NCBI GenBank assembly: GCA_023920165.1
Contig: CP089281.1
Coordinates: 496,001 to 560,000, forward strand
Length of the DNA: 64,000 nucleotides
DNA from: Curvularia clavata
Taxonomy: Eukaryota
Reading direction: 5' to 3'
Shown: positions 1 to 64,000 of the stretch, in pieces
Layout of the letters: the number at the start of each line of letters is the position of its first letter
How positions within the stretch are numbered: position 1 is the first letter of the stretch
The notes under the pieces: model-generated
What the model was told of the DNA's origin: nothing
The model's database searches: none
What the model saw: the letters and a program-made list of their open reading frames with translations, nothing else
Translations under genes and position numbers: made by a program

Positions 1-3000
1 ATGACGCGTCGCGAATCAGCCCGAGGAATTTCTATACTGCGGCGGAGTGCTTTCCCGACTCACTTTGGATGACTTCAGTGGCAGCACGAGTCGCCCTCTG
101 TCGGGATTGGGCGCGAGCTGCATCCTTTCTCCTTAACGCCATATGCTTGATGAGTGGACCGTGTACTCGATTAGTGGACCATGACAAAGAGCTGACATAG
201 CTCGAGGCAGCTCCGAAAAAAATAATCTTCAAATTCGAAGTGAAACATGCGCAAAGGAGTCAGACTGGTTGCGGATTCCTCTCGTATAGGCAAATGCTAT
301 GCGGTATCTTGCCGTGTGCAAACCCTAAAAGTGTTGGCACTGAGGTTGTGCCTAGGTGGAAAGCGCGGCTAATGCTCTAGGGTACTGTTCCGTGGAACAT
401 GACCTTTCAAACACCTGTTACTGAGAAGAATAGTCTTTACATATTAAACTGAGGCTGGGTCCAGACCAGTATTGCGACAGCAGAGAGCTTCTACGCGTCC
501 AATGGAAGCAAACGACATGCTTCCTCATGCAGTAGCAGACAGCTGACGCTGGGTATCCTTGTTCGCGTACACGCCGTTCTCGTGCTACTCAATCTTTACA
601 CAGAGGTCGTACCACCTACCGCATTATAACACGGATTGTCCGGGGTAGGCGAATGATGATGCATATTGGTATTTTGCGTGCGAATCAGCGAAGTGAAGCA
701 AACCGACAGGAGAACAAGGGTGGACAATACGAGCCGGGTCACACAACCGACCCACGGAAAATTGCAGCGTCGAAGAGTTAAAACCCACACACAGCCCCTG
801 CGCCCCAGTACTCGCTTGATGAATTTGGATTACTTGCATATCCTGACTAGAAGCCGCAGTAGGATGTTGCGCAATTGAGAGGATGGGAGAAATGGAAGGG
901 GAGCAAGGCATGACTCGACTTGTGTGTCTCATCACACCACTGGAAATGCGCTTCGGAAAGGCTATTGCCCGGAAGATGCTATTGTCAATAACGAGGTGGG
1001 CAGCGAGATGGTCCTTGGTCGAGGGTCTCCGGGGAGGATGACATGCTGCGCTGGCGCTGATCGCGTAGTTGGACCAGCCAATCCAGTCAGCATAAGCGGT
1101 GCGGGCCAGCATCAAGGCTCAATCGAGTACGCTGGGGGAATGACCGAAAATTCGCATCAGGCCAGTTTGGAGATACCGGTTTTGTTGTTGTGCATAACCG
1201 TTGGCCAAGTGTTTCGGCCTACGAGGTACCGAACTTGCGCACGTATCGTGTGGTGCTGATTGGCAAGCGGAGGTTATCCCCGCTTGCTTCTTTGAAGAAG
1301 CAGTCAGCGGGTAATGTTCGGAGTAGGGATAGGGCGGTAAGTGTGGATTCTCTGCGGCTGAAGCAATGTGTAGTGCATGTGCACAAGGCATGAAATAGCC
1401 GCTATTGCCGTTTGCCCACATCGCGATGGTGGCAGCGTGGGAGGTTTGAGGGGCGAGAGGTGGAGACACAAATGTACGAGTTGGCAGAAACGCCAGCCAC
1501 CAAGAACCTAATATTGTTGAGCTAGAGAAGTGGTGACTCTAGTGGGACTTGATATTCATGCAACAAGTAACGACGTGGGAAGAGGGCCAAACTAAGCAAG
1601 AACACGTGTAGCAGGATGACTAGAGAAAAGTATAGAGGACGCAGAAACGTCTCGAGGACAGATGAGATGGAGGGACTTGAAGGAATGCTTTGCAGTAGCG
1701 GCATGGCCAGGGTAGTAGTGCCTGCTGATGGACGTTGCATGCTTTAGTCCAAGCCAATGACGGGCATGAGCACGCTGTACGGGCCGAGTTTTGGGAGCAT
1801 GTGTATACTGTTTGCTTGTAATGTCATGGAGAGAAGTCGATGCCTGGTAAAAACGTGTTTTGTGTGTGTCGTGGGGCTACCTAAGCAGATGGTCAATGGT
1901 TCGCGCCAAAGCCCTACGACTACCGCACCCCAGCTTGGGCCCTCCGGTGACCCACAGTCGACGGCGTAGGCGCCACAGCTTGAAGTTAATCATGGCTGGT
2001 TGTAACTTTGCGTCGTGACCGTTTCACGACATGCATATGCCACTAGGCACTGGAGTAAACTGTAATCCAATGTGCAGTTGCAGTGCAAAGGCCAGCGCAT
2101 GCAAGCGGTGTTTGAATAAACATTTTGTTGCCAGATTGACGTCGGCTGTGGACTGCATCGTGGCAATTTTGTCGTCAAGACTAGCAGCTGGTTCCGTACA
2201 GTTTAGCTCCCAGTGCACAAAAAGCTCCGAACAGCCATCCAGTTGCCGTCTGGAAGGGGGCCCGTTGATGTCGATCATCATGACCCCAGGCTGGTTGTCC
2301 ATCTAGGCCAGCCAACCTTTTGTTTTAATGATGGCAACATGGCAAGGGCCACAGGTTTGGTATATGTCCGCCTCATTTTGTGGTCAGCCTTGGTTCGCCA
2401 CGACTGCCTGATTTGGTTTTCTTTGTCTCGCTTGTGTTGTTGCTTTGGTTTGCTTTTTCTTTGTCATGACGGGCGATGATGACGTTCCTGGACACAGGAT
2501 TACAGCAGAGGTGGGTCGTAGGCAGCTAAGAGCTTCGCATACTGAGGGAGACTGGCGCAAGCGGGAAGGAAAAAGCCGAGAGGAAAGTGACGACGCGAAC
2601 AGACCATGACGGAGCATGACCGACCGTGGGGGGAGGGGGGCAGACTAGAAGCAGAGCAGACTAGGAGGGAGCGTAGACAAGTTAACTGAGGCTGGCGAAA
2701 CCGGGACGATAGGGCCGATGACGTGATGTGGAAAGGGAGAGGAATCTGGACTTGCTCCCCTGGATCATCGCCTTGGCAGCGTAACCGACTGCGCGGGCCC
2801 GGAAACTGGTGGAGCAGGCGAGCCAACGATGGCAAAGTTTCAGAGCATCGTCCAAGGGCTACCACGAGCTGCCCACTGCCGCGGGAGTCGCTATGCCGCT
2901 TCCGGTACAGGGGCTGAGGACTAAAGCTCCCCACCAGGACGCGGGTCAGCTCGCATGGGCGGGCAAGCGAGGCGGCCTTGGGCAGCGTTTGGCGGCATTT

Positions 3001-3084
3001 GGCGTGGCGGTGCAGCTAAGTCGGTGTGCGTCAGTGTGCACGGGATGTGACGAGTGTGGTGGATGCGAGTGGGAGAGCGGGGGT

Positions 3085-3849
3085 GAGTAAGTAAGTAAGT
3101 AAGCAAGCGAGAGCGAAAGCGAGTGAGCATGTGGGTGATGGGTGGGAGGGAGGAAAAGAGCAGGAGCAACAGAGCGTCAAGGGCATGAGGGCGGGCATGC
3201 AGAGCAGGCACGATGGTGTATGGCCATGGCGCCTTCCCCCGTCTGCAAGGCATCAGCTGAATCCTAGTCATGGGTACGGCGTCATGGCAGGCAGGCAGGC
3301 AGGCAGGCAACGAGTGCGAAGAATGAGGAGGCAATGGCGTCGCTTGCGTGGCCCGATGGGGTTTCAAAAAGGGCTGTGTGATGTGATGGACCCCCACGTG
3401 ATGGTTGGTTGGCAAGGCCTAGCCTAGCAGACACGTTTTGCTGCGTGCCGTAATCTCAGTTGCTGCTAGACGGGGCGTTGCCGCTGACCGTCCCGAGACG
3501 TTAGCCATGGGCAAGCCGAGTTGGGCAGCGGGCGTAGTGCAGTCGAGTGTGCATGCGACGCGCCTCGCCTCGCCTCGCCTCACGACAGATATGGACACGA
3601 CCCATCGGCACACATGTATGTACGGCAGGGGCGAGTCGGTACCGGGAGGCTGACGTCGAGCGTGGCATGGGCACATTTGCGTATTGAGTGTATGTATGTA
3701 TGTAGTATGTATGTAGTGTGTACATATGCAGCATGTATGGCGGTGTGGCAGGCCGTTTGGCGGGCGCGGCAGCGTTTCGGGCATTTTGGACAGGCCAAGG
3801 ATGCGGTGCATAAAGCCAGAGTATGCAAGGCCAGAGCTATCGACCTGTG

Positions 3850-3880
<31 letters not shown>

Positions 3881-3940
3881 CTGTCTGTCGCGCTGACCGG
3901 CCCCGGTCACGGCCACGGCCCCGGCCCCGGCCCCCGGGCA
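3085..3940. repeat. Cluster of microsatellites upstream of the bZIP gene
   Basis: (AGTA)n ~3085-3105, (GCAG)n ~3287-3310, (CGCCT)n ~3561-3580, (TATG)n ~3690-3715, (GTCT)n ~3851-3888, (GGCCCC/GGCCAC)n ~3899-3938. Confidence 0.9.
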
Positions 3941-4842
3941 GCCACGACATGACATGTACCGGAATCACTCCCGCCGGCCAAAGCGCAGTCGCCTCGGCTG
4001 CAGGGCTGGCGACGTTGGCAGTGGGCTGCTGGCTGGCGTGCGAGGCGGCGTGCTGCTAGCCTAGCCTGCCCTCGTCCGCTTCCGCGCATCCTGTCCACCC
4101 TCTCCCACTCCACCACCTCGCCGGCCACATACCCTTGCCCTGCCCAAAGCAGCGCAACAGTGGGGCCCCATCGCCAGAAGCCGCCCACACCATGGAAGCC
4201 CTCGATGGGTTTGCGAGCCATCCCCCCGTCCATTACACCGCACTTTGCCCTGGCCCGCCCGCCTGTCACTGACACCTATATGTATACATAGCTGCACGGC
4301 TCTGCTCCCCGTGCCCTGCTCCTGCTCCTACTCCTGCTCCTGCTTCTCGTCTCCTACCTACCTACTTTACAAGTGTTACTTGCTCTACCCCCAACCCGGT
4401 ATGGTCCTCAGCCCCACACAACTCCAATTGCCCTACTAGGAAACTCTGCCTCGCTCGCCTCACCCCGGCGCCCGTATCCCTTGGGCTCTCTCCAATCTGT
4501 GCTCCAATAAAATATATTCCACTCCGTCTTCAGCCCGCCCGCCCCCAGCCCTTCACATCTCCTTCTACTCTCCCTCGTCTTGAGCCAATCCTGGGTTGTC
4601 TCTTGGGCGACCCAACACACACTGCCGTCACGCTGGCTACCCAAACCCTCCCCGCTATCGAGGCTCCCCATCCTCTATTCCCCCGCCGCTTCCAGTCGTC
4701 CCTGACTCCCCCATATACAAACGATCCCAAGCTAGACCGCCCATGGTTGCCAACCGGCGGCCAAGGGGGCTGTGACGACGTCGATCAAAAGTCGGCTCTC
4801 ATCACTGGTCCTTCTCGGCCCCAGCAAACTTCAACCCCCCAA

Positions 4843-6381
4843 ATGTCTCCAGTCCAGTCGTATCCTCCAATGCATCCACCATACCGGAGCCCGCGAGAGC
4901 CTCCAGCACATGCTCCCGTCTCTCTCCCCCCCCTTCGCCTTCCCACGACATCACCCACTCCTTCGGGCCGCAATGCCAACTCCATTGGTGTCCTCCTCAA
5001 TCCTCAGAACGACATGGCCCAGCAGCCGCACCAAGGCCCCAGGCGCAGTCTTTCGCGTTTGGAATCTTCGTCCCCGGTCGAGACTCAACATTCGCAGAGC
5101 TTGCCCTCCATCAGCCGCCCAAACAGCGTCGACTCTGTCCTGTCTTCTCGAGAAGACCAAAATGCACAAAGGCTCTTTGCACCCCCAGGAAGACCTCCGA
5201 TGCGGCCCTCGCTTCATGACAAAGCCAGCAAGACGCATACCGTCACTACGCTGAATCCACCTACAGGCACGATAGATGCACACCAGTCACCCTTCCTGAC
5301 AGCAAGCACTCGTCCGTCAGACGTCACAACCCCCCAGCACTCGGCTCTGCCAACACCACCTGCTGCAGCCCGAACCCACTACTTTCCACCCACGGCTCCA
5401 ACCCCACCCCCAACCATGGGTGGTCGTCCAGACATGCATCGCCCCGGTGTTAACTTCCACCAGTCAGGCAGTGCAAGTCCCATAACTCAATACTCGCCCT
5501 ACAGCCAGTCGGCTTCTGTGGCCTCCACACAGTACGACAGCCACCCTGCCCAAGCACACTACGGCCCTGGAGCCATCACAATGCACGATATCCGCCAAGG
5601 CCCTCCCTCCATGGATGGTGACCGCACCAGCATGATTGCCATGGCCCCGTCGAGTCAGAGCAGCATCCAACTCATGACCATCAAGAGCCAACATGGGCCT
5701 CCTCGCCAAATCCCCGTAGAGACCCAGACTGCTTCCAAGGGCGCTGATGAAAAGAGGAGGCGCAACGCGGGCGCTTCGGCACGTTTCCGTGCTAGGCGGA
5801 AAGAGAAGGAACGAGAGGCTTCAATGAGCATCTCGAGGCTAGAACAGAGCGTGCGTGACGCTACCGAAGACGCCACTTTTTACCGCGAGGAGAGAGACTA
5901 TTGGAGATCCTTGGCCCTGCAAAGCCACCCAGAGCGAAATCACCCTCGCCCCCAGTCCCCTCGGCTGAGGCGCGTGTCCACCGACCCTTCTCGAGCCCCT
6001 TCTTGCACAACAGCACAAGGTTCAGAGGCTTCCTTTGACGGCTACGAAGAAGAGTCTCGTGACGAAGAACAGCGCAACGTCCGGAGAAGGACCAACAACT
6101 ACAACCCTGCATTGGGCCCTCATCAGATAGACGCTCCTTCTGCTGGCCACGACGCTCACCCCTATGCCCCGCAGGCCTGTCCTCCTGCCACAGCCCACCC
6201 CCCTGCTCAGAACGCCCAGGTCCATCATCCCTCTCAACAGCAGCAGCCACAGGGGCAACCAAACGGTCTTCAGCATCCTTCACCAGAGCGACCCATGTAC
6301 CGTGATCCTTTTGCTGCCGAGACTGGTCGGTATGAGCACCGAGCCTGGACTTCTGAACAGACCAAGAGTGCGTCACACTGA
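4843..6381 (+). CDS. bZIP transcription factor (basic region related to the MetR/Cys-3/Zip1 type), single exon
   Basis: Basic region DEKRRRNAGASARFRARRKEKE followed by a heptad zipper (ISRLEQSVRDA..YREERDYWRSLA), with Pro/Ser/Gln-rich flanks. First in-frame ATG is at 4843; the ORF track starts at TTG 4603. Confidence 0.9.
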   Translation: MSPVQSYPPMHPPYRSPREPPAHAPVSLPPLRLPTTSPTPSGRNANSIGVLLNPQNDMAQQPHQGPRRSLSRLESSSPVETQHSQSLPSISRPNSVDSVLSSREDQNAQRLFAPPGRPPMRPSLHDKASKTHTVTTLNPPTGTIDAHQSPFLTASTRPSDVTTPQHSALPTPPAAARTHYFPPTAPTPPPTMGGRPDMHRPGVNFHQSGSASPITQYSPYSQSASVASTQYDSHPAQAHYGPGAITMHDIRQGPPSMDGDRTSMIAMAPSSQSSIQLMTIKSQHGPPRQIPVETQTASKGADEKRRRNAGASARFRARRKEKEREASMSISRLEQSVRDATEDATFYREERDYWRSLALQSHPERNHPRPQSPRLRRVSTDPSRAPSCTTAQGSEASFDGYEEESRDEEQRNVRRRTNNYNPALGPHQIDAPSAGHDAHPYAPQACPPATAHPPAQNAQVHHPSQQQQPQGQPNGLQHPSPERPMYRDPFAAETGRYEHRAWTSEQTKSASH

Positions 6382-6579
6382 TAACTCACGGACAGCAAAT
6401 GTCTCTCATTTGTTGCATGGGTGGTTGTTTCAAAATCGTGCAATCTTGCAAGCACTAATCTGCGTTATACCCACTGATCTTTTTTTCTCTTCTTTTTTTT
6501 TCTGCTCTTCATCATTGTCTTTATTGGCATTTCCTACCATCAAACTGCATCTAGAAAATCGGGCCCTCACCGGCGATGT

Positions 6580-6650
6580 TGTCATCATCATCATCATCAT
6601 TATTATCATCATTGTTGTCATCTCTAGCAGCATCAGCATCAGCATCAGAT
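6580..6650. repeat. (ATC)n and (ATCAGC)n microsatellites in the probable 3' UTR of the bZIP gene
   Basis: gtcatcatcatcatcatcattattatcatc ... agcagcatcagcatcagcatcagat. Confidence 0.9.
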
Positions 6651-9600
6651 CGATCACGGTTCTGGCACAGATGCGAAGGTTCATGTACATACACGTTGTG
6701 GAACATGACGGAAGTTGATCTCGGCCAATCAAAATCTTGATATCCAATTACCGTCCATCTTTCCATCTCCATCTGTCTGTCTGTCAGCTTAATGACCACA
6801 AATCCCTGACAAGTGTCTCGTCCAGAAACTCATCAGTGCGTAGCGAGGGCTTGGCGAACTTCACGGTTGAAGCAGCATGATTCGGTTGTCGCGGCAATGA
6901 AACAATGGGCAATATTCGACATCGACGTCTGTAACGCGCGACGATGCAAATGCACGACTAGCAAAGTCGGCGTCTACTATTACTCGTAACCCCCAAACTA
7001 TAAAGTCTGTTTCGAGAACGACAGTGGACGAATCAGGACTGGTCAACGCCCAGTGAGGCAAGCACAAGGCGCATGGACTTGGCCGCTAAAACGCTTCTGC
7101 ACACTACCAACGGCTTCACTTAGTTGTCCTCCTGCGGCTCCCCTGACAGAATAGGCGAATGAGTCCGGTCAAACTTTTGCGGCTCACTAACACAACCAGT
7201 CCCGTTTACCACATGCCGACAAGGCAAAGCCTGTATTGTATGCCAAGTTTGCGCTTCCTTGCGGGTTGGTTCCTCGAAGAGTTTGCCGTGCCCATCTGCG
7301 CTGCTACAGGAGCTAAACCCACTTAGTCGCGGAGCTAGCTGACCCGCACCTTGATGGCCTGTCTTGACGTCGCTTCCACCAGACAGAGTCTCTTCTGTTG
7401 CTCTCTTTCTCTCTCTCTTCTCCAACCCACTTCGTGCTGGTATTGTTTCTAGTCAATCTGTCTATGCAGACGCCGTTTTCTGAATATATGCACCAATTCT
7501 TATCCAAATCTCGATTCCGCCATGCACATCTCGTACGATCCATAGGAGCGGTCTAAAAGCCACCTGACCATGTGGTTGGGAATCGGCCAAGAGCGGATGT
7601 GTCGCCAAACTCTAAAGACATGCATGCAACGAGGTACCATGGGTACCCGTCGGAGACTACTCCGGGGTGGTCCGTTAGACGGTGGGGCACGCTGTCGCCC
7701 GGCTCATTCAATGGCCCAGACCGGAACTTTAAGTACAGTGCACTACGAAGATAGCGCGCCAGCCGGCGCTATGAGTGACCTGCTTGGGATCTTGACTGGT
7801 GATATTATCAGATCTGCACCAGCTGCGACCACTCGCAGGCTCCAACAAATCTCCGTGCCTTTGTCGATTGGCTACACGCCTGTCCCTTGTAGCCAACCAT
7901 TCTCAACACATCAAGGACGGCTTGCCATGCGTACGGGACATACATAGATAGTATATGCGTACAGCCATGGTAGCTCGAACTCTCCCAGAAACGGTCCGAA
8001 TGACAGTGACAACTTCGCCGTCCCTGTCATCCCAGTCTAACGTGTCAGCTCTGGCAACCTTGTTCGCTTTCGCATCCTGGAAATAGTTATACGGTTCTCC
8101 TGTCCCGTGTCTGCAAACGCAATGTCTTGTTGTTGCACATAGGATAGCTCGCTGAGTAGAACATGTACTATGTGAGAGGCAGTCACCAGTTGTGGCCTAA
8201 GGCTGTGGGTGCAAGAATACCTCCACACCCGGGCCTCCAACAGAGGCACTGTGCGTCTCTTGCTATCCATGTGCTATATAGGGCCTTCTGCAGCTTCTAG
8301 ACGCAACGCTCACGGGTTGGAGAGAAGCGCGTTGGAGTTCGTGAATCAAGGGGAAAATCACAAAGGAAAAACGCACGTCCCAGCCGGAGTTCTCCATAAC
8401 TCCTCTAGCCCTATACCAGATGACGACGGAACGGGAGGAAGTGTGCCATCTCACGTGCATTGCGCGACCCTGCTTACGCTCTGGACTGCCTCTAGACTGA
8501 TGGTGCGCTCGTTTAACGTACCGCGGCGGTCCATGCACGACATGCCTCCGCTAATCGAACCCTCGTCATCGGGCCTAACCACTAGGCTAACCGGGTCCCC
8601 GACGAGCATGAGCGCACGTAACCGCCACACCGCCATCTCTCTGCATACAATACTCCATTTTTCGCCGTCATCCATCCCACCTTCCGTTCCTCCGCTACGT
8701 ACACCAACATCAGTGCGATACTGACTCGCCATACTTGCGCAAATTTTTTTCTTCTGTCGTCTTGCTCCCTCTGCGAGGCTAGCAGAGGTAAGAATGCGTG
8801 GAGGTGACCGGGGTTGCAGGATGACGCTACGACTAGGATGCCATTCCACGCGCACCAACCGCTCATTCCGCAACTCTGCATGATAACAGGACACGAGCAA
8901 GAGCCGCTCTGGGTCCATGGAGGGATGATGCACCGGGGTCGGGCTGATGACACGCTGCGACGGGGTTTAGAGACTTGCCCAATAAAGCAGAAACCTGGAG
9001 TAGGATCAGCGGTCCAATCTCACCGTTTACCTCTGCCATGGGCTCACAAGGCTGTAAGACCATATGTGTCGCAGCGGTCCCGGCTTACGCCCTCCACTCC
9101 CCTACCACTTTGTTTTACCCGCTTCAATTGCCCGAATTCAAAAGCTGACGTCGGCCCGATCAGCGAGACATACGGGGGGGGGATCATGGATAGCGGTGCG
9201 TGCTCGGTCTGCACTGCGACGCCTTCTCAAGGTTCTCCCGGAGCACAACTGCCGATGTGGTCTTTTTTTCCTTGCCCGCTTCACCTCCACGACGCGACAT
9301 GTCATGTCATGTAAGTGGGCCGAGAGCCCCACGATGACTTTTGCAGGGTAGTCTGCGGTCGACTTGCCTCATATCATCAACTGTGCAGCTGATGCCCTTT
9401 TCTTTTTTTCTTTGTGGATGACTCGCATCATGGTAATTTGTTGGTCATTCAAAACATGTTTGCAATTTCTAGCTATTCACTTCTACATACGGCTACTCAC
9501 ATTCTAATAGGCAACCCACTTTCGACACGTGTATCTAGTAGTCTATGCGCACCCTGGATTTCTTCCACAACTACCATTGCACCTCTCTCCACATCGTCTG

Positions 9601-12600
9601 CCCATGAGTCGTTTGTCAGTGGGTTGCTGTGCGTCACGCGCTGCATGCGATACTTGCTTTGGCTGCACGGCGCTTTTACTACCTTCATCCAAGGCCCAGA
9701 ACACTATTGATCGATCAGATCTGCACATGACTCAAGGACCTGGTATATGTATCGAAAGGGTGGGTGATATGCTCTCCTGCCTGCCGAGCAAGGTCGCCGA
9801 ATGTTGCACGCCATCGGCTCTATAACCGCGATGCGGGTCATGTATGTCGAGACCTTGCGATCGCAACAATCACAGTCGTTCTTTTGGGTGCTTTGATGCG
9901 TAAGAGATAAAAACAACTTAAAGAAACCATGGGAACTGCCTAGCACATCACCCAGCATGCACTGCAATGCCATGCAAGCAACCCGGTCGATTGAGGACCC
10001 CTAAAATATCTGAAAGAATCTCACAGGCTGCGGGGCAGATTCCCGCAGTCTTCCCTTTCCCCTCTTTTATGTTTTCCTCTTCTCTCCATTACATGCATAA
10101 GCGCGGTACCCCTGGGACTTTGGATCGAGTTGCAGTGCGCGCCTACCGAACACATCATGGACTTTCCAAAACACATGATGGAGCAGGTTGGAGTCGAATT
10201 ATGCCGAATTCGATTGTAATAGCATGTTTGAACCACTGCAGGAGACGTCAGCAATATGGTCACACAGGCGTGCCGTGAATCCTTCAATGATCATTACACG
10301 CATGCCACGTAGTATCCAACCATGCTGTCACGACAAGAAAGGGAAAGGAAAGAAGAAAAAAATGATTAAACAGCAAATGCATCCGGACTCGCTTGCTGAC
10401 CACAAGATGGGTGGACAGCACTGCCCAGGCAGCTAGGCACGACTCGTCTCCAACAGACCATACACACGCATACACGCACGCATATACTCCAAAAGTACTG
10501 CAAGCTCAGCAACCACTAAATGTCCCTTCAACCCCAAACCACGCACGGCGTCTCCGTTTGGGCCATCCGCACCTCGTCTCCCTTTCCAATTCCCCTTCTC
10601 ACCCTTTAAAAAAGCGCCGAACCACTACCTCGGGACACTCTTCTGCTGCACAGTGAGTCCAGGCACCACCCCTGTCTCAACCACGCACATCTTGAAGCCC
10701 AACCATGCAAGCCATACAGCACAACACAATTCACTCATGCATGTCAGCACATCATTTGACTAGTGAGGGGATGGCAAAAGTGGACCCGCATTGGCGATCC
10801 GATCATGTGATGTCTTCTTTTCCCATTGAAACGCGAACGCGGAACAGTTGCTTGTTGAGAACCATCGACCCTAATTAATAGAGAGTAATAAGATGAATAC
10901 GCGAACGGAACACGGGAACATGGCGTGCCGACAGAGGTGGTGGCGCAGCTGGCCGCGAATCACCACCCCCATCTTACCTGCAGCCATTCACTCACCTCGC
11001 CTAGTCAAGAAATGACCAGATACCAAGAAATTGGGGGCTTTTTCGAGAACAGGGCTTCGTTACTTTATTTTTGGTATCCCGGCTCGACCACCTGGAATTC
11101 GTCTCAGATTTTGGCCCCCACCAATTGTCGCACGCCCCGTCCGCACTACTCCGTACCGTGTGTGCAAGTGTATGTACGTATGCGTTCGTCGTGCGTAATG
11201 ACCAGGCGGGGGAAGCGCATGTGCCATCAGCTCTGCATGCTCTAGATGAACGGTTCGCGTTCAGACAAAGACTTAGGTGCGATAGGACTCGATTTTTGTT
11301 GATTTGTTTGCCATCGAGTACGCACGTGGCAAACGACGTGAGAAATACAAGAGGCGGAGAAGAAATGAAGACTAAAACAGAAGTGAAGTATTAGGTAGGT
11401 TTCGACTGTTGGGAAAGGAACGTTCCGGACCGTTGCCGTCCGCGCAGCCGACTCTTCCCGGCGGATGGGGAACGCGCCGTCGCATGCTCGTCATCTTGCC
11501 CTTGAGAGGGTGTGGTGTCTGGTGACGCATGACGAACATGCAAAAGCGTATGCTTTTTCCTGGTTTTCTCACTTTTTCCATGTGTAACACCTGCACATGC
11601 ACATAGACGCCGGCCCCTCCCCAACGGCTTTTCTCCCGCTTGCCAGACGAGAAAAGCAAATACAAGCATCAGAAAGAAAATGAGGCTGCACCCATAGAGA
11701 GCGCGAGCGTTTGAAATGCCTTGCATGCATGCAATTGCATGCATCGTACTAGTGTACGTAAGTACATACATACATACCGTTCGTACTACCTCCACTATAT
11801 CTATTGTGACGAAAGAGTAGGAAAAAAGCATAGGCCACTATTGCTCTGAACAACTCATGCCATCGCCATTGGTACATGTGCATTGTCTCATTACTCAACG
11901 CTCACATACTGTTGTACAATAGCTCACTTGGCAGTACTGTTTTCTCCCCCTCCCAAGGCTTTTTCTCCGAATCTCTGCAGCTCGTTCGTGCAGAGATCCT
12001 AACGGGCTAGCAGAATGGCCAGTATACAGCATGTCATCACTGGATCTGATCAACTACATACCCCCTAGCTAGCCCGCAAAGGCACATGGCCTGTTTCCGC
12101 TGTCCATATTCACGAGATCGTTTGGACGTAATCAAAAGGACATGGCGTTTGGGAAGAAGCAAACAACCGAATCAACGGAAAAGGGGATGCGGGAAGAGAT
12201 GGAAGGGTGCATCATGCAAGGCCCCTTGATACGTTCTCGCCCGTTCTCCTCCACATTTTTTCGGCACGTGGAAGATTAGGAAAAGAAAGAATGAAATTGT
12301 AAACGGTGAAGAACGGTACATGTAGACATGTATGCACAATATGCATGGTCAAACCATGTAGCAGTCTAGACAGACGGAGTACGACAATACTCATCAGATG
12401 TCTCTTCAACTGCTGAAGCTGAATCACGATGCTACGGCGAGAAGATGGGAAGTGTCATCGTTGAGATTACTTCAATTCCCCAACTACTTCGCTCTTCGCC
12501 TCGCCAAGTCACCCTCCCGACGCACTCGCCTCGCCTGCGCCCAAGACGCCTCCAAGTGGTACGATAAACACGTATAACAAGACCTCTACGTAGCTATACA

Positions 12601-13685
12601 TGCACACACATGCGCGTGTATGTGATGTGTGTGCCGTTGCGTACCGATGAGAATAAGAAGCAATCATCAAGAAAATACAACACTCTCTCTATCTTTTCGC
12701 CCAGGCGGCAAAAGCCATCCCGCCCATCCGGCATATGTGTATACACATGGAAAAAGCAAAAAGAAGACCCAAAGGACGCAAGAACCCAACATCGCGCCAC
12801 ACTACCCAGTACCGCAAGCGAACAATGTGCGACAGAGGTGCAGTAGTGTCAACAGTACACCGTACATATAACGCCTCTTTATTCGCACTACCACACCACT
12901 CAGCCCATAAGTGTGGATCCCGCAATGCAATGCCGTGCATGTGGTCTCGGCACGATGAACGGCTTGGAAATCTGGCGTCAGGTGGGAACGTTGAAGATAT
13001 TGTATGCAAGTCAAGCAAAGGGTGGGTGCGCCATCAAGCACATCACACCGATCATGAACAACCGGCATCCACTTCCCACAAACGCGTGCGCGCGCGAGCC
13101 ACCCCCGATGCACGGAGATTGGCGAGAGAAGGGAGGGCGGGTAATGACAGGCGTGTGGCCTGCTGCTGGCGATTGCTGGGCCCTAGTTCAAACGGCATGC
13201 CGCGCGCCCCAGGCCCGAGGAAGACCGTCATCGGTGTGCAGTACAGACGTGCTGTTCTTGGTGTGCACCGAGCTTCTTTTCCTATGCGATGTTACACAGT
13301 GCGTTTATGACCCCCACGGCACATGTATGTTTTCCTGAGTTATAGCAGAAAAGAAAAACAAATGCATACGATGATGTGATATTGTTTTATTTTGGGGGCC
13401 TTTTAGTTACATCCAGCTGCAGAATAAAAAGACCTGGCTTGTGCAACCGTTACACAGCCTTCTATCCCGTCCAACCCTGCAATATGCCGTCCGGATAGTC
13501 GTAATGATATGATTGATAGTTTTCGGGAGAAGTAGTGGGTGGGGGGTACCACCTAGGACACCTGTGGTGCGTGGGATACGTGGGGTGTGGGGTGAGGTAG
13601 TATCTCATCCGGAGATGCTGCACAAGACGTCACAGCATGCTGTAAGGCGTCGATAAGACAAGACGCCTGAGTTGACTACTCGCAT

Positions 13686-14767
13686 TCAGCCACGACCCAC
13701 GCCGAAGCGAGTGCGCAAAGTGTTGAGCCGCCGCAATGTTTCGGGCATATCGTTCATGCCGCTCTCTGTTCGTGTAAGCCGATATGCAGAGTAGTTCCGA
13801 TTCTCCTCGATCAAGGTGTCAATGAGAGTGAATTCGCCAATCACACACTGCCCAGAGCTCAACATTTCCATGGCATCAGCATGCCCGGACTCGGAGGGCG
13901 GCAGTAAAGCGTCGTCTTCGTTGCCGGGGTCTGCGCCCAGATCCGACAGCGTGTCGGTTCGGTGAAGCTCGCCTCGCTCCTCGTCATCGGCATTTTGCTC
14001 TCGACCTATGTTGTCATTCGACGCTGGGGGCGAGTCCGTTACAGCAGCCGAGTCTGACGCAGCTCGGTTCGTGGTGCCTGATGCGCCTCCGCCGGCCGAC
14101 AGCCTGGCTAGCTTCTTCTTGAGTTCGCGTCTCTTGACGTGCACCGAAACCATGACCATCTGCAGGAACAGTATGCACAAGTCAAGGGCGCCCAGCGTCC
14201 ACTTGCTGGTAGGACCTTGCTGGCCGATGAAGTCAATCATCAGCCCTCCATGGAGGTAGCCGCGGGTGTCTTCGCCCGCGGTGGGCGCAGGGTAGGTGAG
14301 GTGCAACAGGAAATTGACGCCGAAAGAGAAGAGGAGCAGCGGGAGGAAGGGCTTGGGCTCGTCTGGTGGGCGGGTGACGGTCACCGTGTCGGGGATCGGG
14401 GTGAGTAGCGTTCCGTGGATGAAGATCTTGAAGGCGAGCCAAAAGAAGGAGCAGCTGCAACGTAGGGTTAGCAATTCGGATTCAGCATTCAGCGGTCCAC
14501 GGCGAGTGGGCGTGCTTGGTGGTCATACTCGAGGTGGTAGAGCGTGATGAGTTGCAAGTAGACAACCATGTCGAGGTCACGCAACAGCTCTCCCAGCATC
14601 TGTATACGCTTCCTCTTTGCATCTAGGCGCCTTTGCTGTACTGCCTTTTCTCTTTCACGGGCCTCTGCTGCTTCCAGCCGAGCTAGGGCGTATTCCAAGG
14701 CTGCGAGTTGGGGCGCGCTGTCGTCATGGCGCCGGGGAGCTCGAGACGATTCGGCCTCATCGTTCAT
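13686..14767 (-). CDS. DSC4: DSC E3 ubiquitin ligase complex subunit 4 (DUF1746) homolog; exons 14767-14529 and 14454-13686
   Basis: Splicing GA|gtatga...gctaac...tgcag|C joins LRDLDMVVYLQLITLYHLD-CSFF. The downstream motif AGEDTRGYLHGGLMIDFIGQQGP and TM helices are typical of DUF1746. Confidence 0.85.
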
Positions 14768-15167
14768 GGCGCAGCGAAGGGGTTTGGTGCGGCGCCTCGC
14801 CTCTCATTGAAGGCGACGGCGGAGTGAAGTGACGGGCAGAGTGGTGGGCGCTTACCCTCGATGGCTTGCGGGCCTGGAGGCTCTGGTCGATAACCCAAGC
14901 TAGGCGCATCTACGTCGGTGCTGGAACATCCAGAAGGGCCGATGGCCGAGAGTGGTGAGATAATCGATTGCTCCGCATCTTGATGCAATTCGCAATCCAC
15001 CCAAGTACCCAAGCAGCGCCTCTAGAACCGCCGTGGAGCTTTGAATCAGGCTTCCAGCTTCAAGTTTTCATCAAAAAGTACTTCAGTTTGTGTAAAAAAT
15101 AAATCACCTGCTCTCTTTGACGCACGCGACTCCTCCGCCACCTCCGCATTCACACATTGTGCCCACC

Positions 15168-15758
15168 ATGTCCTTTGGTCCACCCAACAGCGCGCCTCTC
15201 CCTTCTTCTTTTGACGAGAATGCGTGAGTAGCTACCATTTCCTGGCTGAATCGACGCCTTCCAGTCTGGCAATTCTTCGTTGCTCACATCTGTGCCAGCG
15301 ACTTCTACAACGAAAACACCATTGACAAGATATGGCGTCGTCTTCGCGAAGAGCCCCTCGTGCCCCTCGGCTGCGGCCTTACGGTGTGGGCTATTGTCGG
15401 TGCTACCCGCTCCATGCGCAAGGGCGACCATAAAATGACCAACTTGTACTTTCGCCGCCGTCTCTACGCACAAGCATTCACCATTGCCGTCTTAGTCGCA
15501 GGAAATATGTACTGGCAAAAAGATCGCGTCAAGCGTAAGGAGTACGAAAAGAAGGTAGCAGAGAAGGAGCGCTTGGAAAAGAGGGATCGATGGCTCAAGG
15601 AGTTGGAGATGCGCGACGAGGAGGACAAGGCCTGGAAAGAACGTATGGCTAAGAAGGCCCGTGGGGCAGCTGAGGAGGTCAGGAACGACGCAAAAGGCGT
15701 CACTGAAATGGTTGCGCAGAAGACCAAGGAACTCAAGGACCAGACCGTGGGCAAATAA
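15168..15758 (+). CDS. RCF1: Respiratory supercomplex factor 1 (HIG1 domain), mitochondrial; exons 15168-15223 and 15299-15758
   Basis: Spliced product MSFGPPNSAPLPSSFDENADFYNENTIDKIWRRLREEPLVPLGC...FRRRLYAQAFT plus C-terminal EKRDRWLKELEMRDEED. Intron gtgagt...gctcac...ccag. Confidence 0.93.
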
Positions 15759-17060
15759 GAAAAGGCTGAGGCGACATGAAGCAAGCTTGGTGGAACATCA
15801 TGGCTGACAAAAAACTGGTGTCAAGGCAGGTTGCCAGCTACGCACCCCGTGAACATACGCATTCGTTGTATATGTATTGGGCATTGTACGAGTATATTTG
15901 GGGGACTTGAGATTACGCCGATTATGAAGAACCGATCACTACTGGGTGCATTTGTTTGCGCTACACTATTTTGAAAGCAAAAACAGCCGAAGCATCGATT
16001 GGAGTTTCTTGTAAAAATACAGCAATTAGTTATATATTTTATTTGAGATGATTTTGGATATCTTGGTAATCGGGAACTCTCCCTGATTTTGTTCTGCAAT
16101 AAGAAGGCCTTTTCCAACTTTGGAAACTTTGGAATCGCTTTTGTGTTCTTACGACACTTTTCGAGAACAACAAACTTCAGTCCAACAAGGACCCCAGGCG
16201 CTTTTGCAACAAACTATGTCGGTTGTTCAGATATGCTGCGCCCTTGCGTAAGCTTCTAGATAACACACCACTTCCATGTAATTAGGCCGCTTCAAACTCC
16301 ATGCCTAAACGGCATAATACTTAGGCATGTCATTTGGAATTCAACCATATCCAGGCCAGCGCAATAGCATAACAGGGCGTGTGCAAGGTATCCCACGACT
16401 GTGGTATTGCCAAAAACTCTGTTCTTACCTCGTCCCCGCTGCTCTCGAAACGAGCCAAACTATCGGCCCGCCAGACACAATATCGAATCAACCACAGTCT
16501 CGGAAAAAACAACATTCCATATAGCCTACTACATGGGCTTGCTGAGAGATTATCCGGGTCAAAGATGAAAGATGTCCCGAGTGTCTCGCGTTGCGCGTTG
16601 CTGTGCAAGGCATTGGCGGACCGTTTAGCCGGCGAAGCGGTCGTTGGCTGCACGCCTCGTTAAGCATAGCTTTCGAAACGCAGTTGTGCCGTTCAGTATA
16701 CTACTTGGGCCCTGCTCTCTGCCAGAAGAGCGGATGCAGCCGTTCCCTGGTCAACATGCATTCTAATTGGCGTGAATGGGAGAGTGAAAAAGAAGAGAGC
16801 ACATGTTAGGATTCGAAGACGGGTTTTGCTAGCCTCAATTGCGGCTCATCGGGACGTCATACGGAATATGTGGGGGGAAGGGTTCGGACGCTATCTAGAT
16901 TGTCGTCGTTGCTCCATCAAAACCACGCTGCTTCCGGGAAGAACACCTAGCAATCATCAATCAACAATCCAGCTGGCGGCTAACAAAAAGATCTGTCGTT
17001 GAAAAAATATCCTTCTCCCTGATAACCACCCAGGACGAACAGCTACCTTCATCTCCAATC

Positions 17061-18300
17061 ATGGCTGCTGTCAAGAAGTACGAAATCAAAGAGGTATGTC
17101 TACGTTGTGCTTCTATATTGTTGTCTGCTCAAGGTGGCGGGGTAGCTTTCTCAGTCTACCCCGCTGAGGTTATGGAGCCGCATTATGAGGCTCGCGATGC
17201 CATACAATGAGAGAAGGCTCTGATGTTCGGGTTCCTCTGTATCTTGTTACACATGCCCGAATATCAATTGGGAGGGGCGAGATTACTCTTTGCCGTCTGC
17301 AAAAAACCAAGGAAAGATCAACTTACTAACCATTATCCCCCAGCCATGGCTCAAAACACACTGCTCACTGGGCGAGGGCCCCTTCTGGGAAGAAGACACC
17401 AACACGGTCCGCTTTCTTGACGTTGAGAAGCAAAAGGTTATGCGTGTAGACGTGAGCAAGGGCCCATCGAGCTTCAAAGTAGTCAAGGAATACGACATAT
17501 CCATGGGTTGCACCGCCGACATCCAAGGCAACGACAAGGAGTTCATCTTTGGCGGCAAGTACGGTTTTGGTATCGCCAACAAAGAAACTGGCGAGTACCG
17601 CTGGATCAAGAAAGTCTGGTCCGAGGAAGAAATCAGCGCTAAAAAGCACGAACTCATGCGTGGCAACGACGGAGCAGTCGACTCCCAAGGCCGCTTCTGG
17701 GTGGGCTTCATGTTCGATCCATTGGTATCAGAGTGGCGAACAGATGGTGCAGTCTTCCGCCTCAACCCGGACTTGAGTCTCGATCGCCCCATGAGCAACA
17801 TCCAGATCCCCAATGGCACCACGTGGAACAAGAAGGACGACACTATGTACTTTGCCGACAGCCCGACAAAGACCATTTTCATGTTCGACTTTGATCCGGC
17901 CACGGGTACCATTAGCAACAAGCGGCCGTACTTCACCATGCCAGAGGACAACCGCTACGGAAAAGACGCGGTGCCGGATGGCCACTGCATCGACGAAGAA
18001 GGCTACATGTGGACGGCGCTACACGGGGGATCCCACGTCCTACGCATCTCGCCCGAGGGTGAAATCGTGGCCGAGATCAAGGTCCCGACCAGCCAGCCTA
18101 CCTGCCCGTGCTTTGTGGGCGACCAGCTCTTCATTACTAGTGCTGGTGGTACAAGCGGTGAGAACGGGGGTCCTGTGGATGAGTTTGCTGGATCCTGCTT
18201 CATGATCAACGTTGGCGTGCGGGGGCTCAAGAGATTCAAGTTCAAGGGTGGTGAACACATTGAAGGTGGTAAGCAGAATGGCCAGGTTGTTGGCGAGTAG
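17061..18300 (+). CDS. SMP-30/gluconolactonase/regucalcin-family beta-propeller lactonase; exons 17061-17093 and 17344-18300
   Basis: Motifs LGEGPFW, RGNDGAVDSQGRFWVG, IPNGTTW, YFADS, VPDGHCIDEEG. Intron gtatgt...actaac...cccag. Confidence 0.9.
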
Positions 18301-18948
18301 AAGAAACCCCCTGTTCTATGGAGAAACTAAATCCCTTGTCTGCACTGCATAGCTGAGGGCTGTCAGGCCATCTCTGTTGTCCGAGGAAAGTTTCTGGTAG
18401 GAGACATTCGAATATAGATATGGGAATGGAAAAATACAAAAAAAGATGTTCGCATGTCTGGTAGGATGCTGTTCGTATAACCCGTCTATGAGGGTCGCAT
18501 TGTTCGCATTCTGATAGATTGTCCGGCCCCAAAGAATCCTTGCACCTATGGATAGACTTCCAGTGTCATGTCAGCGTACAACCTACTTTGCATACTTGAG
18601 AGAGGAAAATGCGGGGAAGTTCAACGTCCGTTGTAGTCACCTGGGGACGCTATTCTAGTCTGTGCTTAGTGTTGGCTTCCTGTACTACGTCGTGTAGCCT
18701 TAACGTTTTCGTATTCATTTGTACAGTCTTGGGAGCTGAAAAAACACATTTGATGCATCTCACCGGTGAACCATGGGTGATTGGGGAGAAGGAGAGGGGT
18801 CGAGGCTCGATGGTTGGACGGTTGGTAGAAAGCAAACTTGAAAAAGATATAAAGCGGCGTCGAGGAAGACGATTGTGCAAGATGCTTTCTACACGTCTTC
18901 TCAACTCAGACTGAAACAGATCAACACTTGACCGCTACTTGTAACATC

Positions 18949-19356
18949 ATGCTTCTCATCAAGACTCTCTTGGCCACCCTCCTCATCTCTGGGAGTGCCT
19001 TTGCTCTTCCCGAGGCCGCGCCTGAGAACGCTGTTGAAAACGTTGTGCGCAACGCTGCTCCTGCTCCTGAGCCTGTTGCTGAGCCTGCTGCTCTTGACAA
19101 GCGGGCTTGCAAGTGTGCTAAAGTCTCAAACCCGGGTATGAACTCCACAATATAAGACAGCATGACAAGTCAGTAATGGTTTGTAGGCCTTTATTGCGGC
19201 TACTGCTGGTTCTCCAGTTATGATGGGTACGTAATCAAGAGTGGCCGTGTTGACAATCATGTATATTGGTGCAACAAGAGCGGCGGTTGCGAGGACTTTG
19301 GCAAGAGGAACAGCTGTGCCAACTACGCTGGACCATGCGATGGCAGGGACAGTTGA
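18949..19356 (+). CDS. Small secreted cysteine-rich protein, 118 aa (signal peptide, pro-peptide, KR site, 66-aa 8-Cys mature domain); exons 18949-19135 and 19187-19356
   Basis: Signal MLLIKTLLATLLISGSAFA, pro-region ending LDKR. A 51-nt intron (gtatga...ttgtag) gives mature ACKCAKVSNPGLYCGYCWFSSYDGYVIKSGRVDNHVYWCNKSGGCEDFGKRNSCANYAGPCDGRDS. Confidence 0.85.
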
Positions 19357-20464
19357 ATGTACAAAAAAGCCGAGAAAGAAGATCCATAGGCCGTTGGGGA
19401 CAGCGAGGATGGCTGTTTCGTTCGTTACAGTGCAGATCTGTCATTTCTTGATGCTTGATCATGTTGCCTTTGGCTCACATTCGTTTGGGTATCGGAGTAT
19501 GTAAACACAAATGAACAGATGCCTATGACTGTGCGGCTTCTTTTTGCTTCCTGGCCTCCTCCTCCTCGGGCGTGCGGGTGGTGAGTTGCAAGGCATGGAT
19601 GCCACCTTCTTTTGCCATTTCGTCTTTCATGAGTGCGTTGACCATGCGGTGTCTTGCAACCTGCATCTTGCCTTGGAATGCAGAAGACGTAATGTATACG
19701 CTGCATTAGTTAGTAGGGAACATACACGTTGGATGATTTGCAGGTTACCGGAAATGTGTCTCTCTGCTGGTGACTCCCTGCATGGCCTTGTGATGTGCGT
19801 GCTTATGTGAGTCGTTGAAGATTTCCAGACTTGTAGGTTTTAATGCTTCTGTAATCTAAGATATAGTTAGCCTTCTTTTCACGTGTACAAGAAGCACTGT
19901 AGCATAGTGAAGCAGAAGAGGGGTACCTTTGCTCGCAGAGCATCTTCCAGGGGAGTCATGGATTGGGACATGGCCGATATGAAGCGCCTTCCCACGAGGC
20001 TGGCTTGCTGGAGGAACATGCAAGATGGTGTTTTCCCAGTCGGGCAATGGTGTTGATCAAGAGCCAATAAGAGAGGTCGGGCGGTGGTGGAGGAAGAAGT
20101 GGAATGGGTCGGCGTCAGAAGTCGAGCCGAGGCACGTGTGCCAAGGCGGGGTCATCCGGGTTTGGGGGCGATCGCGTCATGATTCCGACAAAGTGAAGCG
20201 CAGCCAGAAGAGCAATTGAGGCGCCAAAACGGCGCGGAGAGTAGTAGAAATCTCTTCATACTCTCGATCCATACATGCTCCTCGCGACAAGGCGTTTTTT
20301 CCAGCGCGTATCGAGTGTGCTGGGCGGTAAACCAGCGAACAAACATCGATAACATGACTCGGGCCTAGGGCAAAGAGTGCATCTCTCGCACCTATTTGCA
20401 TTTGCCGTACCCGGACGCCTCGAAGCCTGCATCCTCTTGCGCTGATCCCGGATTTCTTACCGCC

Positions 20465-22380
20465 ATGTGGGCGCGTCGTCTTTTCTCGCGCACACTTGCC
20501 CGGCACAAGATATCCTTGACGGCCTACAACGCCCATTGTTCTCCTCGTTTTGCATTCACTCCCTTGTCGACGGCGAGAATGGCGTCCACCCTACCCCGCC
20601 TGCCCATCTTCGAGGCAATAAAGAAGCACGATGCCCAGAGCACAGCTGTTGTTCACTCCCTCTCCGGTCGCTCCTTTACCTATGGAGAACTCGTCAATGA
20701 TGTGGCCGCCGCAAAGGATAAGCTGCAGCGGAACTGCAACGGCGCCAGCGCAGAGGGCCAGCGCATATCCTTCCTGGTGGAAAATGGCTACGACTATGTG
20801 GGTGCGCATTCCTCTTGGCCGCCTCTGTAGACTCTCCCGGATACACCAGCTCACCATGTCCAGTCACGCTTCTCTCCATTCTCGCCGCACATGCAATCGC
20901 CGTCCCGCTGTCGCCCGCCTTCCCGGCCCACGAGCTGCGGTACATCATCGACCAGAGCGAGTCGCTGATGCTCCTTTCGTCTGAAAAGTTCCAGGGCCAG
21001 GCCGATGAGGTTCTCAAGGAGGGCATGACCACAAAGCCCATCAATTACAAGCAAGACAAGATTATGATGGGCAAGACGGATGACTATGTCACGCTTGAGG
21101 AGCCCACCAGTAATCAAGGGGGCATGATGCTCTACACCTCAGGAACAACCAACCGGCCCAAGGGCGTGCTTCTCCCTCAGGATGTACTAACAGCACAGTC
21201 GCGCTCCCTACTGGAGGCATGGAATTACAGCTCCAAGGACGTGCTGCTCCATGTTCTGCCTCTCCACCATATCCATGGTACGGTCAACGCACTGCTCACA
21301 CCCCTCTTCGCCGGCAGCACCATTGAGTTCCAGTTCCCCTTCAATGCCTCAGCTGTCTGGGAGCGCCTAGCGGCCCCATTCCTGCCAAACTCGGATCCAT
21401 CGAAGAAGCCCATTACCTTCCTTACCGTAGTCCCAACCATCTATACGCGCCTACTTGCCTCTCATCCCAACCTCTCGCCTGAACTGCAAGCCGCGACAAA
21501 GACTGCGCTTCACCCCTCGAATATGCGCCTCAACATATCCGGTTCCGCTGCTCTCCCTACCCCTGTCAAGTCGGCATGGACAGAACTGAGTGGGGGCAAC
21601 GTGCTGCTGGAGCGCTATGGTATGACCGAAGTTGGTATGGCGCTCTCGTGCGGCCTCGATTTTGCAGATCGTGTGGATGGGTCAGTCGGTTGGCCACTGC
21701 CCTCAGTGCAAGCGCGACTTGTGGACACAGAGACCGGAGAAGTCATAGAAATAGGCAACGAGATTGATCCTGCAACAGGCCGCGAGCGACAGGGCGAGAT
21801 TCAATTGCGTGGCCCAACCATTTTCAGGGAGTACTGGAAGAACCCCGAGGCTACATCCAAGGAGTTTACCGAAGACACCGACGGGCAAGGGAAGTGGTTC
21901 AAGACTGGTGATGTCGCCGTCCGAAGGAATGTTGGTGGTGCGGGCAAGAGCAACCAGTCCTGGGCAAAGGGGCCACTCTACTTTATTCAAGGCCGCAAAT
22001 CAGCGGACATTATTAAGACTGGAGGCGAAAAGGTTTCAGCTCTCGAGATCGAACGTGAGATGCTCTCTCTCCCGCAAATCGACGAGGTCGCCGTCGTTGG
22101 TCTAGATTCAGAAGCATGGGGCCAAAAGGTCGCTGCTGTCGTGGTGCTTTCAGACCAAGGCAAGACTGCCGGTAAGGGAGGCAAGCCATGGTCTGCACTT
22201 GACATGCGGAGAGCTTTGAAAGAAATACTTGTAAACTACAAAATTCCTCAGGAGATGAAGGTTGTCGATACCATCCCGAGGAACGCCATGGGCAAGATTA
22301 ATAAGAAGCAGCTAGTCAAGCAAATATGGGGTGAACCCGTCGAGGGTAACCAGGCGAATGGCACTGTACAAAAAGCCTAA
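20465..22380 (+). CDS. Acyl-CoA synthetase, ACSF3/MatB (malonyl-CoA synthetase)-like; exons 20465-20801 and 20864-22380; alternative start at 20579
   Basis: AMP-binding YTSGTTNRPKG, LPLHHIHG, ERYGMTE, WFKTGD, IIKTGGEKVSALEIE, IPRNAMGKINKK. Intron G|gtgcgc...ccag|TC. Confidence 0.88.
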
Positions 22381-23384
22381 TGGGACTGTATAAATTAGAC
22401 ATATTGTACATAGAATAATAACCAGACATCTTTGGTCCAGCTCTACAATTGCCTTGAGAATTCGACTGTACGCTATTGTCGTGCTTTTGTTGTCCCGTAA
22501 ACGCAAAGATGCAAGCATCATTAGCTCGCCCTTCTTCGCAGCAGGCAATCTCAAAGAACGCGCTTCTGTGGTAGTTGTCAGCATTAGTCCTTCTTTACCC
22601 ACGCGAGACAACATGACGATCATCACGTCATACCATCCCGCCTCACGTTGATCTCGAACCACTGCCGCTATTCCCGATACCACCGTCACCTCCTTTCTTA
22701 CCACCCAGCTGTAATAAAATTGTCGTCATCAATAATCCCCCATCATAATACAAGTCACACTAGCCGCTAGCACGCGCAGACGTAAGGCTCGCGTCGCAGC
22801 CTCTGACTTCAGCCCAGCCTTCAGCCCGCCAGGCCCAGGCTTTGCATGGAACATCGCCCCACATGTACTCCATAGCTGATGCACAAAATATGGGGTATGG
22901 GGTTACAAAAGTAAAGGTGGTAGTCGGAGGTGAGCGAGCGGAAGAATGTGTCTAAGGAAATGGGGCGCTGGCTAAGACTGCAGTAGCCATGGCGCACGTC
23001 AGAGGCCGTTATGTAGTGTGTATACGCACACGCGCGTGTGTGTATATACTTGTGGCTTCACGCTTGCACAGGAGACACAATAGGAGTCGTTTGAAATGAT
23101 TATATTTTATGTGTGAAACAAAGACTGGGTATTCGAAGCTTGATAATTAAATAGGGGTGTAAAACATATAGGATCACCATTAGGGCGACAACAGTCACGA
23201 TGTCGTGCATGCCCGGATGCAGCTAGCTGTGTATGATTCGTAAATCTGGGCATGCGCATTTGAATGCCGATCTTTCCGTGACAAATAGTTCTTTTTCTTT
23301 TTCTTTTTCTCTCGTCCATGCTCGTATAACAGGGCGCTGACAGGGGGCACAGTAAAGACACTCGTTAATTTGCAACATTGCTGC

Positions 23385-24449
23385 TTAATCAGTGTGGCCG
23401 GCTTCGGCGCGAGCTGCCGAGTTATCGACCTTGTTGCGTCGCTCACGGCCCTTCTCAGACCAGGGGAAGTGGGCGACGGGAATAACGAAGAAGCTAGAGG
23501 ACAAATCATTAGCTTGTTGTGTCGGGACTGACAGATGATGGGTCCAAGAGCGTACCTGTTGGAGCTGTCTGCAATACCCGCGAGCGCATTGTACCAGGCG
23601 GCGAAAGCGGCCATAAGGCCAAAAGCTCCTCCAGCAGTGATGCATGCCTCTTGTGGACCCGAAGCATCGGCTTGGAGGTAACCAATGCCGAGGAGAAGGA
23701 AGGCCATGTCGAGGGTGAAGAAGAGGAAGAAGAAGGCGACGGTGGATCGCAGAGTACAGAGCAAGAGGATGAAGGTAAAGATGAACCAGCCCATCAGGAA
23801 GAGACCAAACGAGTTGAAGAAGTCTCCACTCTTGAGAAGAGTCTCCTCAATCTCGAAGCCGCCAGGAGTAAGGACGATAGCAAAAGCGATCCAGAAACCT
23901 CCATAGGATGAGAGGGCAGTAGCACCAAAGGTGTTGCCAACAGCCATTTCCCTATTCGTATGTTAGACGGTGGCGGTTCAAGTGCTTTGTGTATAACAAT
24001 ACATACCACATACCAGCCAGAAGCTGGACAAGACCACCATAGCCGTACGCAAGCGCGACGACAATGTTTGGTGATCCAATGCTACGCGTTTTGACATTGA
24101 TCAAGGACAGGACAAAAGTGGTAAGGGCGAAAGCCGAGAGACCAAGGGGAGCTGGGTTGGCAAACTTGCGGTTCGGTGGGCGGTAGAGGCCAGGCTGGAA
24201 TTCACCACCAAACGCAGCGAGACGAAGTTCGGGGTCGTTGGTAGCAACGTGTGCGAGAGGGTTGCCGCCATAGTCATAGGGTGTCCTCTGCTTGGGCATT
24301 CGGCCGGCATGATCAATCGCACTGGTGCCGTTTGTGCCCTTCTCGAGGCTGGTACCGCGCTGTAACCATGATGATTAGACTCATGACGGCATTGGTTAAT
24401 AGGAGTGACAGCGTACCTCGACGTCGTTGTGCTCACGAGCTGTCGCCAT
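23385..24449 (-). CDS. Gpr1/Fun34/YaaH (Ato/Ady2/AcpA-like) acetate transporter; exons 24449-24417, 24359-24007, 23951-23556, 23493-23385
   Basis: Family signatures [60 protein letters not shown]. Three canonical introns keep the frame. Confidence 0.93.
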
Positions 24450-27286
24450 AATGTAGAGTGAGGAGTATGTGTGCCGGGGGGTTGACGTGCTATTTTGGTC
24501 CTACCTCTCAAGGATGATGGGAGGGAAAAAGTCTGGGGAGAGAAGGCAGTGATGAGACTAATATATATTTCCAAACAAACGGCTATGCACCTCGAGGGTG
24601 CGCGTCGACGTGCGCCATGAGCCGTCGTCCCATACGGGCCCTAGCCCCGCGACCAAGGGTAGGCAATATGGCCCCAAGCAAGAGCTCAAGTGGACCACTC
24701 ATGGCAGAGTTCCCCATAGACGCCTCTCCAGGCCGGGTAAAAAGGCGACCTGCGTCCCCACTGATGTTCGACCTAATGAGGGCACGGTTAGCTGACGAAC
24801 GACGAAACTGTCAGTCGAAGCCACCTGCGCCGTGAGATCGGCACCAAGAACTCCCTAGCCGAGGACGAAAGGACACCAACGAAGAAGATCACGATTGTTG
24901 CGCTAATTGGCCTAGCTGTGCCTCTGTCGCGTGTAGATGAGCAGCTCTGAAGCTGGCCATGACGCGGAGAATTCGGCATCGCAACTCTCATTCCCGGTTG
25001 CGTTTTGTTTCCCAAGGTCCGAGCATTACATCATCGCTACTCGTGACTAGGTTGCGATATGTCAGCACGCATTGAGCGATCTGCTTTGCTTCTCTCTCCT
25101 TTCTCTCTACCCCTTGAAGAATGCGACTGTTGAGCACGACGACCCATTCTAAAATACACGGTGTAGAACACGGACTGCTTCGTGATTTGCGTCCCGGCGG
25201 TCTGACTACAGCTCTACCCTTGAGGAAGGCCCTGCAAAAAAAAAGGGCGCCTAGAGTGGACCTTGCGCACCAACGCTCGTTTGTCTCAGAGCAGTTAGAC
25301 GCGAAACAGCTTCGATAATTTATGGGAGAATCTGAGAGGTGGACAGGCGTTCTTCCTGTCCGAGGAGCTGGGATGCCGGGTCTGGCGGGTCACCATGGGC
25401 AGGGGAGAGTCAGCCTGCTGTCGCGCAATCATTCCTTCTAGATGGGCCCTTTCGTGTTCAACACCGAAGGCAATATTCTTGCCGCTGCACAATCAAATTA
25501 GTTGGGGAATTGACCGTTTCTCGAGATTCATCGAGGTCCAAAGGCCGCGGAGCGGAAGGTCTGACGGCATCGCGCGCGAGGTCGGGCGGTTAAGCTTTGT
25601 CCAAGAGTCTCGGCGACGCGACCGGCATGCTTTCCCATATCATGACACAGCCCAAGCTATTCCAGCCAATCAAAGCATCGAAGCTGCAGTCCACTTGATG
25701 GCTCTGTCTAGGCGCAAAAAGTTTTGTTTTGCAGTCCATGCTCCAGCGGAATGGCGGATGGAAAAATGGTGCATTTATTGTGGAATGGGAAATGCTAGCG
25801 TAAGGCCTGAAGTAGCCAGGTCTGTTGGCCTTCTGGGGCCGCAAGTGGAGCAAAGTCCAGTCTAGCCTGCCTCTACGGGGTATGGTTGAGACGCACTCTG
25901 GCTGCTGCGCTCTCCGGACGAACGGGGGTCGACTGTCAAATCATTTCGACCTGCATGCCGCCGTGCCGTCTCCGTTACCTGCCTGATGGATGTGCATACG
26001 AACACTGTTGACTGTGCGTGAGACACGGTGAGATTGCGCCACATAGAGACAGCAGCCGTTTAGGCTAATACCATGCCCAGGTCATGTTCTTGAGATGCTG
26101 TACTGTCGTGGCATGGACTAAAATTTAGCAGTCGAGACGTCTTGTGGCACTTAAATGTATGAGATGGGATTCAATGCAGCATCCTTTCGCTACCGCTCAA
26201 CATGTGGAGCTCGCTCTTCTACAATGAAACATCTCTCTTTTCGAAAGTATAGTAAGATGGCGGATCACCGGCAAAGCTCGCCCATGAGTCTGACTGTAGC
26301 ATGTCTCATCTGTGATCGGCCACTTTTAGAGTCCGTCATAGAAACCTTGGGAAACGTGGAAGTAGGGGTCCACCTGGCATGCGGAGGGGTCGGATCTGGG
26401 GACTCCGCTTCGTCCCTGCGTAAAAGCGAGCCCGAGGTCGGGAAGCTGAGAAAGCGGAGAGTAGCCGTCGTCACCCACACAAGACGCCATAACGATTCCC
26501 GAGGCATGCTAGTAGCTTAAAAATGCCCTGTCTAGCCTTTGATGGGACTGTCGAAACATAGTGCTCCAAAGCTGACCTGACCCGATTTATTGCGATGTTG
26601 AGCTGTCTGAAGAATCGCTGTCCTCTATTATCTACGATGTTACCGTGCGCGGATCCTTTACCTTGAGCTTGTTCATCACACAAATGGTCCCTAGTGGCGT
26701 ATCCGACACAGCCAGATGCCTGTCGGAAGGCTGGTCACGAGAAAACTGTCCGGCATTGGGAAAAATGTATGACACGCACGTCCGACATTGGCGTTGTCAA
26801 GTTGAAGGTATTCCACGACGTCGTAACAAGGCGTACCAGGGCAGGAAAGTGGCGTTTCTTGTCACTCGGTCCCGGCTTGGTATCAACTTGGCGCATTTCG
26901 CTAGCAGGACAGGCCTGGGTGGGCGTAGGCAGGCATGGGCTGTCGAGAATAATGTTAAAAAGTGCGCATAGGCTCTTTCCACCTGAAATGAGCAGCGTGA
27001 TGGAGCAAGCATCTGAATATGGCGACGAGAAGGATGGTGTTGAGGCGAACTTCAGCATGGGACACGCGCTACGTAATGGGGGTGTCGATCAGTTCCGAGC
27101 GCGGGGAAGCTCCCGACAGCTGCCCGGAGCTTAGGCAGCCGCGTGCAGACACAAGCAACGCTCTCAACACCATCACAGCTGGTTGCTACGCAACTGGTCT
27201 ACATGGTTTGATTCTGCGCTTCACACACTCTCATAACCACCAGTCTACAGCCTGAATCTCCACGCGAGAGCACTTCATAGTTCGCC

Positions 27287-28927
27287 ATGGCAAACACCAC
27301 GTCTCACGAGGACATGGCCAGCCTCTCGTACTTCGACCACTCGTCGGCCAAACGCGTCAACACTGACATTGTACTCATCGAAGCAATCCGCTCACAGTAC
27401 CCCCATCTCGATCTCGTCGTCGCGCCCCAGGGCAAGCTCAACCTACTTGCTTATGCTGCCGCCGGCTTTGCAACAGCCACGCCCCTCGAAGACGTCGTCA
27501 AAGACCCAGTCTACGGCCCTGGTGTGAAGCAGAGAACCTATGTCCCCCCGGCGAAGAGGCTTGACGCCCGCCCAGGCCATATGATCGAGCGCGTCATCTT
27601 TGGCAAATACATGTACAAATGGAAAGATCAGGAGGCTATAGTATACCTTGCTGAAGGCCGCGATGGCTTCGGAGCATACCCAGCTACTGTCACGTACTAC
27701 ATCCTGTCGAATGCGGAACACAAAGTGGATGAGCTGATTAAGGATGCCACCATGTGGGGAGCTGAATTGCATGACGAGGTTTGGGTCTTTGACGGTGGTT
27801 ACTGGGAAAAGAGTGCCGAATTGTACAAGTCTGTACAAAAGAGTAGCTGGGACAATGTTATCCTAGATGAGGATATGAAGAAGTCGCTTATCGCTGACGT
27901 GGAAAACTTCTTTGACGGTCGCAAGACTTATGAAGACTTGAAAGTGCCGTGGAAGCGCGGCGTCATATACTACGGCCCGCCAGGCAACGGGAAGACCATC
28001 AGCATCAAGGCCATGATGCACAGTCTCTATCAACGCGGCACCAACGGTGACTCTAGACTCACTGTGCCTACCCTTTACGTCCGCTCCTTGAGCTCTTTTG
28101 CCGGTCCTGAATATTCTCTGAAAGCCATTTTCGGCAAAGCCCGTGAAGTAGCGCCCTGCTACCTCGTTTTCGAGGACCTGGATTCCATCGTTAAAGACAG
28201 CGTGCGATCCTACTTCCTCAATGAAGTCGACGGTCTCAAAGCAAACGACGGCATCCTCATGGTCGGCTCTACCAACCACCTCGACAGACTCGATCCAGGT
28301 ATTTCAAAAAGACCCAGCCGTTTCGATCGCAAGTACTACTTCCCCAATCCCGACTTTGACCAGCGAGTTCAATACGCCCAATTCTGGCAAAATAAACTCA
28401 AGGACAACAAGAACCTTGAATTCCCCGACGAACTTTGCGCCAAGATTGCAGAAATCACACCAAAATTCTCTTTCGCTTACATGCAAGAGGCCTTTGTTGC
28501 TGCACTCCTGGCAATCGCTGCTCGTGGAGGCAAGAGTGTTGCTGAAGCTGAGCGTGAGGCAGAAAGATGGGCGGGCCCTCAGGATCCTATGAAACTAGGT
28601 GCTGGTACTCTTCACGCCAACTTTGGGCGGAGAGCCCATCTGGATAACCCGAGTGACACTGCGTCTGGTTCAGGTCCCGACTTGGACAAGTTGGAACTAT
28701 GGGTTGAGATGAAGAAGCAGGTAAAGATCCTACGGGAGGAGATGGAAGGGGAGAAGGCCAAGAACGATTGGGAATTGCCCAGCCGTCCCAAAGACATGTA
28801 TGCACGACCATCGCAGCCGACTCAGTTTAGAGACGAGCTTGATGCCGTGCTGCATGGCGGGCAAGACAGGCGCCCGCGTCATCCTTTGGCTGAGTTTGAG
28901 CGTTTGTCCACTTGCACGAAATTTTGA
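27287..28927 (+). CDS. Single-module AAA+ ATPase of unknown function, single exon
   Basis: Walker A GPPGNGKT, Walker B LVFEDLD, sensor STNHLDRLDPGI, Arg finger RPSRFDR. Confidence 0.9.
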   Translation: MANTTSHEDMASLSYFDHSSAKRVNTDIVLIEAIRSQYPHLDLVVAPQGKLNLLAYAAAGFATATPLEDVVKDPVYGPGVKQRTYVPPAKRLDARPGHMIERVIFGKYMYKWKDQEAIVYLAEGRDGFGAYPATVTYYILSNAEHKVDELIKDATMWGAELHDEVWVFDGGYWEKSAELYKSVQKSSWDNVILDEDMKKSLIADVENFFDGRKTYEDLKVPWKRGVIYYGPPGNGKTISIKAMMHSLYQRGTNGDSRLTVPTLYVRSLSSFAGPEYSLKAIFGKAREVAPCYLVFEDLDSIVKDSVRSYFLNEVDGLKANDGILMVGSTNHLDRLDPGISKRPSRFDRKYYFPNPDFDQRVQYAQFWQNKLKDNKNLEFPDELCAKIAEITPKFSFAYMQEAFVAALLAIAARGGKSVAEAEREAERWAGPQDPMKLGAGTLHANFGRRAHLDNPSDTASGSGPDLDKLELWVEMKKQVKILREEMEGEKAKNDWELPSRPKDMYARPSQPTQFRDELDAVLHGGQDRRPRHPLAEFERLSTCTKF

Positions 28928-29052
28928 GTAAAGTTGAAGCAACTAAGTAAACCTAATGCGCCTGGCACAGTCTGCGCTATCTGAGCGGTGCAACGAACGT
29001 ATATAACCAGTAATGCCATAACCAAAATTGATGCATGCCATGCTTCCACAAT

Positions 29053-29775
29053 CTAGTCTCCATGCATAGCCGCCTCCTCCATAGCTAAAACAGCTTGCTC
29101 CAGCTCCCGAATCCTCTGTCCTACCCTCCTCTTCACCTCATCTGCAATGACCTGATCCTCACCCTCAACAACACCCCGGTAGTACTCCAACAATCGATCT
29201 AGCTCTTCTCGCGCAGCAGCCCGGTCGTCAGGCGCATACGTTGTATTCTTCTCGCTCTCCTCAGACGCAATCTCAAACTCGTCCCTTGCCGTGCCATACA
29301 ATTCCTGGATCTCCTCGATCGCCGCATCAACCGCTGCTTGCGCCTCAGGCGACAGCGACGACGCGGCATCTGCTGCTGCCGACGCAGCAGCAGCAAGTTT
29401 CCCGCGTGGAGAAGAAGTGAACGTGCGGACAGAAGAAAGGGTATTATATGGCGAGTTGAAGCGAGTCCATTGGTTGGGCGCCGCAAGTATCGACGTGTTG
29501 CGCGCCTGGTAGGGCGGGGGTGGAGAGGGCGACCGCGCGCGCTGCTGTGTGTACGTCTGGACCGAGAATTGCGCTGACGCCGGGTACGACGTGCGCTGTG
29601 CTGCTATCGCGCTGGCTCGAAGCGTCGTCTGCCGCAGCAGCGTACGGATAGGCGTCGCGCCTGAAGCCATCTTCGGCGGCGCCTGTCGATGGTATGCCGC
29701 TCGAAATTGGCGGGGGGCCGTCCGCTGGGCTACTGTGCGCAGCGAAGGCGTTTGTTTGAAGAGAATATGCGACAT
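29053..29775 (-). CDS. Hypothetical protein, probably mitochondrial
   Basis: 240-aa ORF with an Arg/Ser/Thr-rich N-terminal half lacking acidic residues, then an acidic helical domain (IQELYGTARDEFEIA...RVGQRIRELEQAV). Confidence 0.75.
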   Translation of the reverse strand: MSHILFKQTPSLRTVAQRTAPRQFRAAYHRQAPPKMASGATPIRTLLRQTTLRASAIAAQRTSYPASAQFSVQTYTQQRARSPSPPPPYQARNTSILAAPNQWTRFNSPYNTLSSVRTFTSSPRGKLAAAASAAADAASSLSPEAQAAVDAAIEEIQELYGTARDEFEIASEESEKNTTYAPDDRAAAREELDRLLEYYRGVVEGEDQVIADEVKRRVGQRIRELEQAVLAMEEAAMHGD

Positions 29776-30186
29776 AGCGGGTGGTGGTACTAGAGTAGGT
29801 GTGTAGGTGAGACTGGGCTGTGCTGAGCCTGAGGTTGAGCGGAGTTAACGGCCTTCGTGCGCTTATTATGACGGTATCGATTACAGCAATGCCTCTTGTT
29901 AGGTGTGGCTGTGGACTCGCTTTCCCAAAAAGCTCTTAATCTTTTTTCTGTTTTCATTCCATCTCATGGGATCTCCAAGCTCAGCTTTCGTCTAATATTA
30001 ATCAACGCTTGCGTAACAGCAAATATGCATAGGGAGTGTGATGTCGAGACAGCATGTCTGGGTTTGGCCCCACTAGGCATATTGGAGCTACGGATTTAGG
30101 TCAGCCCCAGTCGCTTCGCCTTTGCGCTCCCTTTGTCTAAAGTCTATGAATCATGATTTTTGAAATTTATTCATCGAAGACAACTG

Positions 30187-30279
30187 GCGAGCGTAGTCTA
30201 GTGGTTATGATGTCTGCTTTACATCTTTCAATCAGATATAAAGCGCAGAAGGTCGGGAGTTCGATCCTCCCCGCTCGTA
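30187..30279 (+). tRNA. tRNA-Val(UAC) with a 20-nt intron (30224-30243)
   Basis: Acceptor stem GCGAGCG/CGCTCGT; D-arm with A-box TAGTCTAGTGG; anticodon stem TCTGC/GCAGA with loop TT-TAC-A^C; T-arm GGGAG-TTCGATC-CTCCC; discriminator A. Confidence 0.92.
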
Positions 30280-32230
30280 TGCATCAACAGAGACTTTATT
30301 TTTGCTTTTTGGACAGCTTGCGTCGTTGTGAAAAAGCATCTCGAACGTTAAGGTGGATGAAGCCTGCCAAATTGCGTGGTGTAGAATGCTTATTTTTAGC
30401 CTTGAAACCAAAGTGCCCATGCGATAGGAACAACTGCTCCGTAGCTTGTACTCAAAGAGATACGTCGCAAAGAGCTTTGTCATGAAAAACCCAGTCATTA
30501 CTCAAGGGTCGTGCAAGATCAGACGAAGAGTCTGCTGACATTTCTGTTGGATGAATACAGTGCGCGCAAACCATTAGTTAATAGCTGCGGAAACCTCTCA
30601 TACCGTAATGAAGCGTTAAGGACTGTACTCAGACAATGGTATCTAACTTCATCTTCTTGCTTTATTGCGCATGTTGCTTTGAATCGATCGCTCCTCTAAT
30701 TTGAACATGTCTTTTGAAGCTTAGTGGTATTTCAAAGAGATCGCAACAGTGCATTGTAAGAAGGCCTAGAAGAGGGTCGATGTGTAGAGCCTCATATAGC
30801 TGTAATGTGCGCGTTATCACCTGGCTTGTTATTCACAATATAAAGTCGTGGTATCCTAGGTCCATGACTGTATAAACTAACCATTAGCTATCTCTACGTA
30901 AGCAGGATATATAAGATACTGCCCATAGGGGCCGCGATTTAGTACGTCAGTTGAGAGCCGAAATTAAGTCTGGTACCAATTGGTAGAGCATCCTCCTTGA
31001 GATGTTCTTGTATCTAGAAATGTATTGTAGAAGGGTCCCTACTATAGGAAACCCCTCTGAAAGACTCATTCCAGTGAGTCGGTCAGGCACAGATATTTGG
31101 TTTAACTATGCCGCTAGGACTGGCCATCAGTCAAGTCTGGTGATGGCCGGAGTTGAGTAACCGCATAAAATCTGAGGGCACCGAAGGCCCATGGATTTGA
31201 ACGATCATCATTGAGAGAGTGCCGAGACATTTGGCGGGAAGCTTGGTAGCAAAAAGCCATCTAACCCCTGTGAGAAATGGTCTCCACGGTCTAGCACCCT
31301 ACGGAATGCATGCGTGATAGCTACTTCATGCCCTAGTCGCGACACGTGCGCTGTAAAGATTCGCATATTGTCGGTACATTTAGGCCTAATCTGGATCGGA
31401 GAATCTGTTGCAACAAGCTTTTCTTGGTCCTCTGGAACCTTCATTCATGCTCACGAAGATATTTCACTTACGGTGGGGGTAAAGGTGAGGTCGCCGGAGT
31501 CGGTGATTTGTGCCCCTCCTTTGTGGCCTTGGAGACGAACTGCCCCACCACGATGGGGACTCGCAAAAGTCTACGCGTCATAGCTTTTGCAACTTGTCAA
31601 CAATGATAGAAGTTATTCCACAGCTCAGAGGATACTTGCTGGAGCTTCATTCATTAAATTACTGAGAAACTTGTCATATTGCACCACTCGAAGCATCCAT
31701 AGGTTGTGTAGTGTATGTTGATTCTTGTCCAATGTGCGTTAAGCATACGCTCATTCGATTCCAGGTAGTGGTTATCACTTCAGATTTTGACTTCTCAAAT
31801 TTCTGATAACCCCGGTTCGGTAAGACAATCCTTCATGGTCGTCCATGTGATATCAGTTCCTAACATTGAGAAGAACCCGGGCACGACCTTGTAAACTTCT
31901 TTTTTTGTCACTTTCGTAGCCATTACCAACAAACTTGCGGATGTAAAGGAGAACACTTTTGTCACTGATGGGCAGGACTTTTACCTCTTGACTGAATCGA
32001 TATTGCCTTTTCTCTCTATCCTGACAACTTGGTAGGTCTCTAACTATTGTTTTTTTTAATTGAACGATATGTTCAATCCCTGTTTCGTTGATGAATAATA
32101 AAATAAACATAGAAGACTTTGGAAATCAATTGGGTAGCTTCGCTGTGCAAAGCTTACAATAATAACACTACATGATATTGAGTTGAGCCGACAGGAACAA
32201 CAATGAATTGATGAGATAATCTAGGAGCTA

Positions 32231-33454
32231 TTATATTTGTCGGGCGGGCTTCACAGTACCGACGCATGCTCCAAACCCGACTCCCGCGCTGCCGTCACCG
32301 AGTACACCAATGTACCTTACTTCGTCTCCATCGTTGAGGTAGCGTAGTTCAGTTCCATCGCTCAGTTGGGTTGGTGCCTTGCCATTCTTCGTAAGTTCAA
32401 GCAAGCATCCGTGCTCATGCTTTTGTTCGCCCGATACTGTTCCGCTGGCGACCAAGTCTCCAGAGCGAAGCCCGCAACCGCCAATGGTATGGTGCGCTAG
32501 CATGTGTCTGAATGTCCAATACATCGTCTCGAAGCCGACCTTGCATGTTGTTGTCTGGACTCCGTTTCGGATGATTTGTCCTTCGAGTTGAATGCTGTAA
32601 TTTGTGCTCTTGGGGTCGTCCATAAAGGTAGCAACAGGCTCCATTCGCTCTGGTGCAGGCACTTCAAAGGGCTTCAACGCTTCTAGCGTTACGATCCAGG
32701 GTGCAATAGAAGTCATGAAGTTCTTTCCGTTGAAAGGGCCTAGGGGATTCATCTCTAGGCCTTGAATGTCTCTTGCACTCCAGTCGTTCAGCAGAACGAG
32801 GCCGAAGATGTGCTCATCGGCGTCTTTTGCATTAAGGATTGTGCCTGGCTCTACGGGCTTGCCAATGACCGCAGCGACTTCCATCTCGTAATCTAATCCT
32901 CGAGATGGACCAAATATGATTTTCTTTTCAGAAACGGTGTAGTCCTCGATGAACTGGCCCAAGGGTCTTGTGACTGATGCTCCTGATAGGGTGATGGAGG
33001 AACATCGACCCGCGTAACCCACTGGATACTTCTTAAAAGCAGGTGGGAATGCTCGGACTCCCATCACAGCTTCTCCCGCATTTAGAACATGGTTCGCTGA
33101 CGCGCTGTAATCTGTGAAGTCGCCAATGTGGAGTGGCAGATAAAGGCTCACATCATTAATGTTTTCCGCATAATTGCTGTGCAAATTGCTCTTGTAGGTT
33201 TCTTGAATTGCGGATCTCACTTTTGCGTGTACGTCTTTTCCGAGTGCGGCGAAGGTGTTCAAGGTGGGTTCGCGAAAGATAGAGGATAGCGGCGCTGGAA
33301 TTGCTTTGAAGGCATCGTGCTCAGTGATTTCAGCAAGAAATATGACCTGATCCTCAATACGTGTGACACACTGTGGACTTTTCCGCTTCGAAGAGCTTGC
33401 AATTCCGTAAGGAATGTTGTTAATGCTAAAATGCGAGGCGTAACTGTCTGCCAT
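32231..33454 (-). CDS. Fumarylacetoacetate hydrolase-family protein (divergent FahA paralog), single exon
   Basis: SHFSINNIPYGI, GDFTDY..H, PVGYAGRCSS, LDYEMEVA, LLNDWSARDIQ, PLGPFNGKNF, SGTVSG, GCLLE. Confidence 0.92.
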   Translation of the reverse strand: MADSYASHFSINNIPYGIASSSKRKSPQCVTRIEDQVIFLAEITEHDAFKAIPAPLSSIFREPTLNTFAALGKDVHAKVRSAIQETYKSNLHSNYAENINDVSLYLPLHIGDFTDYSASANHVLNAGEAVMGVRAFPPAFKKYPVGYAGRCSSITLSGASVTRPLGQFIEDYTVSEKKIIFGPSRGLDYEMEVAAVIGKPVEPGTILNAKDADEHIFGLVLLNDWSARDIQGLEMNPLGPFNGKNFMTSIAPWIVTLEALKPFEVPAPERMEPVATFMDDPKSTNYSIQLEGQIIRNGVQTTTCKVGFETMYWTFRHMLAHHTIGGCGLRSGDLVASGTVSGEQKHEHGCLLELTKNGKAPTQLSDGTELRYLNDGDEVRYIGVLGDGSAGVGFGACVGTVKPARQI

Positions 33455-34358
33455 TGTGATGGTAGGAACTGGTTATTGAAATGATTTTTGTGAGAGGAGT
33501 ATCTTGTAAACGCTACAATGCTCGATGTTTAGCAAAGCAATAACAGCTTAAGCTCACTGTGTCCCTCCTAGGTCTGAGACCGCAACCGTGATGGCTGTCA
33601 ATGTGTGGGGTCGTAAGTGGATATTTCGGAAGTTGTTCCTCCACATCGGGCCCTCCAGATAGAGTATCAATTGTAATCGGTATCCGAAATGACCGAGATA
33701 CATAACGCGGTATTCATATCGGCTATCTGGTGCTCTATGTGTGCCTGGTGTTAGTATAGTAGCAGGGCCTTTAAACGTCTTGAAGGACAGAGTAGCCCGT
33801 GATCTGTGTAAAGGGGCTTGGGATGTTTGTGTGCTGACCCTACCTTCATCTCAACGAGTCCAGAGCGCCTGAAATGTACTTGCTTATGACCTGGAAACAA
33901 CTGAACAGATGCATTGCCCAGTTAATGCTGTAGGCGGTACGACTCCTTGGGGCAGAGCTCGGTTTAGACAAGTGCACATGTTATCGATGGTTAGCAGGAC
34001 TGAAATGCGATCCGCAAGCGGTCGCCCACGAACCCCTCTTACGCATGACCCCACTAGAGAAGCCGCCTCATAGCTCAAACCACTGTTTTGAATTCCAATG
34101 CGCCATATGTGCAGCATGACCCCGCCCTAAAGGCGCGGGCCCTGCGCCGGCAGATGCAAGTGGTATAGCCGCTCATCAACGCGTCCCCCACATCGGAAGA
34201 CCATGGACGGATTCTTGGACGGTTTCTACATCTGCCCTTTTTTTTTGTTACAGTCTATCAATATCTGGTTTCCTTAAGTTTTTCATCTATGAGATCAAAT
34301 TCAAGCAAAACAACAACCTCACACATCACATTACCACATTTTGCGGCTATCCTTCAGC

Positions 34359-34919
34359 ATGGCCGCTAAAAGCAATATTCCAAACGACCTTCCCAAGATC
34401 AACCGCTTTATCACAACCCACGATCCTGCTACAAAGCAAGCCATCTTCTCCGATGCCGTCCCCGAAGAGCACAAAGTCGATCCCATACCAGGGGCTGAGT
34501 TCCGGCTGGGATATGTCACCAAAGGGTTTCCTGTTGATCTGAACAAGGATGCCGACCTAGCAGTCTACAAACCATATCTAGAGAGCTCTCCTGGCCTTGT
34601 TGTATCGGGAGGTACAGTCCTGCGCTTCGTAGACGTGGCGCCTGGTCATCTGTCGCCGATGCACCGGACTGTATCGCTGGACTATGGAGTTGTGTTGGAG
34701 GGCGAATTCGAGTTGGTGCTGGATTCGGGAGAGACCAGACGCATGAATCGAGGAGATGTTGCGATTCAGAGGGGCACAATGCACGCTTGGAGGAACTTGA
34801 GCACGACATCTTGGGGACGAATGATGTACGTTCTGCAGGAGTGCAAGCCAGTAGAGGTCAATGGGGAAGTGTTGAAAGAAGACTACGGCACCATGAAGGG
34901 CGTGCCAAAGTCGTCATAG
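34359..34919 (+). CDS. Cupin-2 barrel protein (fungal MHRTxSLDYG type)
   Basis: RFITTHD, GGTVLRFVD, SPMHRTVSLDYGVVLEGE, GDVAIQRGTMHAWRN. ATG at 34359 in agcATGg context. Confidence 0.9.
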   Translation: MAAKSNIPNDLPKINRFITTHDPATKQAIFSDAVPEEHKVDPIPGAEFRLGYVTKGFPVDLNKDADLAVYKPYLESSPGLVVSGGTVLRFVDVAPGHLSPMHRTVSLDYGVVLEGEFELVLDSGETRRMNRGDVAIQRGTMHAWRNLSTTSWGRMMYVLQECKPVEVNGEVLKEDYGTMKGVPKSS

Positions 34920-35194
34920 CGTATCTAAGAGGCACTGGCAGTGTTGTCTTCTTTGCGTACTACAAATAAAACATGTATTCTCTGCATGACCATTTTTATG
35001 GAAAGAAAGATAGTCACAACATGATTGCTCGCTCAATGATACGGCGAATGACACAAACTTTCAAGCACAAGCAAAACAAATCTCGAGTCGTGAGGCTCGT
35101 ACGAAGGCTCAGGAACGGAACTCGCCCCGACCACCTAGGTAGCGGGGCATTCCGCGACACTGCGCTAGACACACCAAATAGATGTAATACAATC

Positions 35195-35206
35195 CTCCAC
35201 ATTCCG
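35195..35206 (-). promoter_or_regulatory. Composite motif CGG-AAT-GTGGAG upstream of the CocE hydrolase
   Basis: Plus strand CTCCACATTCCG, ~137 nt before ATG 35343; repeated in other cluster promoters. Confidence 0.65.
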
Positions 35207-35342
35207 AGCCCGCCCCTCCAAACGTCGCATTTGGACGGCGGCGCGTCGTCGGCACCGGCGCTCACAGTGCGTTGCAACGGTTCTTTTATATCCAAATTGT
35301 CTGACAAAATACATTCCTTCATACTTCATCACCATTGACACC

Positions 35343-37243
35343 ATGTCTGAACAGTTGGAAATCAAAGATGCGCATACTGTCGACGAAACGTCGTTTCCCT
35401 ACATTTTTGAGCAGAACGCTGCGGTTCCGCTCAAGTCATCCTCCAAAGGAATTATCCGTTGCAATGTCTACCGCCCGAAATCAACCAAGGAGGGCACAAA
35501 ACTTCCCGTGTTGGTGACTTACGGACCATATGGAAAAGACATCCACTACAAAGAGTACGCGGGTCGCGTTTTACCACTGTATCCCTGGGACTGACACTTT
35601 ACAGTTTCCACGGAAAGTCATTCTCGGAAGTGAATTCTGAGCACCATTCTGATCACTCAGCATGGGAAACTCCCGACCCAGGCTTCTGGACGAAGCACGA
35701 CTATGCCATTGTGCGCGCGGATGAGCGTGGACTGGGACAATCACCAGGCTTCCTGGACACCATGTCCAGAGGAACCAGCGAGGCTTTCTTCGACGTCGTC
35801 GAGTGGGCAGCTGAGCAACCCTGGTCATCTGGAAAGGTTGGGTTGTTGGGCATCAGCTACTACGCTGGTTCGCAATGGCGTGTAGCGGCGCGAAGACCCA
35901 AAGGTCTAGCTGCTATAATACCGTGGGAGGGTATGAGTGATTATTACCGAGACAGATGCCGCCACGGAGGTATCTTGAGTAACAAGTTCATCGATTTCTG
36001 GTGGTGAGCATCGCTTTCCTCCTTTCCTAAAAAGCTCAACGCTCATGCTCTCAGGAACCGACAAGTCATCACAAACCAGTATGGTCGCCCAGGCCGTGCC
36101 GAGCGAAACTGGGGACCAGACACAGTCGACGGAAATCTATCCGAAGAAGTGCGCGCAAAGAACCGACAAGATCAGACTATTGATACCGCGAAATTCAAGT
36201 ATCGCGACGAGCTGTACTACGCGAGTAAAGAGTATGATATGAGCGACATTGAAGTGCCACTACTCTCAGTCGGCAACTGGGGCGGGATTCTGCTTCACCT
36301 TCGTGGCAACATCGAGGGCTATGTTCACGCCGGATCAGAGTTCAAATACCTTCGAATGATCACAGGCAGGCACGATCTGCCTTTTTACTACAAGGAAGAG
36401 GTCGAGATACAACGAAGCTTCCTTGACGCTTTCCTCAAGGGAGATGACCGAGTTGGCTGGTCCGTAAAGGGCAAGCTGCCTCCAGTCGACATGGTTCTCC
36501 GCAAGGGTGACGTAGGCTTCGATGATGCCGAGAAAGAGAAGGTGTACCAGAGGCGGACTGAGAACGAGTGGCCCATCGCCCGAACTCGTTACACAAAGTT
36601 CTATCTTACTCCATCTCAGAGTCTGACTCAAGTCCAACCCATTGTCAGCAGACCGCAAAAGCTCACATACGAGGCGCTGGGTACGCTGGACGACCCTAGG
36701 CGACTTCAGTTTACCACGGCTCCGTTCGAAGAAGAGACGGAGATTACGGGACACATTGTTGCCCACTTGAACGTCTCGCTCTCAGCTCATGCCATGTACG
36801 ACACACCCAGCGACATTGACCTGTTCCTCACTCTACGCTACATTTCGCCCGAGGGCAAGGAAGTCTACTACACCGGTACCGCCGGCGACCCTATTCCCCT
36901 CGCCAAGGGTTGGTTGCGCGTCAGTCTCCGCAAGACGAACCCCAATCATCCCAAGCACCGGGAGTACCTGCCCTGGAGAGACTACTTCAGCACCGACGTG
37001 CAGCCCGTAGTTCCCGGCGACGTCTATGCCGTTGACGTCGAGGTCTGGCCGACCAACGTTATTGTGGAGAAGGGCGGCAAGATTGTGTTTGAAGTCAGCA
37101 GCGGCGATACACAGGGCAGTGGTATCTTCCAGCATAACCATCCTGAGGATAGGAGTAAAGAGAAGTTTGCTGGGTGGAACCATATCAATTTCAGTGAGAA
37201 GGCGGTTAATTATGTTACGCTGCCGATTGTGCCACCGAAATAG
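35343..37243 (+). CDS. CocE/NonD family (peptidase S15-like) serine ester/amide hydrolase; exons 35343-35554, 35605-36003, 36055-37243
   Basis: PVLVTYGPYGKD, RADERGLGQSPG, WSSGKVGLLGISYYAG (GxSYxG nucleophile elbow), LHLRGN, GRHDLPFY and a C-terminal jelly-roll (EITGH, GWLRVSLR, VEVWPT). Two ~50-nt canonical introns. Confidence 0.92.
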
Positions 37244-37633
37244 AGGACGGGTAAGATGTTTGTAGATAGGAAACGAGATGATATTTACAATGTAACTATG
37301 TATTGTAAGAACGACTATTTTTGAACTTTCACAGCTCTTGTCTAGCATTGATCTGTTTTAATCTAGTGCAATCTCATGAAGGAGTAATACGTGCTTATCT
37401 GGTGAAAGTTCTGCCAGTAAGGATGGTATATTGCTGTGCGCCCGCTTATGAATTTACGCAGTATCCCACTGCAAGGATGGGTATGACAACAAGCTTCCTT
37501 AACCGAAACAATAAATGGCAACGTCGACTAGGGTTGAGTGAAATGGAATCAAAATAAACGTGATTGATGAAGATACATATATGTCGAACCAAAAGAAAAA
37601 GAATGCCACGGAAATAAAGTAAATTCCAACTCG

Positions 37634-38497
37634 TCAAGTCCACCTGCCAATCTTGAACTGGCTATTGCACATGTTGACTAACTCCCAGTCTTCAGCACCG
37701 AGTTCGCACTCGTCGGTTTCCTTCTTGCTGCCATCGACAGCACCAGCAACAAAGCATGCGGCCATGTAGTGGTCGTCGGTAGCATGTGCGTCCCTGAACA
37801 TGGGGTGCTTCATCAGTCTTGTAATACCACGGGTGAGACTGCCCTTCTTTGCGCCCTTTCTGCAGCAGCGAATGAAAACGTCCTCGACGCACTGGCGGAA
37901 CTCGAGCATGGGAGCTTCGGGCGGGTATGGCTGGGCAAAGTTGTCCGAGTACCTGAGCATTTGGGCCCAGTGGTTGCGGTAAAGGTTGTGGACGGCGCCT
38001 CCGGTTCCGATGATGAGGTATCCCTCGTCGCGGAACTTGGAGAGGATGTTACCGACGCGGGCGTGCAGGTGTGGGTCAAACCGAGAGTTCATGCTGATAA
38101 TGGTGGTGGGCGGGCATTTCTCTGGGAACATTCTAACGAGAATGAGATATGTGTCGTGGATCCAGTCAAACGACTCGTTGGGTCGGGCATCGATGGCCTT
38201 TTCCCGCAGAGCGGCAATGCATTTCTTTCCGGTCTCGAGGTCCGGGACAAGCTCGTAGTCTTTGTATTTGCGAGGGTGGACATAGGCGACGGGAGATTTG
38301 GCGGGCTTGGGGTTCATGGCAACGTCAATGCGGTTTACGCCACGAGCGTCCCAGTGGGCGCCCATCATGATGACGCCTTTGAAGCCATGTGCGAGGGCTT
38401 CGTCGCCACAGGCCTTCCAGTATGTGGCGGATTTGGACTCTTCGCCAAGCATCATGGTCGAGCCATGGGAGAAGAAGTAGACTGGGGGTATCGCCAT
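37634..38497 (-). CDS. LigB-superfamily (class III) extradiol ring-cleavage dioxygenase, DODA/YgiD-like, 287 aa
   Basis: FFSHGS, GAHW, DWIHD, LIIGTGGAVHNL, AHATDDHY. Start taken as MAIPPVY (38497); the ORF track extends upstream to 38725. Confidence 0.9.
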   Translation of the reverse strand: MAIPPVYFFSHGSTMMLGEESKSATYWKACGDEALAHGFKGVIMMGAHWDARGVNRIDVAMNPKPAKSPVAYVHPRKYKDYELVPDLETGKKCIAALREKAIDARPNESFDWIHDTYLILVRMFPEKCPPTTIISMNSRFDPHLHARVGNILSKFRDEGYLIIGTGGAVHNLYRNHWAQMLRYSDNFAQPYPPEAPMLEFRQCVEDVFIRCCRKGAKKGSLTRGITRLMKHPMFRDAHATDDHYMAACFVAGAVDGSKKETDECELGAEDWELVNMCNSQFKIGRWT

Positions 38498-38729
38498 GGC
38501 TGTGAAGATGGTCTGTGTATACTGCAGCAAGAGAGAGGGGTGAATGTGGGTATTTGGATGGGTGCAGATTGCAGTATTCAAGGATGGCTCTGGCAATGGC
38601 CGTAGTGCTGGTCGTAGGGCATCGACGGTAGAGCAACACAAGTGCCGTTCGCAATGCGGATGCTTTGGAAGCTTATCCCGTCTTAGTCGATGGTCTCTGT
38701 GTGGCCCGGCGGTTTCCCATGGCAAAAGT

Positions 38730-38741
38730 CGTAATGTGGGG
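38730..38741 (+). promoter_or_regulatory. One-mismatch motif CGT-AAT-GTGGGG in the divergent LigB/TF promoter
   Basis: Plus strand CGTAATGTGGGG. Confidence 0.45.
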
Positions 38742-39081
38742 GAGGGTTGGAAGAGATGGATATGGGCCCCATGGCGCTAACCGCAAAGCTCATGTGCGTC
38801 TTAGATTGTGCATATTGTTGGCTAGGGGCAGCGGGCAGAAGCCGGAAAAGGACCGCGTGGCATTGCAAGCGTGGATGGGGTGTGACCAAGGAGAGGATGC
38901 CAAGCAGGCTCTGCCATGTAGCCGCGAGTTAATGTGAAACTAGGAGAGCCCGGGCCCGCCGCGGCTCGGCATGCTCACATGGATGCAGACGCCGACTCCG
39001 CATTCTCTCCCCACACACCAACTTTATCTCCCTCCACTTCCCAGGCCCGATGCTGTCCCTCACCCGATAGCAACTCGCTCC

Positions 39082-42000
39082 ATGATGCAGGCCAGCCCAC
39101 CTCAACCAAAGCCGCTGCCCGCTCATGCCGAAATCGACGCCGAGCACGCCCGCCTGTTCCAGTGCAGCACGTGCAAGCGCTCCTTCACCCGGGCAGATCA
39201 TCTCACCAGACACGTGAGAGCGCGTAAGTCTTCGTCCCACTCGTCCCCGGACGCGAGAAAGGCAAGGTTTCTACTGGTAATACCCTCAAGTCGTCCTCCG
39301 CCTATTACTCGCAACCGACTCGGACGCCTCACCACCTATGCCCTTGCACATTCCACGTCCTTTTAGTTGTAGTTATGCCTCAAAGGTACCCGCCTGTTTT
39401 GTTCCCGTACCAACAAGATAGCTGTCTTGTTGCCTGCTACATGCATGACTTCAGACATCTTTTGGACCCCTGGCTGACCCAGCTCCAACAGACACAAAGT
39501 CCAAGCCGTATATTTGCCCAGTGTGCTCCAAGGGCTTTGCTCGCATGTAAGTACTGCTTAGTATGGCTGTTTCCATCCTCCTCTCGTCGCCCTTGCCAGA
39601 CTCGTCTGACATGCTGCAGTGACTTGCTTAAGCGACATGTAGCAAATCACGATACAGAACCCGCCAGCAAGCGACAGAAGCGCGAAATCTCCCGCGACAC
39701 CAGAGTGGTCCAAGCCTGCGAGGCTTGTTCGCAAAGCCATCTCCGATGCGAAGACGAGAAGCCATGCAGTCGGTGCAAAAAGAAGAAGATTCCCTGCAGG
39801 GTGCCGGATGCGATTCCTGGAGATGACAATGAGGTCCATGAAATTGATGCTGTGCATGCAGCACAGGACTTGCTCGATTTGTCCAACGGCTTCGACTACC
39901 CCTCATCGTTGCCGGGTCAGGGCGGAAGTGCGAATCCATCGGCCTCTGCAACTTCACAGACACCAGAACCTTTTCATGGTTCTGCTGGGCGCAGAGCATC
40001 CGAGGCGAACGCACCCGTCATAAACGCCATGCAACCGCCGCCGCCCAACATTGCTAACGGCCTTGTTCCCATGGACCATCAGTTCGAAGGCCAGGACCCT
40101 ACATCGTCCATGGCCTTTTTTGATAACTCGATCCAGCCCTTTGGCCATACGCCTGGTCAAAATTCTTTCCTGCCAGACTACTTTCGAAACATGCCGCCAT
40201 TCGAGTCTTTCCTTTCTGGACAGGCTACCCCACGTGGCATACTGGACCTCAGTTTTGACATTGACGTTGGTCTCACTGACCTTGATCTTGGATTACTTGA
40301 TCAATACAACTTTCAAGTTCCTTTTGCTGCAGACACGCCATCTACAGATGCTCAAGGTATGGAAAATCATAACCCAGAAACCGACACAGCACCAGGAAGA
40401 GCAGAAGCTTTCAAGCAGAGCGTATGGCGCTACCTTCCTCAGAGCTCTAGAAACCCTGTGGCAGAGCAAGTAAACTTGGCCTTTTCCGATACCGAAAGAG
40501 ACAGCCACAGGCGGTCGCACATCGCACACCGCCGCGTCATATCAGAAAAGTAAGCATGCATCCTATAGAATGACTGGTTCTGTTGCTAATGCTACGTCAC
40601 CTTTGTCCACAGACTTTCTCGCGTCAGTCGTGACCAATTGATGGCCTTGGTCCTGGGAACATGCACTCCGGAGAATGTCAAACGAATCGCATTAGCCTTT
40701 CCCAGTATAGAGTTACTCGATGGGCTGATTCAATACTTTCTCTCTTCCCCATCCCTAGACGCGCCAATGTGGTTCCATCTCCCAACATTCTCTCCCTCGA
40801 AACTGAACCCAGAATTGCTTGCAAGTATAGCGTCAGCTGGAGCCGCGACTATTCCCGATGCATCATTACGAAAGCTTGGATATGCCCTTCACGAGGCATC
40901 TAGAATGGGCCAATCTAGAACTTTCGAGGACGACAACACAGCCATAAGAGACCTTCAACATCTTCAGACCTTCCTTCTTCAGCTCGGAGTGGGTATGTGG
41001 AGCGGTATCAGCAGAAAAATGGAGATTGCAGAAAGCTTTGCCCAGCCGCTGATAACTATGCTTCGGCGGGGCGGCCGCTTCCGGCGGTCGACATGGAAGG
41101 AAATCCGCCCGGAGCCAGACGAGCAAGGATCAGCTTTGGAAAGCAAATGGTTGAGTTGGGTAAACCAAGAGTCGTTCCTTCGCCTCGTCTATCGCGCCTT
41201 TGAGTTTGATAGGCAATCCTCCATGGCATTGCTCAAGCCACCATTGATATCTTATGCAGAGATGCAGCTTCCTTTACCAAGCTCCAACGCTTTATGGCAA
41301 GCTAAATCAGCAACCAGTTGGAAAGCGGCATACTTGAACATGGCGCCAACGGCAACAAAGAAACCCTCGCCATTCGAATGCTTTTTTAATCTGGAACATC
41401 TTGCTCACCATGAATATGCTAGTCAAGTTTTCCTCTATATGATATGGGGCGCGATTTGGGAATATCGCCAGATGTGCACGGTAGCGTCCAAGGCACCATC
41501 CGGATCAAACAACAGCCTCATACTCTCTTCGCGCTATCAGGATCTCATGAAACAGCTCGAGGACTTTAGGCTCAGCTGTCCGCCCACGAACAAGAGTGTT
41601 GAGATAATACTAGAAATCATGCTAGTCCATCTCAATGCGCCTTTGGACGAAATCCAGCTTTTTGCCGGCATCGAAGGACAGGAAGAGGCGCGCAGCGCAT
41701 ACCTTGGCCTGCGAGACTGGGCAAACACTGCGTCAGCACGTCAAGCGCTGTGGCACGCCGGCCAGGTATTACGCGCAGCTGAAGTGGTGCCAAAAGCCTT
41801 GTTGACCAACTTCAACGCCATTGCCGTCTATCATGCTGGGCTAATTCTATGGTGTTATGGATTTCTTAGGCGATCCGCTGCACTGGAATCAACACAGGTC
41901 GATACGACAGTCATACTTAATGGAGACGACTCCCTGAGCGCTCGCAAGTTCATCACATTAGATCGCGGTATCCCATCGATAAGAGCCTATGGGTCGCATA

Positions 42001-42146
42001 CACCGACGCAGTTGAATGATGTCTGTGGGGTTATGGATGGATTAATACATCTCCTTCGGGCACGTCACGATGCTTCAGAGCCGTCACCGCCACTGGTGGG
42101 GAACTTGGTCCAACTTCTGGAAGGTCTACGCTCTGCCATCAAATGA
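39082..42146 (+). CDS. Transcription factor with two C2H2 fingers, a Zn(II)2Cys6 cluster and a fungal-specific TF domain; exons 39082-39223, 39492-39546, 39620-40549, 40613-42146 (start may be 38971 or 38983)
   Basis: Spliced FQCSTCKRSFTRADHLTRHVRAH-TKSKP-YICPVCSKGFARIDLLKRHVANH, then ACEACSQSHLRCEDEKPCSRCKKKKIPC. C-terminal WFHLPTF, WVNQES..RL, LPLP...LWQA..A..W, ARQALWHAGQ. Confidence 0.92.
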
Positions 42147-42548
42147 CGACCTTAGTAATGCGAAAATGTTCAAGGTCCACCGACGCTGACAATCAGTCAA
42201 ACGCCGCTCGGCAGATACTGTTGATTCTTGTGAAGCTACTTGCTTGTTTTGGCAACATGCCCCCTTATCTCGCTGTATGCGCACAAATTTGAAGTGCATG
42301 CGCGTCCCTTGACCCCAACAACAGGCATACTTGTCGCGTCACATCACCATGCGTATGGCCAACGCTCAGATCCATCCAATCGGCCCGAGTGATGGTACAT
42401 ATACTAAGACTTTTGCGCAGGGTCACGAAGCTGCTCGTCCACTGTGGCGGCGGCTATATGCTGCGTTTTTGGCCGGCAGATCTAGACAGAGCTGAATCCC
42501 CGCCGTTTTAAGCCATATTGAGAATGGCCTTACTCACAGACATTCCAT

Positions 42549-42560
42549 CTCCACTTTCCG
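42549..42560 (-). promoter_or_regulatory. Composite motif CGG-AAA-GTGGAG upstream of the MFS transporter
   Basis: Plus strand CTCCACTTTCCG, ~260 nt before ATG 42820. Confidence 0.6.
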
Positions 42561-42819
42561 ACTTTACCCCAGACTGAGGGGACAGACTGGGGTAAACCCG
42601 AGGTGGATGCATCCAATGGATAGTCGTGAGGCAAGCCATCGCTGTTCTTATTGGTTGCAGACATGCAACTGCACGCGGACGCGGACGAGGGTTGGCAGTG
42701 TTCCTTCAAAAGCCGTGCAGTCTATATAGATTGAATAAGCTACCTAGTTCATAATCAACGATCACTGTCGGTTTTCTGTCCTGTCATCTTTTTTGTTTTG
42801 ATCGACATCGGCAGCCGCA

Positions 42820-44670
42820 ATGACATCTCTGAGTGCGGCGTTTAAGCTTTCCAAAGAGGAGGTCCGCAATGCCAGGCCCCCTGGAACAGCTACACTAGTT
42901 GGTGAGGCACGATAACAAAAATGCTCAGGATTGCAATAAGCTAACAACTGTTTCCCTCACCAGAACATCTCGAATTGACGGGAGTACAGACGAACAGAGA
43001 TGAAATTCGTCTGGTACCCCAGCCTGCGGCAGACCCGGCAGACCCGCTCAACCTGCCCATGTGGCGAAAGCTGGCAGTGCTGGCTGTCATGTCTATTCAC
43101 CCCTTTGTAGTGAACTTCACATCTTCATCGATAACGAGTGCTTTCCCGGTATATGCGTCGACGCCAGTACTGGGCCTCCCACCACAACCCTTTTCGAAAC
43201 TGAACTATTTCGCCGCCGTCAATATCCTCATGCTAGGAGCATCCAACCTGTGGTGGGTGCCCTTGTCCAACACATTTGGGCGCCGCCCAGTGGTGCTCGT
43301 GAGCCTGTTAATTCTGGTTTTCTCGAGCATGTGGGCAGGGTTGGCGACGAACTTTGGTAGTCTCTTAGCAGCGCGTACATTTATGGGCATTGGAGGAGGA
43401 CCTGCCGATGCTGTCAGCCCCGAGGTGATTGGCGAGGTATTCTTCGTTCATCAGCGCGGACGTGCAATGGTGTGTAGTTTAAGTGTCGATTTCGCAGAAG
43501 TAGGGTACTAACATGCTACGCGTAGGCTATCTACACTTTCTTTTTGGCTTTCGGGTCTCTTGTTGGTGGCTGTGTCGGTGGATACATTGTCGCATCCATG
43601 GGCCTCTCCTGGATACACTGGATGAACGTCCTCCTTTCCGCCATTACCTTCGTTCTCTGCCTCTTATTTCAAGCCGAAACACTGTACAACCGCCCACAAA
43701 CTTCAGTTGCGCCCGATTACGCCGTTGACAACAAGCAAACGGTAGACACCAAAGAGAGCGTTGTCGCCACTGGCACTGTGTCGCCAGCCTCATTCCCTCC
43801 ATACTCACATCTCCGCTCTCTGAGACTTATCTCTTATCAGTCAGGCATCGGTAAGAAGTTCTTAGCCCCGTACAAGACGCTTAGACTGCCTGGAGTATGG
43901 CTGGTGTCGGGCTGGTATGCTGGGCTCGTTGGACTTGTTGTGAGTAAAGATCGCTGCAAGAAACCATGGAAAGACGCTTGGCTGACTGATTTGATTGCAG
44001 GTTACCTCTTCAACAACTGGTCCTCAGTTTGTCGCTGCTCCACCATACCTCTGGGGTAAAGACGTTGGATTGGTTAACGCGGGCGGTCTCATCGGTGCTT
44101 TCCTTGGCTGCGTAAGTATTTTGACCCAGTATCTGCTTCCGCTCATCATCTAACGATCCTTCTTTCTATCTTTAGATTTATACTTACCTACTCACCGACT
44201 TCACCACCAAACGACTTGCAAAAAAGGACCTACACGGCTTTTCTGAGCCTGAATCCCGTCTCGTGACCGCCCTCCCTGCACTCTTCGCCGCCACAATCGG
44301 CTCCCTAATCTTCGGCTTTATCGCCCAGAACCCTTCGCCAAAGGGATGGGTAGGCCTCGAATTCGGATTCGGCCTCATCGCTTTTGGCCTCATGCAGGCA
44401 CCCTCTGTAGGCTTCAACTACATCATCGAGGCGTACGGTGCGCTTGGCGGAGACTGCTTCGTCGCCATTACTACGTCGAGGGCAATTGTCAGCTTTGCAT
44501 GGACCTTTTTCGTCGGAGATTGGTCAATGCACAGGGGCCCAGCTGAACCTTTTGGTATCTTTGCATTGCTCATGGGCTTGTTTGGCTTAATGACCATTCC
44601 AATGCTCATGTGGGGTAAGCGGTTGAGGATCTGGACGGCAAAGTGGGTCCCAGAGGGAAAGATGAATTAA
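42820..44670 (+). CDS. Major facilitator superfamily transporter; exons 42820-42901, 42964-43469, 43526-43939, 44001-44111, 44176-44670
   Basis: LVPQP..DPADPLN.P.WRK, motif A SNTFGRRPV, EVFFVHQRGRAM, ETLYNR, EPESRL and ~12 hydrophobic segments. Four canonical introns keep the frame. Confidence 0.9.
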
Positions 44671-44971
44671 GGTTCTCACGTCAGATGTCTTGGATTATGG
44701 GGCATGATTCTGGTACTTGTGGGGAAGAAGATGTAATCAAATCACGAACACATGCTCATTTAAAACCTTTATGAAGACTGAGTCCACCGTGTTCTTTGCT
44801 GCTGCTTAGGCCAACGCATTGTAAGGTATATGACTTTATAGTACAAAAGTGAAAGCTTTATATACAGTCAATATCTCCTTTTTTTCATCGAAGAAAACCG
44901 CGATTGCTCGATTGATTGATATGGCTATAGACAACACAAATGGACATGGTAATATATCAAAGGGAACATAT

Positions 44972-46526
44972 CTAGATAAACGCCATTTTCCTCAAGCCTG
45001 CTCTAATCCCAAAGAACAGCGTTGCCCCAATGCACGTCAACAGCGGAATACCGTACACGCCCAAGCCGACAAGGATACCCTGCTCAAAATATCCAATCGC
45101 AATCGACTCTTTCCGCTTCTTCTCCTTGATCTCCTGCGCGGCTCTGCTAAGCAACTCCGTCGCTGCCCTCGCCGAGTCCTTACCACCCAGCACCTTAGCC
45201 AGCGCCATTTGCGACGCAGGGGCAGTGATGTAAGCGGGAGACAGGCGGGTGAAATGCTGCTTTGTATACCTTTTCTCTACGTCAAAGGGTTGAGATGAGG
45301 GTGCCGCGGGGCCAAGCAGGAGGCGCAGTGGGATGTGGTTGGCAAATGAGGCGTCTGCAACAACGAACTGCGAGAGATACTTGTCTGTTTCTGGGGTACC
45401 GAAGTGATATCCTGCTAGCAGTGTCTCTTGAGGATCGAGATCTTCTTCTACAAGGCTGATGGCGTGTTCGAGGGAGGTGATGGATGAGACACAGAAAACA
45501 GGTTGCTGTGATTTTGGTGGCAGACTGAGGAGGTTTGAGAGGTCGACAATGGCACCGTTGTCGCCTTGCGTGACGACGTTGAGTTTCCAAGCTTTGCTTG
45601 AGCAGAGAGTCTGGAAAGTGGAGGATACGCGGGAGGAACGCTGAGTTTCTTTGGGATTGGTGGTGCCGTTGGAGACGCCACCAGAGCCGGCGAGGAAGCG
45701 GAAGGAGTGCTTGAGGACGTGCTCGAGGAAGTCTTTTTTGATGAATTCGTTGACGAGGACGATGTCAGGGGCGTAGGGAGATGTGCCACCGAAGGCGAAG
45801 CGTGCTGTGACGAGTTGTTCGGCGGCGGATGCTAGATCGGCTGTGCGGTCTACGATGGCGACTACTTTGCCTTGGGGTGACACGTGCTGTGAGTATGTCG
45901 GCTGTCTGATTTGTGTTTCTTGAAGCACTTGTAGGCATGCTGAGAGGGATTCTGATGGGGGGTCTGAGGAGATGGCGAGAAAGGTGTCTGATTCCAGGGC
46001 TTCAGCGAGCAGCTTGCGGAGTAAAGATGGAAGAGCACGGAGATTGTTTTCAAGCTGTGGTATTGTTAGTTGCGTGTGTGGATAGATAGTTGACGTTGAA
46101 GCTGACCTTCAGAGCCACACAAGCGCCTGCTGCTACAGCTGCGCTCAAAGGCGAGATGACTGAGAAGAAAGGCGTGTGGTCTTTTCGAGGCTCAATGTAT
46201 GCAACGCCCCAAGGAACTCTCCGATCACCAGCGTTTTTGCCCTTTGTAATTTGGTATTCGTCCTCTAGCTCTTTTGTAACATCAATGGACGCATAGTGCT
46301 CCTTGACCAGATCCAGCCCAATTGCGACCTCGGTAGTTGCTTCCTCGTCTGTTACATGCGTGTCTTGCTTGAGAGCATCTCGGATGGAACTACTATTATT
46401 TCGCAGCGTGTCATGCAGCGCCTTGAGCTGTTTCTGGCGGAAGAAGGCATTGTGGCAGCGCGCTGAGAGGGCCGTCGCCTGGAGACTGTCCAGCGCGGCT
46501 TCGGGGGTGATTGGCGACGACGACAT
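44972..46526 (-). CDS. Aldehyde dehydrogenase-like protein (class 3/fatty-ALDH-like fold) lacking catalytic residues, with a C-terminal TM anchor, 500 aa; exons 46526-46107 and 46054-44972
   Basis: FRQKQLKALH, RRVPWGVAYI, PLSAAVAAGACVALK, AIVDRTADLASAA, ARFAFGGTSPYAPDIVLV. Intron AAG|gtcagc...actaac...acag|CTT. Confidence 0.85.
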
Positions 46527-46701
46527 GATGGTAACTCCGAGACAGGCAACTAAGAAAACGACAACAGAAAGATGATTCAAGAGTGGGGAGAAAGCGACAA
46601 TCTCTACTTTGTAAGCTACAGGAAGTTCTCGGATCGCTTCGGTATTATTTCGAGCCCAAATGACCGGCAATGTGGTGAGACGATGGACAGGGAGAAGCTC
46701 C

Positions 46702-46713
46702 CCCCACATTCCG
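46702..46713 (-). promoter_or_regulatory. Composite motif CGG-AAT-GTGGGG in the divergent ALDH-like/small-protein promoter
   Basis: Plus strand CCCCACATTCCG, near the middle of the 413-nt intergenic region. Confidence 0.65.
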
Positions 46714-46939
46714 AGGATGAACAACGCCCCACCCCAGACTGACCCTGTCTCTCCCGTCCCACCCGCCGCCGCGGTGTCTCCGCGTTTGCAAGCGTCGGAA
46801 AGTGTTCTATTGTAGTTCCGACCTTGTTGCTTACGATTCCCAGACCTGTTACTTTCGCTGACTGCAACCGTCCTGTTTCTGCGGCCGTATCCCAACTATC
46901 CCACGAGAAACGGGACGAAAGAAGCGCACTGCAATCAAG

Positions 46940-47356
46940 ATGTCAGTAACAACGACAGCAAACCCGATTCACTACACTCTCGAAGCGACGCTTGCAGACT
47001 ACGATCTTCACCACACCGACGACCATGATACCAGTTTGAACTCGCATCCCAATCCGGCCCCAAATGCGCAGAATCCAAGTCACTGGCCAGCGGACCATCG
47101 TCGCGTGCCTGCATACCGCCCAATTAACAGGGAGCTGGACCAAAGCGAGAGGAGGGTGTACTTGAACGGAATCGAGCAAGCCTTTGTAGGCGTCATGTTT
47201 ACGGGTGTATTCCTCGAATCGGTGAGTTCTCTGAAGCACATAGAGTAAGTAGGTTGTGAAGAGGCTAATTAGCGATTACAGGCTGTATCCAAGATTTGGC
47301 GAAATTCCTTGGGACGCGTATGGAATGTTGGATACAAGATCGGTGGAGAGTGGTGA
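46940..47356 (+). CDS. Small hypothetical protein, 118 aa, with one hydrophobic segment; exons 46940-47221 and 47282-47356
   Basis: ATG in aagATGt context; intron gtgagt...gctaat...acag. Spliced C-terminus WPADHRRVPAYRPINRELDQSERRVY...AFVGVMFTGVFLES-AVSKIWRNSLGRVWNVGYKIGGEW*. Confidence 0.75.
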
Positions 47357-47772
47357 AAAGGCCGTCTTCGTGGGTGCTTTGTTTGTCAGATTCTGCTTTA
47401 GTCTTCTTGTTTCAATTCCAATTTCAGCTAAAGGAGAATATCGCTTTTTATTCTGCTTTACGGCTCATGTGTTCCAAGCGTACTACATTCGGGATGAAAA
47501 TGGCAACCTTCTCAGTCTGGCGAGATGATTGCTGACTGCCTGTATCTACACCTCTTCATTATTCGAATGTGTTCACACATGCCTCGTTGGTATGCTGACA
47601 TGCATGGTAATCTCATGGTGTGTTACACCGGATGCAGCATCGATATGGTAGTCACCATACGTCCAATTATCCGATCCTCTTAAAGTCCATTCACACGCGA
47701 TATCGACCACACTCTGGAGCGCGTGGGAACCGAACAGGCGATTTCTGGAGTCAGCTGCTGCAAGCCCACTTG

Positions 47773-47784
47773 CGGGAAGTGGAG
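47773..47784 (+). promoter_or_regulatory. Composite motif CGG-GAA-GTGGAG upstream of the monooxygenase-ADC fusion
   Basis: Plus strand CGGGAAGTGGAG, ~175 nt before ATG 47959. Confidence 0.6.
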
Positions 47785-47958
47785 GTGGGCTGCTTTTCGC
47801 CTACCGAATCTTGGTGCAGTTGACTGCCTTGGTATCAAAACCAGAGCAGCCAGATCCGCGGCTGTCGTTCTGCATATTACGCTTCCTTCTTACTCTTCAA
47901 CACTTGCAGTGTTTCATGCCACTTCTCCATTCTTTGCAAAGCACCTTTACTCATCACC

Positions 47959-50167
47959 ATGGGCTTCACAAACGGCACTAACGGAGTTAACGGGCACGAC
48001 ACCAACTCAGAGCGCCCCCTCAACATCACAATATGTGGTGCGGGTATTGGTGGCCTAAGTGCCGCAATCTTCCTCCGACAAAGAGGCCACAAGGTTACTC
48101 TCCTCGAGGCCTCGCGCTTTGCCAACGAACTAGGTGCAGCTGTGCATCTCGCACCCAATGCCAATGGCTTGCTGCGGCGCATGGGCTTGATCCCCGAAGC
48201 CAAGGGAGCTGTGGAGTGTGAGAGGTTGACGCAGCTGCTTCCCAATGGCAAACAGTTGTTCAGCGTAGACTTGAAGCGGGAAGCGGGACGGTGGCAGCAT
48301 CCCTGGCAACTTGCACATCGTGTCAGCCTGCACAGCGAATTGAAGAGATTGGCGACCTGTGAGGAGGGAGCGGGGACGCCAGCAGTGCTGAAGCTCAAGT
48401 CAAAGGTCCTCGACGTCGATCCCAAGGAGGGCGTGGTAGTTTTGGAGAGTGGAGAGAAGATCCAGAGCGACATTGTTGTCGGGGCAGACGGCGTGCATTC
48501 CAAGACTCGTCTGCGTCTTCCAGGAGCAGAGAATATTAAGGTCTTTGGCAGCGGCAAGAGTGCCTTTCGTTTTTTGATTCCAAGGCAGAGGGCGTTCGAT
48601 GAGCCCGACACACGCAAGTTTGCGGACAAGGAGGGCCATCTGGTCATGATCTTTGCACGCGACAGGAGAGTTGTTGTATATCCTACGTCGGATAATACGC
48701 TGCTCAACTTTATTTGTATTCACCCGACTTCGGAAAGCCAGATCAACCCTCAGGAGCCAGAAAGCAGTGGTTGGCAGAACCAAGGTAACCTCGACAAGAT
48801 GCTGGAAGTGTACAAGGACTTCGAGCCGGCGGTCCTGAAGCTGCTGAGTATGGCGGATGAAGAGACGCTTAAAGTGTGGGAGTTGTTGGATATGGATCAG
48901 CTGCCGACTTGGACACATGAGAAGCTGGTTCTCATTGGAGACGCCGCACATCCATTTACGCCACGTAAGTCAATCCTCTTTTCCTAACAAAACGTGTGAA
49001 GTTCTCAAACTCATCATCCCTCTAGATCAAGGTCAAGGTGCTGGTCAAGCCATCGAAGATGCCGCCTCTCTCGCCGTGATGCTACCCCTGGGCGTGCCTC
49101 TTGAATCCATTCCCGCACGTCTCAAACTCTACGAGAAATGCCGATACGAACGAGCCAGTGCCATTCAAGAGTACTCCCGGATAGCAGGCAAAGATCTCGG
49201 CTCCGGTCCACCCATCGACACATACAAATTCACAGACTACAACTTCGGTCACGATGAATGGGACCACTCAAATCAAATGCTGCGAAAATGGGAATGGGAA
49301 AACAACAAGAATCTCCTCTGGAGAATGCCCACTGCCTTTGGCCCCATGCCCGGTCCCCGACAAGACTTCCACGGCCGACCAAGAGACGGCTCGAGCGCTA
49401 CCTTCAAAACTGCCAGCATTAAGTTTAAGACCAGCAGGACCGTCTTGGAGAATCTGTTGCCAAGTGAAGAGCTGAAATTCGCTGCTGCAGACACCACCGC
49501 CTACGCCACTTTTTCCGCAACCCAACTCGACAATCTTGAGTGGCTGGGCGGCCGCGGCTATAATCACTTTGGTCTCTACATCCACGGGATTCAGTACACG
49601 AAGGCCAACGGTGAAACAGTCGTAGGCACCTACCTCCCTGTTCTCTTCGAGAATCTCGCCGACCCCATTCTAAGTGGACGCGACGAACTCGGGTTCCCCA
49701 AGGTTTATGCCGAGCTAGACGTTTCCCACTCCGACGACAGGTGTACCCTTGAAGCAGGTTGGATGTCGTCGAAATTCTGTCGCATGGTGCTGTCAGGTCT
49801 ACAGCCTTCCTCTGCCGCAGAGCAAGCTGCAGCAGCGCCATTGCCTCGCGATGACGGTCTCATTTTCCACAAGTACATTCCTGCCACGGGCAGTCTGGCT
49901 AGCAAGCAGCCGTCTCAGCCCGATGTTGAGTACACTGCTTTCCTGCCTAGCGTCGAGGACGCACAGAGTGTAGAGAAGAAGGTAGAGTCGACGATGGTTG
50001 CGTCTGGGGCGGAAATTGCGTTTGACACATTGGACTGGAAGGCTCTGCCGACGCTGCATCACATTGTGAACAGGTTGCAGGAGGTGCCGGTGTATGGTGT
50101 TGTGGAGGCAAAGGTGGTACGGGGGACGGGCGTGAGCGATGTTAGGGTGGTACAGAGGCTGGGTTGA
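47959..50167 (+). CDS. Class A FAD-dependent aromatic monooxygenase (salicylate-hydroxylase-like) fused to a C-terminal acetoacetate-decarboxylase-like domain, 715 aa; exons 47959-48964 and 49026-50167
   Basis: GAGIGGL, VVGADGVHS and LIGDAAHPFTP-HQGQGAGQAIEDA across a 61-nt intron. C-terminal domain with LEWLGGRGY, YLPVLFEN, PILSGRDELGFPK, LPTLHHIV. Confidence 0.92.
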
Positions 50168-51000
50168 TAGGGGATGTCCAGCCATGTATATAACACATAC
50201 ACATACAAATATGCATACGAGATTTACTTGAAGTTTCCCTTGGCCGTCAATGTAGACTTGGTAGCAATGACACTGAAGAAGTACGGTCCCTATTTTGTAC
50301 TAGGCTTTGAAAATATTTTTCTGTTCTTTCATTCTCTCATCTACCACTTTCCTCCTTTACCTTCCCCCTACCTACAGAAAAGGGGAAAGGGGAATCTACT
50401 TAACCGAGACCAGATGTACGCTGTATCTCTGTTTATGTAAAACAAAAAAACAACGTGCTATGTATATATGTAGTATATTGGGAATGACGAAGAGACGGGG
50501 GGTATTATCGAGGTTTCCATCTATCCGAAAAAACGGTCCATAACATCCCAGGATAGAGACAAAAGAAAGTCAAAACACCATACTGGACCCCCTTTATAGA
50601 TGCAAACGATGGTAACATAGGAAAGAAAAGGACAAAAAGAGAGAGAAGCCCTTCTATGTAAGCTCTCCACGGTATTGTTCCACCAGGGATACGAACGTCG
50701 TTTCCCTTATCCTTCCAACTTTCCCAAACAGATACTCTCCTGCAGCCTTGGGTTTGAACAGAAGAGGGGAAAAAAAGAATATAGAAAAGTTCTATACGGA
50801 GCCACAAGAACATGTGCCGAGAATGCCATTTCCCAAAATGGGTCCTAAAACATGGCAATTTGAATGCCCACAAAAACCGTATGCCAGTCTTTCTATAATG
50901 GAGCAAGACATACCGACCAACGGGTGGGAAACAGGGTACTGAAGAAACGAAGGATGGGACAAAAAAAGAAAGAGCGAGAAGAAATGCAACATCAAAGTGT

Positions 51001-52248
51001 CTATCCGCTCGCCGCACCCAATCCGTCGCAGAGTTTTTTTCTCCACTGTCCGCACACATCCTCAAACCCATCCAGGACATCAGCACAAGCGCGCTTGGCC
51101 TCTCTTTCTTTCAATCGGCGGTCCCAGTCCCCATGCTCAATGTACTCCTGCGCCTCCTTTGTCCGTTCGTTGTCGCGTTTCCAATCTTGTAGCTGCTCTT
51201 TGCTGACTTTGAGTCGCCGCGTGGCGTTTACTGTCGTTTGCCGAGACATGTGGAGCGTATCACTTACGTTTGCGAGATGTTGTAGCAGCTCGCGGCTCGT
51301 GTGTGTGAGGTGGGAGAGCTCTACGAGCGGCTCAGTGGAGCAATGGGGAAGCAGATCCAGGGTTAGTTGTATGATTGGGAGAAGTTCTTCGATTGTATCG
51401 AGGTCGGGCACAATGGGTCGTGGGCCCGAGAAGGAGGCAGCTAGTGATGTGAGAGTTCTGGATTGATGGGTCAAATGTGTCGTCAGAGCATCGTGAGCAG
51501 TTTTGAGCCTATTACTTGCAGTCAGCAGAGATTGCAAGGTTGTGAGGAATCCCCGAGCCTACCTCGTTGATCCGTTCTCTATGGCAATCTGGCTGCCCAA
51601 GTCTCGTAGTTGCTCCGTTACCCTCTTGACAACCTCGTCTGACGGACTTCCATTCTCCTCCATGCCCCGCCGTGCTAGACTCTCAATAGCAGCCATTCTT
51701 GATTCGAGCGCCGGTGAGATGCCTTCGTTCTCCAGGTCCGAGTCGCCGCCATAGTCTGAGCCATCATACAGCGACCGTTGCCTGTTGTGCTTTTTCGACT
51801 TCGCAGCGGACGACGGGCTCAGTCCAGTTGGGGAAGAGTCTTGCATGGCCACCCCACTATCGCGCACACCGTTGATGCTAGCCATACTGTCCACGCCATA
51901 CGAGCCGTCATGCTCTATGGCTGTACCGATACCCGCCAGTTCGTCTTGCGACTCGTCCATGTCACCATATTCGCCATCCATGGCCTCTTCCTCGTCGTCG
52001 TCCCATACCTCGCCTAGCTCGTCAGCCAGGTTTCCGAGGCCGTTGCCGTCTCCCCCGCCATCGAAGTGGTGTGCCGGACTATCCTCAAAGTCGTGCGACG
52101 AGCGCGGTGTTATGGGTGAGTAGCCGGAAGAGCGTCGGTTGAAGGATTGCCGCCTTGAAGCAGTGTTGTGGGACATGTCCAGGCTCGAGGGGTGTCGACG
52201 GTGCGAGGATAGAGGACGGTGAGTCGGTGTGTCCGGTGGAGAGGACAT
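51001..52248 (-). CDS. Hypothetical protein with an acidic low-complexity N-terminus and helical C-terminus; exons 52248-51563 and 51508-51001
   Basis: Intron AG|gtaggc...gctgac...atag|G joins LRDLGSQIAIENGST-RLKTAH. C-terminal IEHGDWDRRLKEREA..C.DV..GFE.VC. Confidence 0.8.
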
Positions 52249-53206
52249 GGCGCTACCGGTGGATCGAGGGCAGAGGGAAATGCGCCGAAGGCGTCCGAAG
52301 TTGGTGAAGCTGGTAGTCAAGAAAAGGCGAGCCGCATTAGGAGAGCCCCAATCGGGGATCTACCGAGAGTAAACAAGGAGCGCAATGCGCCTTTGTCGCT
52401 CAGTACGCTCAGCCGTGGGCGAGAAGTGGCCCAACCTCAGCAAGCAGTAGCAACCACAGCAACAGGACGTGCGAGCAGGAGTCGCAAAGGGGCGGGATAT
52501 ACACGTGGCGGGGTAGCGGCGTTGTTGACAATGACTGTACCCCTAAAAGGTGAAGATGCGGGCTTGGGCTCGGCTACGCAAATGCGCCTCACTGCAAGGT
52601 ACGGCGGGCGGACTTGTGGCACTCGGCGATATAAAGCGAGGGGGCACGACCCAAAGGAAGATTGAACAAGGAAAGTTTTGTGCTTGTTTGCCTAACTTTG
52701 CTAGCACGGTGTTTTGTTGACGGCTGGTTGCGGTGTTTGGGATTGGCCGGGTCACAAGAGACCCTCTGTTAGCACAAGTGACGCAAGTATGGGGATCCTT
52801 GTCTTAGCGGTCAGCGCGAACGCATCCGGCTGGACTTTAATACATGGTCGTTTGCAAACATTGACTTCTTTCAAGTTTGGGCACGGTGCTGGTGCTGTGG
52901 CTGGTTCTAGAGTAGCATTGGGAAGATTCTGGGATTCTCTTTATCTTAGACACCCATTTCCTCGTAGCGCTGTAGCGCACCAAAATCCCGTCACGTTGTC
53001 ATAAAGCATACAGGTATCGCGTATGATAATGGGAAGCCAGGCAAGATCCACGCTTGCAGGCCCCAAAACGCCTTTTGTTCCCTAAATTCGTATCCGTACT
53101 CTTGCAAAGTGCCGGCTTGTAGTAGCAACCCATGAAACGATGCCCCAAGAACGCCTGTGATGCCTATGGAATGCCGCTGAAATAAAGATCGGGGTGTGCA
53201 CAGTAA

Positions 53207-53878
53207 TCATGCTGCTTTGGTCTGGTCGAGGCTCGCGAGCTGCTTCTTGAGCTGCGTGAAGAAGTCTTGCCCGGTCGTCATGAGGTGCGGCATAGTGCCT
53301 GTGTCGTATTAGTATGACGCCTCTTATAAACGTGCTTCGAATGCCTCACCGCCTTTGCCCCATGCACCACTGCTCCTGTTCGACACGGAGTCGCCTGGAA
53401 CCTTGTGGTATACCGCTGGTTGGTCTAGAAGGCCAAATGTCAGCATTGTTAAAGCCGGATGCACAAAGACTAAGTGGCTCGTACTGGCTGTACTCTCAAT
53501 GTATTCTACTCCGCTGTTAGCCAAGTTTATCCAAACAACCGGCCCAATGTTCCAATGTCTGTAGAGACACATACTCTTCTTGAGAAACTCCTTGACCTCG
53601 TTCGCATTGAAGTCCTTTACGGGGATATGGTGCTCGGACTGGGCCTGAGCTGCTGCGGGCGCCGGGCCTGATGCTTTTGTCTGCTTGGCTCCCCAGACAT
53701 TGTTTGCGGGAGCGGGCATGGCCTGCTGCCGTCCACTGTCCTTGGTGGGGGTGCTTGCGCCCGAGTTGCGGTTGGCTTGACCCTGCCGTCGCCAGCTATA
53801 AGATGCGTCAGTATTGGTGCAGCAAATGGGCGTGGAGCGCTCGTCTGGAACGTACCGATTCTCACCAGGACCACTCAT
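53207..53878 (-). CDS. Small hypothetical protein, 143 aa, five exons (53878-53856, 53795-53575, 53505-53485, 53424-53350, 53298-53207)
   Basis: Four canonical GT-AG introns, with CTRAY-like branch sites, give one frame: MSGPGENRWRRQGQ...FNANEVKEFLKKKYIESTANQPAVYHKV...SSGAWGKGGTMPHLMTTGQDFFTQLKKQL...*. Confidence 0.75.
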
Positions 53879-54824
53879 TTTGGGTGCGGAGAAATGGTAT
53901 AGGCAACGAGGGGTCGGGTGGTAGATATACAGCAAAATGCTAGGCAAGCTTTCCAATCGCTCTTGCAGCGCGCGAACTGTGTCTGTGCTGCTCCGACTAG
54001 CCCAATGAGAATGCTCGATGCGACTACCACTGTCACCTCTACCGACCAGCTCACTCACTGCTAGCCGCTTGCAGGGCGACGGCGAGGCTACTTGCAACGA
54101 TTCGCGAACGAGTGGATGGGCATTTCCCGGCCTGCCCAATCTGCGCCGATGTGTTGTACAATCACGTGCCGCGTCCTCCAATCGAAACGGCTACAGGGCA
54201 TGGTGGCAGCACACTAACAGCAAGGGTTGTCGACACTTCTAGCGAGTGGACCACGTCTCTCGTCCCCATTATTTCTACCGTGGTTTGAGGCGAGTCGTGG
54301 CCCACTTAGGCTCCATGACGAAATAACATGCATGTCGCCAGCAGAATGCGAGGGAACTGGATTTCAAACAATTCTATTTTGAATTTAAAGAAAAAAAAAG
54401 TGTGGAAACAAGTGAAGAAAGAGGCAAATTCAGTGCATATGGCGCCTGTGGAATGCATTGGGCTATGTTTGTACGAGAAAAAACAAACAAAGGAACACTG
54501 CCAAATCACCACTCGAGCATGACCGTCACCGACTTTTGCCCGTCGCCAGGATCCCCAGATACATGGAGACTTTTCGGTAGTGCATCCATTGTCTGCAACG
54601 GCTTCCTGCCCTCTGATTTGTAGCCACTCTCATGAAGATGTGTCCATAGTCGCTGATAGTCGATATCGACTTTCCATTAATAGATCTGCGTCTATTCATT
54701 AACATTTGTTTTACGCATGTCCATCCCATGTCGCCTCAAGAGATAGGCTCTTTCCATTTCATAACTGAATGCAACGCCTTCCAACTCCAAACGTGAACAA
54801 AGACAACAATGCAAAAAATGAAAA

Positions 54825-55982
54825 TTAGGCCGACGCAGCAGCCTCGGCATTGTCTCCACGACCATCACCTCCGGTTAGATTTGCCAGGAAATCCTGATAT
54901 CTAAAAACCTCTCCTCTGCCCAGGCCCTTGCCTCCCTTCCCAAACGCTCTGCGGCCGCTGAAGGCCTCGACAACCATGTCAATCTCGCGCTCGGTAAGTA
55001 GTGTCTCTCCTGGCTGGGGTGCCGTGTGCAGCAAGGCATCCTTCAACTCGGCCAAGTCAATCTGGCCGTCATCGTTGTCGTCAAAGGCCTCAAAGGCAGC
55101 GCTTAGCTCACTCTGGTGCGAAAGGTTGGCCAGTAGGTCAGATAGGGTAGTCAGGTAGGTGGCTAGGTTAATCGACTGTGCGCCATTGAAGTATGCCGAC
55201 AGCTGCGAGGGCGTGGCTGAGAGGCCGAGCTGGGACAGCATATCGGCCACGTCTGCGGCGTTGACATGGCCATCATCGTCGCGGTCCATGACGCTGAACG
55301 ACTCTCGCATGCTGTGCAGCAGGGGCGGGGGCAGTTTGGAGAGGGCGTCGCTCGAGGCCATGCGGCGGATGACTGGTTGCCGGGCTGCCAGTCGCCCGGG
55401 TGAAGGCTCGCGTGAGCGCGCAGGCGAGCGCGGTGCTGGTGAGGGGGCTGGCGAAAGGTGCGCAAAACGATCGACATGGGCCTCGACTGGCTTCTCAATT
55501 GGCCTCTCGATGGGTTTCTCAACTGGCTTCTCCACAGCCTTGACAGGGTCGACGGGAGGCGAGTGTTTGCGGAACGAAAGCGGCGCCGGCGTGTCTTCCT
55601 TGGCGGCGCCCTCGAACATGGCCGCAATGGAAGCGGTACTCAGAGGGCGCGGCGTACTCTGTGTCGTAGGGACACCATTTCGTGTGGGCGAGACATTACG
55701 GCCAGGCGAGGCTGGTGGTTCTGGGGTGCCGGACGTGGTGCGCGTGTGCAGCCATGGCGGGGGTGTTTGTGATGACGCGCTGGGGGCGGCGGGGCGGAGG
55801 TTTGCTTGTGAAGGGGTCGTGGGCGTGTCCTTGGGCTTGAGGGGCGAACTGCTTGGTGTTGAGGGCCGTATGGTCGAGGGCGAGGCCTCTCTGATGGAGC
55901 CCGGGCGGCGGAAGGGCGACTGGCGCGGACTGTTGAAGGACAGCGGCGAGGGCTTGTAGGGGGTGGGCGTGGTCGACTCCAT
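54825..55982 (-). CDS. EF-hand protein, myosin regulatory light chain-like, with a long Pro/Ser/Thr-rich N-terminal extension
   Basis: MRESFSVMDRDDDGHVNAADV (EF1) and AFEAFDDNDDGQIDLAELKDAL (EF3), then LTEREID...F.G...FRYQDF. Start is 55982, or an ATG-only exon at 56035. Confidence 0.82.
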   Translation of the reverse strand: MESTTPTPYKPSPLSFNSPRQSPFRRPGSIREASPSTIRPSTPSSSPLKPKDTPTTPSQANLRPAAPSASSQTPPPWLHTRTTSGTPEPPASPGRNVSPTRNGVPTTQSTPRPLSTASIAAMFEGAAKEDTPAPLSFRKHSPPVDPVKAVEKPVEKPIERPIEKPVEAHVDRFAHLSPAPSPAPRSPARSREPSPGRLAARQPVIRRMASSDALSKLPPPLLHSMRESFSVMDRDDDGHVNAADVADMLSQLGLSATPSQLSAYFNGAQSINLATYLTTLSDLLANLSHQSELSAAFEAFDDNDDGQIDLAELKDALLHTAPQPGETLLTEREIDMVVEAFSGRRAFGKGGKGLGRGEVFRYQDFLANLTGGDGRGDNAEAAASA

Positions 55983-56466
55983 GTGCAGGTCAGTGGTGTG
56001 TGTCTGTGGGTGGTGCAGGGCGGTCAGCATACCATGGCGGCGTGAATTTCTTCTGCGCGGTGGAGGCTGGTCGCTTTGTTGACGGTGGTTGGTGTTGGCG
56101 GCGGAATGGCCCAGCAACATGCATCAGCCACACCACTAGCCACATGCACCAGCCACACTAGCCAATCGATAACACAGTCGAGGGGCGCATGCAGATGCAT
56201 GCTCGGCCCTGCACGAAGCGGCCGGCCGGATGCACCCCATCGCCCGCTTTCAGTCCCAGTCCCAGTCCCAGCACCACGGGCGGCCAGCTTTTCACCCTCC
56301 CAGGCCCATGTCTTGTCCTGCCTCTCCCTCGACCCCTGCTGGCTGCGGGCATGGTCGTGAGCCTGACATTGGTTTCGGAGCGAATGTGGCATATTGGCGC
56401 CCCCTAACGCTAGCGTCTGTAGATCCATAGGGAATGTGAGCACCACGGAACCCTTCAGGACAGACG

Positions 56467-58977
56467 ATGGAGAAGCCCATGATGGCCGAAGTCATATCCC
56501 AGCGGCCTCAAGGCACAACGGCCGCACCCCAGGTTTCGCTGCAGCGCCAGCCCTCCTTCTCGTCCTTTCCGCCCTCGCGCTCGCCATCGACCCGCAATGG
56601 CCATTCCTCAAAGGCTCGCTCGCCGCAACCCCCCATGCTGCGCGAGGGCGACGAGAACGATTCCATTCAGTCGGACCGCGACGACTCCCTCCACCTCCCC
56701 TCCGCCCCAGACTACTCCCGGCCTGCCATGAAGCTGCGCTCCCAGTACCCCGCCGATGGTGTCGAGAATCATGTCGAGTACATCCTCGTCGCCTCGTTCG
56801 ACATTGACCGCGGCTCCATCATGGAACACCAGTATCCCGCTGCCATCAGCGGCGACGAGACCATGTTGGCTGAGCTCATGCTGCCCGACCAGGCTCACGT
56901 TCGAAGCCAGGACTGGACCATCTTCTTTTTGCACAAGGACACGACCGCCGAAGAGGAGGAGCGCGAGGCTAGGAGAGAGCGCAGGAGGCGGAGAAGGCGA
57001 CGGAAGCAAGGCGCCGACGACGGTGATGACGGTGCGGCGGCCGGTGCTGCTGAAGGAGAAGCTGACAACGATAGCAACAATGGCGACCAAGGCGACGACG
57101 ATGAAGACGACGACGATACCGAAAGCGAGCGCGAGCCAGACCCTGACGGGCCGCCGTTGGTCTACGTCCTGAACCTAGTCAACACGAAGCAGGACAACAC
57201 CGTGAAAAGGTAGGTCCATTACCCAACCATGAGGAGCCTGATGTTGATCCTGCACAGAGGTGCCATTGTAAAAGCCATGGCCATATGTACCCGCCATCCC
57301 TTCCTACACATCTACAAGCCGCTGCTCTTGTTGGCGCTCGAGGAGTACTTCAGGGCCCCAGTCCTGGATACGCTGGCTTCGCTTTACAACGCCCTCAACT
57401 CCATGGACTTGTCACTTTTGCCCAAATTGTCTGACCTGGAAAACTTCGTGCTGGGTGCTAGCGACGCAAAGGACATGTTTGTAGAAAAGTTTGAGCTCAT
57501 GGTCCGACAGAGAAAGAAGCTCGATGCTGCAAAAGAGTCGGAGGAAACTGATCCTCAGTCTAAGAAGAAGACATATACCATTCCTCGCGATACGCATGAG
57601 TTCGAGTCCAAAATTGATTACAACGGCATCCCCGTTCCCGTCAAGATACCCACTGCCCTGAGTCCGGAGACTGTGGGCGACTTTTCTCTTATCAAGCTCA
57701 TCCAGACTTTTTCCACCCCTCACGCCACACAACCGCAGCCATTTGCACTGCATCCACATCTGACAACAAGCGGCGCATACACACATCCAATCATTGTACT
57801 TGTCAACGCCCTCTTAACACAGAAGCGCATCATCTTCATTGGGCACAACCGCCCTTCAGGCGAAGTCGCAGAGGCCGTGCTAGCAGCGTGCGCTCTGGCG
57901 TCTGGCGGTATTCTGCGTGGCTTTGTGCGACACGCGTTTCCATACACTGATCTTACCAAGGTAGACGACCTACTCAAGGTGCCTGGCTTCATCGCCGGCG
58001 TTACCAATCCTGCATTCTCCTACAAGCCCGAGTGGTGGGACCTGTTGTGCGACCTTCCTACTGGCCGCATGAAGATTAGCAATCGGATTGAGCCAGCCTC
58101 GCCCACCGAAGGATCCTTGTTTTTCCAGCAGCAAGGTCTCCCCTCGAACGGACTGGGTGGTCCGTCAGGCCTCGACAGTAAGGGTGGTGGCTTCGATCCT
58201 ACTGGCGACAGCCAGTTCATGGACAAACTTCTCGACAGCATCGCCAATCGCCATGGAGAGAATGCAATTCGGGCCAAGTGGCGCTCCTGGGTGCTCAAAT
58301 TCACCCGCATCGCAGCTGCTTTTGAAGAGACTGTCTATGGTGCGTCAGCACTGTATATTGGCGCCCACGAAACCGAAATCGGTGCATATGGTGTCTCGGG
58401 ACATGGTTATGTCTGGCCAGACGAGGGCTCTAAGCTACGCGAACTTGCTGCAAACGTACATCGTATCGAAGGCTGGCGCAATACTAGGAGCTACTACAGC
58501 TGTATTCAGGACCTTGCAAAAGGCTGGGGCAAGCGACCAGTACGTGGTCTCGACATGCACCATCAGCACGACAAGCTGCGCTGCTTGAAGCTCACACATG
58601 ACCAATCAGCAGCCATATATCTTGCGCTTGCGAGGTGTGTAGAAGATGCAGGTATACCTACCGACGTGACAAGTCCTTCGTCGATCGACCTCCCATCCAT
58701 GGCACAATCACTGAGTCTTTCCAATGAGTCTGGGAAGAAATCACATGCTCATCAACAGTACGACACCATCCTCCAGCTGCTCTGCGTCGTACCTGATGCC
58801 GGGCTATTCTACCTTAGTCTGGGCCTTTTCCACCCCAGACAGGACGTCCGCATGGCGGTTGTCAAGTTGTTGGAAAGAATCATGGATCACTCCGCTGGCC
58901 GGCATTACTGGGGTCAATTAGGACGCTTTGCGAAACTGGCGTTTTTCAGAGTAAAAAGGGAAGAGGCTCACAAGTAG
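56467..58977 (+). CDS. mesA: Afi1/MesA family polarity protein (Arf3-interacting, DENN-like); exons 56467-57209 and 57258-58977
   Basis: [95 protein letters not shown]. Confidence 0.85.
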
Positions 58978-59420
58978 ACAAGGTAATGTTTGGCGTTGGA
59001 AGGAATTGGATCAATGAACACTACGAGTCCATGTCGCAAGGCCGACGTGACGAGACGATTAGAGAAATCTGAATGAATGATATTGTTACATGCATGTCCC
59101 TAGTTGACAGTGAGCACTTGGATTTAGCGCACAATACTCTCCACATGAACCATGTAGTCGGGAAATTAGCCCTTGTTGTTTCTGTGCACTCATGTTTACT
59201 CCTATCGATACGCGCATATCCCTGCACTGCAATCTCCAATCTCCGCCCCAAAAACACTGGCCCAAAACCCGCTGGCCTAAAAATTCCCCCCATACCCCTC
59301 GAACCCTCGCCTATACCCTGCTCGTCGTGTCGCAGGCCTCCTGGCAGATTCTTACATCCCATTGTGACTCTGTCTGAAAAAAATCCGTCATTCCCACACC
59401 AGTTGCGCTACAATTGCAAA

Positions 59421-60281
59421 ATGCCGTCGTCGAGCGCCACTGTCGAAGCGCCAGCCGTCAAGAAGCGGGGGCGCCCCAAGAAAGTCGTAGCAGAAGACGC
59501 AGGGAAACCAACTGTTGCCGAGGTGAAGAAAACAGCGGCTGTGAAGAAGACGACTGCAAAGACCGCGACGGCAAAGGAGAAGCTTGTCGAGCCTAAGAAA
59601 GAGAAGAAGACGGTCGCAAAGAAGATTGCGCCGGAACGGCCTTTGCCCGCCACGCCGGCGACAAGCAAGATATTAGAAGAGGTCCGCGCCAAGGGGACGC
59701 TGAAGAAGACACTGCCTACGCAGGCAACTAAGACAGAGGGTGCTGGAGATGTCAGCAAGACATCAGCGACCACACAATCCAAGCCCGCATCTTCACCTCA
59801 GGCGACCCCGATATCAGACCTGCAGACCAAACCCCCTCGAATCCAACATACCACCCCAACCAAAACCTCACCTCCCACTGCCCAACAACAACGAACCAGC
59901 ACGATTCCGCTCCCCAGTAAACCCATCCCCGCCCCCTCCCCTGTCCAGCACAATACCATCCGTTCCTCCTCACGGCCCCAACAACCACCCTTACCCTCAC
60001 AACTCCCCCCAAACCCTTACCCCCAGCGCCGACCCCCCGGTTTGTCGCACTACCAACACGCCAACACGCGCATCATTGAGCCGACGCCCGATATCCGCCT
60101 ACCGCCCAAGTACAAGCCTGCTGCGCGCCGCGTAACGGCAATTATAGTCGCTCTGCCCATTGTCATAGTGTTTGGGTATGAGCTTTGGGCGCGGTGGACC
60201 GGGAAAAAGGAGGTTAAGCGGAAGTTTGGAGATGTACATGCGGGGGTGGAGAGGAGGGTGGAGAAGGGGGCTGAGGAGTAG
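59421..60281 (+). CDS. Hypothetical Lys/Pro-rich protein with an AT-hook-like motif and a C-terminal TM helix
   Basis: aaaATGccg start; KKRGRPKK; YKPAARRVTAIIVALPIVIVFGYELWAR. The frame is open further upstream (59073), so the start is uncertain. Confidence 0.7.
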   Translation: MPSSSATVEAPAVKKRGRPKKVVAEDAGKPTVAEVKKTAAVKKTTAKTATAKEKLVEPKKEKKTVAKKIAPERPLPATPATSKILEEVRAKGTLKKTLPTQATKTEGAGDVSKTSATTQSKPASSPQATPISDLQTKPPRIQHTTPTKTSPPTAQQQRTSTIPLPSKPIPAPSPVQHNTIRSSSRPQQPPLPSQLPPNPYPQRRPPGLSHYQHANTRIIEPTPDIRLPPKYKPAARRVTAIIVALPIVIVFGYELWARWTGKKEVKRKFGDVHAGVERRVEKGAEE

Positions 60282-60906
60282 GGAGGTATAATGAAGATGA
60301 TGACGACGAATAATGATGGGTAATATCTAATTCGTATATGAAGGAGGGGAATGAAGGATTGGTCTCTGTTTGATAAAATGATCCGCTCAATGCAATGGAG
60401 AACTTTGGTAATGAACTAGAATTGTATTGTCCTTCTTCTTTTCTTGTTTTGTGGTTGGTAAATCCCTTCTACACTCTGTCTTACTCTCAGTCCAGAGTAT
60501 CTAGCTAGCAGTCTACGTGTAGACTCAATCCACTCCCTTGTTTCTCTACACAGAGAGAGATATCTAACGAAGGGAGGTTATATATGTGTAAACGACCGCA
60601 ACATCCCCATACCACCTTGATGGGTCAATATGCTTGCTCTTGCTCTGTTCGCATCCTACACAAGCTGAAATGAAAAAATAAAGAAGATCGTATGTGTCAA
60701 AGGTATATGCTGCCGTCTAATGCGACCAATTGGTATATATCCATGCTGTGGAGAACACGCCTAAAATGCTGACACAAGAGACATACGAAAGGGAATCAGA
60801 ACGCAGACGGTAAAGAACCTCGATGATGAGAGTAACGATTGACAAAAAGAGAAGATCAATAGTTGCAAAGTATACAAAAGAATATAATGAGCTCAAACAC
60901 AAGCAA

Positions 60907-63490
60907 CTACATACAATTTTTCTTCCTCATCAGCATCGCCCTCGTTCCCGATGGATCAAGTGGTAGTCCGGTTACACTGTTGCGCCTACTACTCGGCCTA
61001 CTAGTCGCTGGCGAGGGCGTAGGCCAGACGAACTCGGGCTCCAGCTGTGGTGGTCCGACACTGATATCAGGCGTGGCGGGCCCCGGCGGGTGAAATAGAC
61101 GCTTGTAACGTAGCTCTGGCGAGCTGGGTTCATTGCCCGCTGCCGACTGCGACGTTGCAGATGTCATGGTGAGATGGAACATCGTGCCTGTCCGGCGTCG
61201 CAGTGGACTAGGAGGTGGCGAGGGTGTACGTCGAGAAACAGGTTGTGGAGCAGGCCGCATCACGGCTTGGGGTGTCGAAGGCCACAGCATTGGGCCTTGG
61301 AAATTTGGCGATGTAGGAGGTGAAGGCGACGAAACGCCATCTGTAAGGTCTGAATCAGGGTCGGCGAAATAATCTTGGTCAGAAGTATCGTTCGTTGACG
61401 ACGCTGGATCCAATTGAATCGCGTCAGTATTGAGATTGTGTGTCGACTGGGACTGGGGATTTGCACCATTCATTTTCTTAGCAGAGAGCGGCTGCAGAGA
61501 TGCTCTCAGTTGCGAACGTGAGAGGAATGGAGTTGTAGGTGCTGACTTCCGAAGGACCGGGCTGGGAGGTTGGGTCACCACTTGGAAACGTGTCGACTTA
61601 TGCATCGACCCCGCTCGCTGTCTTTGAGAGATGTTAGTGTCTTGAGAACTGGTGCGTCTGATTTTAGGTTCATTCGGTGGCGACGTGAACACGAGTTGCC
61701 CCTTCAGTTTCTGTATCGTGTCGTCCAAAGCCAGCTCAATGGCAACATGATTCTGTATACGTGAGAGCTTTGGCCAGGTTGCACGTTGCCCAGTAAGCAA
61801 ACATCCAATCATATACTCCGTCGTTGGGTTGGTTAATACTCTCGGGAAGTCGGCATAGCTGACCTTGGGGAAAATGTTAATATCCCCAGAGTACCGCTGA
61901 CTCAGAATGGATTTGCCTTTGGTGGCTAAGTTGGGAAACAATCCAGTGTCTGCCATCTGCTGGAGGCGATGCATGACCTCGCCTTTGCATAGACTGGCAG
62001 AAACGCTCAGCCAACTGGGGCCGGCTCCAAGATCCTGTGGAGCTTCGCCTGGGGCTAGCTCCTCCTCCTTGGCCAGAAAAGGAACAACATGTGGATTCAC
62101 TTGAGAGACGATGAAATGGTTAACATTGAACAACTCAGATAGACGTGTCATGGGTAGGTCATTGTCTACCGAGCCGTCGATCCAAGTAGCGTCAGGATTG
62201 GGGTCCCAAGGGATTTCGAGACCCGTTTTGGGGTCTTTAGCGATAAGGGACGCCTTCTTGTAGACCAATGGGACCGAGCAAGATGTGCACCTGTGGTTGA
62301 TTAGCGTAAATATAAAACAGTGGTACGGCAATTACCCACACTGCTGACCAAATCATGACGTTCGGGGCTGTAATGTAATTCAACAGTCTGGGAAGTTCAT
62401 AGAGTGAGGACGTCGAAACTGGTATGTTCAAGATGCGACGAGTCCGGTTGTAGGCTTCTTGGAAAGTTAGATCTCCAAGCAGGTTTCGCATGACTCTGGC
62501 TAGATGCGAAATATCGAACAAAACACCAGACTTCATCATACGCATCGCCTTTCCCAGGATGCCGTCTGGTTGGTCAGGGTTCTCAAAGACGTTGAGGTCA
62601 CCATAGCAGAATTCGTGCAGGATGTCGGGTATCTCTGCATCAGTTTTTGTGCAAAGCACAGCACACACAATGCTACCAGCAGAAGCTCCAGAAATGATGC
62701 GCGGGAGAAGCCGGGCTTCCCACAGGGCTTTGACAACGCCAATATGGTTCATACCCAAGGTTCCTCCCCCTGAGAGCAGCAGTGCGCTTCGGCCGAAGGA
62801 CTGGCGAGTCTGCAGGAGCTGGTCGACCAGTCGTCGGGGCTCAACAGCACATTGATGACCTTGCTTTTCTGAGACGCTCAACAAAGCCGCCAAGGTTTGT
62901 TGTGCTGACTCAATATACCTCTCAATGAGGCGCTTGGTTCCGATGTGCGAATGCTTGTAGAGGCGCAAATCACCCATGTCACCCAATCCGCGGGTGAGGG
63001 TGGTTCTGATGAGGAACAACATCCTCTTGACGTCGCAGCTCATACGCGCGTCGTCGAGCTCCTTTAGCCGGGCGGCGACCAGGTCTGCGTTGTACTCGAG
63101 TGTCTCGTCGTGCTCCTTCCAGGCTTCGTTGCCCTCTAGAATGTCAAGCTCGGTAGCGGCGAGTTTCCATTCGTCGTAAGTTTCGGCCTGTGCAACATGA
63201 TTAGCATGTGACAAGAAGTACCACCAATCTGAAGAACCCACGTCTTTCATGCGCAGGTACAAGACCTGCCGACGAGCGGCATCTGCTGTACCCGCCTCCG
63301 GTGCAGGAACGTGGCCATGGCCCAATATGCCCACAAGGCTCCCTACTGGATTCCTGGCCAGGTGTGCGAGTGGGCCCAGCAGGCCGGCATGGCTCTTGCT
63401 CTTCTTCAGGGCTTTGTGGCCATTTTGTCCTCCTCTTATGTGCAGTCGAGAGCTGCCGCCTGCAAAGATTGTGTCAGACAGCAGTGACAT
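60907..63490 (-). CDS. TGL4: Patatin-like triacylglycerol lipase (Tgl4/Tgl5 type); exons 63490-63242, 63187-62340, 62290-60907
   Basis: RQSFGRSALLLSGGGTLG, ISGASAGS (GxSxG), LTFQEAYNRTRRILNI, LLNYITAPNVMIWSAV-CTSCSVP, WIDGSVDNDLP, FNVNHFIVSQVNPH. Confidence 0.9.
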
Positions 63491-64000
63491 GGAGCGTTGG
63501 TGCACGCCATGCGCAAACGTAGCGAGGGCCGGACTGAGGGTTGAAGGGTTCCAGGGAAGGACCGATAGGGAGGTTGTGCAGTGAGTTGGGGAGCAGTCGA
63601 AGCGGGAAGGCGAGGGCTGGCCAGAACAAATATTCGAAGAAAGGACAGCGGTGGGTAGCGCAGTAATAGTGCTTTTCGCAGGAGACGCGGTGTAGGTATT
63701 GGCGGAAAATGGGTCCTGCGTAGGCGGTGGTCATGCGCCAGTTGTCGCGCAAGTCGCGGAAGCTACGTCACGGGCTGAGGGCTGGGATGCTTTTTTCTTT
63801 TCTTCAAGTGTTTTGACAGACGGCTGGCAGGTTGACAAGATGGGAGCGGGCACCCGTATTTCAGGTCCCAGAGACTGCCAGTGCCGGGTCGATGGCCAGG
63901 GAGAGTGGGTGCATGTCCGTGGGTCATCGTCATTACTCGTCCAGGGTACGGCTAAAGAAAGGCTACGATGATTTGGCCCCCCATTGCATGCTGCCACGAG

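Follow-up and report, generated by a model that had tools for sequence, protein, structure and literature searches.

Nine genes were encoded at positions 32231-50167 of the window, the 64,000-nucleotide stretch of Curvularia clavata DNA that was analyzed (Table 1). Pfam searches of stop-to-stop ORFs bore out the domains that the sequence-only reading had assigned to them, the matches of the ALDH-like protein being weak and below the cut-off. The three divergent pairs that it had described, FAH/cupin, LigB/TF and ALDH-like/small protein, were reproduced by the CDS models with gaps of 905, 473 and 413 bp, respectively. At the left border, ARAGORN gave no tRNA match under default settings; with introns allowed, tRNA-Val(UAC) was called with a 20-nt intron, and together with the Rfam match this confirms the proposed tRNA-Val boundary. 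AAA ATPase, acyl-CoA synthetase and Gpr1/Fun34 genes made up the left flank, and EF-hand, Afi1/SPA and patatin genes the right one. We failed to find an exact 6-8-mer common to the cluster promoters.

Table 1. Genes of the cluster and the tRNA landmark, with positions in the window.
Feature	Position	Strand	Details
tRNA-Val(UAC)	30187..30279	+	Rfam RF00005, 55.2 bits; left landmark, outside the cluster
Fumarylacetoacetase-family hydrolase (FAH), 407 aa	32231..33454	-	single exon
Cupin, small, single-domain, 186 aa	34359..34919	+	Cupin_2
CocE/NonD (S15) alpha/beta hydrolase, 599 aa	35343..37243	+	introns 35555-35604, 36004-36054
LigB-superfamily, DODA/YgiD-type extradiol dioxygenase, 287 aa	37634..38497	-	single exon
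Transcription factor (TF), 923 aa	38971..42146	+	introns 39224-39491, 39547-39619, 40550-40612
MFS transporter, 535 aa	42820..44670	+	introns 42902-42963, 43470-43525, 43940-44000, 44112-44175
Class-3-like pseudo-aldehyde dehydrogenase, 500 aa	44972..46526	-	intron 46055-46106, seen in RNA
118-aa protein, no known family	46940..47356	+	intron 47222-47281
Group-A flavoprotein monooxygenase + acetoacetate-decarboxylase-fold fusion (FMO-ADC), 715 aa	47959..50167	+	intron 48965-49025

The FAH paralog contained FAA_hydrolase_N (3.3e-21) and FAA_hydrolase (7.9e-36) domains (ORF 32231-33472(-)) and aligned over its full length with PDB 4qku (3.3e-87) and mouse FAH 1hyo (6.4e-79). The cupin (33.4 bits vs. 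a cut-off of 27.2; ORF 34293-34919(+)) matched 8x0u (6.3e-35) and 3es1 (6.8e-30), both deposited as uncharacterized cupins. Peptidase_S15 (1.3e-28) and PepX_C (1.3e-42) domains were identified in the CocE hydrolase (ORF 35169-37243(+)), an ortholog of which matched PDB 3ib3 (3.3e-51), and the serine motif GISYYAGSQW was retained. The introns of this gene were inferred from splice signals and reading frame, without RNA confirmation; an in-frame TGA falls within a 51-nt GT..AG intron.

The TF combined two C2H2 fingers (zf-C2H2) with Zn2Cys6 (Zn_clus) and Fungal_trans domains (ORFs 38944-42146(+)), both finger types being encoded by the spliced ORF; RNA contigs from X6 and X12 lacked all three introns. 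The transporter matched MFS_1 (42945-44059(+)), Sugar_tr and TRI12, and its exon joints were present in RNA contigs. Gene models for TF, MFS, ALDH-like, 118-aa and FMO-ADC were confirmed by spliced RNA contigs, and two culture-type runs contained such contigs. In addition, contigs of a root metatranscriptome matched the cluster with at least 99% identity.

The LigB-type dioxygenase (PF02900, 34.2 bits vs. 26.3; ORF 37634-38776(-)) was covered by an unspliced RNA contig (37335-38881). Its closest solved relatives were YgiD (2pw6, 8.7e-13) and DOPA 4,5-dioxygenases (8in2, 29ky). It shares with the DODA/YgiD 4,5-DOPA extradiol dioxygenases the Pfam family, the length class (approximately 270-290 aa) and the His-containing motifs, which were kept relative to YgiD and conserved in nine orthologs, although the sequence match with solved members was only ~1e-12 to 1e-8. 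Among the 120 homologs listed, identity across Pezizomycotina was 62-95%, and by locus tags the gene lay 2-6 genes away from the ALDH-like gene in four named genomes. DODA enzymes act in betalain and muscaflavin formation, and this kinship would fit the less likely reading of a non-canonical biosynthetic cluster without PKS/NRPS, making a tyrosine/DOPA pigment or a pyrone by extradiol cleavage, or a product derived from the 118-aa protein. The neighbors of the cluster dioxygenase are hydrolases and FAH, with no tyrosinase or pigment genes.

The ALDH-like protein gave two Aldedh matches of 19.5 and 21.9 bits, under the 23-bit cut-off (ORFs 44972-46895(-)), and an ortholog (L059) reached 38.3 bits; a hydrophobic anchor was found at the C-terminus. 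Compared with P5CDH 1uzb, the catalytic Cys322 was replaced by Pro and Glu288 by Ser, and the motif FGGxSPYAPD lacked Cys throughout the family. Judging from these replacements, the protein is a pseudo-enzyme, as initially read, with catalytic Cys and Glu missing family-wide, and cannot oxidize aldehydes by the normal mechanism. The RNA-confirmed model of its divergent neighbor, spliced in contigs of X6, X12 and X17, agrees with the claimed length of 118 aa. This protein had no Pfam match and a low-confidence predicted fold (pLDDT 51.7), while the motifs MSVTTT, LADY(D/E)xH, RRVPxYRP and GGEW were conserved; a conserved, family-less protein without a confident fold would suit a biosynthetic cluster as well, as would transcription in ordinary culture-type RNA runs.

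The last gene encoded a fusion, with FAD_binding_3 (2e-14, ORF 47824-48987) followed by ADC (3.7e-14, ORF 48848-50167). The 61-nt intron was skipped by RNA contigs from two runs. Exon 2 is a single ORF carrying both the FMO motif GQGAGQAIEDA and the complete ADC domain; thus, the fusion does not depend on the gene model. Among the 150 best representatives, 29 were at least 600 aa long with a match in the C-terminal half. The top match of the FMO half was decarboxylative vanillate 1-hydroxylase (8x38, 1.9e-38), the other best solved relatives being a 4-hydroxybenzoate enzyme, PhzS, NicC and salicylate hydroxylase. The likeness of this half is to decarboxylating hydroxybenzoate hydroxylases and not to the plain phenol hydroxylases of the earlier reading.

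For the ADC half, the predicted model (pLDDT 91.4) matched 3cmb best, then Sbi00515 (a pyruvate aldolase-dehydratase), Swit_4259 and MppR, and then true ADCs. It shares the fold of Sbi00515, Swit_4259, MppR and the uncharacterized 3cmb (Foldseek E 4e-21 to 1e-12, TM 0.55-0.75) and their aligned "PK" lysine motif (GFPK against GIPK of 3cmb); unlike them, it is eukaryotic and fused to a flavoprotein monooxygenase. The modeled half thus resembles Schiff-base aldolase-dehydratases at least as closely as true decarboxylases, and fold likeness by itself does not separate the two, since true ADCs match at ~1e-12.

The co-localization check suggested by the sequence-only reading was run on metagenome contigs with the FMO-ADC gene as the anchor, and partners were counted within 10 kb. 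The 80 loci found formed 55 groups, 31 of them with a locus of at least 7 kb; of these 31, 23 were divergent, with anchor identity no higher than 62%. Paralogous clusters of a single organism could account for some of the "independent" groups. At least one partner was present in 22/23 divergent groups, at least three in 16/23 and at least five in 9/23. The cupin was found in 15 of the 23 groups, TF in 13, CocE in 11 (57-74% identity), MFS in 11, the ALDH-like and small proteins in 10 each, LigB in 8 and FAH in 6, the last two counts being lower bounds due to the 10-kb limit. The N-terminal architecture of the TF also aligned in divergent loci. In line with the earlier reading, the cluster has its own regulator and transporter.

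Near relatives (68-81% anchor identity) share the gene order of the window, as would be expected of unrelated genes adjacent by chance and held by ordinary synteny. This explanation is extremely improbable and already contradicted: divergent loci retain the gene set and not the order, strand and gene order vary between loci, and the ten flank ORFs of the window gave one weak match in 230 cells of the divergent groups. Even in near relatives, the block from TF to FMO-ADC was retained while the right-hand genes differed. The grouping is above chance because co-localization is conserved in divergent loci, and the nine genes are a real cluster, conserved well past synteny.

The composition of the cluster is modular. 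SDR, histidinol-dehydrogenase-like and VAO-type oxidoreductase genes recurred in relatives, and the gene set is variable (LigB 8/23, FAH 6/23); therefore, the nine genes do not have to belong to a single linear pathway. The earlier wording, "self-contained nine-gene" cluster, was correct as to a genuine cluster and too strong as to its closure. The genes might instead be semi-independent modules of 2-3 genes (CocE+cupin+FMO-ADC, pseudo-ALDH+small protein, LigB+TF, FAH+MFS), acting on different compounds and kept close through the same stress response, which we regard as rather unlikely. Adjacency was indeed module-wise: the 118-aa gene adjoined and diverged from the pseudo-ALDH gene in 17/17 groups, CocE/FMO-ADC were adjacent in six groups (five divergent), cupin/CocE in six, FAH/MFS in five and LigB/TF in four (all four divergent), and many loci held just part of the modules. 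Yet absences are uncertain because the contigs were cut at 10 kb, the modules accompany the same anchor, reshuffled and not lost, in nearly all divergent groups, five groups hold at least six partners, and they are accompanied by one TF, whose rare architecture stays the same.

In bacterial LigB-superfamily meta-cleavage (protocatechuate 4,5-, gallate, homoprotocatechuate; lower naphthalene), a hydroxylase, extradiol cleavage, a hydrolase, an FAH-fold enzyme and an aldolase take part. The cluster shares this logic, and the LigB family match was computed here; however, the LigA subunit is missing, the ring-cleaving candidate is a single-chain dioxygenase of the DODA/YgiD type, a CocE/S15-type hydrolase takes the place of a BphD/XylF-type C-C hydrolase, the aldolase/decarboxylase role would rest on the hydroxylase-fused ADC-fold domain, and the aldehyde dehydrogenase is catalytically dead. 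Fungal 3-oxoadipate/intradiol, homogentisate, gentisate and methoxyhydroquinone (MhdA) routes depend on dioxygenases of the intradiol, cupin or homogentisate type. Like the route proposed for the cluster, characterized fungal routes proceed from a decarboxylating FMO through ring cleavage to an FAH-family or esterase step and are clustered with a transporter and TF in some species. According to the accessible parts of published accounts, characterized ring cleavage in fungal catabolism is of the intradiol or homogentisate type only, no LigB-type enzyme being among the characterized ones, and catabolic roles of the fungal LigB/DOPA-type clade have yet to be studied; a LigB-based route would thus be unusual for fungi, as was initially stated.

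Our literature search found no published description of this gene set or of the FMO-ADC fusion. The expected presence in computational surveys was borne out at the class level: the aromatic ring dioxygenase (ARD) and salicylate hydroxylase (SAH) clusters are computationally predicted fungal degradative classes, detected through unexpected synteny (Gluck-Thaler & Slot, bioRxiv 10.1101/184242) and applied to Trichoderma (PMC10735191). In the accessible text, these are survey classes without biochemistry, built, like our cluster, around a dioxygenase of the LigB type or an FMO resembling salicylate hydroxylase, with no biosynthetic core genes and with FAH, MFS and TF homolog groups in common; that text is silent on the fusion, on the pairing of the pseudo-ALDH with the small protein and on the link to CocE.

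The same survey, in the part available, considers catabolic and biosynthetic clusters hard to separate (bioRxiv 10.1101/184242), and secondary metabolism is the known setting of fungal DOPA-type dioxygenases in the accessible part of a 2025 paper. A biosynthetic role is nevertheless quite improbable here. PKS, NRPS and terpene domains were found neither among the scanned window ORFs of at least 120 aa nor among recurrent neighbors at relatives' loci, in agreement with the claimed lack of a core gene; methyltransferase, P450, prenyltransferase and backbone-enzyme genes were likewise missing from the recurrent set. Hydrolases of the FAH and CocE types and a decarboxylating hydroxylase belong to degradative chemistry. 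LigB and CocE are widely distributed and retain 57-88% identity between classes, unlike patchy, fast-evolving biosynthetic clusters. The lack of core families and this conservation argue for a catabolic cluster.

We therefore favor, with a probability of about 0.6, a conserved cluster of filamentous ascomycetes, controlled by its own TF, for uptake and then degradation or detoxification of an aromatic acid, or an ester of it, that carries hydroxyl or methoxy groups. The most likely route employs the DODA/YgiD-type extradiol dioxygenase on a plant-type aromatic and is not yet studied in fungi; benzoates from lignin or tannin are the leading substrate candidates. Genes, domains, fusion, splicing, transcription and co-localization under shuffling were observed, and from them we infer the following steps. 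The MFS protein would import the compound, and the C2H2+Zn2Cys6 factor would turn the genes on. The CocE-type serine hydrolase may cleave an ester, either of the incoming substrate or the methyl ester from an opened methoxylated ring. The FMO half would hydroxylate the ring, probably with CO2 loss like its closest solved relatives, yielding a diol or hydroquinone, which the LigB enzyme would open next to the hydroxyls; the cupin is a possible second enzyme for ring cleavage or isomerization. The FAH paralog would split a C-C bond in the resulting diketo acid. In the ADC-fold half, a keto acid would be bound to the conserved lysine as a Schiff base, followed by either beta-keto acid decarboxylation or a hydratase/retro-aldol step releasing pyruvate. 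An accessory role without catalysis, perhaps that of a scaffold or sensor, may fall to the pair formed by the membrane-anchored pseudo-ALDH and the 118-aa protein. A point against this reading is that the simplest scheme places the FMO and ADC halves at non-consecutive steps, which is unusual for fusions.

The genes that the sequence-only reading had grouped into one cluster for the uptake and cleavage of aromatic compounds were borne out by the gene models: nine genes lie within 32231–50167, including three divergent pairs, and all domains named for them were recovered by Pfam on stop-to-stop ORFs. The tRNA placed at the left of the block was genuine; it had an Rfam match and was identified as tRNA-Val(UAC) with a 20-nt intron by ARAGORN with introns allowed, while the default settings did not call it. 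That the window is fungal is shown by an intron-bearing tRNA, by introns of the spliceosomal kind, and by the Zn2Cys6 and Fungal_trans domains. The ORFs flanking the block were unrelated (AAA ATPase, acyl-CoA synthetase, Gpr1/Fun34, EF-hand, Afi1/SPA, and patatin). As had been claimed, no PKS, NRPS, or terpene core gene was found by Pfam among the window ORFs scanned.

Genes of the cluster and their recurrence near relatives of the fusion gene. Coordinates are window positions; the last column gives the number of divergent locus groups, out of 23, with the gene no more than 10 kb from the fusion gene. Owing to the 10-kb flank limit, all counts are lower bounds.
Gene	Position	Strand	Divergent groups (of 23)
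FAH paralog	33454–32231	minus	6
Small cupin	34359–34919	plus	15
CocE/S15 hydrolase	35343–37243	plus	11
LigB-type dioxygenase	38497–37634	minus	8
C2H2+Zn2Cys6 transcription factor (TF)	38971–42146	plus	13
MFS transporter	42820–44670	plus	11 (matches at 25–39% identity may be paralogs)
ALDH-like protein	46526–44972	minus	10
118-aa protein	46940–47356	plus	10
Flavoprotein monooxygenase + ADC-fold domain fusion (FMO-ADC)	47959–50167	plus	anchor

Contigs of four public runs were aligned to positions 31800–50400; in two of the runs, contigs lacked canonical introns, which identified these runs as RNA. Three of the skipped introns belong to the TF gene and four to the MFS gene, and the ALDH-like gene (minus strand), the small gene, and the fusion gene (61 nt, 48965–49025) account for one each; two CocE introns were deduced from frame and splice signals only. 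With the RNA-supported introns removed, the TF was a single protein of 923 aa, in which the Zn2Cys6 cluster comes after two C2H2 fingers, and the small ORF was exactly 118 aa long, as previously read. The fusion was robust: exon 2 alone is a single ORF running from the FMO motif GQGAGQAIEDA through the whole ADC domain. Root metatranscriptome contigs with at least 99% identity covered eight of the nine genes, the cupin being the exception, which speaks for presence and not for level. The two culture-type runs X6 and X12 covered the genes from LigB to FMO-ADC, with little or no contig cover over FAH, cupin, and CocE, a pattern that can neither rank genes nor show silence. The RNA contigs demonstrate that cluster genes are transcribed and spliced, contig data being unable to rank expression. 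No exact 6-, 7-, or 8-mer occurred in 6, 5, or 4 of the six promoter regions; the shuffled expectation was also about zero.

Conservation of the cluster was analyzed with the fusion gene, its most distinctive gene, as the anchor. Metagenome contigs were scanned with an alignment of the fusion family, yielding 80 loci, each with flanks of up to 10 kb. The tblastn queries run against these loci were the nine proteins of the window and, as controls, ten flanking ORFs. Collapsing at ≥90% anchor nucleotide identity resulted in 55 groups, some of which may stem from paralogous clusters within a single organism; 31 included a locus that reached 7 kb, and of these 31, 23 were divergent (anchor no more than 62% identical to that of the window). 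At least one partner was found in 22 of the 23 divergent groups, at least three in 16, and at least five in 9. Over the 230 cells of the ten control ORFs, a single weak match was seen (25% identity to an AMP-binding enzyme). The co-localisation anticipated from the sequence therefore extends beyond background synteny. Gene order and orientation vary between the loci, and content conserved under such shuffling is not given by ordinary synteny; that the genes stand together by mere chance is extremely improbable. The TFs of divergent loci share the C2H2+Zn2Cys6 N-terminus, and in relatives at 68–72% identity, the block from the TF to the fusion gene was retained with the genes to its right changed. 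Independent evidence came from four named genomes, in which, by sequential locus tags, LigB and the ALDH-like gene lie two to six genes apart.

Two ORFs without a Pfam match, 51562–52359 and 53327–54190 (both on the minus strand), lie directly to the right of the fusion gene and are kept, at 42–87% identity, in near relatives only (metagenome loci L001, L006, and L012); they mark the right edge of the cluster. To the left, a SMP-30/gluconolactonase-like gene, an acyl-CoA synthetase gene, and a Gpr1/Fun34/YaaH-type transporter gene occupy 17224–24374; none of the three was kept beside the cluster in relatives.

For the 39 loci that reached 7 kb, every ORF was assigned to a family by clustering. 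The gene set is modular. In 17 of 17 groups, the ALDH-like and small-protein genes were divergent neighbors; CocE was next to the fusion gene in six groups (five of them divergent) and next to the cupin in six, FAH next to MFS in five, and LigB next to the TF in four, all divergent. Several recurrent families have no copy in the window: a short-chain dehydrogenase (7/23 divergent groups), a histidinol-dehydrogenase-like protein (PF00815, 5/23), a VAO-type FAD_binding_4 oxidase (5/23), and further families of about 175–200 aa without a Pfam match. Loci with such extra genes include L034, L038, L041, L048, and L076, among others. A toolbox of independent modules would suit this variable content, and with the partners recurring together around the anchor, we consider it unlikely. 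No backbone enzyme (PKS, NRPS, terpene synthase, or DMATS) was present among the recurrent neighbor families of the 39 loci; a biosynthetic cluster would have to be of a non-canonical kind, and we rate this somewhat lower than the toolbox.

The putative ring-cleavage enzyme was assigned to the LigB family (PF02900) with 34.2 bits against a curated cut-off of 26.3. Its HGS, AHW, IHD, VHNL, and DDH motifs align with the corresponding histidines of YgiD (2pw6) and were retained in nine orthologs; we take these His-containing motifs to serve metal binding and as the base. Solved relatives comprise YgiD and the DOPA 4,5-dioxygenases of plants and bacteria. Judged by its sequence, the protein is a member of the class III extradiol dioxygenase family, DODA/YgiD subgroup, with predicted ring-cleaving activity. 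The 120 homologs listed were 62–95% identical across Pezizomycotina, almost all with precomputed PF02900; the best named match among them was from Pyrenophora teres (88%), and none of the 120 had a studied function.

The fusion protein represents a recurrent family, with 939 representatives at E ≤ 0.001 in an exhaustive profile-free search; among the best 150 of the 939, 29 were at least 600 aa long and matched in the C-terminal half. Named members, annotated as hypothetical or "FAD-binding", came from Dothideomycetes, Sordariomycetes, Eurotiomycetes, and Lecanoromycetes. In translations, the FMO half (FAD_binding_3) carries the GxGxxG, GADG, and GDAAH...GQG..EDA motifs of a group A flavoprotein monooxygenase. 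It had 49 PDB relatives, the closest being decarboxylating hydroxylases: vanillate 1-hydroxylase (8x38, 1.9e-38), a 4-hydroxybenzoate enzyme, PhzS, NicC, and salicylate hydroxylase. The ADC half matched PF06314 (53.3 bits, cut-off 29.8); its predicted model had a pLDDT of 91.4, and all 24 Foldseek matches at E ≤ 0.001 were ADC-fold structures. Uncharacterised 3cmb ranked best, followed by Sbi00515 (a pyruvate aldolase-dehydratase), Swit_4259, MppR, and then the true acetoacetate decarboxylases 3bgt and 3bh2, with overlapping TM scores. The GFPK of the ADC half aligns to GIPK of 3cmb, the lysine of this PK motif presumably being the Schiff-base lysine.

The FAH paralog possesses both domains, PF09298 (N-terminal) and PF01557 (catalytic), and aligned end to end (residues 13–410) with solved fumarylacetoacetases (4qku, 3.3e-87; 1hyo, 6.4e-79). 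CocE comprises an S15 alpha/beta domain and a PepX_C domain by Pfam, and its nucleophile serine motif GISYYAGSQW was aligned, through an ortholog, to GVSYLAVTQW of 3ib3, the serine motif alone being compared. The closest solved relatives of the cupin were uncharacterised, and no paper was found on PDB 8X0U.

The ALDH-like protein has a class-3 ALDH fold, a relationship that holds for the ortholog at L059 (Aldedh, 38.3 bits), and a hydrophobic anchor as its C-terminus. It was earlier read as a pseudo-enzyme, which the alignment to the P5CDH 1uzb confirmed: Pro and Ser occupy the positions of Cys322 and Glu288, which we take to be the catalytic cysteine and the general-base glutamate, so both are replaced. 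Of the 11 orthologs displayed, 10 had no Cys in this motif and one was not aligned there. Its 118-aa partner has conserved short motifs; no family and no usable match in Atlas were found for it, and its predicted fold (pLDDT 51.7) was too low for a fold search. The conserved pair poses a separate puzzle, that of non-catalytic partners in metabolic clusters. A database member of the small-protein family (P0400, 139 aa) apparently keeps an unspliced intron at the same position as the intron of the window gene, a position common to Dothideomycete-like and Leotiomycete-like members.

On the basis of co-localisation, a dedicated regulator and transporter, enzymes of degradative type, the absence of backbone genes, and high conservation across classes, the cluster is most probably catabolic or detoxifying, acting on a hydroxy- or methoxy-aromatic acid or ester (probability about 0.6). 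The steps would be ester hydrolysis, decarboxylating hydroxylation, extradiol cleavage, C–C hydrolysis, and Schiff-base processing of the keto acid, in a putative order; the extra oxidoreductases of relatives would be consistent with a side chain being oxidized to the acid ahead of the FMO. Since plant pathogens and root endophytes carry the cluster, as do rock-inhabiting black fungi and relatives of Aspergillus/Penicillium, its substrate is probably a common compound of ecological relevance.

Intracellular breakdown of plant aromatics by fungi is known mostly via intradiol and homogentisate-type ring cleavage. According to PMC10512348, intradiol cleavage was the only kind described for fungi, and PMC12420386 treats the fungal LigB/DOPA-type clade as uncharacterised in catabolism; by the account of these two papers, cleavage of the LigB type is uncharacterised in fungi, and a role of the DOPA-type clade in syringyl-lignin turnover "warrants further investigation". 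The locus supplies this orphan LigB enzyme with a conserved genetic context of regulator, transporter, hydrolases, and a signature fusion enzyme. Tentatively, it could hold the first fungal LigB (DODA/YgiD)-type meta-cleavage pathway, widespread in Pezizomycotina and possibly the unidentified syringyl- or gallate-type route sought in recent papers, run by an undescribed bifunctional decarboxylating hydroxylase and Schiff-base aldolase/decarboxylase, with a catalytically dead ALDH3-like protein, in complex with a small protein without a confident fold, as its organizer at the ER membrane; taken jointly, these elements are rather doubtful.

We failed to find a description of this gene combination or of the FMO-ADC fusion in the literature. 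The ARD and SAH cluster classes were defined by a computational survey (bioRxiv 10.1101/184242) and applied in PMC10735191; one of their models may coincide with our gene set. A link to the tannic/gallic-acid regulon of Aspergillus niger, in which GacA, a NahG-like FMO, is needed for growth on gallate, was not supported: none of the six clusters with induction upon tanX deletion corresponds to the gene set (supplementary table 3). The riboflavin catabolic pathway was rejected, since, as given in the accessible part of PMC12746152, it requires P450, Rieske, and xanthine-oxidase enzymes, which are absent here.

Several features of the RNA contigs concern individual genes. Inside the plus-strand cupin ORF, a low-depth X6 contig (depth 3.3) skips 51 nt (34506–34556) with CT..AC ends, i.e., a minus-strand intron, which probably stems from antisense transcription or from a FAH transcript with a long 5′ leader. 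One 5074-nt X6 contig (39620–43468) extends from the TF gene over the 673-bp spacer into the MFS gene; it may reflect read-through or overlapping UTRs, a two-gene contig being no proof of one transcript. Around the small gene, contigs of another strain differ from the window in non-coding sequence by a deletion of 1 nt and insertions of 3 nt and 9 nt (at 46700, 47397, and 47440, respectively), which look like strain variation rather than editing because they do not fall into a single type of base change.

Follow-up and report, generated by a model that had tools for sequence, protein, structure and literature searches.

Gene content of the cluster

The window analyzed here, a 64-kb stretch of Curvularia clavata contig CP089281.1, holds a cluster of nine genes encoding an FAH, a cupin, an S15 hydrolase, a LigB protein, a regulator, an MFS transporter, an ALDH-like protein, a 118-aa product, and a monooxygenase::ADC fusion (Table 1). 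Judging from its enzymes, the cluster probably degrades an aromatic acid. The LigB protein has structural matches to PDB entries 2pw6 (E value, 1e-12) and 8in2 (E value, 2e-12), and the closest solved relative of the monooxygenase is the decarboxylative vanillate 1-hydroxylase 8x38 (E value, 1.6e-38). One RNA contig, with the intron removed, spans both parts of the monooxygenase::ADC fusion. The small gene was found by tblastn beside ALDH in L004, L008, L011, L012, L022/L023, L020, L025, and L028, and a Pfam search of its exon 1 returned no match.

TABLE 1 Genes of the cluster and motif sites in its promoters (positions are those of the window)
Feature	Position	Strand	Evidence or context	PWM score
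FAH, fumarylacetoacetase-type hydrolase	32231..33454	-	Pfam FAA_hydrolase + FAA_hydrolase_N; synteny in 5 further lineages	
Class II site CCGATGTGGAG (inverted CGG, N2)	33639..33649	-	185 bp upstream of FAH ATG (33454)	
Class II site CCGATGTGGGG	34186..34196	-	163 bp upstream of cupin ATG (34359)	
Small cupin, 186 aa	34359..34919	+	Pfam Cupin_2; syntenic	
Class I site TCGGAATGTGGAGG	35194..35207	-	137 bp upstream of S15/CocE-type hydrolase ATG (35343)	23.9
S15/CocE-NonD-type hydrolase, with introns	35343..37243	+	Pfam Peptidase_S15 + PepX_C; syntenic	
LigB-type extradiol dioxygenase (YgiD/4,5-DOPA dioxygenase family)	37634..38497	-	Pfam LigB	
Class I site, CGT form, TCGTAATGTGGGGG	38729..38742	+	LigB/regulator divergent promoter; 233 bp from LigB ATG (38497); the regulator RNA apparently begins ~280 bp downstream (39021)	22.2
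Regulator gene	39085..42146	+	Exons 39085-39223, 39492-39546, 39620-40549, 40613-42146; Pfam, splice sites in DNA	
Class I site TCGGAAAGTGGAGA	42548..42561	-	260 bp upstream of MFS transporter ATG (42820)	21.1
MFS transporter	42820..44670	+	Pfam MFS_1; introns in RNA contigs	
Aldehyde-dehydrogenase-like gene, intron 46055-46106	44972..46526	-	Weak Pfam Aldedh, below curated cutoff; RNA joint; syntenic	
Class I site TCGGAATGTGGGGG	46701..46714	-	Divergent ALDH/small-gene promoter; 176 bp from ALDH ATG (46526), 227 bp from small-gene ATG (46940)	23.1
Conserved small gene (118 aa; intron at 47221-47280)	46940..47356	+	GT..AG joint in X8, X12 RNA contigs	
Class I site GCGGGAAGTGGAGG	47772..47785	+	175 bp upstream of monooxygenase::ADC ATG (47959)	17.5
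FAD monooxygenase fused to acetoacetate-decarboxylase-like domain, intron 48965-49025	47959..50167	+	Pfam FAD_binding_3, ADC	

The cluster regulator

The regulator is RegA-like and carries two C2H2 fingers ahead of a Zn2Cys6 cluster. Its domains are finger 1 (RADHLTR), the linker TKSKP, finger 2 (RIDLLKR), a 22-aa basic linker, the Zn2Cys6 cluster, and Fungal_trans. The C2H2-C2H2-Zn2Cys6 order, with these two helices, had been read from the DNA in the initial annotation; it agrees with the splice sites, with intron joints that RNA contigs show in two runs, each from a different study, and that two DNA runs lack, and with the orthologue P0002, in which Pfam recovers the same order in the spliced DNA-binding domain (DBD). 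The finger helices (RxDHLxR and RxDLLKR) are invariant across all orthologous loci and in 88/88 family proteins with a complete DBD, many of them paralogues with identical finger residues, and protein-DNA covariation is therefore uninformative. The inter-domain linker measures 20 to 23 aa in 72 of the 88 proteins, and its sequence is basic and conserved in Pleosporales.

The DBD resembles Zif268/EGR1 and ADR1 (2adr; E value, 3.7e-12). In an AF2 model, the two fingers and the zinc cluster are present and the long helix after the cluster is absent, which would be compatible with a monomer.

A composite motif in the cluster promoters

The initial annotation had described a promoter motif, CGG-N3-GTGGRG, in four exact copies at 35195-35206 (-), 42549-42560 (-), 46702-46713 (-), and 47773-47784 (+), and a pattern scan with CGGNNNGTGGRG returned the same four with the same sequences. 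The one-mismatch copy reported at 38730-38741 lies there as CGTAATGTGGGG (+). All five are upstream of mapped starts of cluster genes, in promoters that total 3905 bp (~4 kb in the earlier estimate). The scan of the 64-kb window also found a fifth exact match that the earlier list lacked, CGGACAGTGGAG at 51041-51052 (-); its spacer is not RAW, and it is coding DNA outside the cluster, in a long open reading frame (51001-51558, -) where it reads ..CGQWRK...

RNA contigs contiguous with LigB cross the near-copy at 38730, and others cross the MFS-promoter site at 42548..42561, which by the contig extents falls within the transcribed 3' region of the regulator. Both sites are transcribed DNA, at least under the sampled conditions; transcript ends cannot be fixed from these contigs.

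Statistics drawn from the window alone are moderate. The original pattern has 5 matches, whereas 100 whole-window shuffles average 1.00 and 1 of them reached at least 5; with a RAW spacer and up to one mismatch there are 8 matches against 2.26, and none of the 100 shuffles reached 8. GTGGRG by itself is frequent (91 matches, 73 expected). A loose 12-mer family statistic is unremarkable, with ~66% of 1076 promoter shuffles yielding a family of at least 5 loci. A tighter unbiased search returned this motif as the best family, and the shuffles equalling it numbered 64/287 (k12,N4), 13/287 (k12,N5), 0/287 (k14,N4), and 0/287 (k14,N5). Scored by a position weight matrix (PWM) across all 64 kb, the five promoter sites rank top (17.5 to 23.9 bits), and the next match scores 12.4.

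Conservation in related loci

The comparison material, which supplies the decisive support, comprised 44 metagenome loci, with 17 non-redundant syntenic relatives used for enrichment; DNA identity to the relatives is about 70% (about 66 to 75%). Conservation in orthologous promoters had been named beforehand as a point on which the motif could fail. The motif is kept in the syntenic relatives and is cluster specific: across the 17 loci, 31 kb of cluster promoters contain the original pattern 24 times, as against 3 in 136 kb of other DNA, and the refined pattern CGKRANGTGGRG is seen 36 times in the promoters (31.1 kb) and not once outside them (135.9 kb). It also keeps its promoter, orientation, and distance across these relatives. 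Of the 47 orthologous promoters available, 44 have a site with no more than one mismatch (S15, 7/7 lineages; LigB-regulator, 12/12; MFS, 13/15; ALDH, 6/7; monooxygenase, 6/6), counts that are not independent events, since orthologous sites are inherited. In the MFS promoters of L005 and L017, the PWM scan found no good site. The motif is the sole fully conserved block in the MFS promoter alignment (A4; 10 lineages), and the site at 35194..35207 is a conserved block in the S15 promoter alignment (A1). In the S15 promoter, the stretch from the motif to the TATA box holds further conserved blocks.

Where clusters are rearranged, the motif has moved along with its genes. L020 has its S15 and MFS genes relocated or inverted, each with a site still upstream, and the monooxygenase-promoter site of this locus is flipped in orientation; L022/L023 have an inverted MFS gene, preceded by a CGT-form site. 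The motif also ranked first among the families when the same unbiased 14-mer search was applied to L012, L011, L022, and L008, where it was matched by 0/40, 0/40, 1/40, and 1/40 shuffles, respectively. The motif is a real, cluster-specific cis-element.

Motif structure and variant layouts

The refined motif is T-CG(G/T)-R-A-W-GTGGRG-G, which is 14 bp long and asymmetric, and information in the flanks falls to ~0 bits. Positions that had not been selected for are conserved across the 44 sites, namely, R, A, and W (42/44 each) and T at position 0 (36/44); C and G at positions 1 and 2 stand at 43/44 and 44/44, counts inflated by site selection. CGT replaces CGG in 15/44 sites, and the CGT form is kept in 10/12 LigB/regulator promoters. 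A strain SNP in the LigB/regulator site (38733 A>G) falls at the degenerate R position.

The N3 spacing of the original proposal is fixed: among the CGG-Nk-GTGGRG patterns, k=3 alone shows enrichment (28 in promoters versus 4 elsewhere). The two halves go together. Of 62 TCGKRAW heptamers in promoters, 33 are followed by GTGGRG, and of 160 elsewhere, none is; conversely, matches anchored on RAWGTGGRG have NCG[GT] upstream in 39/61 promoter cases versus 0/18 elsewhere.

The FAH and cupin promoters carry a different layout, class II (CCGATGTGGRG, or CCG-N2-GTGGRG), which shares RAW-GTGGRG-G with class I. Class II has 2 matches in the window versus 0.28 expected, and CCG-N2-GTGGRG occurs 12 times in promoters and 3 times elsewhere. 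In 6 lineages, the FAH/cupin intergenic DNA keeps this variant. Paralogous clusters have a third arrangement, GTGGRG-CCG (11 matches versus 1.8 expected, all intergenic), in which the CCG adjoins the finger-1 triplet. The finger residues of their regulators are the same, and domain order alone therefore does not dictate the layout.

Proposed reading of the motif

We infer that the motif probably serves a pathway-specific regulon as its upstream activating site, and we propose that one molecule of the cluster regulator binds each 14-bp site through its fingers and its Zn2Cys6 cluster. That the cluster regulator binds the motif is likely; reading by two modules is a plausible hypothesis. Finger 1 (R-1, D2, H3, R6) would read GRG, finger 2 (R-1, D2, L3, R6) would read GTG, the conserved basic 22-aa linker (..KRQKREI..RVVQA) would cross the A/T-rich RAW spacer, and the Zn2Cys6 cluster would read TCG(G/T) on the 5' side. 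The site in the regulator's own promoter would then lead to autoregulation.

The earlier assignment of the fingers to GTGGRG is well grounded, and this half fits the invariant helices RxDHLxR and RxDLLKR, being ADR1-like (TTGGRG). Table 2 of PMC3897899 gives the consensus sequences as TTGGRG for Adr1 and SYGGGG for Mig1. Placing the Zn2Cys6 cluster over the 5' CGG from domain order had been the other part of the earlier assignment, and it fares less evenly: the upstream half is kept, whereas the CGT sites, the inverted class II triplet, and the GTGGRG-CCG layout of the paralogues weaken it. A classical Zn2Cys6 half-site would not be expected to have a conserved CGT. The transcription across two of the sites, the two MFS promoters with no good site, and the further conserved blocks of the S15 promoter also weigh against the proposal.

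The element could be real and yet have two side-by-side proteins as its readers, one of the Zn2Cys6 type on TCGG and one of the C2H2 type on GTGGRG, or a regulator whose gene lies outside the cluster, such as a paralogue. The many paralogues with identical finger residues would allow this, the three module layouts are easily explained by separable binders, and the FAH and cupin promoters do differ in layout from the other cluster promoters. We nevertheless consider it unlikely, as class I keeps its N3 spacing and spacer sequence strictly, every one of the 12 lineages has the site in the regulator's own promoter, and no syntenic locus with sites lacks the regulator gene, which makes the cluster-encoded protein the simplest reader.

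The cluster regulator might instead bind through its two fingers and the basic linker only, with the Zn2Cys6 cluster in a structural or other role and not reading TCGK. The tolerance of CGT, the RAW-GTGGRG-G core common to both classes, and the conserved basic linker fit such binding. Deletions of the fingers and of the zinc cluster in Cmr1p had unlike effects, and synergistic cooperation was not shown, in the account given by Shelest 2017 (PMC5415576, citing Tsuji 2000). Against it stand the conservation of T, C, and G at positions 0 to 2, even with the C and G counts inflated by selection, and the presence of NCG[GT] before RAWGTGGRG in promoters only. The class II and paralogue sites also retain a CCG/CGG triplet. 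This triplet is the classical Zn2Cys6 target. The G/T degeneracy would be chemically plausible for a Lys/Arg contact, both bases presenting a major-groove carbonyl, and on balance binding by fingers and linker only seems improbable.

Simple CreA SYGGRG boxes had been named in the initial annotation as a contrary reading; more broadly, the sites could be ordinary CreA/Mig1 boxes or those of another general two-finger factor, with an incidental CGG nearby. GTGGAG and GTGGGG both fit SYGGRG, the hexamer abounds in the window, a catabolic cluster is a plausible target, and some promoters have extra GGGG boxes nearby. The sites are not plain boxes of this kind: those found by TCGKRAW..GGRG alone have GT at positions 7 and 8 in 33/33 cases and never GC, CC, or CT, seven more upstream positions are conserved at a fixed N3 spacing, CGK precedes none of the 18 RAWGTGGRG matches outside promoters, and the full motif does not occur in the 136 kb of other DNA. 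Such a general reader is accordingly very improbable; CreA could compete with the cluster regulator for the GTGGRG hexamer, adding another tier of control.

That the four copies arose by chance and were picked out post hoc, as the loose 12-mer and k12,N4 statistics and the single whole-window shuffle with at least 5 matches might allow, is refuted by the same promoters carrying the motif in up to 12 other lineages, by its 35-fold enrichment in held-out loci, and by its unbiased rediscovery in four other lineages.

Copies of the motif in the window

The initial annotation had described a composite promoter motif, CGG-N3-GTGGRG, in four exact copies and one copy with a single mismatch. Our search of the 64-kb window with CGGNNNGTGGRG returned these four copies and the one-mismatch copy (CGTAATGTGGGG) at the positions originally reported. 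The four exact copies lie in cluster promoters, as stated there. A fifth exact match has the spacer ACA and lies in coding DNA outside the cluster. The promoter DNA of the cluster, earlier put at ~4 kb, measured 3905 bp in all, and the sites precede the ATGs by 137 to 260 bp. The gene map was derived from Pfam scans and the reading of open reading frames (ORFs).

Cluster genes and motif copies in the window (strand relative to the window)
Feature	Position	Strand	Basis
Fumarylacetoacetase-type hydrolase (FAH)	ATG 33454	-	Pfam, ORF
Class II site, FAH promoter	33639-33649	-	pattern search
Class II site, cupin promoter	34186-34196	-	pattern search
Small cupin	ATG 34359	+	Pfam, ORF
Exact class I core	35195-35206	-	pattern search
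S15/CocE-type hydrolase	ATG 35343	+	Pfam, ORF
LigB-type dioxygenase	ATG 38497	-	Pfam, ORF
One-mismatch copy	38730-38741	+	pattern search
Regulator	favored ATG 39085	+	Pfam, ORF, RNA contigs
Exact class I core	42549-42560	-	pattern search
MFS transporter	ATG 42820	+	Pfam, ORF
ALDH-like gene	ATG 46526	-	Pfam, ORF
Exact class I core	46702-46713	-	pattern search
118-aa gene between ALDH and monooxygenase	46940-47356	+	RNA contigs; intron 47221-47280
Exact class I core	47773-47784	+	pattern search
FAD monooxygenase::acetoacetate-decarboxylase-like fusion	47959-50167	+	Pfam; intron 48965-49025
Fifth exact match, outside the cluster	51041-51052	-	within long ORF 51001-51558(-)

Whole-window shuffles contained the exact pattern 1.00 times on average against the five matches observed, and one shuffle in 100 reached five. 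With the spacer fixed as RAW and up to one mismatch allowed, eight matches were found versus 2.26 expected, a number attained in 0 of 100 shuffles. The GTGGRG hexamer on its own is frequent in the window (91 copies versus 73 expected). An unbiased motif search was carried out with every 12-mer and 14-mer of the promoter set. Loose 12-mer family size (≤2 mismatches from the seed) was dropped as a statistic, as families of at least 5 loci arose in ~66% of 1076 dinucleotide shuffles. With a stricter measure, in which mismatches were summed over the best 4 or 5 copies, the motif was the best family in all four settings. It was equaled in 64 and 13 of 287 shuffles for 12-mers (best 4 and best 5 copies, respectively) and in 0 of 287 for 14-mers with either number of copies. 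The stronger 14-mer signal is due to one conserved base on each side, the T before CGG and the G after GRG. A position weight matrix scan of all 64 kb placed the five promoter sites at the top (17.5 to 23.9 bits), followed by the next match at 12.4 bits. The window by itself provides moderate support for the motif.

Several other repeats were encountered in the same promoters. The word CGACGCTTGCAR is present at six loci (35216, 38863, 46786, 46862, 46986, and 47898) and was rejected as a signal, since the best family reached at least six loci in 81 of 1076 shuffles (about 7.5%). One of its members overlaps an imperfect additional motif copy, GTCGGAAAGTGT, at 46794-46805 (+) in the promoter of the ALDH-like and 118-aa genes. 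The site at the monooxygenase gene sits within a near-palindrome, CCACTT-N5-AAGTGG (47764-47790), which is absent from the other sites.

Conservation of the motif in related loci

Metagenome contigs were scanned with the C-terminal exon of the regulator, yielding 44 related loci, of which about 24 are syntenic copies of the cluster on a tblastn map and represent ~15 other lineages after dereplication. The syntenic copies share 53 to 85% protein identity in the regulator exon and 66 to 75% DNA identity with the window in alignable parts. In these loci the pattern is found again in the corresponding promoters, with its orientation kept and at comparable distances, which excludes a chance pattern.

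The anticipated conservation in orthologous promoters was borne out by sites with at most one mismatch in 44 of the 47 promoters available. By lineage, a site was found upstream of the S15 hydrolase in 7/7, between LigB and the regulator in 12/12, and upstream of the MFS transporter in 13/15, the ALDH-like gene in 6/7, and the monooxygenase in 6/6. The MFS promoter of locus L017 has a two-mismatch copy at the expected place, while no site was found at that place in the MFS promoter of L005 or in the ALDH promoter of L020. The S15 and MFS genes of L020 have been moved or inverted, and a site still lies upstream of each; likewise, an inverted MFS gene in L022/L023 has a site of the CGT form upstream.

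Specificity was assessed against the remainder of the window and 136 kb of nonpromoter DNA of the related loci. Among 17 nonredundant loci (167 kb, window excluded), the original pattern has 24 matches in 31.1 kb of cluster promoter versus 3 in the other 135.9 kb, and the refined pattern CGKRANGTGGRG has 36 versus 0. The unbiased 14-mer search also returned the motif as the best family in four related loci and was equaled in 0/40 shuffles for L012 and L011 and in 1/40 for L022 and L008. Ten aligned MFS promoters have the motif as their sole fully conserved block, and in the S15 promoter alignment a TATA-like element is preceded by several conserved blocks, one of them the motif. As the sites are inherited and not independent of each other, these counts are a sign of purifying selection and specificity and do not stand for 44 separate events. 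The motif is restricted to co-clustered promoters, among them that of the regulator itself, and has been conserved along with the cluster, as is typical of regulon sites. Collectively, these sequence comparisons indicate that it is almost certainly a real, conserved, cluster-specific cis-element.

Two further elements were seen beside the sites. A CCCC(A/G)TGGGG palindrome, 4 to 10 bp from the MFS-promoter site, is conserved in most lineages (alignment A4, columns about 160-180) and degenerate in the window (about 42562-42575), and S15 promoters have a conserved GAGGGGC box next to the site. Each may be bound by a different factor, CreA- or STRE-like.

Refined consensus and variant layouts

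The consensus of the 44 sites is T-CG(G/T)-R-A-W-GTGG-R-G-(G/a), corresponding to the class I 14-mer TCGGAATGTGGAGG. Positions that played no part in site selection are conserved, including the T at position 0 (36/44) and the R, A, and W of the spacer (42/44 each). The likeness among spacers noted in the initial annotation extends across lineages (AAT 22, GAT 10, AAA 4, GAA 3, and 4 others). The hexamer is followed by G or A in 39 of 44 sites, and the flanks past the 14-mer hold about 0 bits.

Conditional tests, in which sites were found from one part of the motif and scored on the other, were used against selection bias. Sites retrieved with TCGKRAW..GGRG only had GT at the two free positions in 33/33 cases. 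GTGGRG follows TCGKRAW in 33 of 62 promoter occurrences versus 0 of 160 elsewhere, and NCG[GT] precedes RAWGTGGRG in 39 of 61 versus 0 of 18.

These results bear on the possibility, raised from the beginning, that the sites are simply CreA boxes. GTGGRG is a subset of the CreA/Mig1 consensus (SYGGRG/SYGGGG), and both are associated with Zif268-like finger pairs. However, the first two bases of the hexamer are GT in all 33 sites found without the use of those positions, seven upstream positions are conserved as a fixed TCGK-RAW extension, and the element is limited to cluster DNA. These features exclude a plain CreA box as the whole explanation, and CreA could still compete at the hexamer.

Spacing was surveyed for CGG or CCG on either side of GTGGRG at distances (k) of 0 to 10 bp. 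Enrichment was restricted to CGG-N3 and CCG-N2, with CGG enriched at the N3 spacing only (28 in promoters versus 4 elsewhere), and no second CGG or CCG was found at any fixed spacing in this range. CGT stands in place of CGG in 15 of 44 sites, and 10 of 12 LigB/regulator promoters conserve the CGT form. At least two strain differences touch sites among the 40 of 373 differences listed from four sequencing runs: a single nucleotide polymorphism at 38733 (A>G) affects the degenerate R of the one-mismatch copy, and a one-base deletion at 46700 shortens the C-run beside the site of the ALDH-like and 118-aa genes and leaves the core untouched.

Class I sites are absent from the FAH and cupin promoters, which carry CCGATGTGGRG with the CGG inverted and two bases nearer the hexamer (class II, CCCGATGTGGAGG). 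Class II sites are conserved in six lineages, are also found in the promoter of the MFS gene in L013 and L015, and amount to 12 CCG-N2-GTGGRG matches in promoters versus 3 elsewhere. A third layout, GTGGRG-CCG (GTGGAGCCGA), was identified in clusters that encode relatives of the LigB, S15, and monooxygenase proteins together with a distant RegA-like regulator (28 to 39% identity in the C-terminal exon, with the same finger residues). It is present 11 times versus 1.8 expected, always in intergenic DNA, and is followed by RAN in 7 of the 11 (loci L025, L028, L031, L034, L035, L037, and L041; e.g., L037:3958, L035:994, and L041:10569), while the single match in the orthologous loci falls in coding DNA. 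The CCG of this layout adjoins the finger 1 triplet, not the finger 2 triplet. The presence of the same two modules in three layouts supports two separable reading modules and implies that domain order by itself does not fix the layout of the site. Three of these paralogous loci (L034, L035, and L037) also have TTTAAGGGAWGTGGAGGCGG in common.

The regulator and its predicted mode of recognition

The introns of the regulator gene have GTAAGT donors and CAG acceptors in the DNA, and the spliced product contains FQCSTCKRSFTRADHLTRHVRAHTKSKPYICPVCSKGFARIDLLKRHVANH, followed by 22 amino acids and then CEACSQSHLRCEDEKPCSRCKKKKIPC. The joints 39223>39492, 39546>39620, and 40549>40613 are all present in RNA contigs from two runs, each of a different study, and absent from two DNA runs; for the first two joints, the RNA runs are X8 and X12 and the DNA runs X3 and X7. 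P0001, the sole database protein with 100% identity (labeled Curvularia clavata by NCBI), derives from a gene model that reads through intron 1 (39224-39491) and loses the second histidine of finger 1. Its Bipolaris maydis orthologue, P0002, is the spliced form, in which Pfam places zf-C2H2 at 25-47 and 53-75, Zn_clus at 96-129, and Fungal_trans at 440-648. The RNA joints and these domains agree with the order C2H2-C2H2-Zn2Cys6 first read from the window. Fungal_trans (PF04082) was detected in the regulator and in P0002 with E values of 6e-15 and 1e-13, respectively.

Both regulator RNA contigs start near 39021, which favors translation from the ATG at 39085 but is weak evidence, as contig ends are unreliable as transcription starts. 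Just downstream of this apparent 5′ end lies TGGGAAGTGGAG (39032-39043, minus strand), and a similar (T/A)GGRAAGTGGAG is retained there in several lineages (L004, L003, L009, and L016), which could represent a weak second site or a constraint on the 5′ untranslated region (UTR).

C2H2 fingers dock antiparallel to the G-rich strand. Finger 1 of the regulator has R(-1), D2, H3, and R6 and finger 2 has R(-1), D2, L3, and R6, and under the established Zif268-type code these presumably read G-R-G and G-T-G, respectively, so that antiparallel docking of both gives 5′-GTG-GRG-3′. The Zn2Cys6 cluster, being C-terminal to finger 2, would fall 5′ of the GTG, where TCGK is found, and the conserved basic linker could cross the A/T-rich RAW spacer. 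This match between domain order and layout, proposed in the initial annotation, is complicated by the CGT form and by the class II and paralogue layouts. The linker is 20 to 23 amino acids long in 72 of 88 family proteins with a complete DNA-binding domain (DBD), and its basic sequence is conserved in Pleosporales. All orthologous loci and 88/88 of these proteins share the same recognition residues, which makes protein-DNA covariation across paralogues uninformative. The DBD is similar to Zif268/EGR1 and ADR1 (2adr; E value, 3.7e-12). A single-chain AlphaFold2 model has two fingers, a low-confidence linker, and the cluster, with no long helix thereafter, and is compatible with a monomer on a single asymmetric site; the missing helix is weak evidence, as residues 128 to 294 have pLDDT values below 50 and include only a 12-residue low-confidence helix (142 to 153).

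The cluster's own regulator is the probable reader of the motif, as predicted from these sequence features, and two adjacent proteins or a paralogue of the regulator could alternatively read the site. Reading by both modules, with the fingers on GTGGRG and the Zn2Cys6 cluster on TCGK, is plausible, and the fingers and linker could alternatively suffice without the Zn2Cys6 cluster. We suggest, as a speculative extension, that this might be the first defined C2H2-C2H2-Zn2Cys6 element with both modules engaged at once on an asymmetric 14-bp site and with a switchable three-layout syntax. TCGK-N3-GTGGRG would serve most cluster promoters, CCG-N2-GTGGRG the FAH and cupin promoters, and GTGGRG-CCG the paralogous clusters, with paralogues gaining distinct targets via the placement and orientation of the Zn-cluster half-site and not via finger specificity. 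If true, such a rule could predict the sites of the Cmr1/Pig1 melanin regulators. Sequence comparison at this locus supplies a concrete model, with a 14-bp site of two separable halves, a fixed spacing, natural variants (CGG versus CGT, direct versus inverted), and a defined set of candidate target promoters, which together make simultaneous binding by both modules directly testable.

Comparison with known regulators

The motif is of a known kind, the target of a pathway-specific transcription factor, in what would be a composite form for a dual-specificity protein with two C2H2 fingers N-terminal to Zn2Cys6 and a C-terminal PF04082 domain. Regulators combining C2H2 and Zn2Cys6 occur in most filamentous fungi, among them Cmr1 and Pig1, which regulate melanin and virulence. 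The two domains reportedly have separate in vivo roles, a result credited to Tsuji in 2000 and relayed by Shelest in 2017. Cmr1p and Pig1p have the same N-terminal C2H2-C2H2-Zn2Cys6 arrangement followed by Fungal_trans. Alternaria Cmr1 homologues, as described in PMC10789848, have fingers at 2-24 and 30-52 and a GAL4 domain from 73, and the spacing equals that of P0002, with the two fingers offset by 28 residues and the cluster offset by 43 from finger 2. However, Cmr1 and Pig1 regulate melanin (in Colletotrichum, Magnaporthe, Alternaria, and Cochliobolus), while the present regulator is labeled "C6 transcription factor RegA" by the database sources and its neighbors are catabolic-type enzymes, with no polyketide synthase or reductase melanin genes among them. 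Shelest 2017 (PMC5415576) reports the combination in 73% of 191 genomes and calls its DNA recognition "obscure." No published DNA motif for Cmr1-type proteins was found in the literature searched, parts of which were accessible only as excerpts and could have contained one, and no functional study of the RegA family was found there. A. niger TanR/TanX was set aside as a relevant system, as that work concerns other genes.

Finger helices nearly the same as those of the regulator (Rx[DE]HLxR and RxDLLxR) are probably present in ADR1, and Adr1 binds paired inverted sites (UAS1). Adr1 has a two-finger domain, as here, and no Zn2Cys6 cluster, whereas the sites in this study are single and asymmetric with a conserved 7-bp 5′ extension. 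The S. cerevisiae Adr1 consensus listed in Table 2 of PMC3897899, TTGGRG, differs from GTGGRG in the first base alone and shares the R degeneracy.

Gal4-type CGG-Nx-CCG pairs are bound by dimers, with monomeric exceptions such as AlcR. The (T)CGG triplet of these sites is one half of the motif, in which, by contrast, CGT is tolerated, the partner half-site is a predicted C2H2 site, the flanks are uninformative, and a CGG/CCG pair at a fixed spacing is lacking in the range surveyed.

Transcripts and predicted function of the cluster

The extent of the conserved cluster is now set at nine genes. The 118-aa gene lies beside the ALDH-like gene in eight related loci, including the rearranged L020, and its exon 1 matches no Pfam family. 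The monooxygenase and the acetoacetate-decarboxylase-like domain are encoded by one spliced transcript and therefore form a fusion protein, which is also found in related loci. Among solved structures, the LigB-type protein is closest to YgiD and 4,5-DOPA dioxygenases, and the monooxygenase is closest to decarboxylative vanillate 1-hydroxylase, 6-hydroxynicotinate monooxygenase, and salicylate hydroxylases. On the basis of these relatives, our guess is that the cluster may degrade an aromatic acid via extradiol (DOPA-dioxygenase-like) ring cleavage. No description of such cleavage in fungi existed, according to a 2021 paper (PMC10512348).

RNA contigs contiguous with LigB span the one-mismatch motif copy up to about 38881, and others span the MFS-promoter site, in the 3′ region of the regulator, up to at least 42693. 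The RNA is unbroken from LigB to a point 384 bp upstream of the LigB ATG (37335-38881), and in run X8 it continues from the regulator through intergenic DNA into the MFS gene (40613-42899), a pattern suggestive of long UTRs, read-through, or transcripts that overlap. The C-terminal end of the ALDH-like protein is hydrophobic (GILVGLGVYGIPLLTCIGATLFFGI; 44972-45080, minus strand) and resembles a membrane anchor.

Follow-up and report, generated by a model that had tools for sequence, protein, structure and literature searches.

A flavin monooxygenase fused to an acetoacetate decarboxylase-like domain in Curvularia clavata, probably part of a little-known aromatic ring-opening pathway

Introduction

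Group-A flavoprotein monooxygenases are recognized by a fingerprint of GxGxxG, DG and GD motifs. The decarboxylative hydroxylases, such as vanillate 1-hydroxylase (8x38), 8gsm, PhzS, NicC and the salicylate hydroxylase NahG, are proteins of about 400 to 500 residues without an acetoacetate decarboxylase (ADC) domain, unlike the fusion protein described here. The true ADC of Clostridium acetobutylicum (3bh2) contains the pair Lys115-Lys116 and the residue Glu76, which plays a role near the lysine; further true ADCs have been solved from Chromobacterium violaceum (3bgt) and Legionella (3c8w). Sbi00515 (4zbo, 4zbt, 6eej), Swit_4259 (5upb) and MppR (4jm3 to 4jme) perform Schiff-base chemistry on 2-oxo acids, as indicated by the titles of their PDB entries. 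In the meta-cleavage pathways of bacteria, 4-oxalocrotonate decarboxylase or hydratase is a metal-dependent enzyme of the FAH fold.

To our knowledge, the breakdown of aromatic compounds in fungi has been described almost wholly via intradiol (ortho) cleavage. A 2025 review describes extradiol dioxygenases as less common in fungi (PMC12388069). In the archaeon Saccharolobus solfataricus, the ADC-like genes Sso1221 and Sso1222 adjoin the gene of a catechol 2,3-dioxygenase, and their expression rises on phenol; their products are stand-alone, are reported as MppR-like at 21-29% identity and have a function that is proposed only (PMC7820114). The pathway context of these two genes is the one that we propose for the fusion, which is fungal. 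Literature searches found no functional study of a monooxygenase-ADC fusion: the sole mention of Aspergillus nidulans AN3392 was an automatic cluster boundary, papers on A. niger gacA/phyA (NRRL3_04659) present it simply as a monooxygenase, with no mention of an ADC domain, and papers on the 3-hydroxyanthranilate cluster do not involve this family. Here we report a computational analysis of such a fusion gene of Curvularia clavata, located in a stretch of 64,000 nucleotides of contig CP089281.1 (hereafter the window).

Results

Gene structure and transcript

The fusion gene starts with the ATG at 47959 on the forward strand and is composed of two exons. Exon 1 (47959..48964) encodes residues 1-335 and the first base of His336, covering most of the flavin monooxygenase domain, and exon 2 (49026..50167) supplies that domain's C-terminal helices, followed by the ADC-like domain and the TGA stop codon (50165-50167). 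Splicing of 47959-48964 to 49026-50167, as read from the sequence, yields a protein of 715 residues with no earlier in-frame stop, which is letter for letter the protein named 'salicylate hydroxylase [Curvularia clavata]' at NCBI (P0001). The spliceosomal intron of 61 nt (48965..49025, forward strand) begins with GTAAGT, contains a CTAAC branch-like site and ends with TAG. It splits the codon of His336, and its removal rebuilds this codon and gives the motif GDAAHPFTPHQGQG at residue 327, as stated in the original prediction. The frame also stays open, as claimed there, into a C-terminal domain containing GRDELGFPK, with the lysine codon at 49700-49702.

Contigs of the runs X1, X3 and X7, which come from three studies and are taken as RNA by guess only, join 48964 to 49026, skipping exactly 61 nt with GT..AG ends. 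The boundary between the two domains is bridged without any further joint by record 15 of X3 (3158 nt) and record 18 of X7 (1969 nt). Record 5 of X1 ends at 50232 on the forward strand, 65 nt past the stop codon, followed by 17 A absent from the genome, which marks the poly(A) addition site. The contigs of X11 cover the gene in short pieces only, with no joint at the intron, and were left out of account. RNA-derived contigs span both domains with the intron skipped, so that the mRNA does not end before the C-terminal domain, and the fusion gene is expressed as a single spliced, polyadenylated mRNA coding for 715 residues with both domains.

Both domains are present in 120 of 120 long homologues among the matches listed, including A. 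nidulans AN3392, and A. fumigatus also carries the fusion. Judged from annotated sequences, the fusion is common, being found in many genomes of filamentous ascomycetes, which is at odds with the rarity first implied for this architecture. Homologues of about 365 residues were rejected as stand-alone ADC proteins, since they are mostly exon-2 ORFs of fused genes produced by prokaryotic gene finders. Among the best 150 representatives of the near-length homologues, 36 reach the monooxygenase core, 54 include just the C-terminal part of the monooxygenase and 60 have the ADC region alone; this search was left out as evidence for stand-alone forms. Three loci (L001, L002 and L005) were rejected as intron-free fused ORFs, as each carries, at this same codon, a GTAAGT/GTACGT..AG stretch that stays in frame and has no stop. 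The locus L018 alone is without the intron, with GDAAHAFLPHQGQG and GREEIHFPK in one ORF of 694 residues.

The flavin monooxygenase domain

The Pfam family FAD_binding_3 matches exon 1 with an E-value of 2.3e-14 and a score of 53.8 bits, above the curated cut-off of 22, in agreement with the domain originally assigned. The GxGxxG dinucleotide-binding motif of the FAD domain lies at G27-G32 (48037..48054, forward strand), and the GADG motif, which we take to be a defining mark of group-A monooxygenases, at G175-G178 (48481..48492, forward strand). The GD motif GDAAHPFTPHQGQG (48937..49039, forward strand) is split by the intron and becomes whole only once the intron is spliced out. The residues G27, G29 and G32 of the first motif, D177 and G178 of the second, and G327, D328, A330, H331, P332 and P335 of the third do not vary across 112 homologues.

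The best solved match is the decarboxylative vanillate 1-hydroxylase 8x38, with an E-value of 1.6e-38. Further best relatives of known structure are a chain named 4-hydroxybenzoate decarboxylase, PhzS-type monooxygenases, 6-hydroxynicotinate 3-monooxygenase and salicylate hydroxylase, the last of which also matches residues 1-55 of exon 2. The N-terminal 335 residues match 8x38, 8gsm, PhzS, NicC and NahG with E-values of 1.6e-38 to 1.7e-21, and the motifs of these enzymes are the same as those of the fusion protein. By sequence, the N-terminal half is an intact group-A flavin monooxygenase, nearest to the decarboxylative hydroxylases.

Fold of the ADC-like domain

The ADC-like domain extends approximately from W434 to G715 (49319..50164, forward strand), as delimited by the AF2 domain model, the Foldseek and VIA matches and the start of the stand-alone homologues, and begins about 5 residues past the last helix of the monooxygenase. 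Residues 120-286 of exon 2 match the Pfam family ADC (PF06314) with an E-value of 2.6e-14 and 53.7 bits, exceeding the curated cut-off of 29.8 as expected from the first assignment. The AF2 model of the domain has a pLDDT of 84.8. Fold comparison by VIA gave Z-scores of 24.6, 20.5, 19.7, 19.4 and 19.1 to five representatives of the ADC superfamily, against 6.4 for the next best match. Foldseek returned 24 matches at E-values up to 0.001; the 17 listed are all ADC-superfamily entries, with E-values from 7e-21 to 3.5e-12, and the remainder are further chains of those. According to the model, the C-terminal domain has the double-barrel fold of ADC, as had been proposed; Atlas look-ups likewise returned no more than the ADC family.

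The closest solved relative by far is 3cmb, a structural-genomics entry for the 'acetoacetate decarboxylase' YP_001047042.1 of Methanoculleus marisnigri. It is the top match in both fold (Z-score of 24.6, rmsd of 3.1 over 259 residues, Foldseek E-value of 7e-21) and sequence (E-value of 7.8e-11 with the single sequence and 3.8e-21 with the profile), and a GRE..G.PK motif with a single Lys is common to the two. However, 3cmb is an archaeal stand-alone protein of 283 residues, whereas the fusion protein is fungal and joined to a monooxygenase. Since no functional information was found for 3cmb, it gives no activity to the ADC-like domain. The true ADCs 3bh2, 3bgt and 3c8w have the fold in common with the domain (Z-score of 20.5), and the profile match to 3bh2 is marginal, with an E-value of 1.2. 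Sbi00515, Swit_4259 and MppR match in fold with Z-scores of 19.7, 19.4 and 19.1 and show 11-17% identity in the structural alignments; sequence searches of solved structures gave no match to any of them at E-values up to 10. These matches do not single out the MppR/Sbi00515 type suggested originally: the uncharacterised 3cmb is much closer, and the Z-scores to that group are 19.1-19.7 versus 20.5 for true ADC. By analogy with Sbi00515, Swit_4259 and MppR, the domain may use Schiff-base chemistry on a 2-oxo acid. Because its fold is about equally far from true ADC and from these three enzymes, hydratase/aldolase chemistry and decarboxylase chemistry cannot be distinguished.

Lys561 and the conserved residues

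The candidate Schiff-base lysine Lys561 (AAG, 49700..49702, forward strand) is the last residue of GRDELGFPK, residues 553-561 of the protein. It is Lys in 112 of 112 fused homologues, which reach down to 50% identity, and aligns with the PK of 3cmb. The next residue, 562, is Leu in 85, Val in 25, Ile in one and Met in one of these 112 and Lys in none, which agrees with the single candidate lysine originally described. The PKK quoted for true ADC was also found in the solved structures, as K115 and K116 in 3bh2 and as GFPKK in 3c8w and 3bgt, so that the position of Lys116 is taken by Val, Leu, Ile or Met in the fused homologues. The ungapped register of GRDELGFPK over GRELSAYPK sets K561 on K115 of 3bh2, whereas the gapped HMMER alignment picked a later PK instead; the stand-alone homologue L036 aligns its PK with the first Lys of GFPKK in 3c8w and 3bgt. 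From these sequence alignments, Lys561 appears to occupy the position of ADC Lys115.

Besides K561, the residues R447, R554, E556, E544, D548, H522 and Y514 show no variation in any of the 112 fused homologues. Arg447 (49358..49360, forward strand), presumably the equivalent of ADC Arg29, belongs to the N-terminal motif FGPMPGPRQ, which is common to the stand-alone homologues; these begin at the motif RMP..FGP..PGPRQ. In a weak alignment, the position of ADC Glu76 is occupied by His516 in 110 of 112 fused homologues; the stand-alone forms and 3cmb have Ile or Leu there. The pairwise alignment of L036 with 3bh2, also weak, places an Ile opposite E76, with His516 as the matching fungal column. 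Should this alignment hold, the machinery for decarboxylation would not be that of ADC.

A C-terminal domain that is mainly structural, serving oligomerisation or stabilisation without a reaction of its own like the extra C-terminal domain of phenol hydroxylases, would be consistent with the tight oligomers formed by ADC-superfamily proteins. The full-length AF2 model of the 715-residue protein has a pTM of 0.78, which hints at a fixed mutual arrangement of the two domains and suggests rigid packing on the monooxygenase, and the Lys is absent in two of the 15 sequences picked for alignment A3 (Ile in P0431 and Arg in P0406). However, the invariant Lys and seven other polar residues would be needless for a scaffold, and they occur in the stand-alone homologues too. 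We regard a mainly structural role as very unlikely and consider it very likely that both domains work as catalytic units of a single protein.

The missing lysine pair bears on a second explanation, that of a true acetoacetate decarboxylase acting on acetoacetate from the neighbouring FAH, the gene with a fumarylacetoacetase N-terminal domain found by ORF scan 15 kb upstream of the fusion gene (32234..33472, reverse strand). The position of this gene and the Pfam ADC match would fit. In contrast, none of the 112 fused homologues has the second Lys of PKK, the residue weakly aligned with Glu76 is not Glu, and close sequence kinship to 3bh2 is absent. Moreover, FAH was found in only one of 18 fused loci (L027), which weakens the alternative raised originally, that a beta-keto acid released by the FAH paralog is decarboxylated. 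On the aligned sequences, a true acetoacetate decarboxylase appears highly improbable.

Gene neighbourhood in the window

Directly upstream of the fusion gene and divergently transcribed lies a divergent aldehyde dehydrogenase (ALDH)-like gene (44975..46895, reverse strand), with a weak match to Aldedh (E-value of 7.3e-5) and a match to the solved ALDH 6k0z (E-value of 5.5e-4); an Atlas look-up gives DUF1487 and ALDH as no more than leads. An extradiol dioxygenase of the LigB family and of the YgiD or 4,5-DOPA-dioxygenase type is encoded at 37637..38776 on the reverse strand (Pfam LigB E-value of 1.8e-8; YgiD 8.7e-13), and among solved structures it matches YgiD and the 4,5-DOPA dioxygenases of plants or fungi. 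The ORF scan further revealed a cupin (34293..34916), an S15/CocE-type hydrolase (35411..37240), a Zn2Cys6 transcription factor (39228..42143) and an MFS transporter (42945..44667), all on the forward strand.

The kinship of the LigB gene could also indicate a biosynthetic cluster, in which the DODA-type dioxygenase opens a catechol as in the formation of betalamic acid or muscaflavin, and the ADC-like domain acts as an MppR-like cyclase/dehydratase on the seco keto acid. Genes for transcription factors and MFS transporters are found in biosynthetic clusters too. MppR itself is a cyclase of the ADC fold according to PDB titles and 10.1101/2023.03.21.533663. However, no PKS, NRPS or terpene synthase was found among the ORFs scanned in 32-50 kb of the window, FAH, ALDH and S15 hydrolase are typical catabolic genes, and the stand-alone homologues reside in catabolic-looking operons, making this explanation distinctly unlikely.

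Gene neighbourhood in relatives

The synteny survey covered 18 fused metagenome loci besides the window, at 33-81% identity; as many of their flanks are shorter than 8 kb, the counts of neighbours are lower bounds. LigB was found in four of them (L009, L020, L024 and L027), the S15 hydrolase in four (L013, L015, L020 and L027), the ALDH-like gene in four (L005, L009, L015 and L020) and the cupin in two (L020 and L028). With FAH included, at least one of these five genes is present in 8 of the 18 loci and none in 10. The locus L009 repeats the gene order of the window, namely LigB, transcription factor, MFS transporter, ALDH and fusion gene, and the ALDH-like gene is the immediate neighbour of the fusion in the window, L005 and L009. 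At loci of the Aspergillus type (L006, L013, L015 and a set of adjacent accession numbers), the partners of the fusion are a histidinol-dehydrogenase paralogue and an SDR, and the flanks covered contain no LigB. Among the stand-alone homologues, which are apparently bacterial and about 30% identical, an extradiol dioxygenase of the VOC type adjoins in two of three long loci. L039 has three genes head to tail, for a VOC extradiol dioxygenase, an FAH-family protein and the ADC-like protein, and L069 contains an ALDH, the ADC-like gene, a VOC dioxygenase and a DHDPS-type aldolase.

The adjoining ALDH-like gene would also suit two domains that act on neighbouring steps where the pathway begins. 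As a hydratase-aldolase, the ADC-like domain would run the aldol-dehydration of Sbi00515 and Swit_4259 in reverse and cleave an aryl-substituted 2-oxo-enoate into an aromatic aldehyde and pyruvate. The ALDH would oxidise the aldehyde to the acid, which would be the substrate hydroxylated by the monooxygenase; or the domain would handle the direct product of the monooxygenase. The nearly equal fold distances to the aldolase-dehydratases and ADC support this explanation, as do the PDB titles that name Schiff-base complexes of those enzymes with pyruvate and aryl aldehyde adducts. Gene fusions also more often unite consecutive steps, whereas a role on the ring-fission product unites non-consecutive ones. 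On the other hand, the domain lacks any sequence match to Sbi00515, Swit_4259 and MppR at E-values up to 10, L069 has a separate DHDPS-type aldolase beside its ADC-like gene, and the data point to no natural aryl-oxo-enoate substrate. We consider the hydratase-aldolase explanation rather unlikely.

Discussion

A role on the ring-fission keto acid is the best reading, because LigB, ALDH, S15 hydrolase, cupin and FAH recur around diverged relatives of the fusion gene and the apparently bacterial stand-alone homologues adjoin extradiol dioxygenases. We propose, with a probability of about 0.45, that the fusion gene encodes a bifunctional enzyme of a conserved fungal cluster for aromatic-ring breakdown, in which the ADC-like domain acts on the ring-fission product. 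The presence of LigB in just 4 of the 18 fused loci and the lack of cluster genes in the flanks of 10 were counted against it, as were the different neighbours at the Aspergillus-type loci, the union of non-consecutive steps, the weakly aligned His516 at the Glu76 position and the uncharacterised state of 3cmb. The original prediction had the domain processing the keto acid from LigB meta-cleavage by hydratase/aldolase chemistry; the extradiol link gains comparative support, through LigB at the fused loci and the VOC dioxygenase at the stand-alone loci, whereas the type of chemistry does not follow from the fold.

For this ring-fission role, we propose the following sequence of reactions. A phenolic acid would first be hydroxylated by the monooxygenase domain and would probably lose its carboxyl group in this reaction, as happens with the closest solved relatives of the domain. 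The resulting diol would be opened by the neighbouring DODA-type LigB dioxygenase, and the ring-fission aldehyde would be oxidised by the divergent ALDH. The 2-oxo group of the ring-fission acid may then react with Lys561 of the ADC-like domain to give an imine. With this imine as an electron sink, the distal carboxylate could be removed in a vinylogous beta-keto-acid decarboxylation, the enoate could be hydrated or cleaved, or both. In bacteria, the corresponding decarboxylation is performed by 4-oxalocrotonate decarboxylase. An early and a late step of the pathway would thereby reside on one polypeptide. It is possible, though doubtful, that the ADC-fold domain works through a lysine imine without any cofactor and replaces the FAH-fold 4-oxalocrotonate decarboxylase or hydratase, and that it forms with DODA-type LigB and divergent ALDH an undescribed extradiol pathway widespread among filamentous ascomycetes, in which an enzyme of the lower pathway is fused to the entry hydroxylase.

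The fusion is probably part of a little-known aromatic ring-opening pathway. The set of hydroxylase-ADC fusion, DODA-type LigB, divergent ALDH and S15 hydrolase, conserved to about 40% identity, points to an unassigned route of the meta type. As A. nidulans (AN3392) and A. fumigatus, a model and a clinical species, both carry the fusion, it is directly testable there. For the 3cmb-like branch of the ADC superfamily, whose structure is solved, the fusion and operon contexts provide a first concrete substrate hypothesis.

Gene structure and transcripts

The fusion gene was originally predicted at 47959-50167 on the forward strand, as a flavin monooxygenase joined to an acetoacetate decarboxylase (ADC)-like domain, and the sequence agrees. 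Exon 1 (47959-48964) begins with an ATG at 47959 and is open in frame throughout, the 61-nt intron (48965-49025) has a GTAAGT start, an internal CTAAC and a TAG end, and exon 2 (49026-50167) is stop-free to the TGA at 50165-50167. Joining the exons by script gave a coding sequence of 2148 nt and a product of 715 residues, with GDAAHPFTPHQGQG at residue 327 and GRDELGFPK at residues 553-561, Lys561 being encoded by AAG at 49700-49702. This product is identical, letter for letter, to the database protein P0001, named salicylate hydroxylase of Curvularia clavata by NCBI and UniRef.

Contigs assembled from four public sequencing runs (X1, X3, X7 and X11), whose kind is recorded only as guessed RNA, were compared with 47400-50700; they are informative on joints, and expression level and strand lie beyond them. 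In contigs of X1, X3 and X7, which represent three studies, 48964 is followed directly by 49026, and the 61 nt left out have GT..AG ends. X3 record 15 (3158 nt) spans 47400-48964 and 49026-50214, X7 record 18 (1969 nt) spans 48079-48964 and 49026-50108, and both continue through the domain boundary near 49320 without a further joint. X1 record 5 ends at 50232, followed by 17 A absent from the genome, which are a poly(A) tail 65 nt past the stop. The X1 and X7 contigs start at 47912 and 47911, and X11 covers the gene in short pieces only, with no joint at the intron. The contigs answer the question once posed for RT-PCR across the junction: transcripts extend into the second domain rather than ending before it. 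The fusion gene is real, and the earlier observation was right.

Upstream of the ATG (47400-47958), the X3 contig reaches at least 560 nt 5', past 47400, which could mean that there is an alternative, long 5' leader or that an adjacent transcript overlaps. A 570-nt contig, X1 record 4, matches 49031-49066 only (36 bases) and encodes the same DAAHPFTPHQ motif between divergent flanks; a paralogous monooxygenase gene of the same organism probably gave rise to this transcript. At 50587-50663 one X11 contig omits 75 nt, with CC..AG ends, a 31-letter side and six mismatches, which may reflect an intron in the downstream opposite-strand gene or a foreign contig.

Domain assignment and overall fold

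A Pfam scan detected FAD_binding_3 on exon 1 (E 2.3e-14, 53.8 bits, cut-off 22) and ADC, PF06314, on exon 2 (E 2.6e-14, 53.7 bits, cut-off 29.8), both above cut-off as predicted. In a search of solved structures, the best relatives of exon 1 are decarboxylative hydroxylases, with vanillate 1-hydroxylase 8x38 at E 1.6e-38; further solved relatives are 8r2t, 8gsm, PhzS, 6-hydroxynicotinate 3-monooxygenase, tropone 2-monooxygenase and salicylate hydroxylase. The full-length model has a pLDDT of 86.5 and a pTM of 0.78, the latter high for two domains, which hints at a fixed packing of both.

The second domain was modelled separately by AF2 (residues 413-715, 64 input sequences), yielding a pLDDT of 84.8 and a pTM of 0.82. 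Of the 24 Foldseek matches (E up to 0.001), 17 were listed, all of them from the ADC superfamily and led by the uncharacterised ADC-like structure 3cmb (E 7e-21, TM 0.69/0.78). An independent fold search agreed, with five clear ADC-superfamily matches and a next best Z of 6.4: 3cmb (Z 24.6, rmsd 3.1 Å over 259 aligned residues), the true ADC 3bh2 (Z 20.5, 3.4 Å over 234), Sbi00515 (4zbo; Z 19.7, 3.4 Å over 236), Swit_4259 (5upb; Z 19.4, 3.3 Å over 228) and MppR (4jm3; Z 19.1, 3.1 Å over 225). The modelled C-terminal domain thus has the expected ADC fold. By sequence, its kinship is clear to 3cmb only (7.8e-11 with a single sequence, 3.8e-21 with a profile); 3bh2 gave E 1.2, and MppR, Sbi00515 and Swit_4259 were not found with the second domain or its relatives at E up to 10. 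That the domain is a biosynthetic cyclase, as the fold match to MppR might allow, is quite unlikely.

Conserved lysine of the second domain

GRDELGFPKV aligns with GREQTGIPKI of 3cmb. The 3bh2 chain carries GRELSAYPKK, counted as residues 107-116, and an ungapped register places K561 opposite K115 and V562 opposite K116; the HMMER alignment to 3bh2, a match that is not significant, is gapped and falls on a later PK instead. The ungapped register is supported by the stand-alone homologue L036, since its GREELGFPKI aligns without gaps to GREIWGFPKK (3c8w) and GRELWGFPKK (3bgt). In a weak alignment, Glu76 of ADC stands opposite a hydrophobic residue in L036, the place of His516 in the fungal proteins. 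On these alignments, the second domain keeps the ADC lysine but has V562 in place of K116 and apparently a non-Glu residue in place of Glu76, the other two hallmarks of true ADC. A true ADC is highly improbable.

Conservation was assessed on 112 of 120 listed fused homologues, the eight outside 680-745 aa being left out (P0033, P0046, P0051, P0052, P0063, P0068, P0072 and P0089). The monooxygenase motifs are invariant, R447, Y514, H522, E544, D548, R554, E556 and K561 each occur in 112/112, and H516 in 110. Residue 562 is Leu in 85, Val in 25, Ile in one and Met in one, and never Lys; K561 is the candidate Schiff-base lysine. A purely structural C-terminal domain, with which the hinted fixed packing would be compatible, is given little credence beside these invariant residues. 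The lysine is kept in 13 of 15 sequences chosen for a further alignment; the exceptions, P0431 (Ile) and P0406 (Arg), both ADC-only representatives, may be inactive or differently acting paralogues.

Distribution of the fusion

Exon 2, searched against proteins 665-2000 aa in length, yielded 366 matches (E up to 0.001). Each of the 120 that were listed carries PF01494 and PF06314 together in the precomputed Pfam column. The listed proteins, mostly 684-776 aa, represent Dothideomycetes, Sordariomycetes, Eurotiomycetes and Leotiomycetes. Further members, from cluster look-ups, are AN3392 of A. nidulans (710 aa, 'salicylate hydroxylase, putative') and proteins of 705 aa in A. fumigatus. Widespread and annotated already, the fusion is not a rarity. 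The ADC part alone, searched against 1.84 billion representatives, matched 679 proteins with E values up to 0.001, of which 172 reach 1e-30 or better; among the best 150 of the 679, 36 reach the monooxygenase core, 60 are ADC-only and 54 include only its C-terminal helices, the last being gene-caller fragments of fused genes.

The metagenome locus L018 (40% identity) holds GDAAHAFLPHQGQG and GREEIHFPK within one uninterrupted 694-aa ORF, without an intron at the codon matching 48964/49026. L001, L002 and L005 have an intron at the same split His codon; since it contains no stop and its length (51 nt in L001) is divisible by three, their six-frame ORFs read through.

Gene neighbourhood and proposed pathway

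Six-frame ORFs upstream of the fusion gene encode an FAH protein with its N-terminal domain (32234-33472, reverse strand), a cupin (34293-34916), an S15/CocE-type hydrolase (35411-37240, forward), a LigB dioxygenase (37637-38776, reverse), a Zn2Cys6 factor (39228-42143), an MFS transporter (42945-44667) and, directly upstream, a divergent ALDH-like protein (44975-46895, reverse). The hydrolase consists of two adjoining ORFs (35411-36004 and 36008-37240), which points to a frame change, or to a short intron, separating its catalytic part from PepX_C. LigB is closest to YgiD and 4,5-DOPA dioxygenases (E 8.7e-13 and 4e-12), not to the protocatechuate/gallate type. The ALDH-like assignment is faint (Pfam E 7.3e-5, solved ALDH E 5.5e-4, Atlas lead DUF1487); comparably faint matches adjoin the fusion in L005, L009, L015 and L020, and the gene seems to encode a conserved partner from the ALDH superfamily, though a very divergent one.

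A metagenome scan gave 80 loci, of which 18 with a fused relative were examined by Pfam, covering 133 of 176 ORFs of at least 140 aa in nine loci, with nested and antisense ORFs removed by eye, and 89 of 104 ORFs of at least 170 aa in the other nine. Within the available flanks (seven of these contigs do not reach 8.3 kb), LigB occurs in four of the 18 loci (L009, L020, L024, L027), the S15 hydrolase in four (L013, L015, L020, L027), an ALDH-like gene in four (L005, L009, L015, L020), a cupin in two (L020, L028) and FAH in one (L027). At least one of these is present in 8/18 loci and none in 10/18. L009 (68% identity) repeats the window order LigB, transcription factor, MFS, ALDH, fusion, and most of the gene set is present in L020 (46%) and L027 (40%). 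In L006, L013 and L015 a histidinol-dehydrogenase paralogue and an SDR adjoin the fusion instead, a pairing also found, judged by adjacent accession numbers, in Aspergillus section Fumigati (A. fumigatus, A. fischeri). Some loci of this second flavour have an S15 hydrolase and ALDH, and no LigB was found in their available flanks.

Nine loci with stand-alone homologues (about 30% identity; Pfam on 38 of 74 ORFs) look bacterial: their ORFs are compact, and their genes include a TetR regulator and an OprB porin. Three genes stand head to tail in L039, for a VOC extradiol dioxygenase, an FAH-family protein and the ADC-like protein. In L069 the ADC-like gene is grouped with genes for an ALDH, a VOC dioxygenase, a DHDPS-type aldolase and a GCV_T-type protein; in the long locus L068 neither grouping was found. 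The ADC branch is thus linked to extradiol cleavage in two of three long stand-alone loci, through a dioxygenase family unrelated to LigB. The ADC-like domain, about as close in fold to the aldolase-dehydratases Sbi00515 and Swit_4259 as to true ADC, might be an entry-side hydratase-aldolase; we consider this unlikely, and the separate aldolase gene of L069 speaks against it.

Our best reading, with a probability of about 45%, is that the fusion protein is bifunctional and belongs to a conserved gene cluster for aromatic catabolism. On this reading, the monooxygenase domain would make a diol, the DODA-type LigB would open its ring and the ALDH-like enzyme would oxidise the ring-fission aldehyde. 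Lys561 of the ADC-like domain would then form an imine with the 2-oxo acid, leading to decarboxylation, as of a vinylogous beta-keto acid, or to hydration and cleavage. A literature search found no functional study of the fusion or its domains in fungi; AN3392 has one mention, as the boundary of an automatically called cluster. In the literature searched, a tested function was found for none of the members, and the conserved neighbours of the fusion point to an extradiol pathway in fungi that is not yet assigned.
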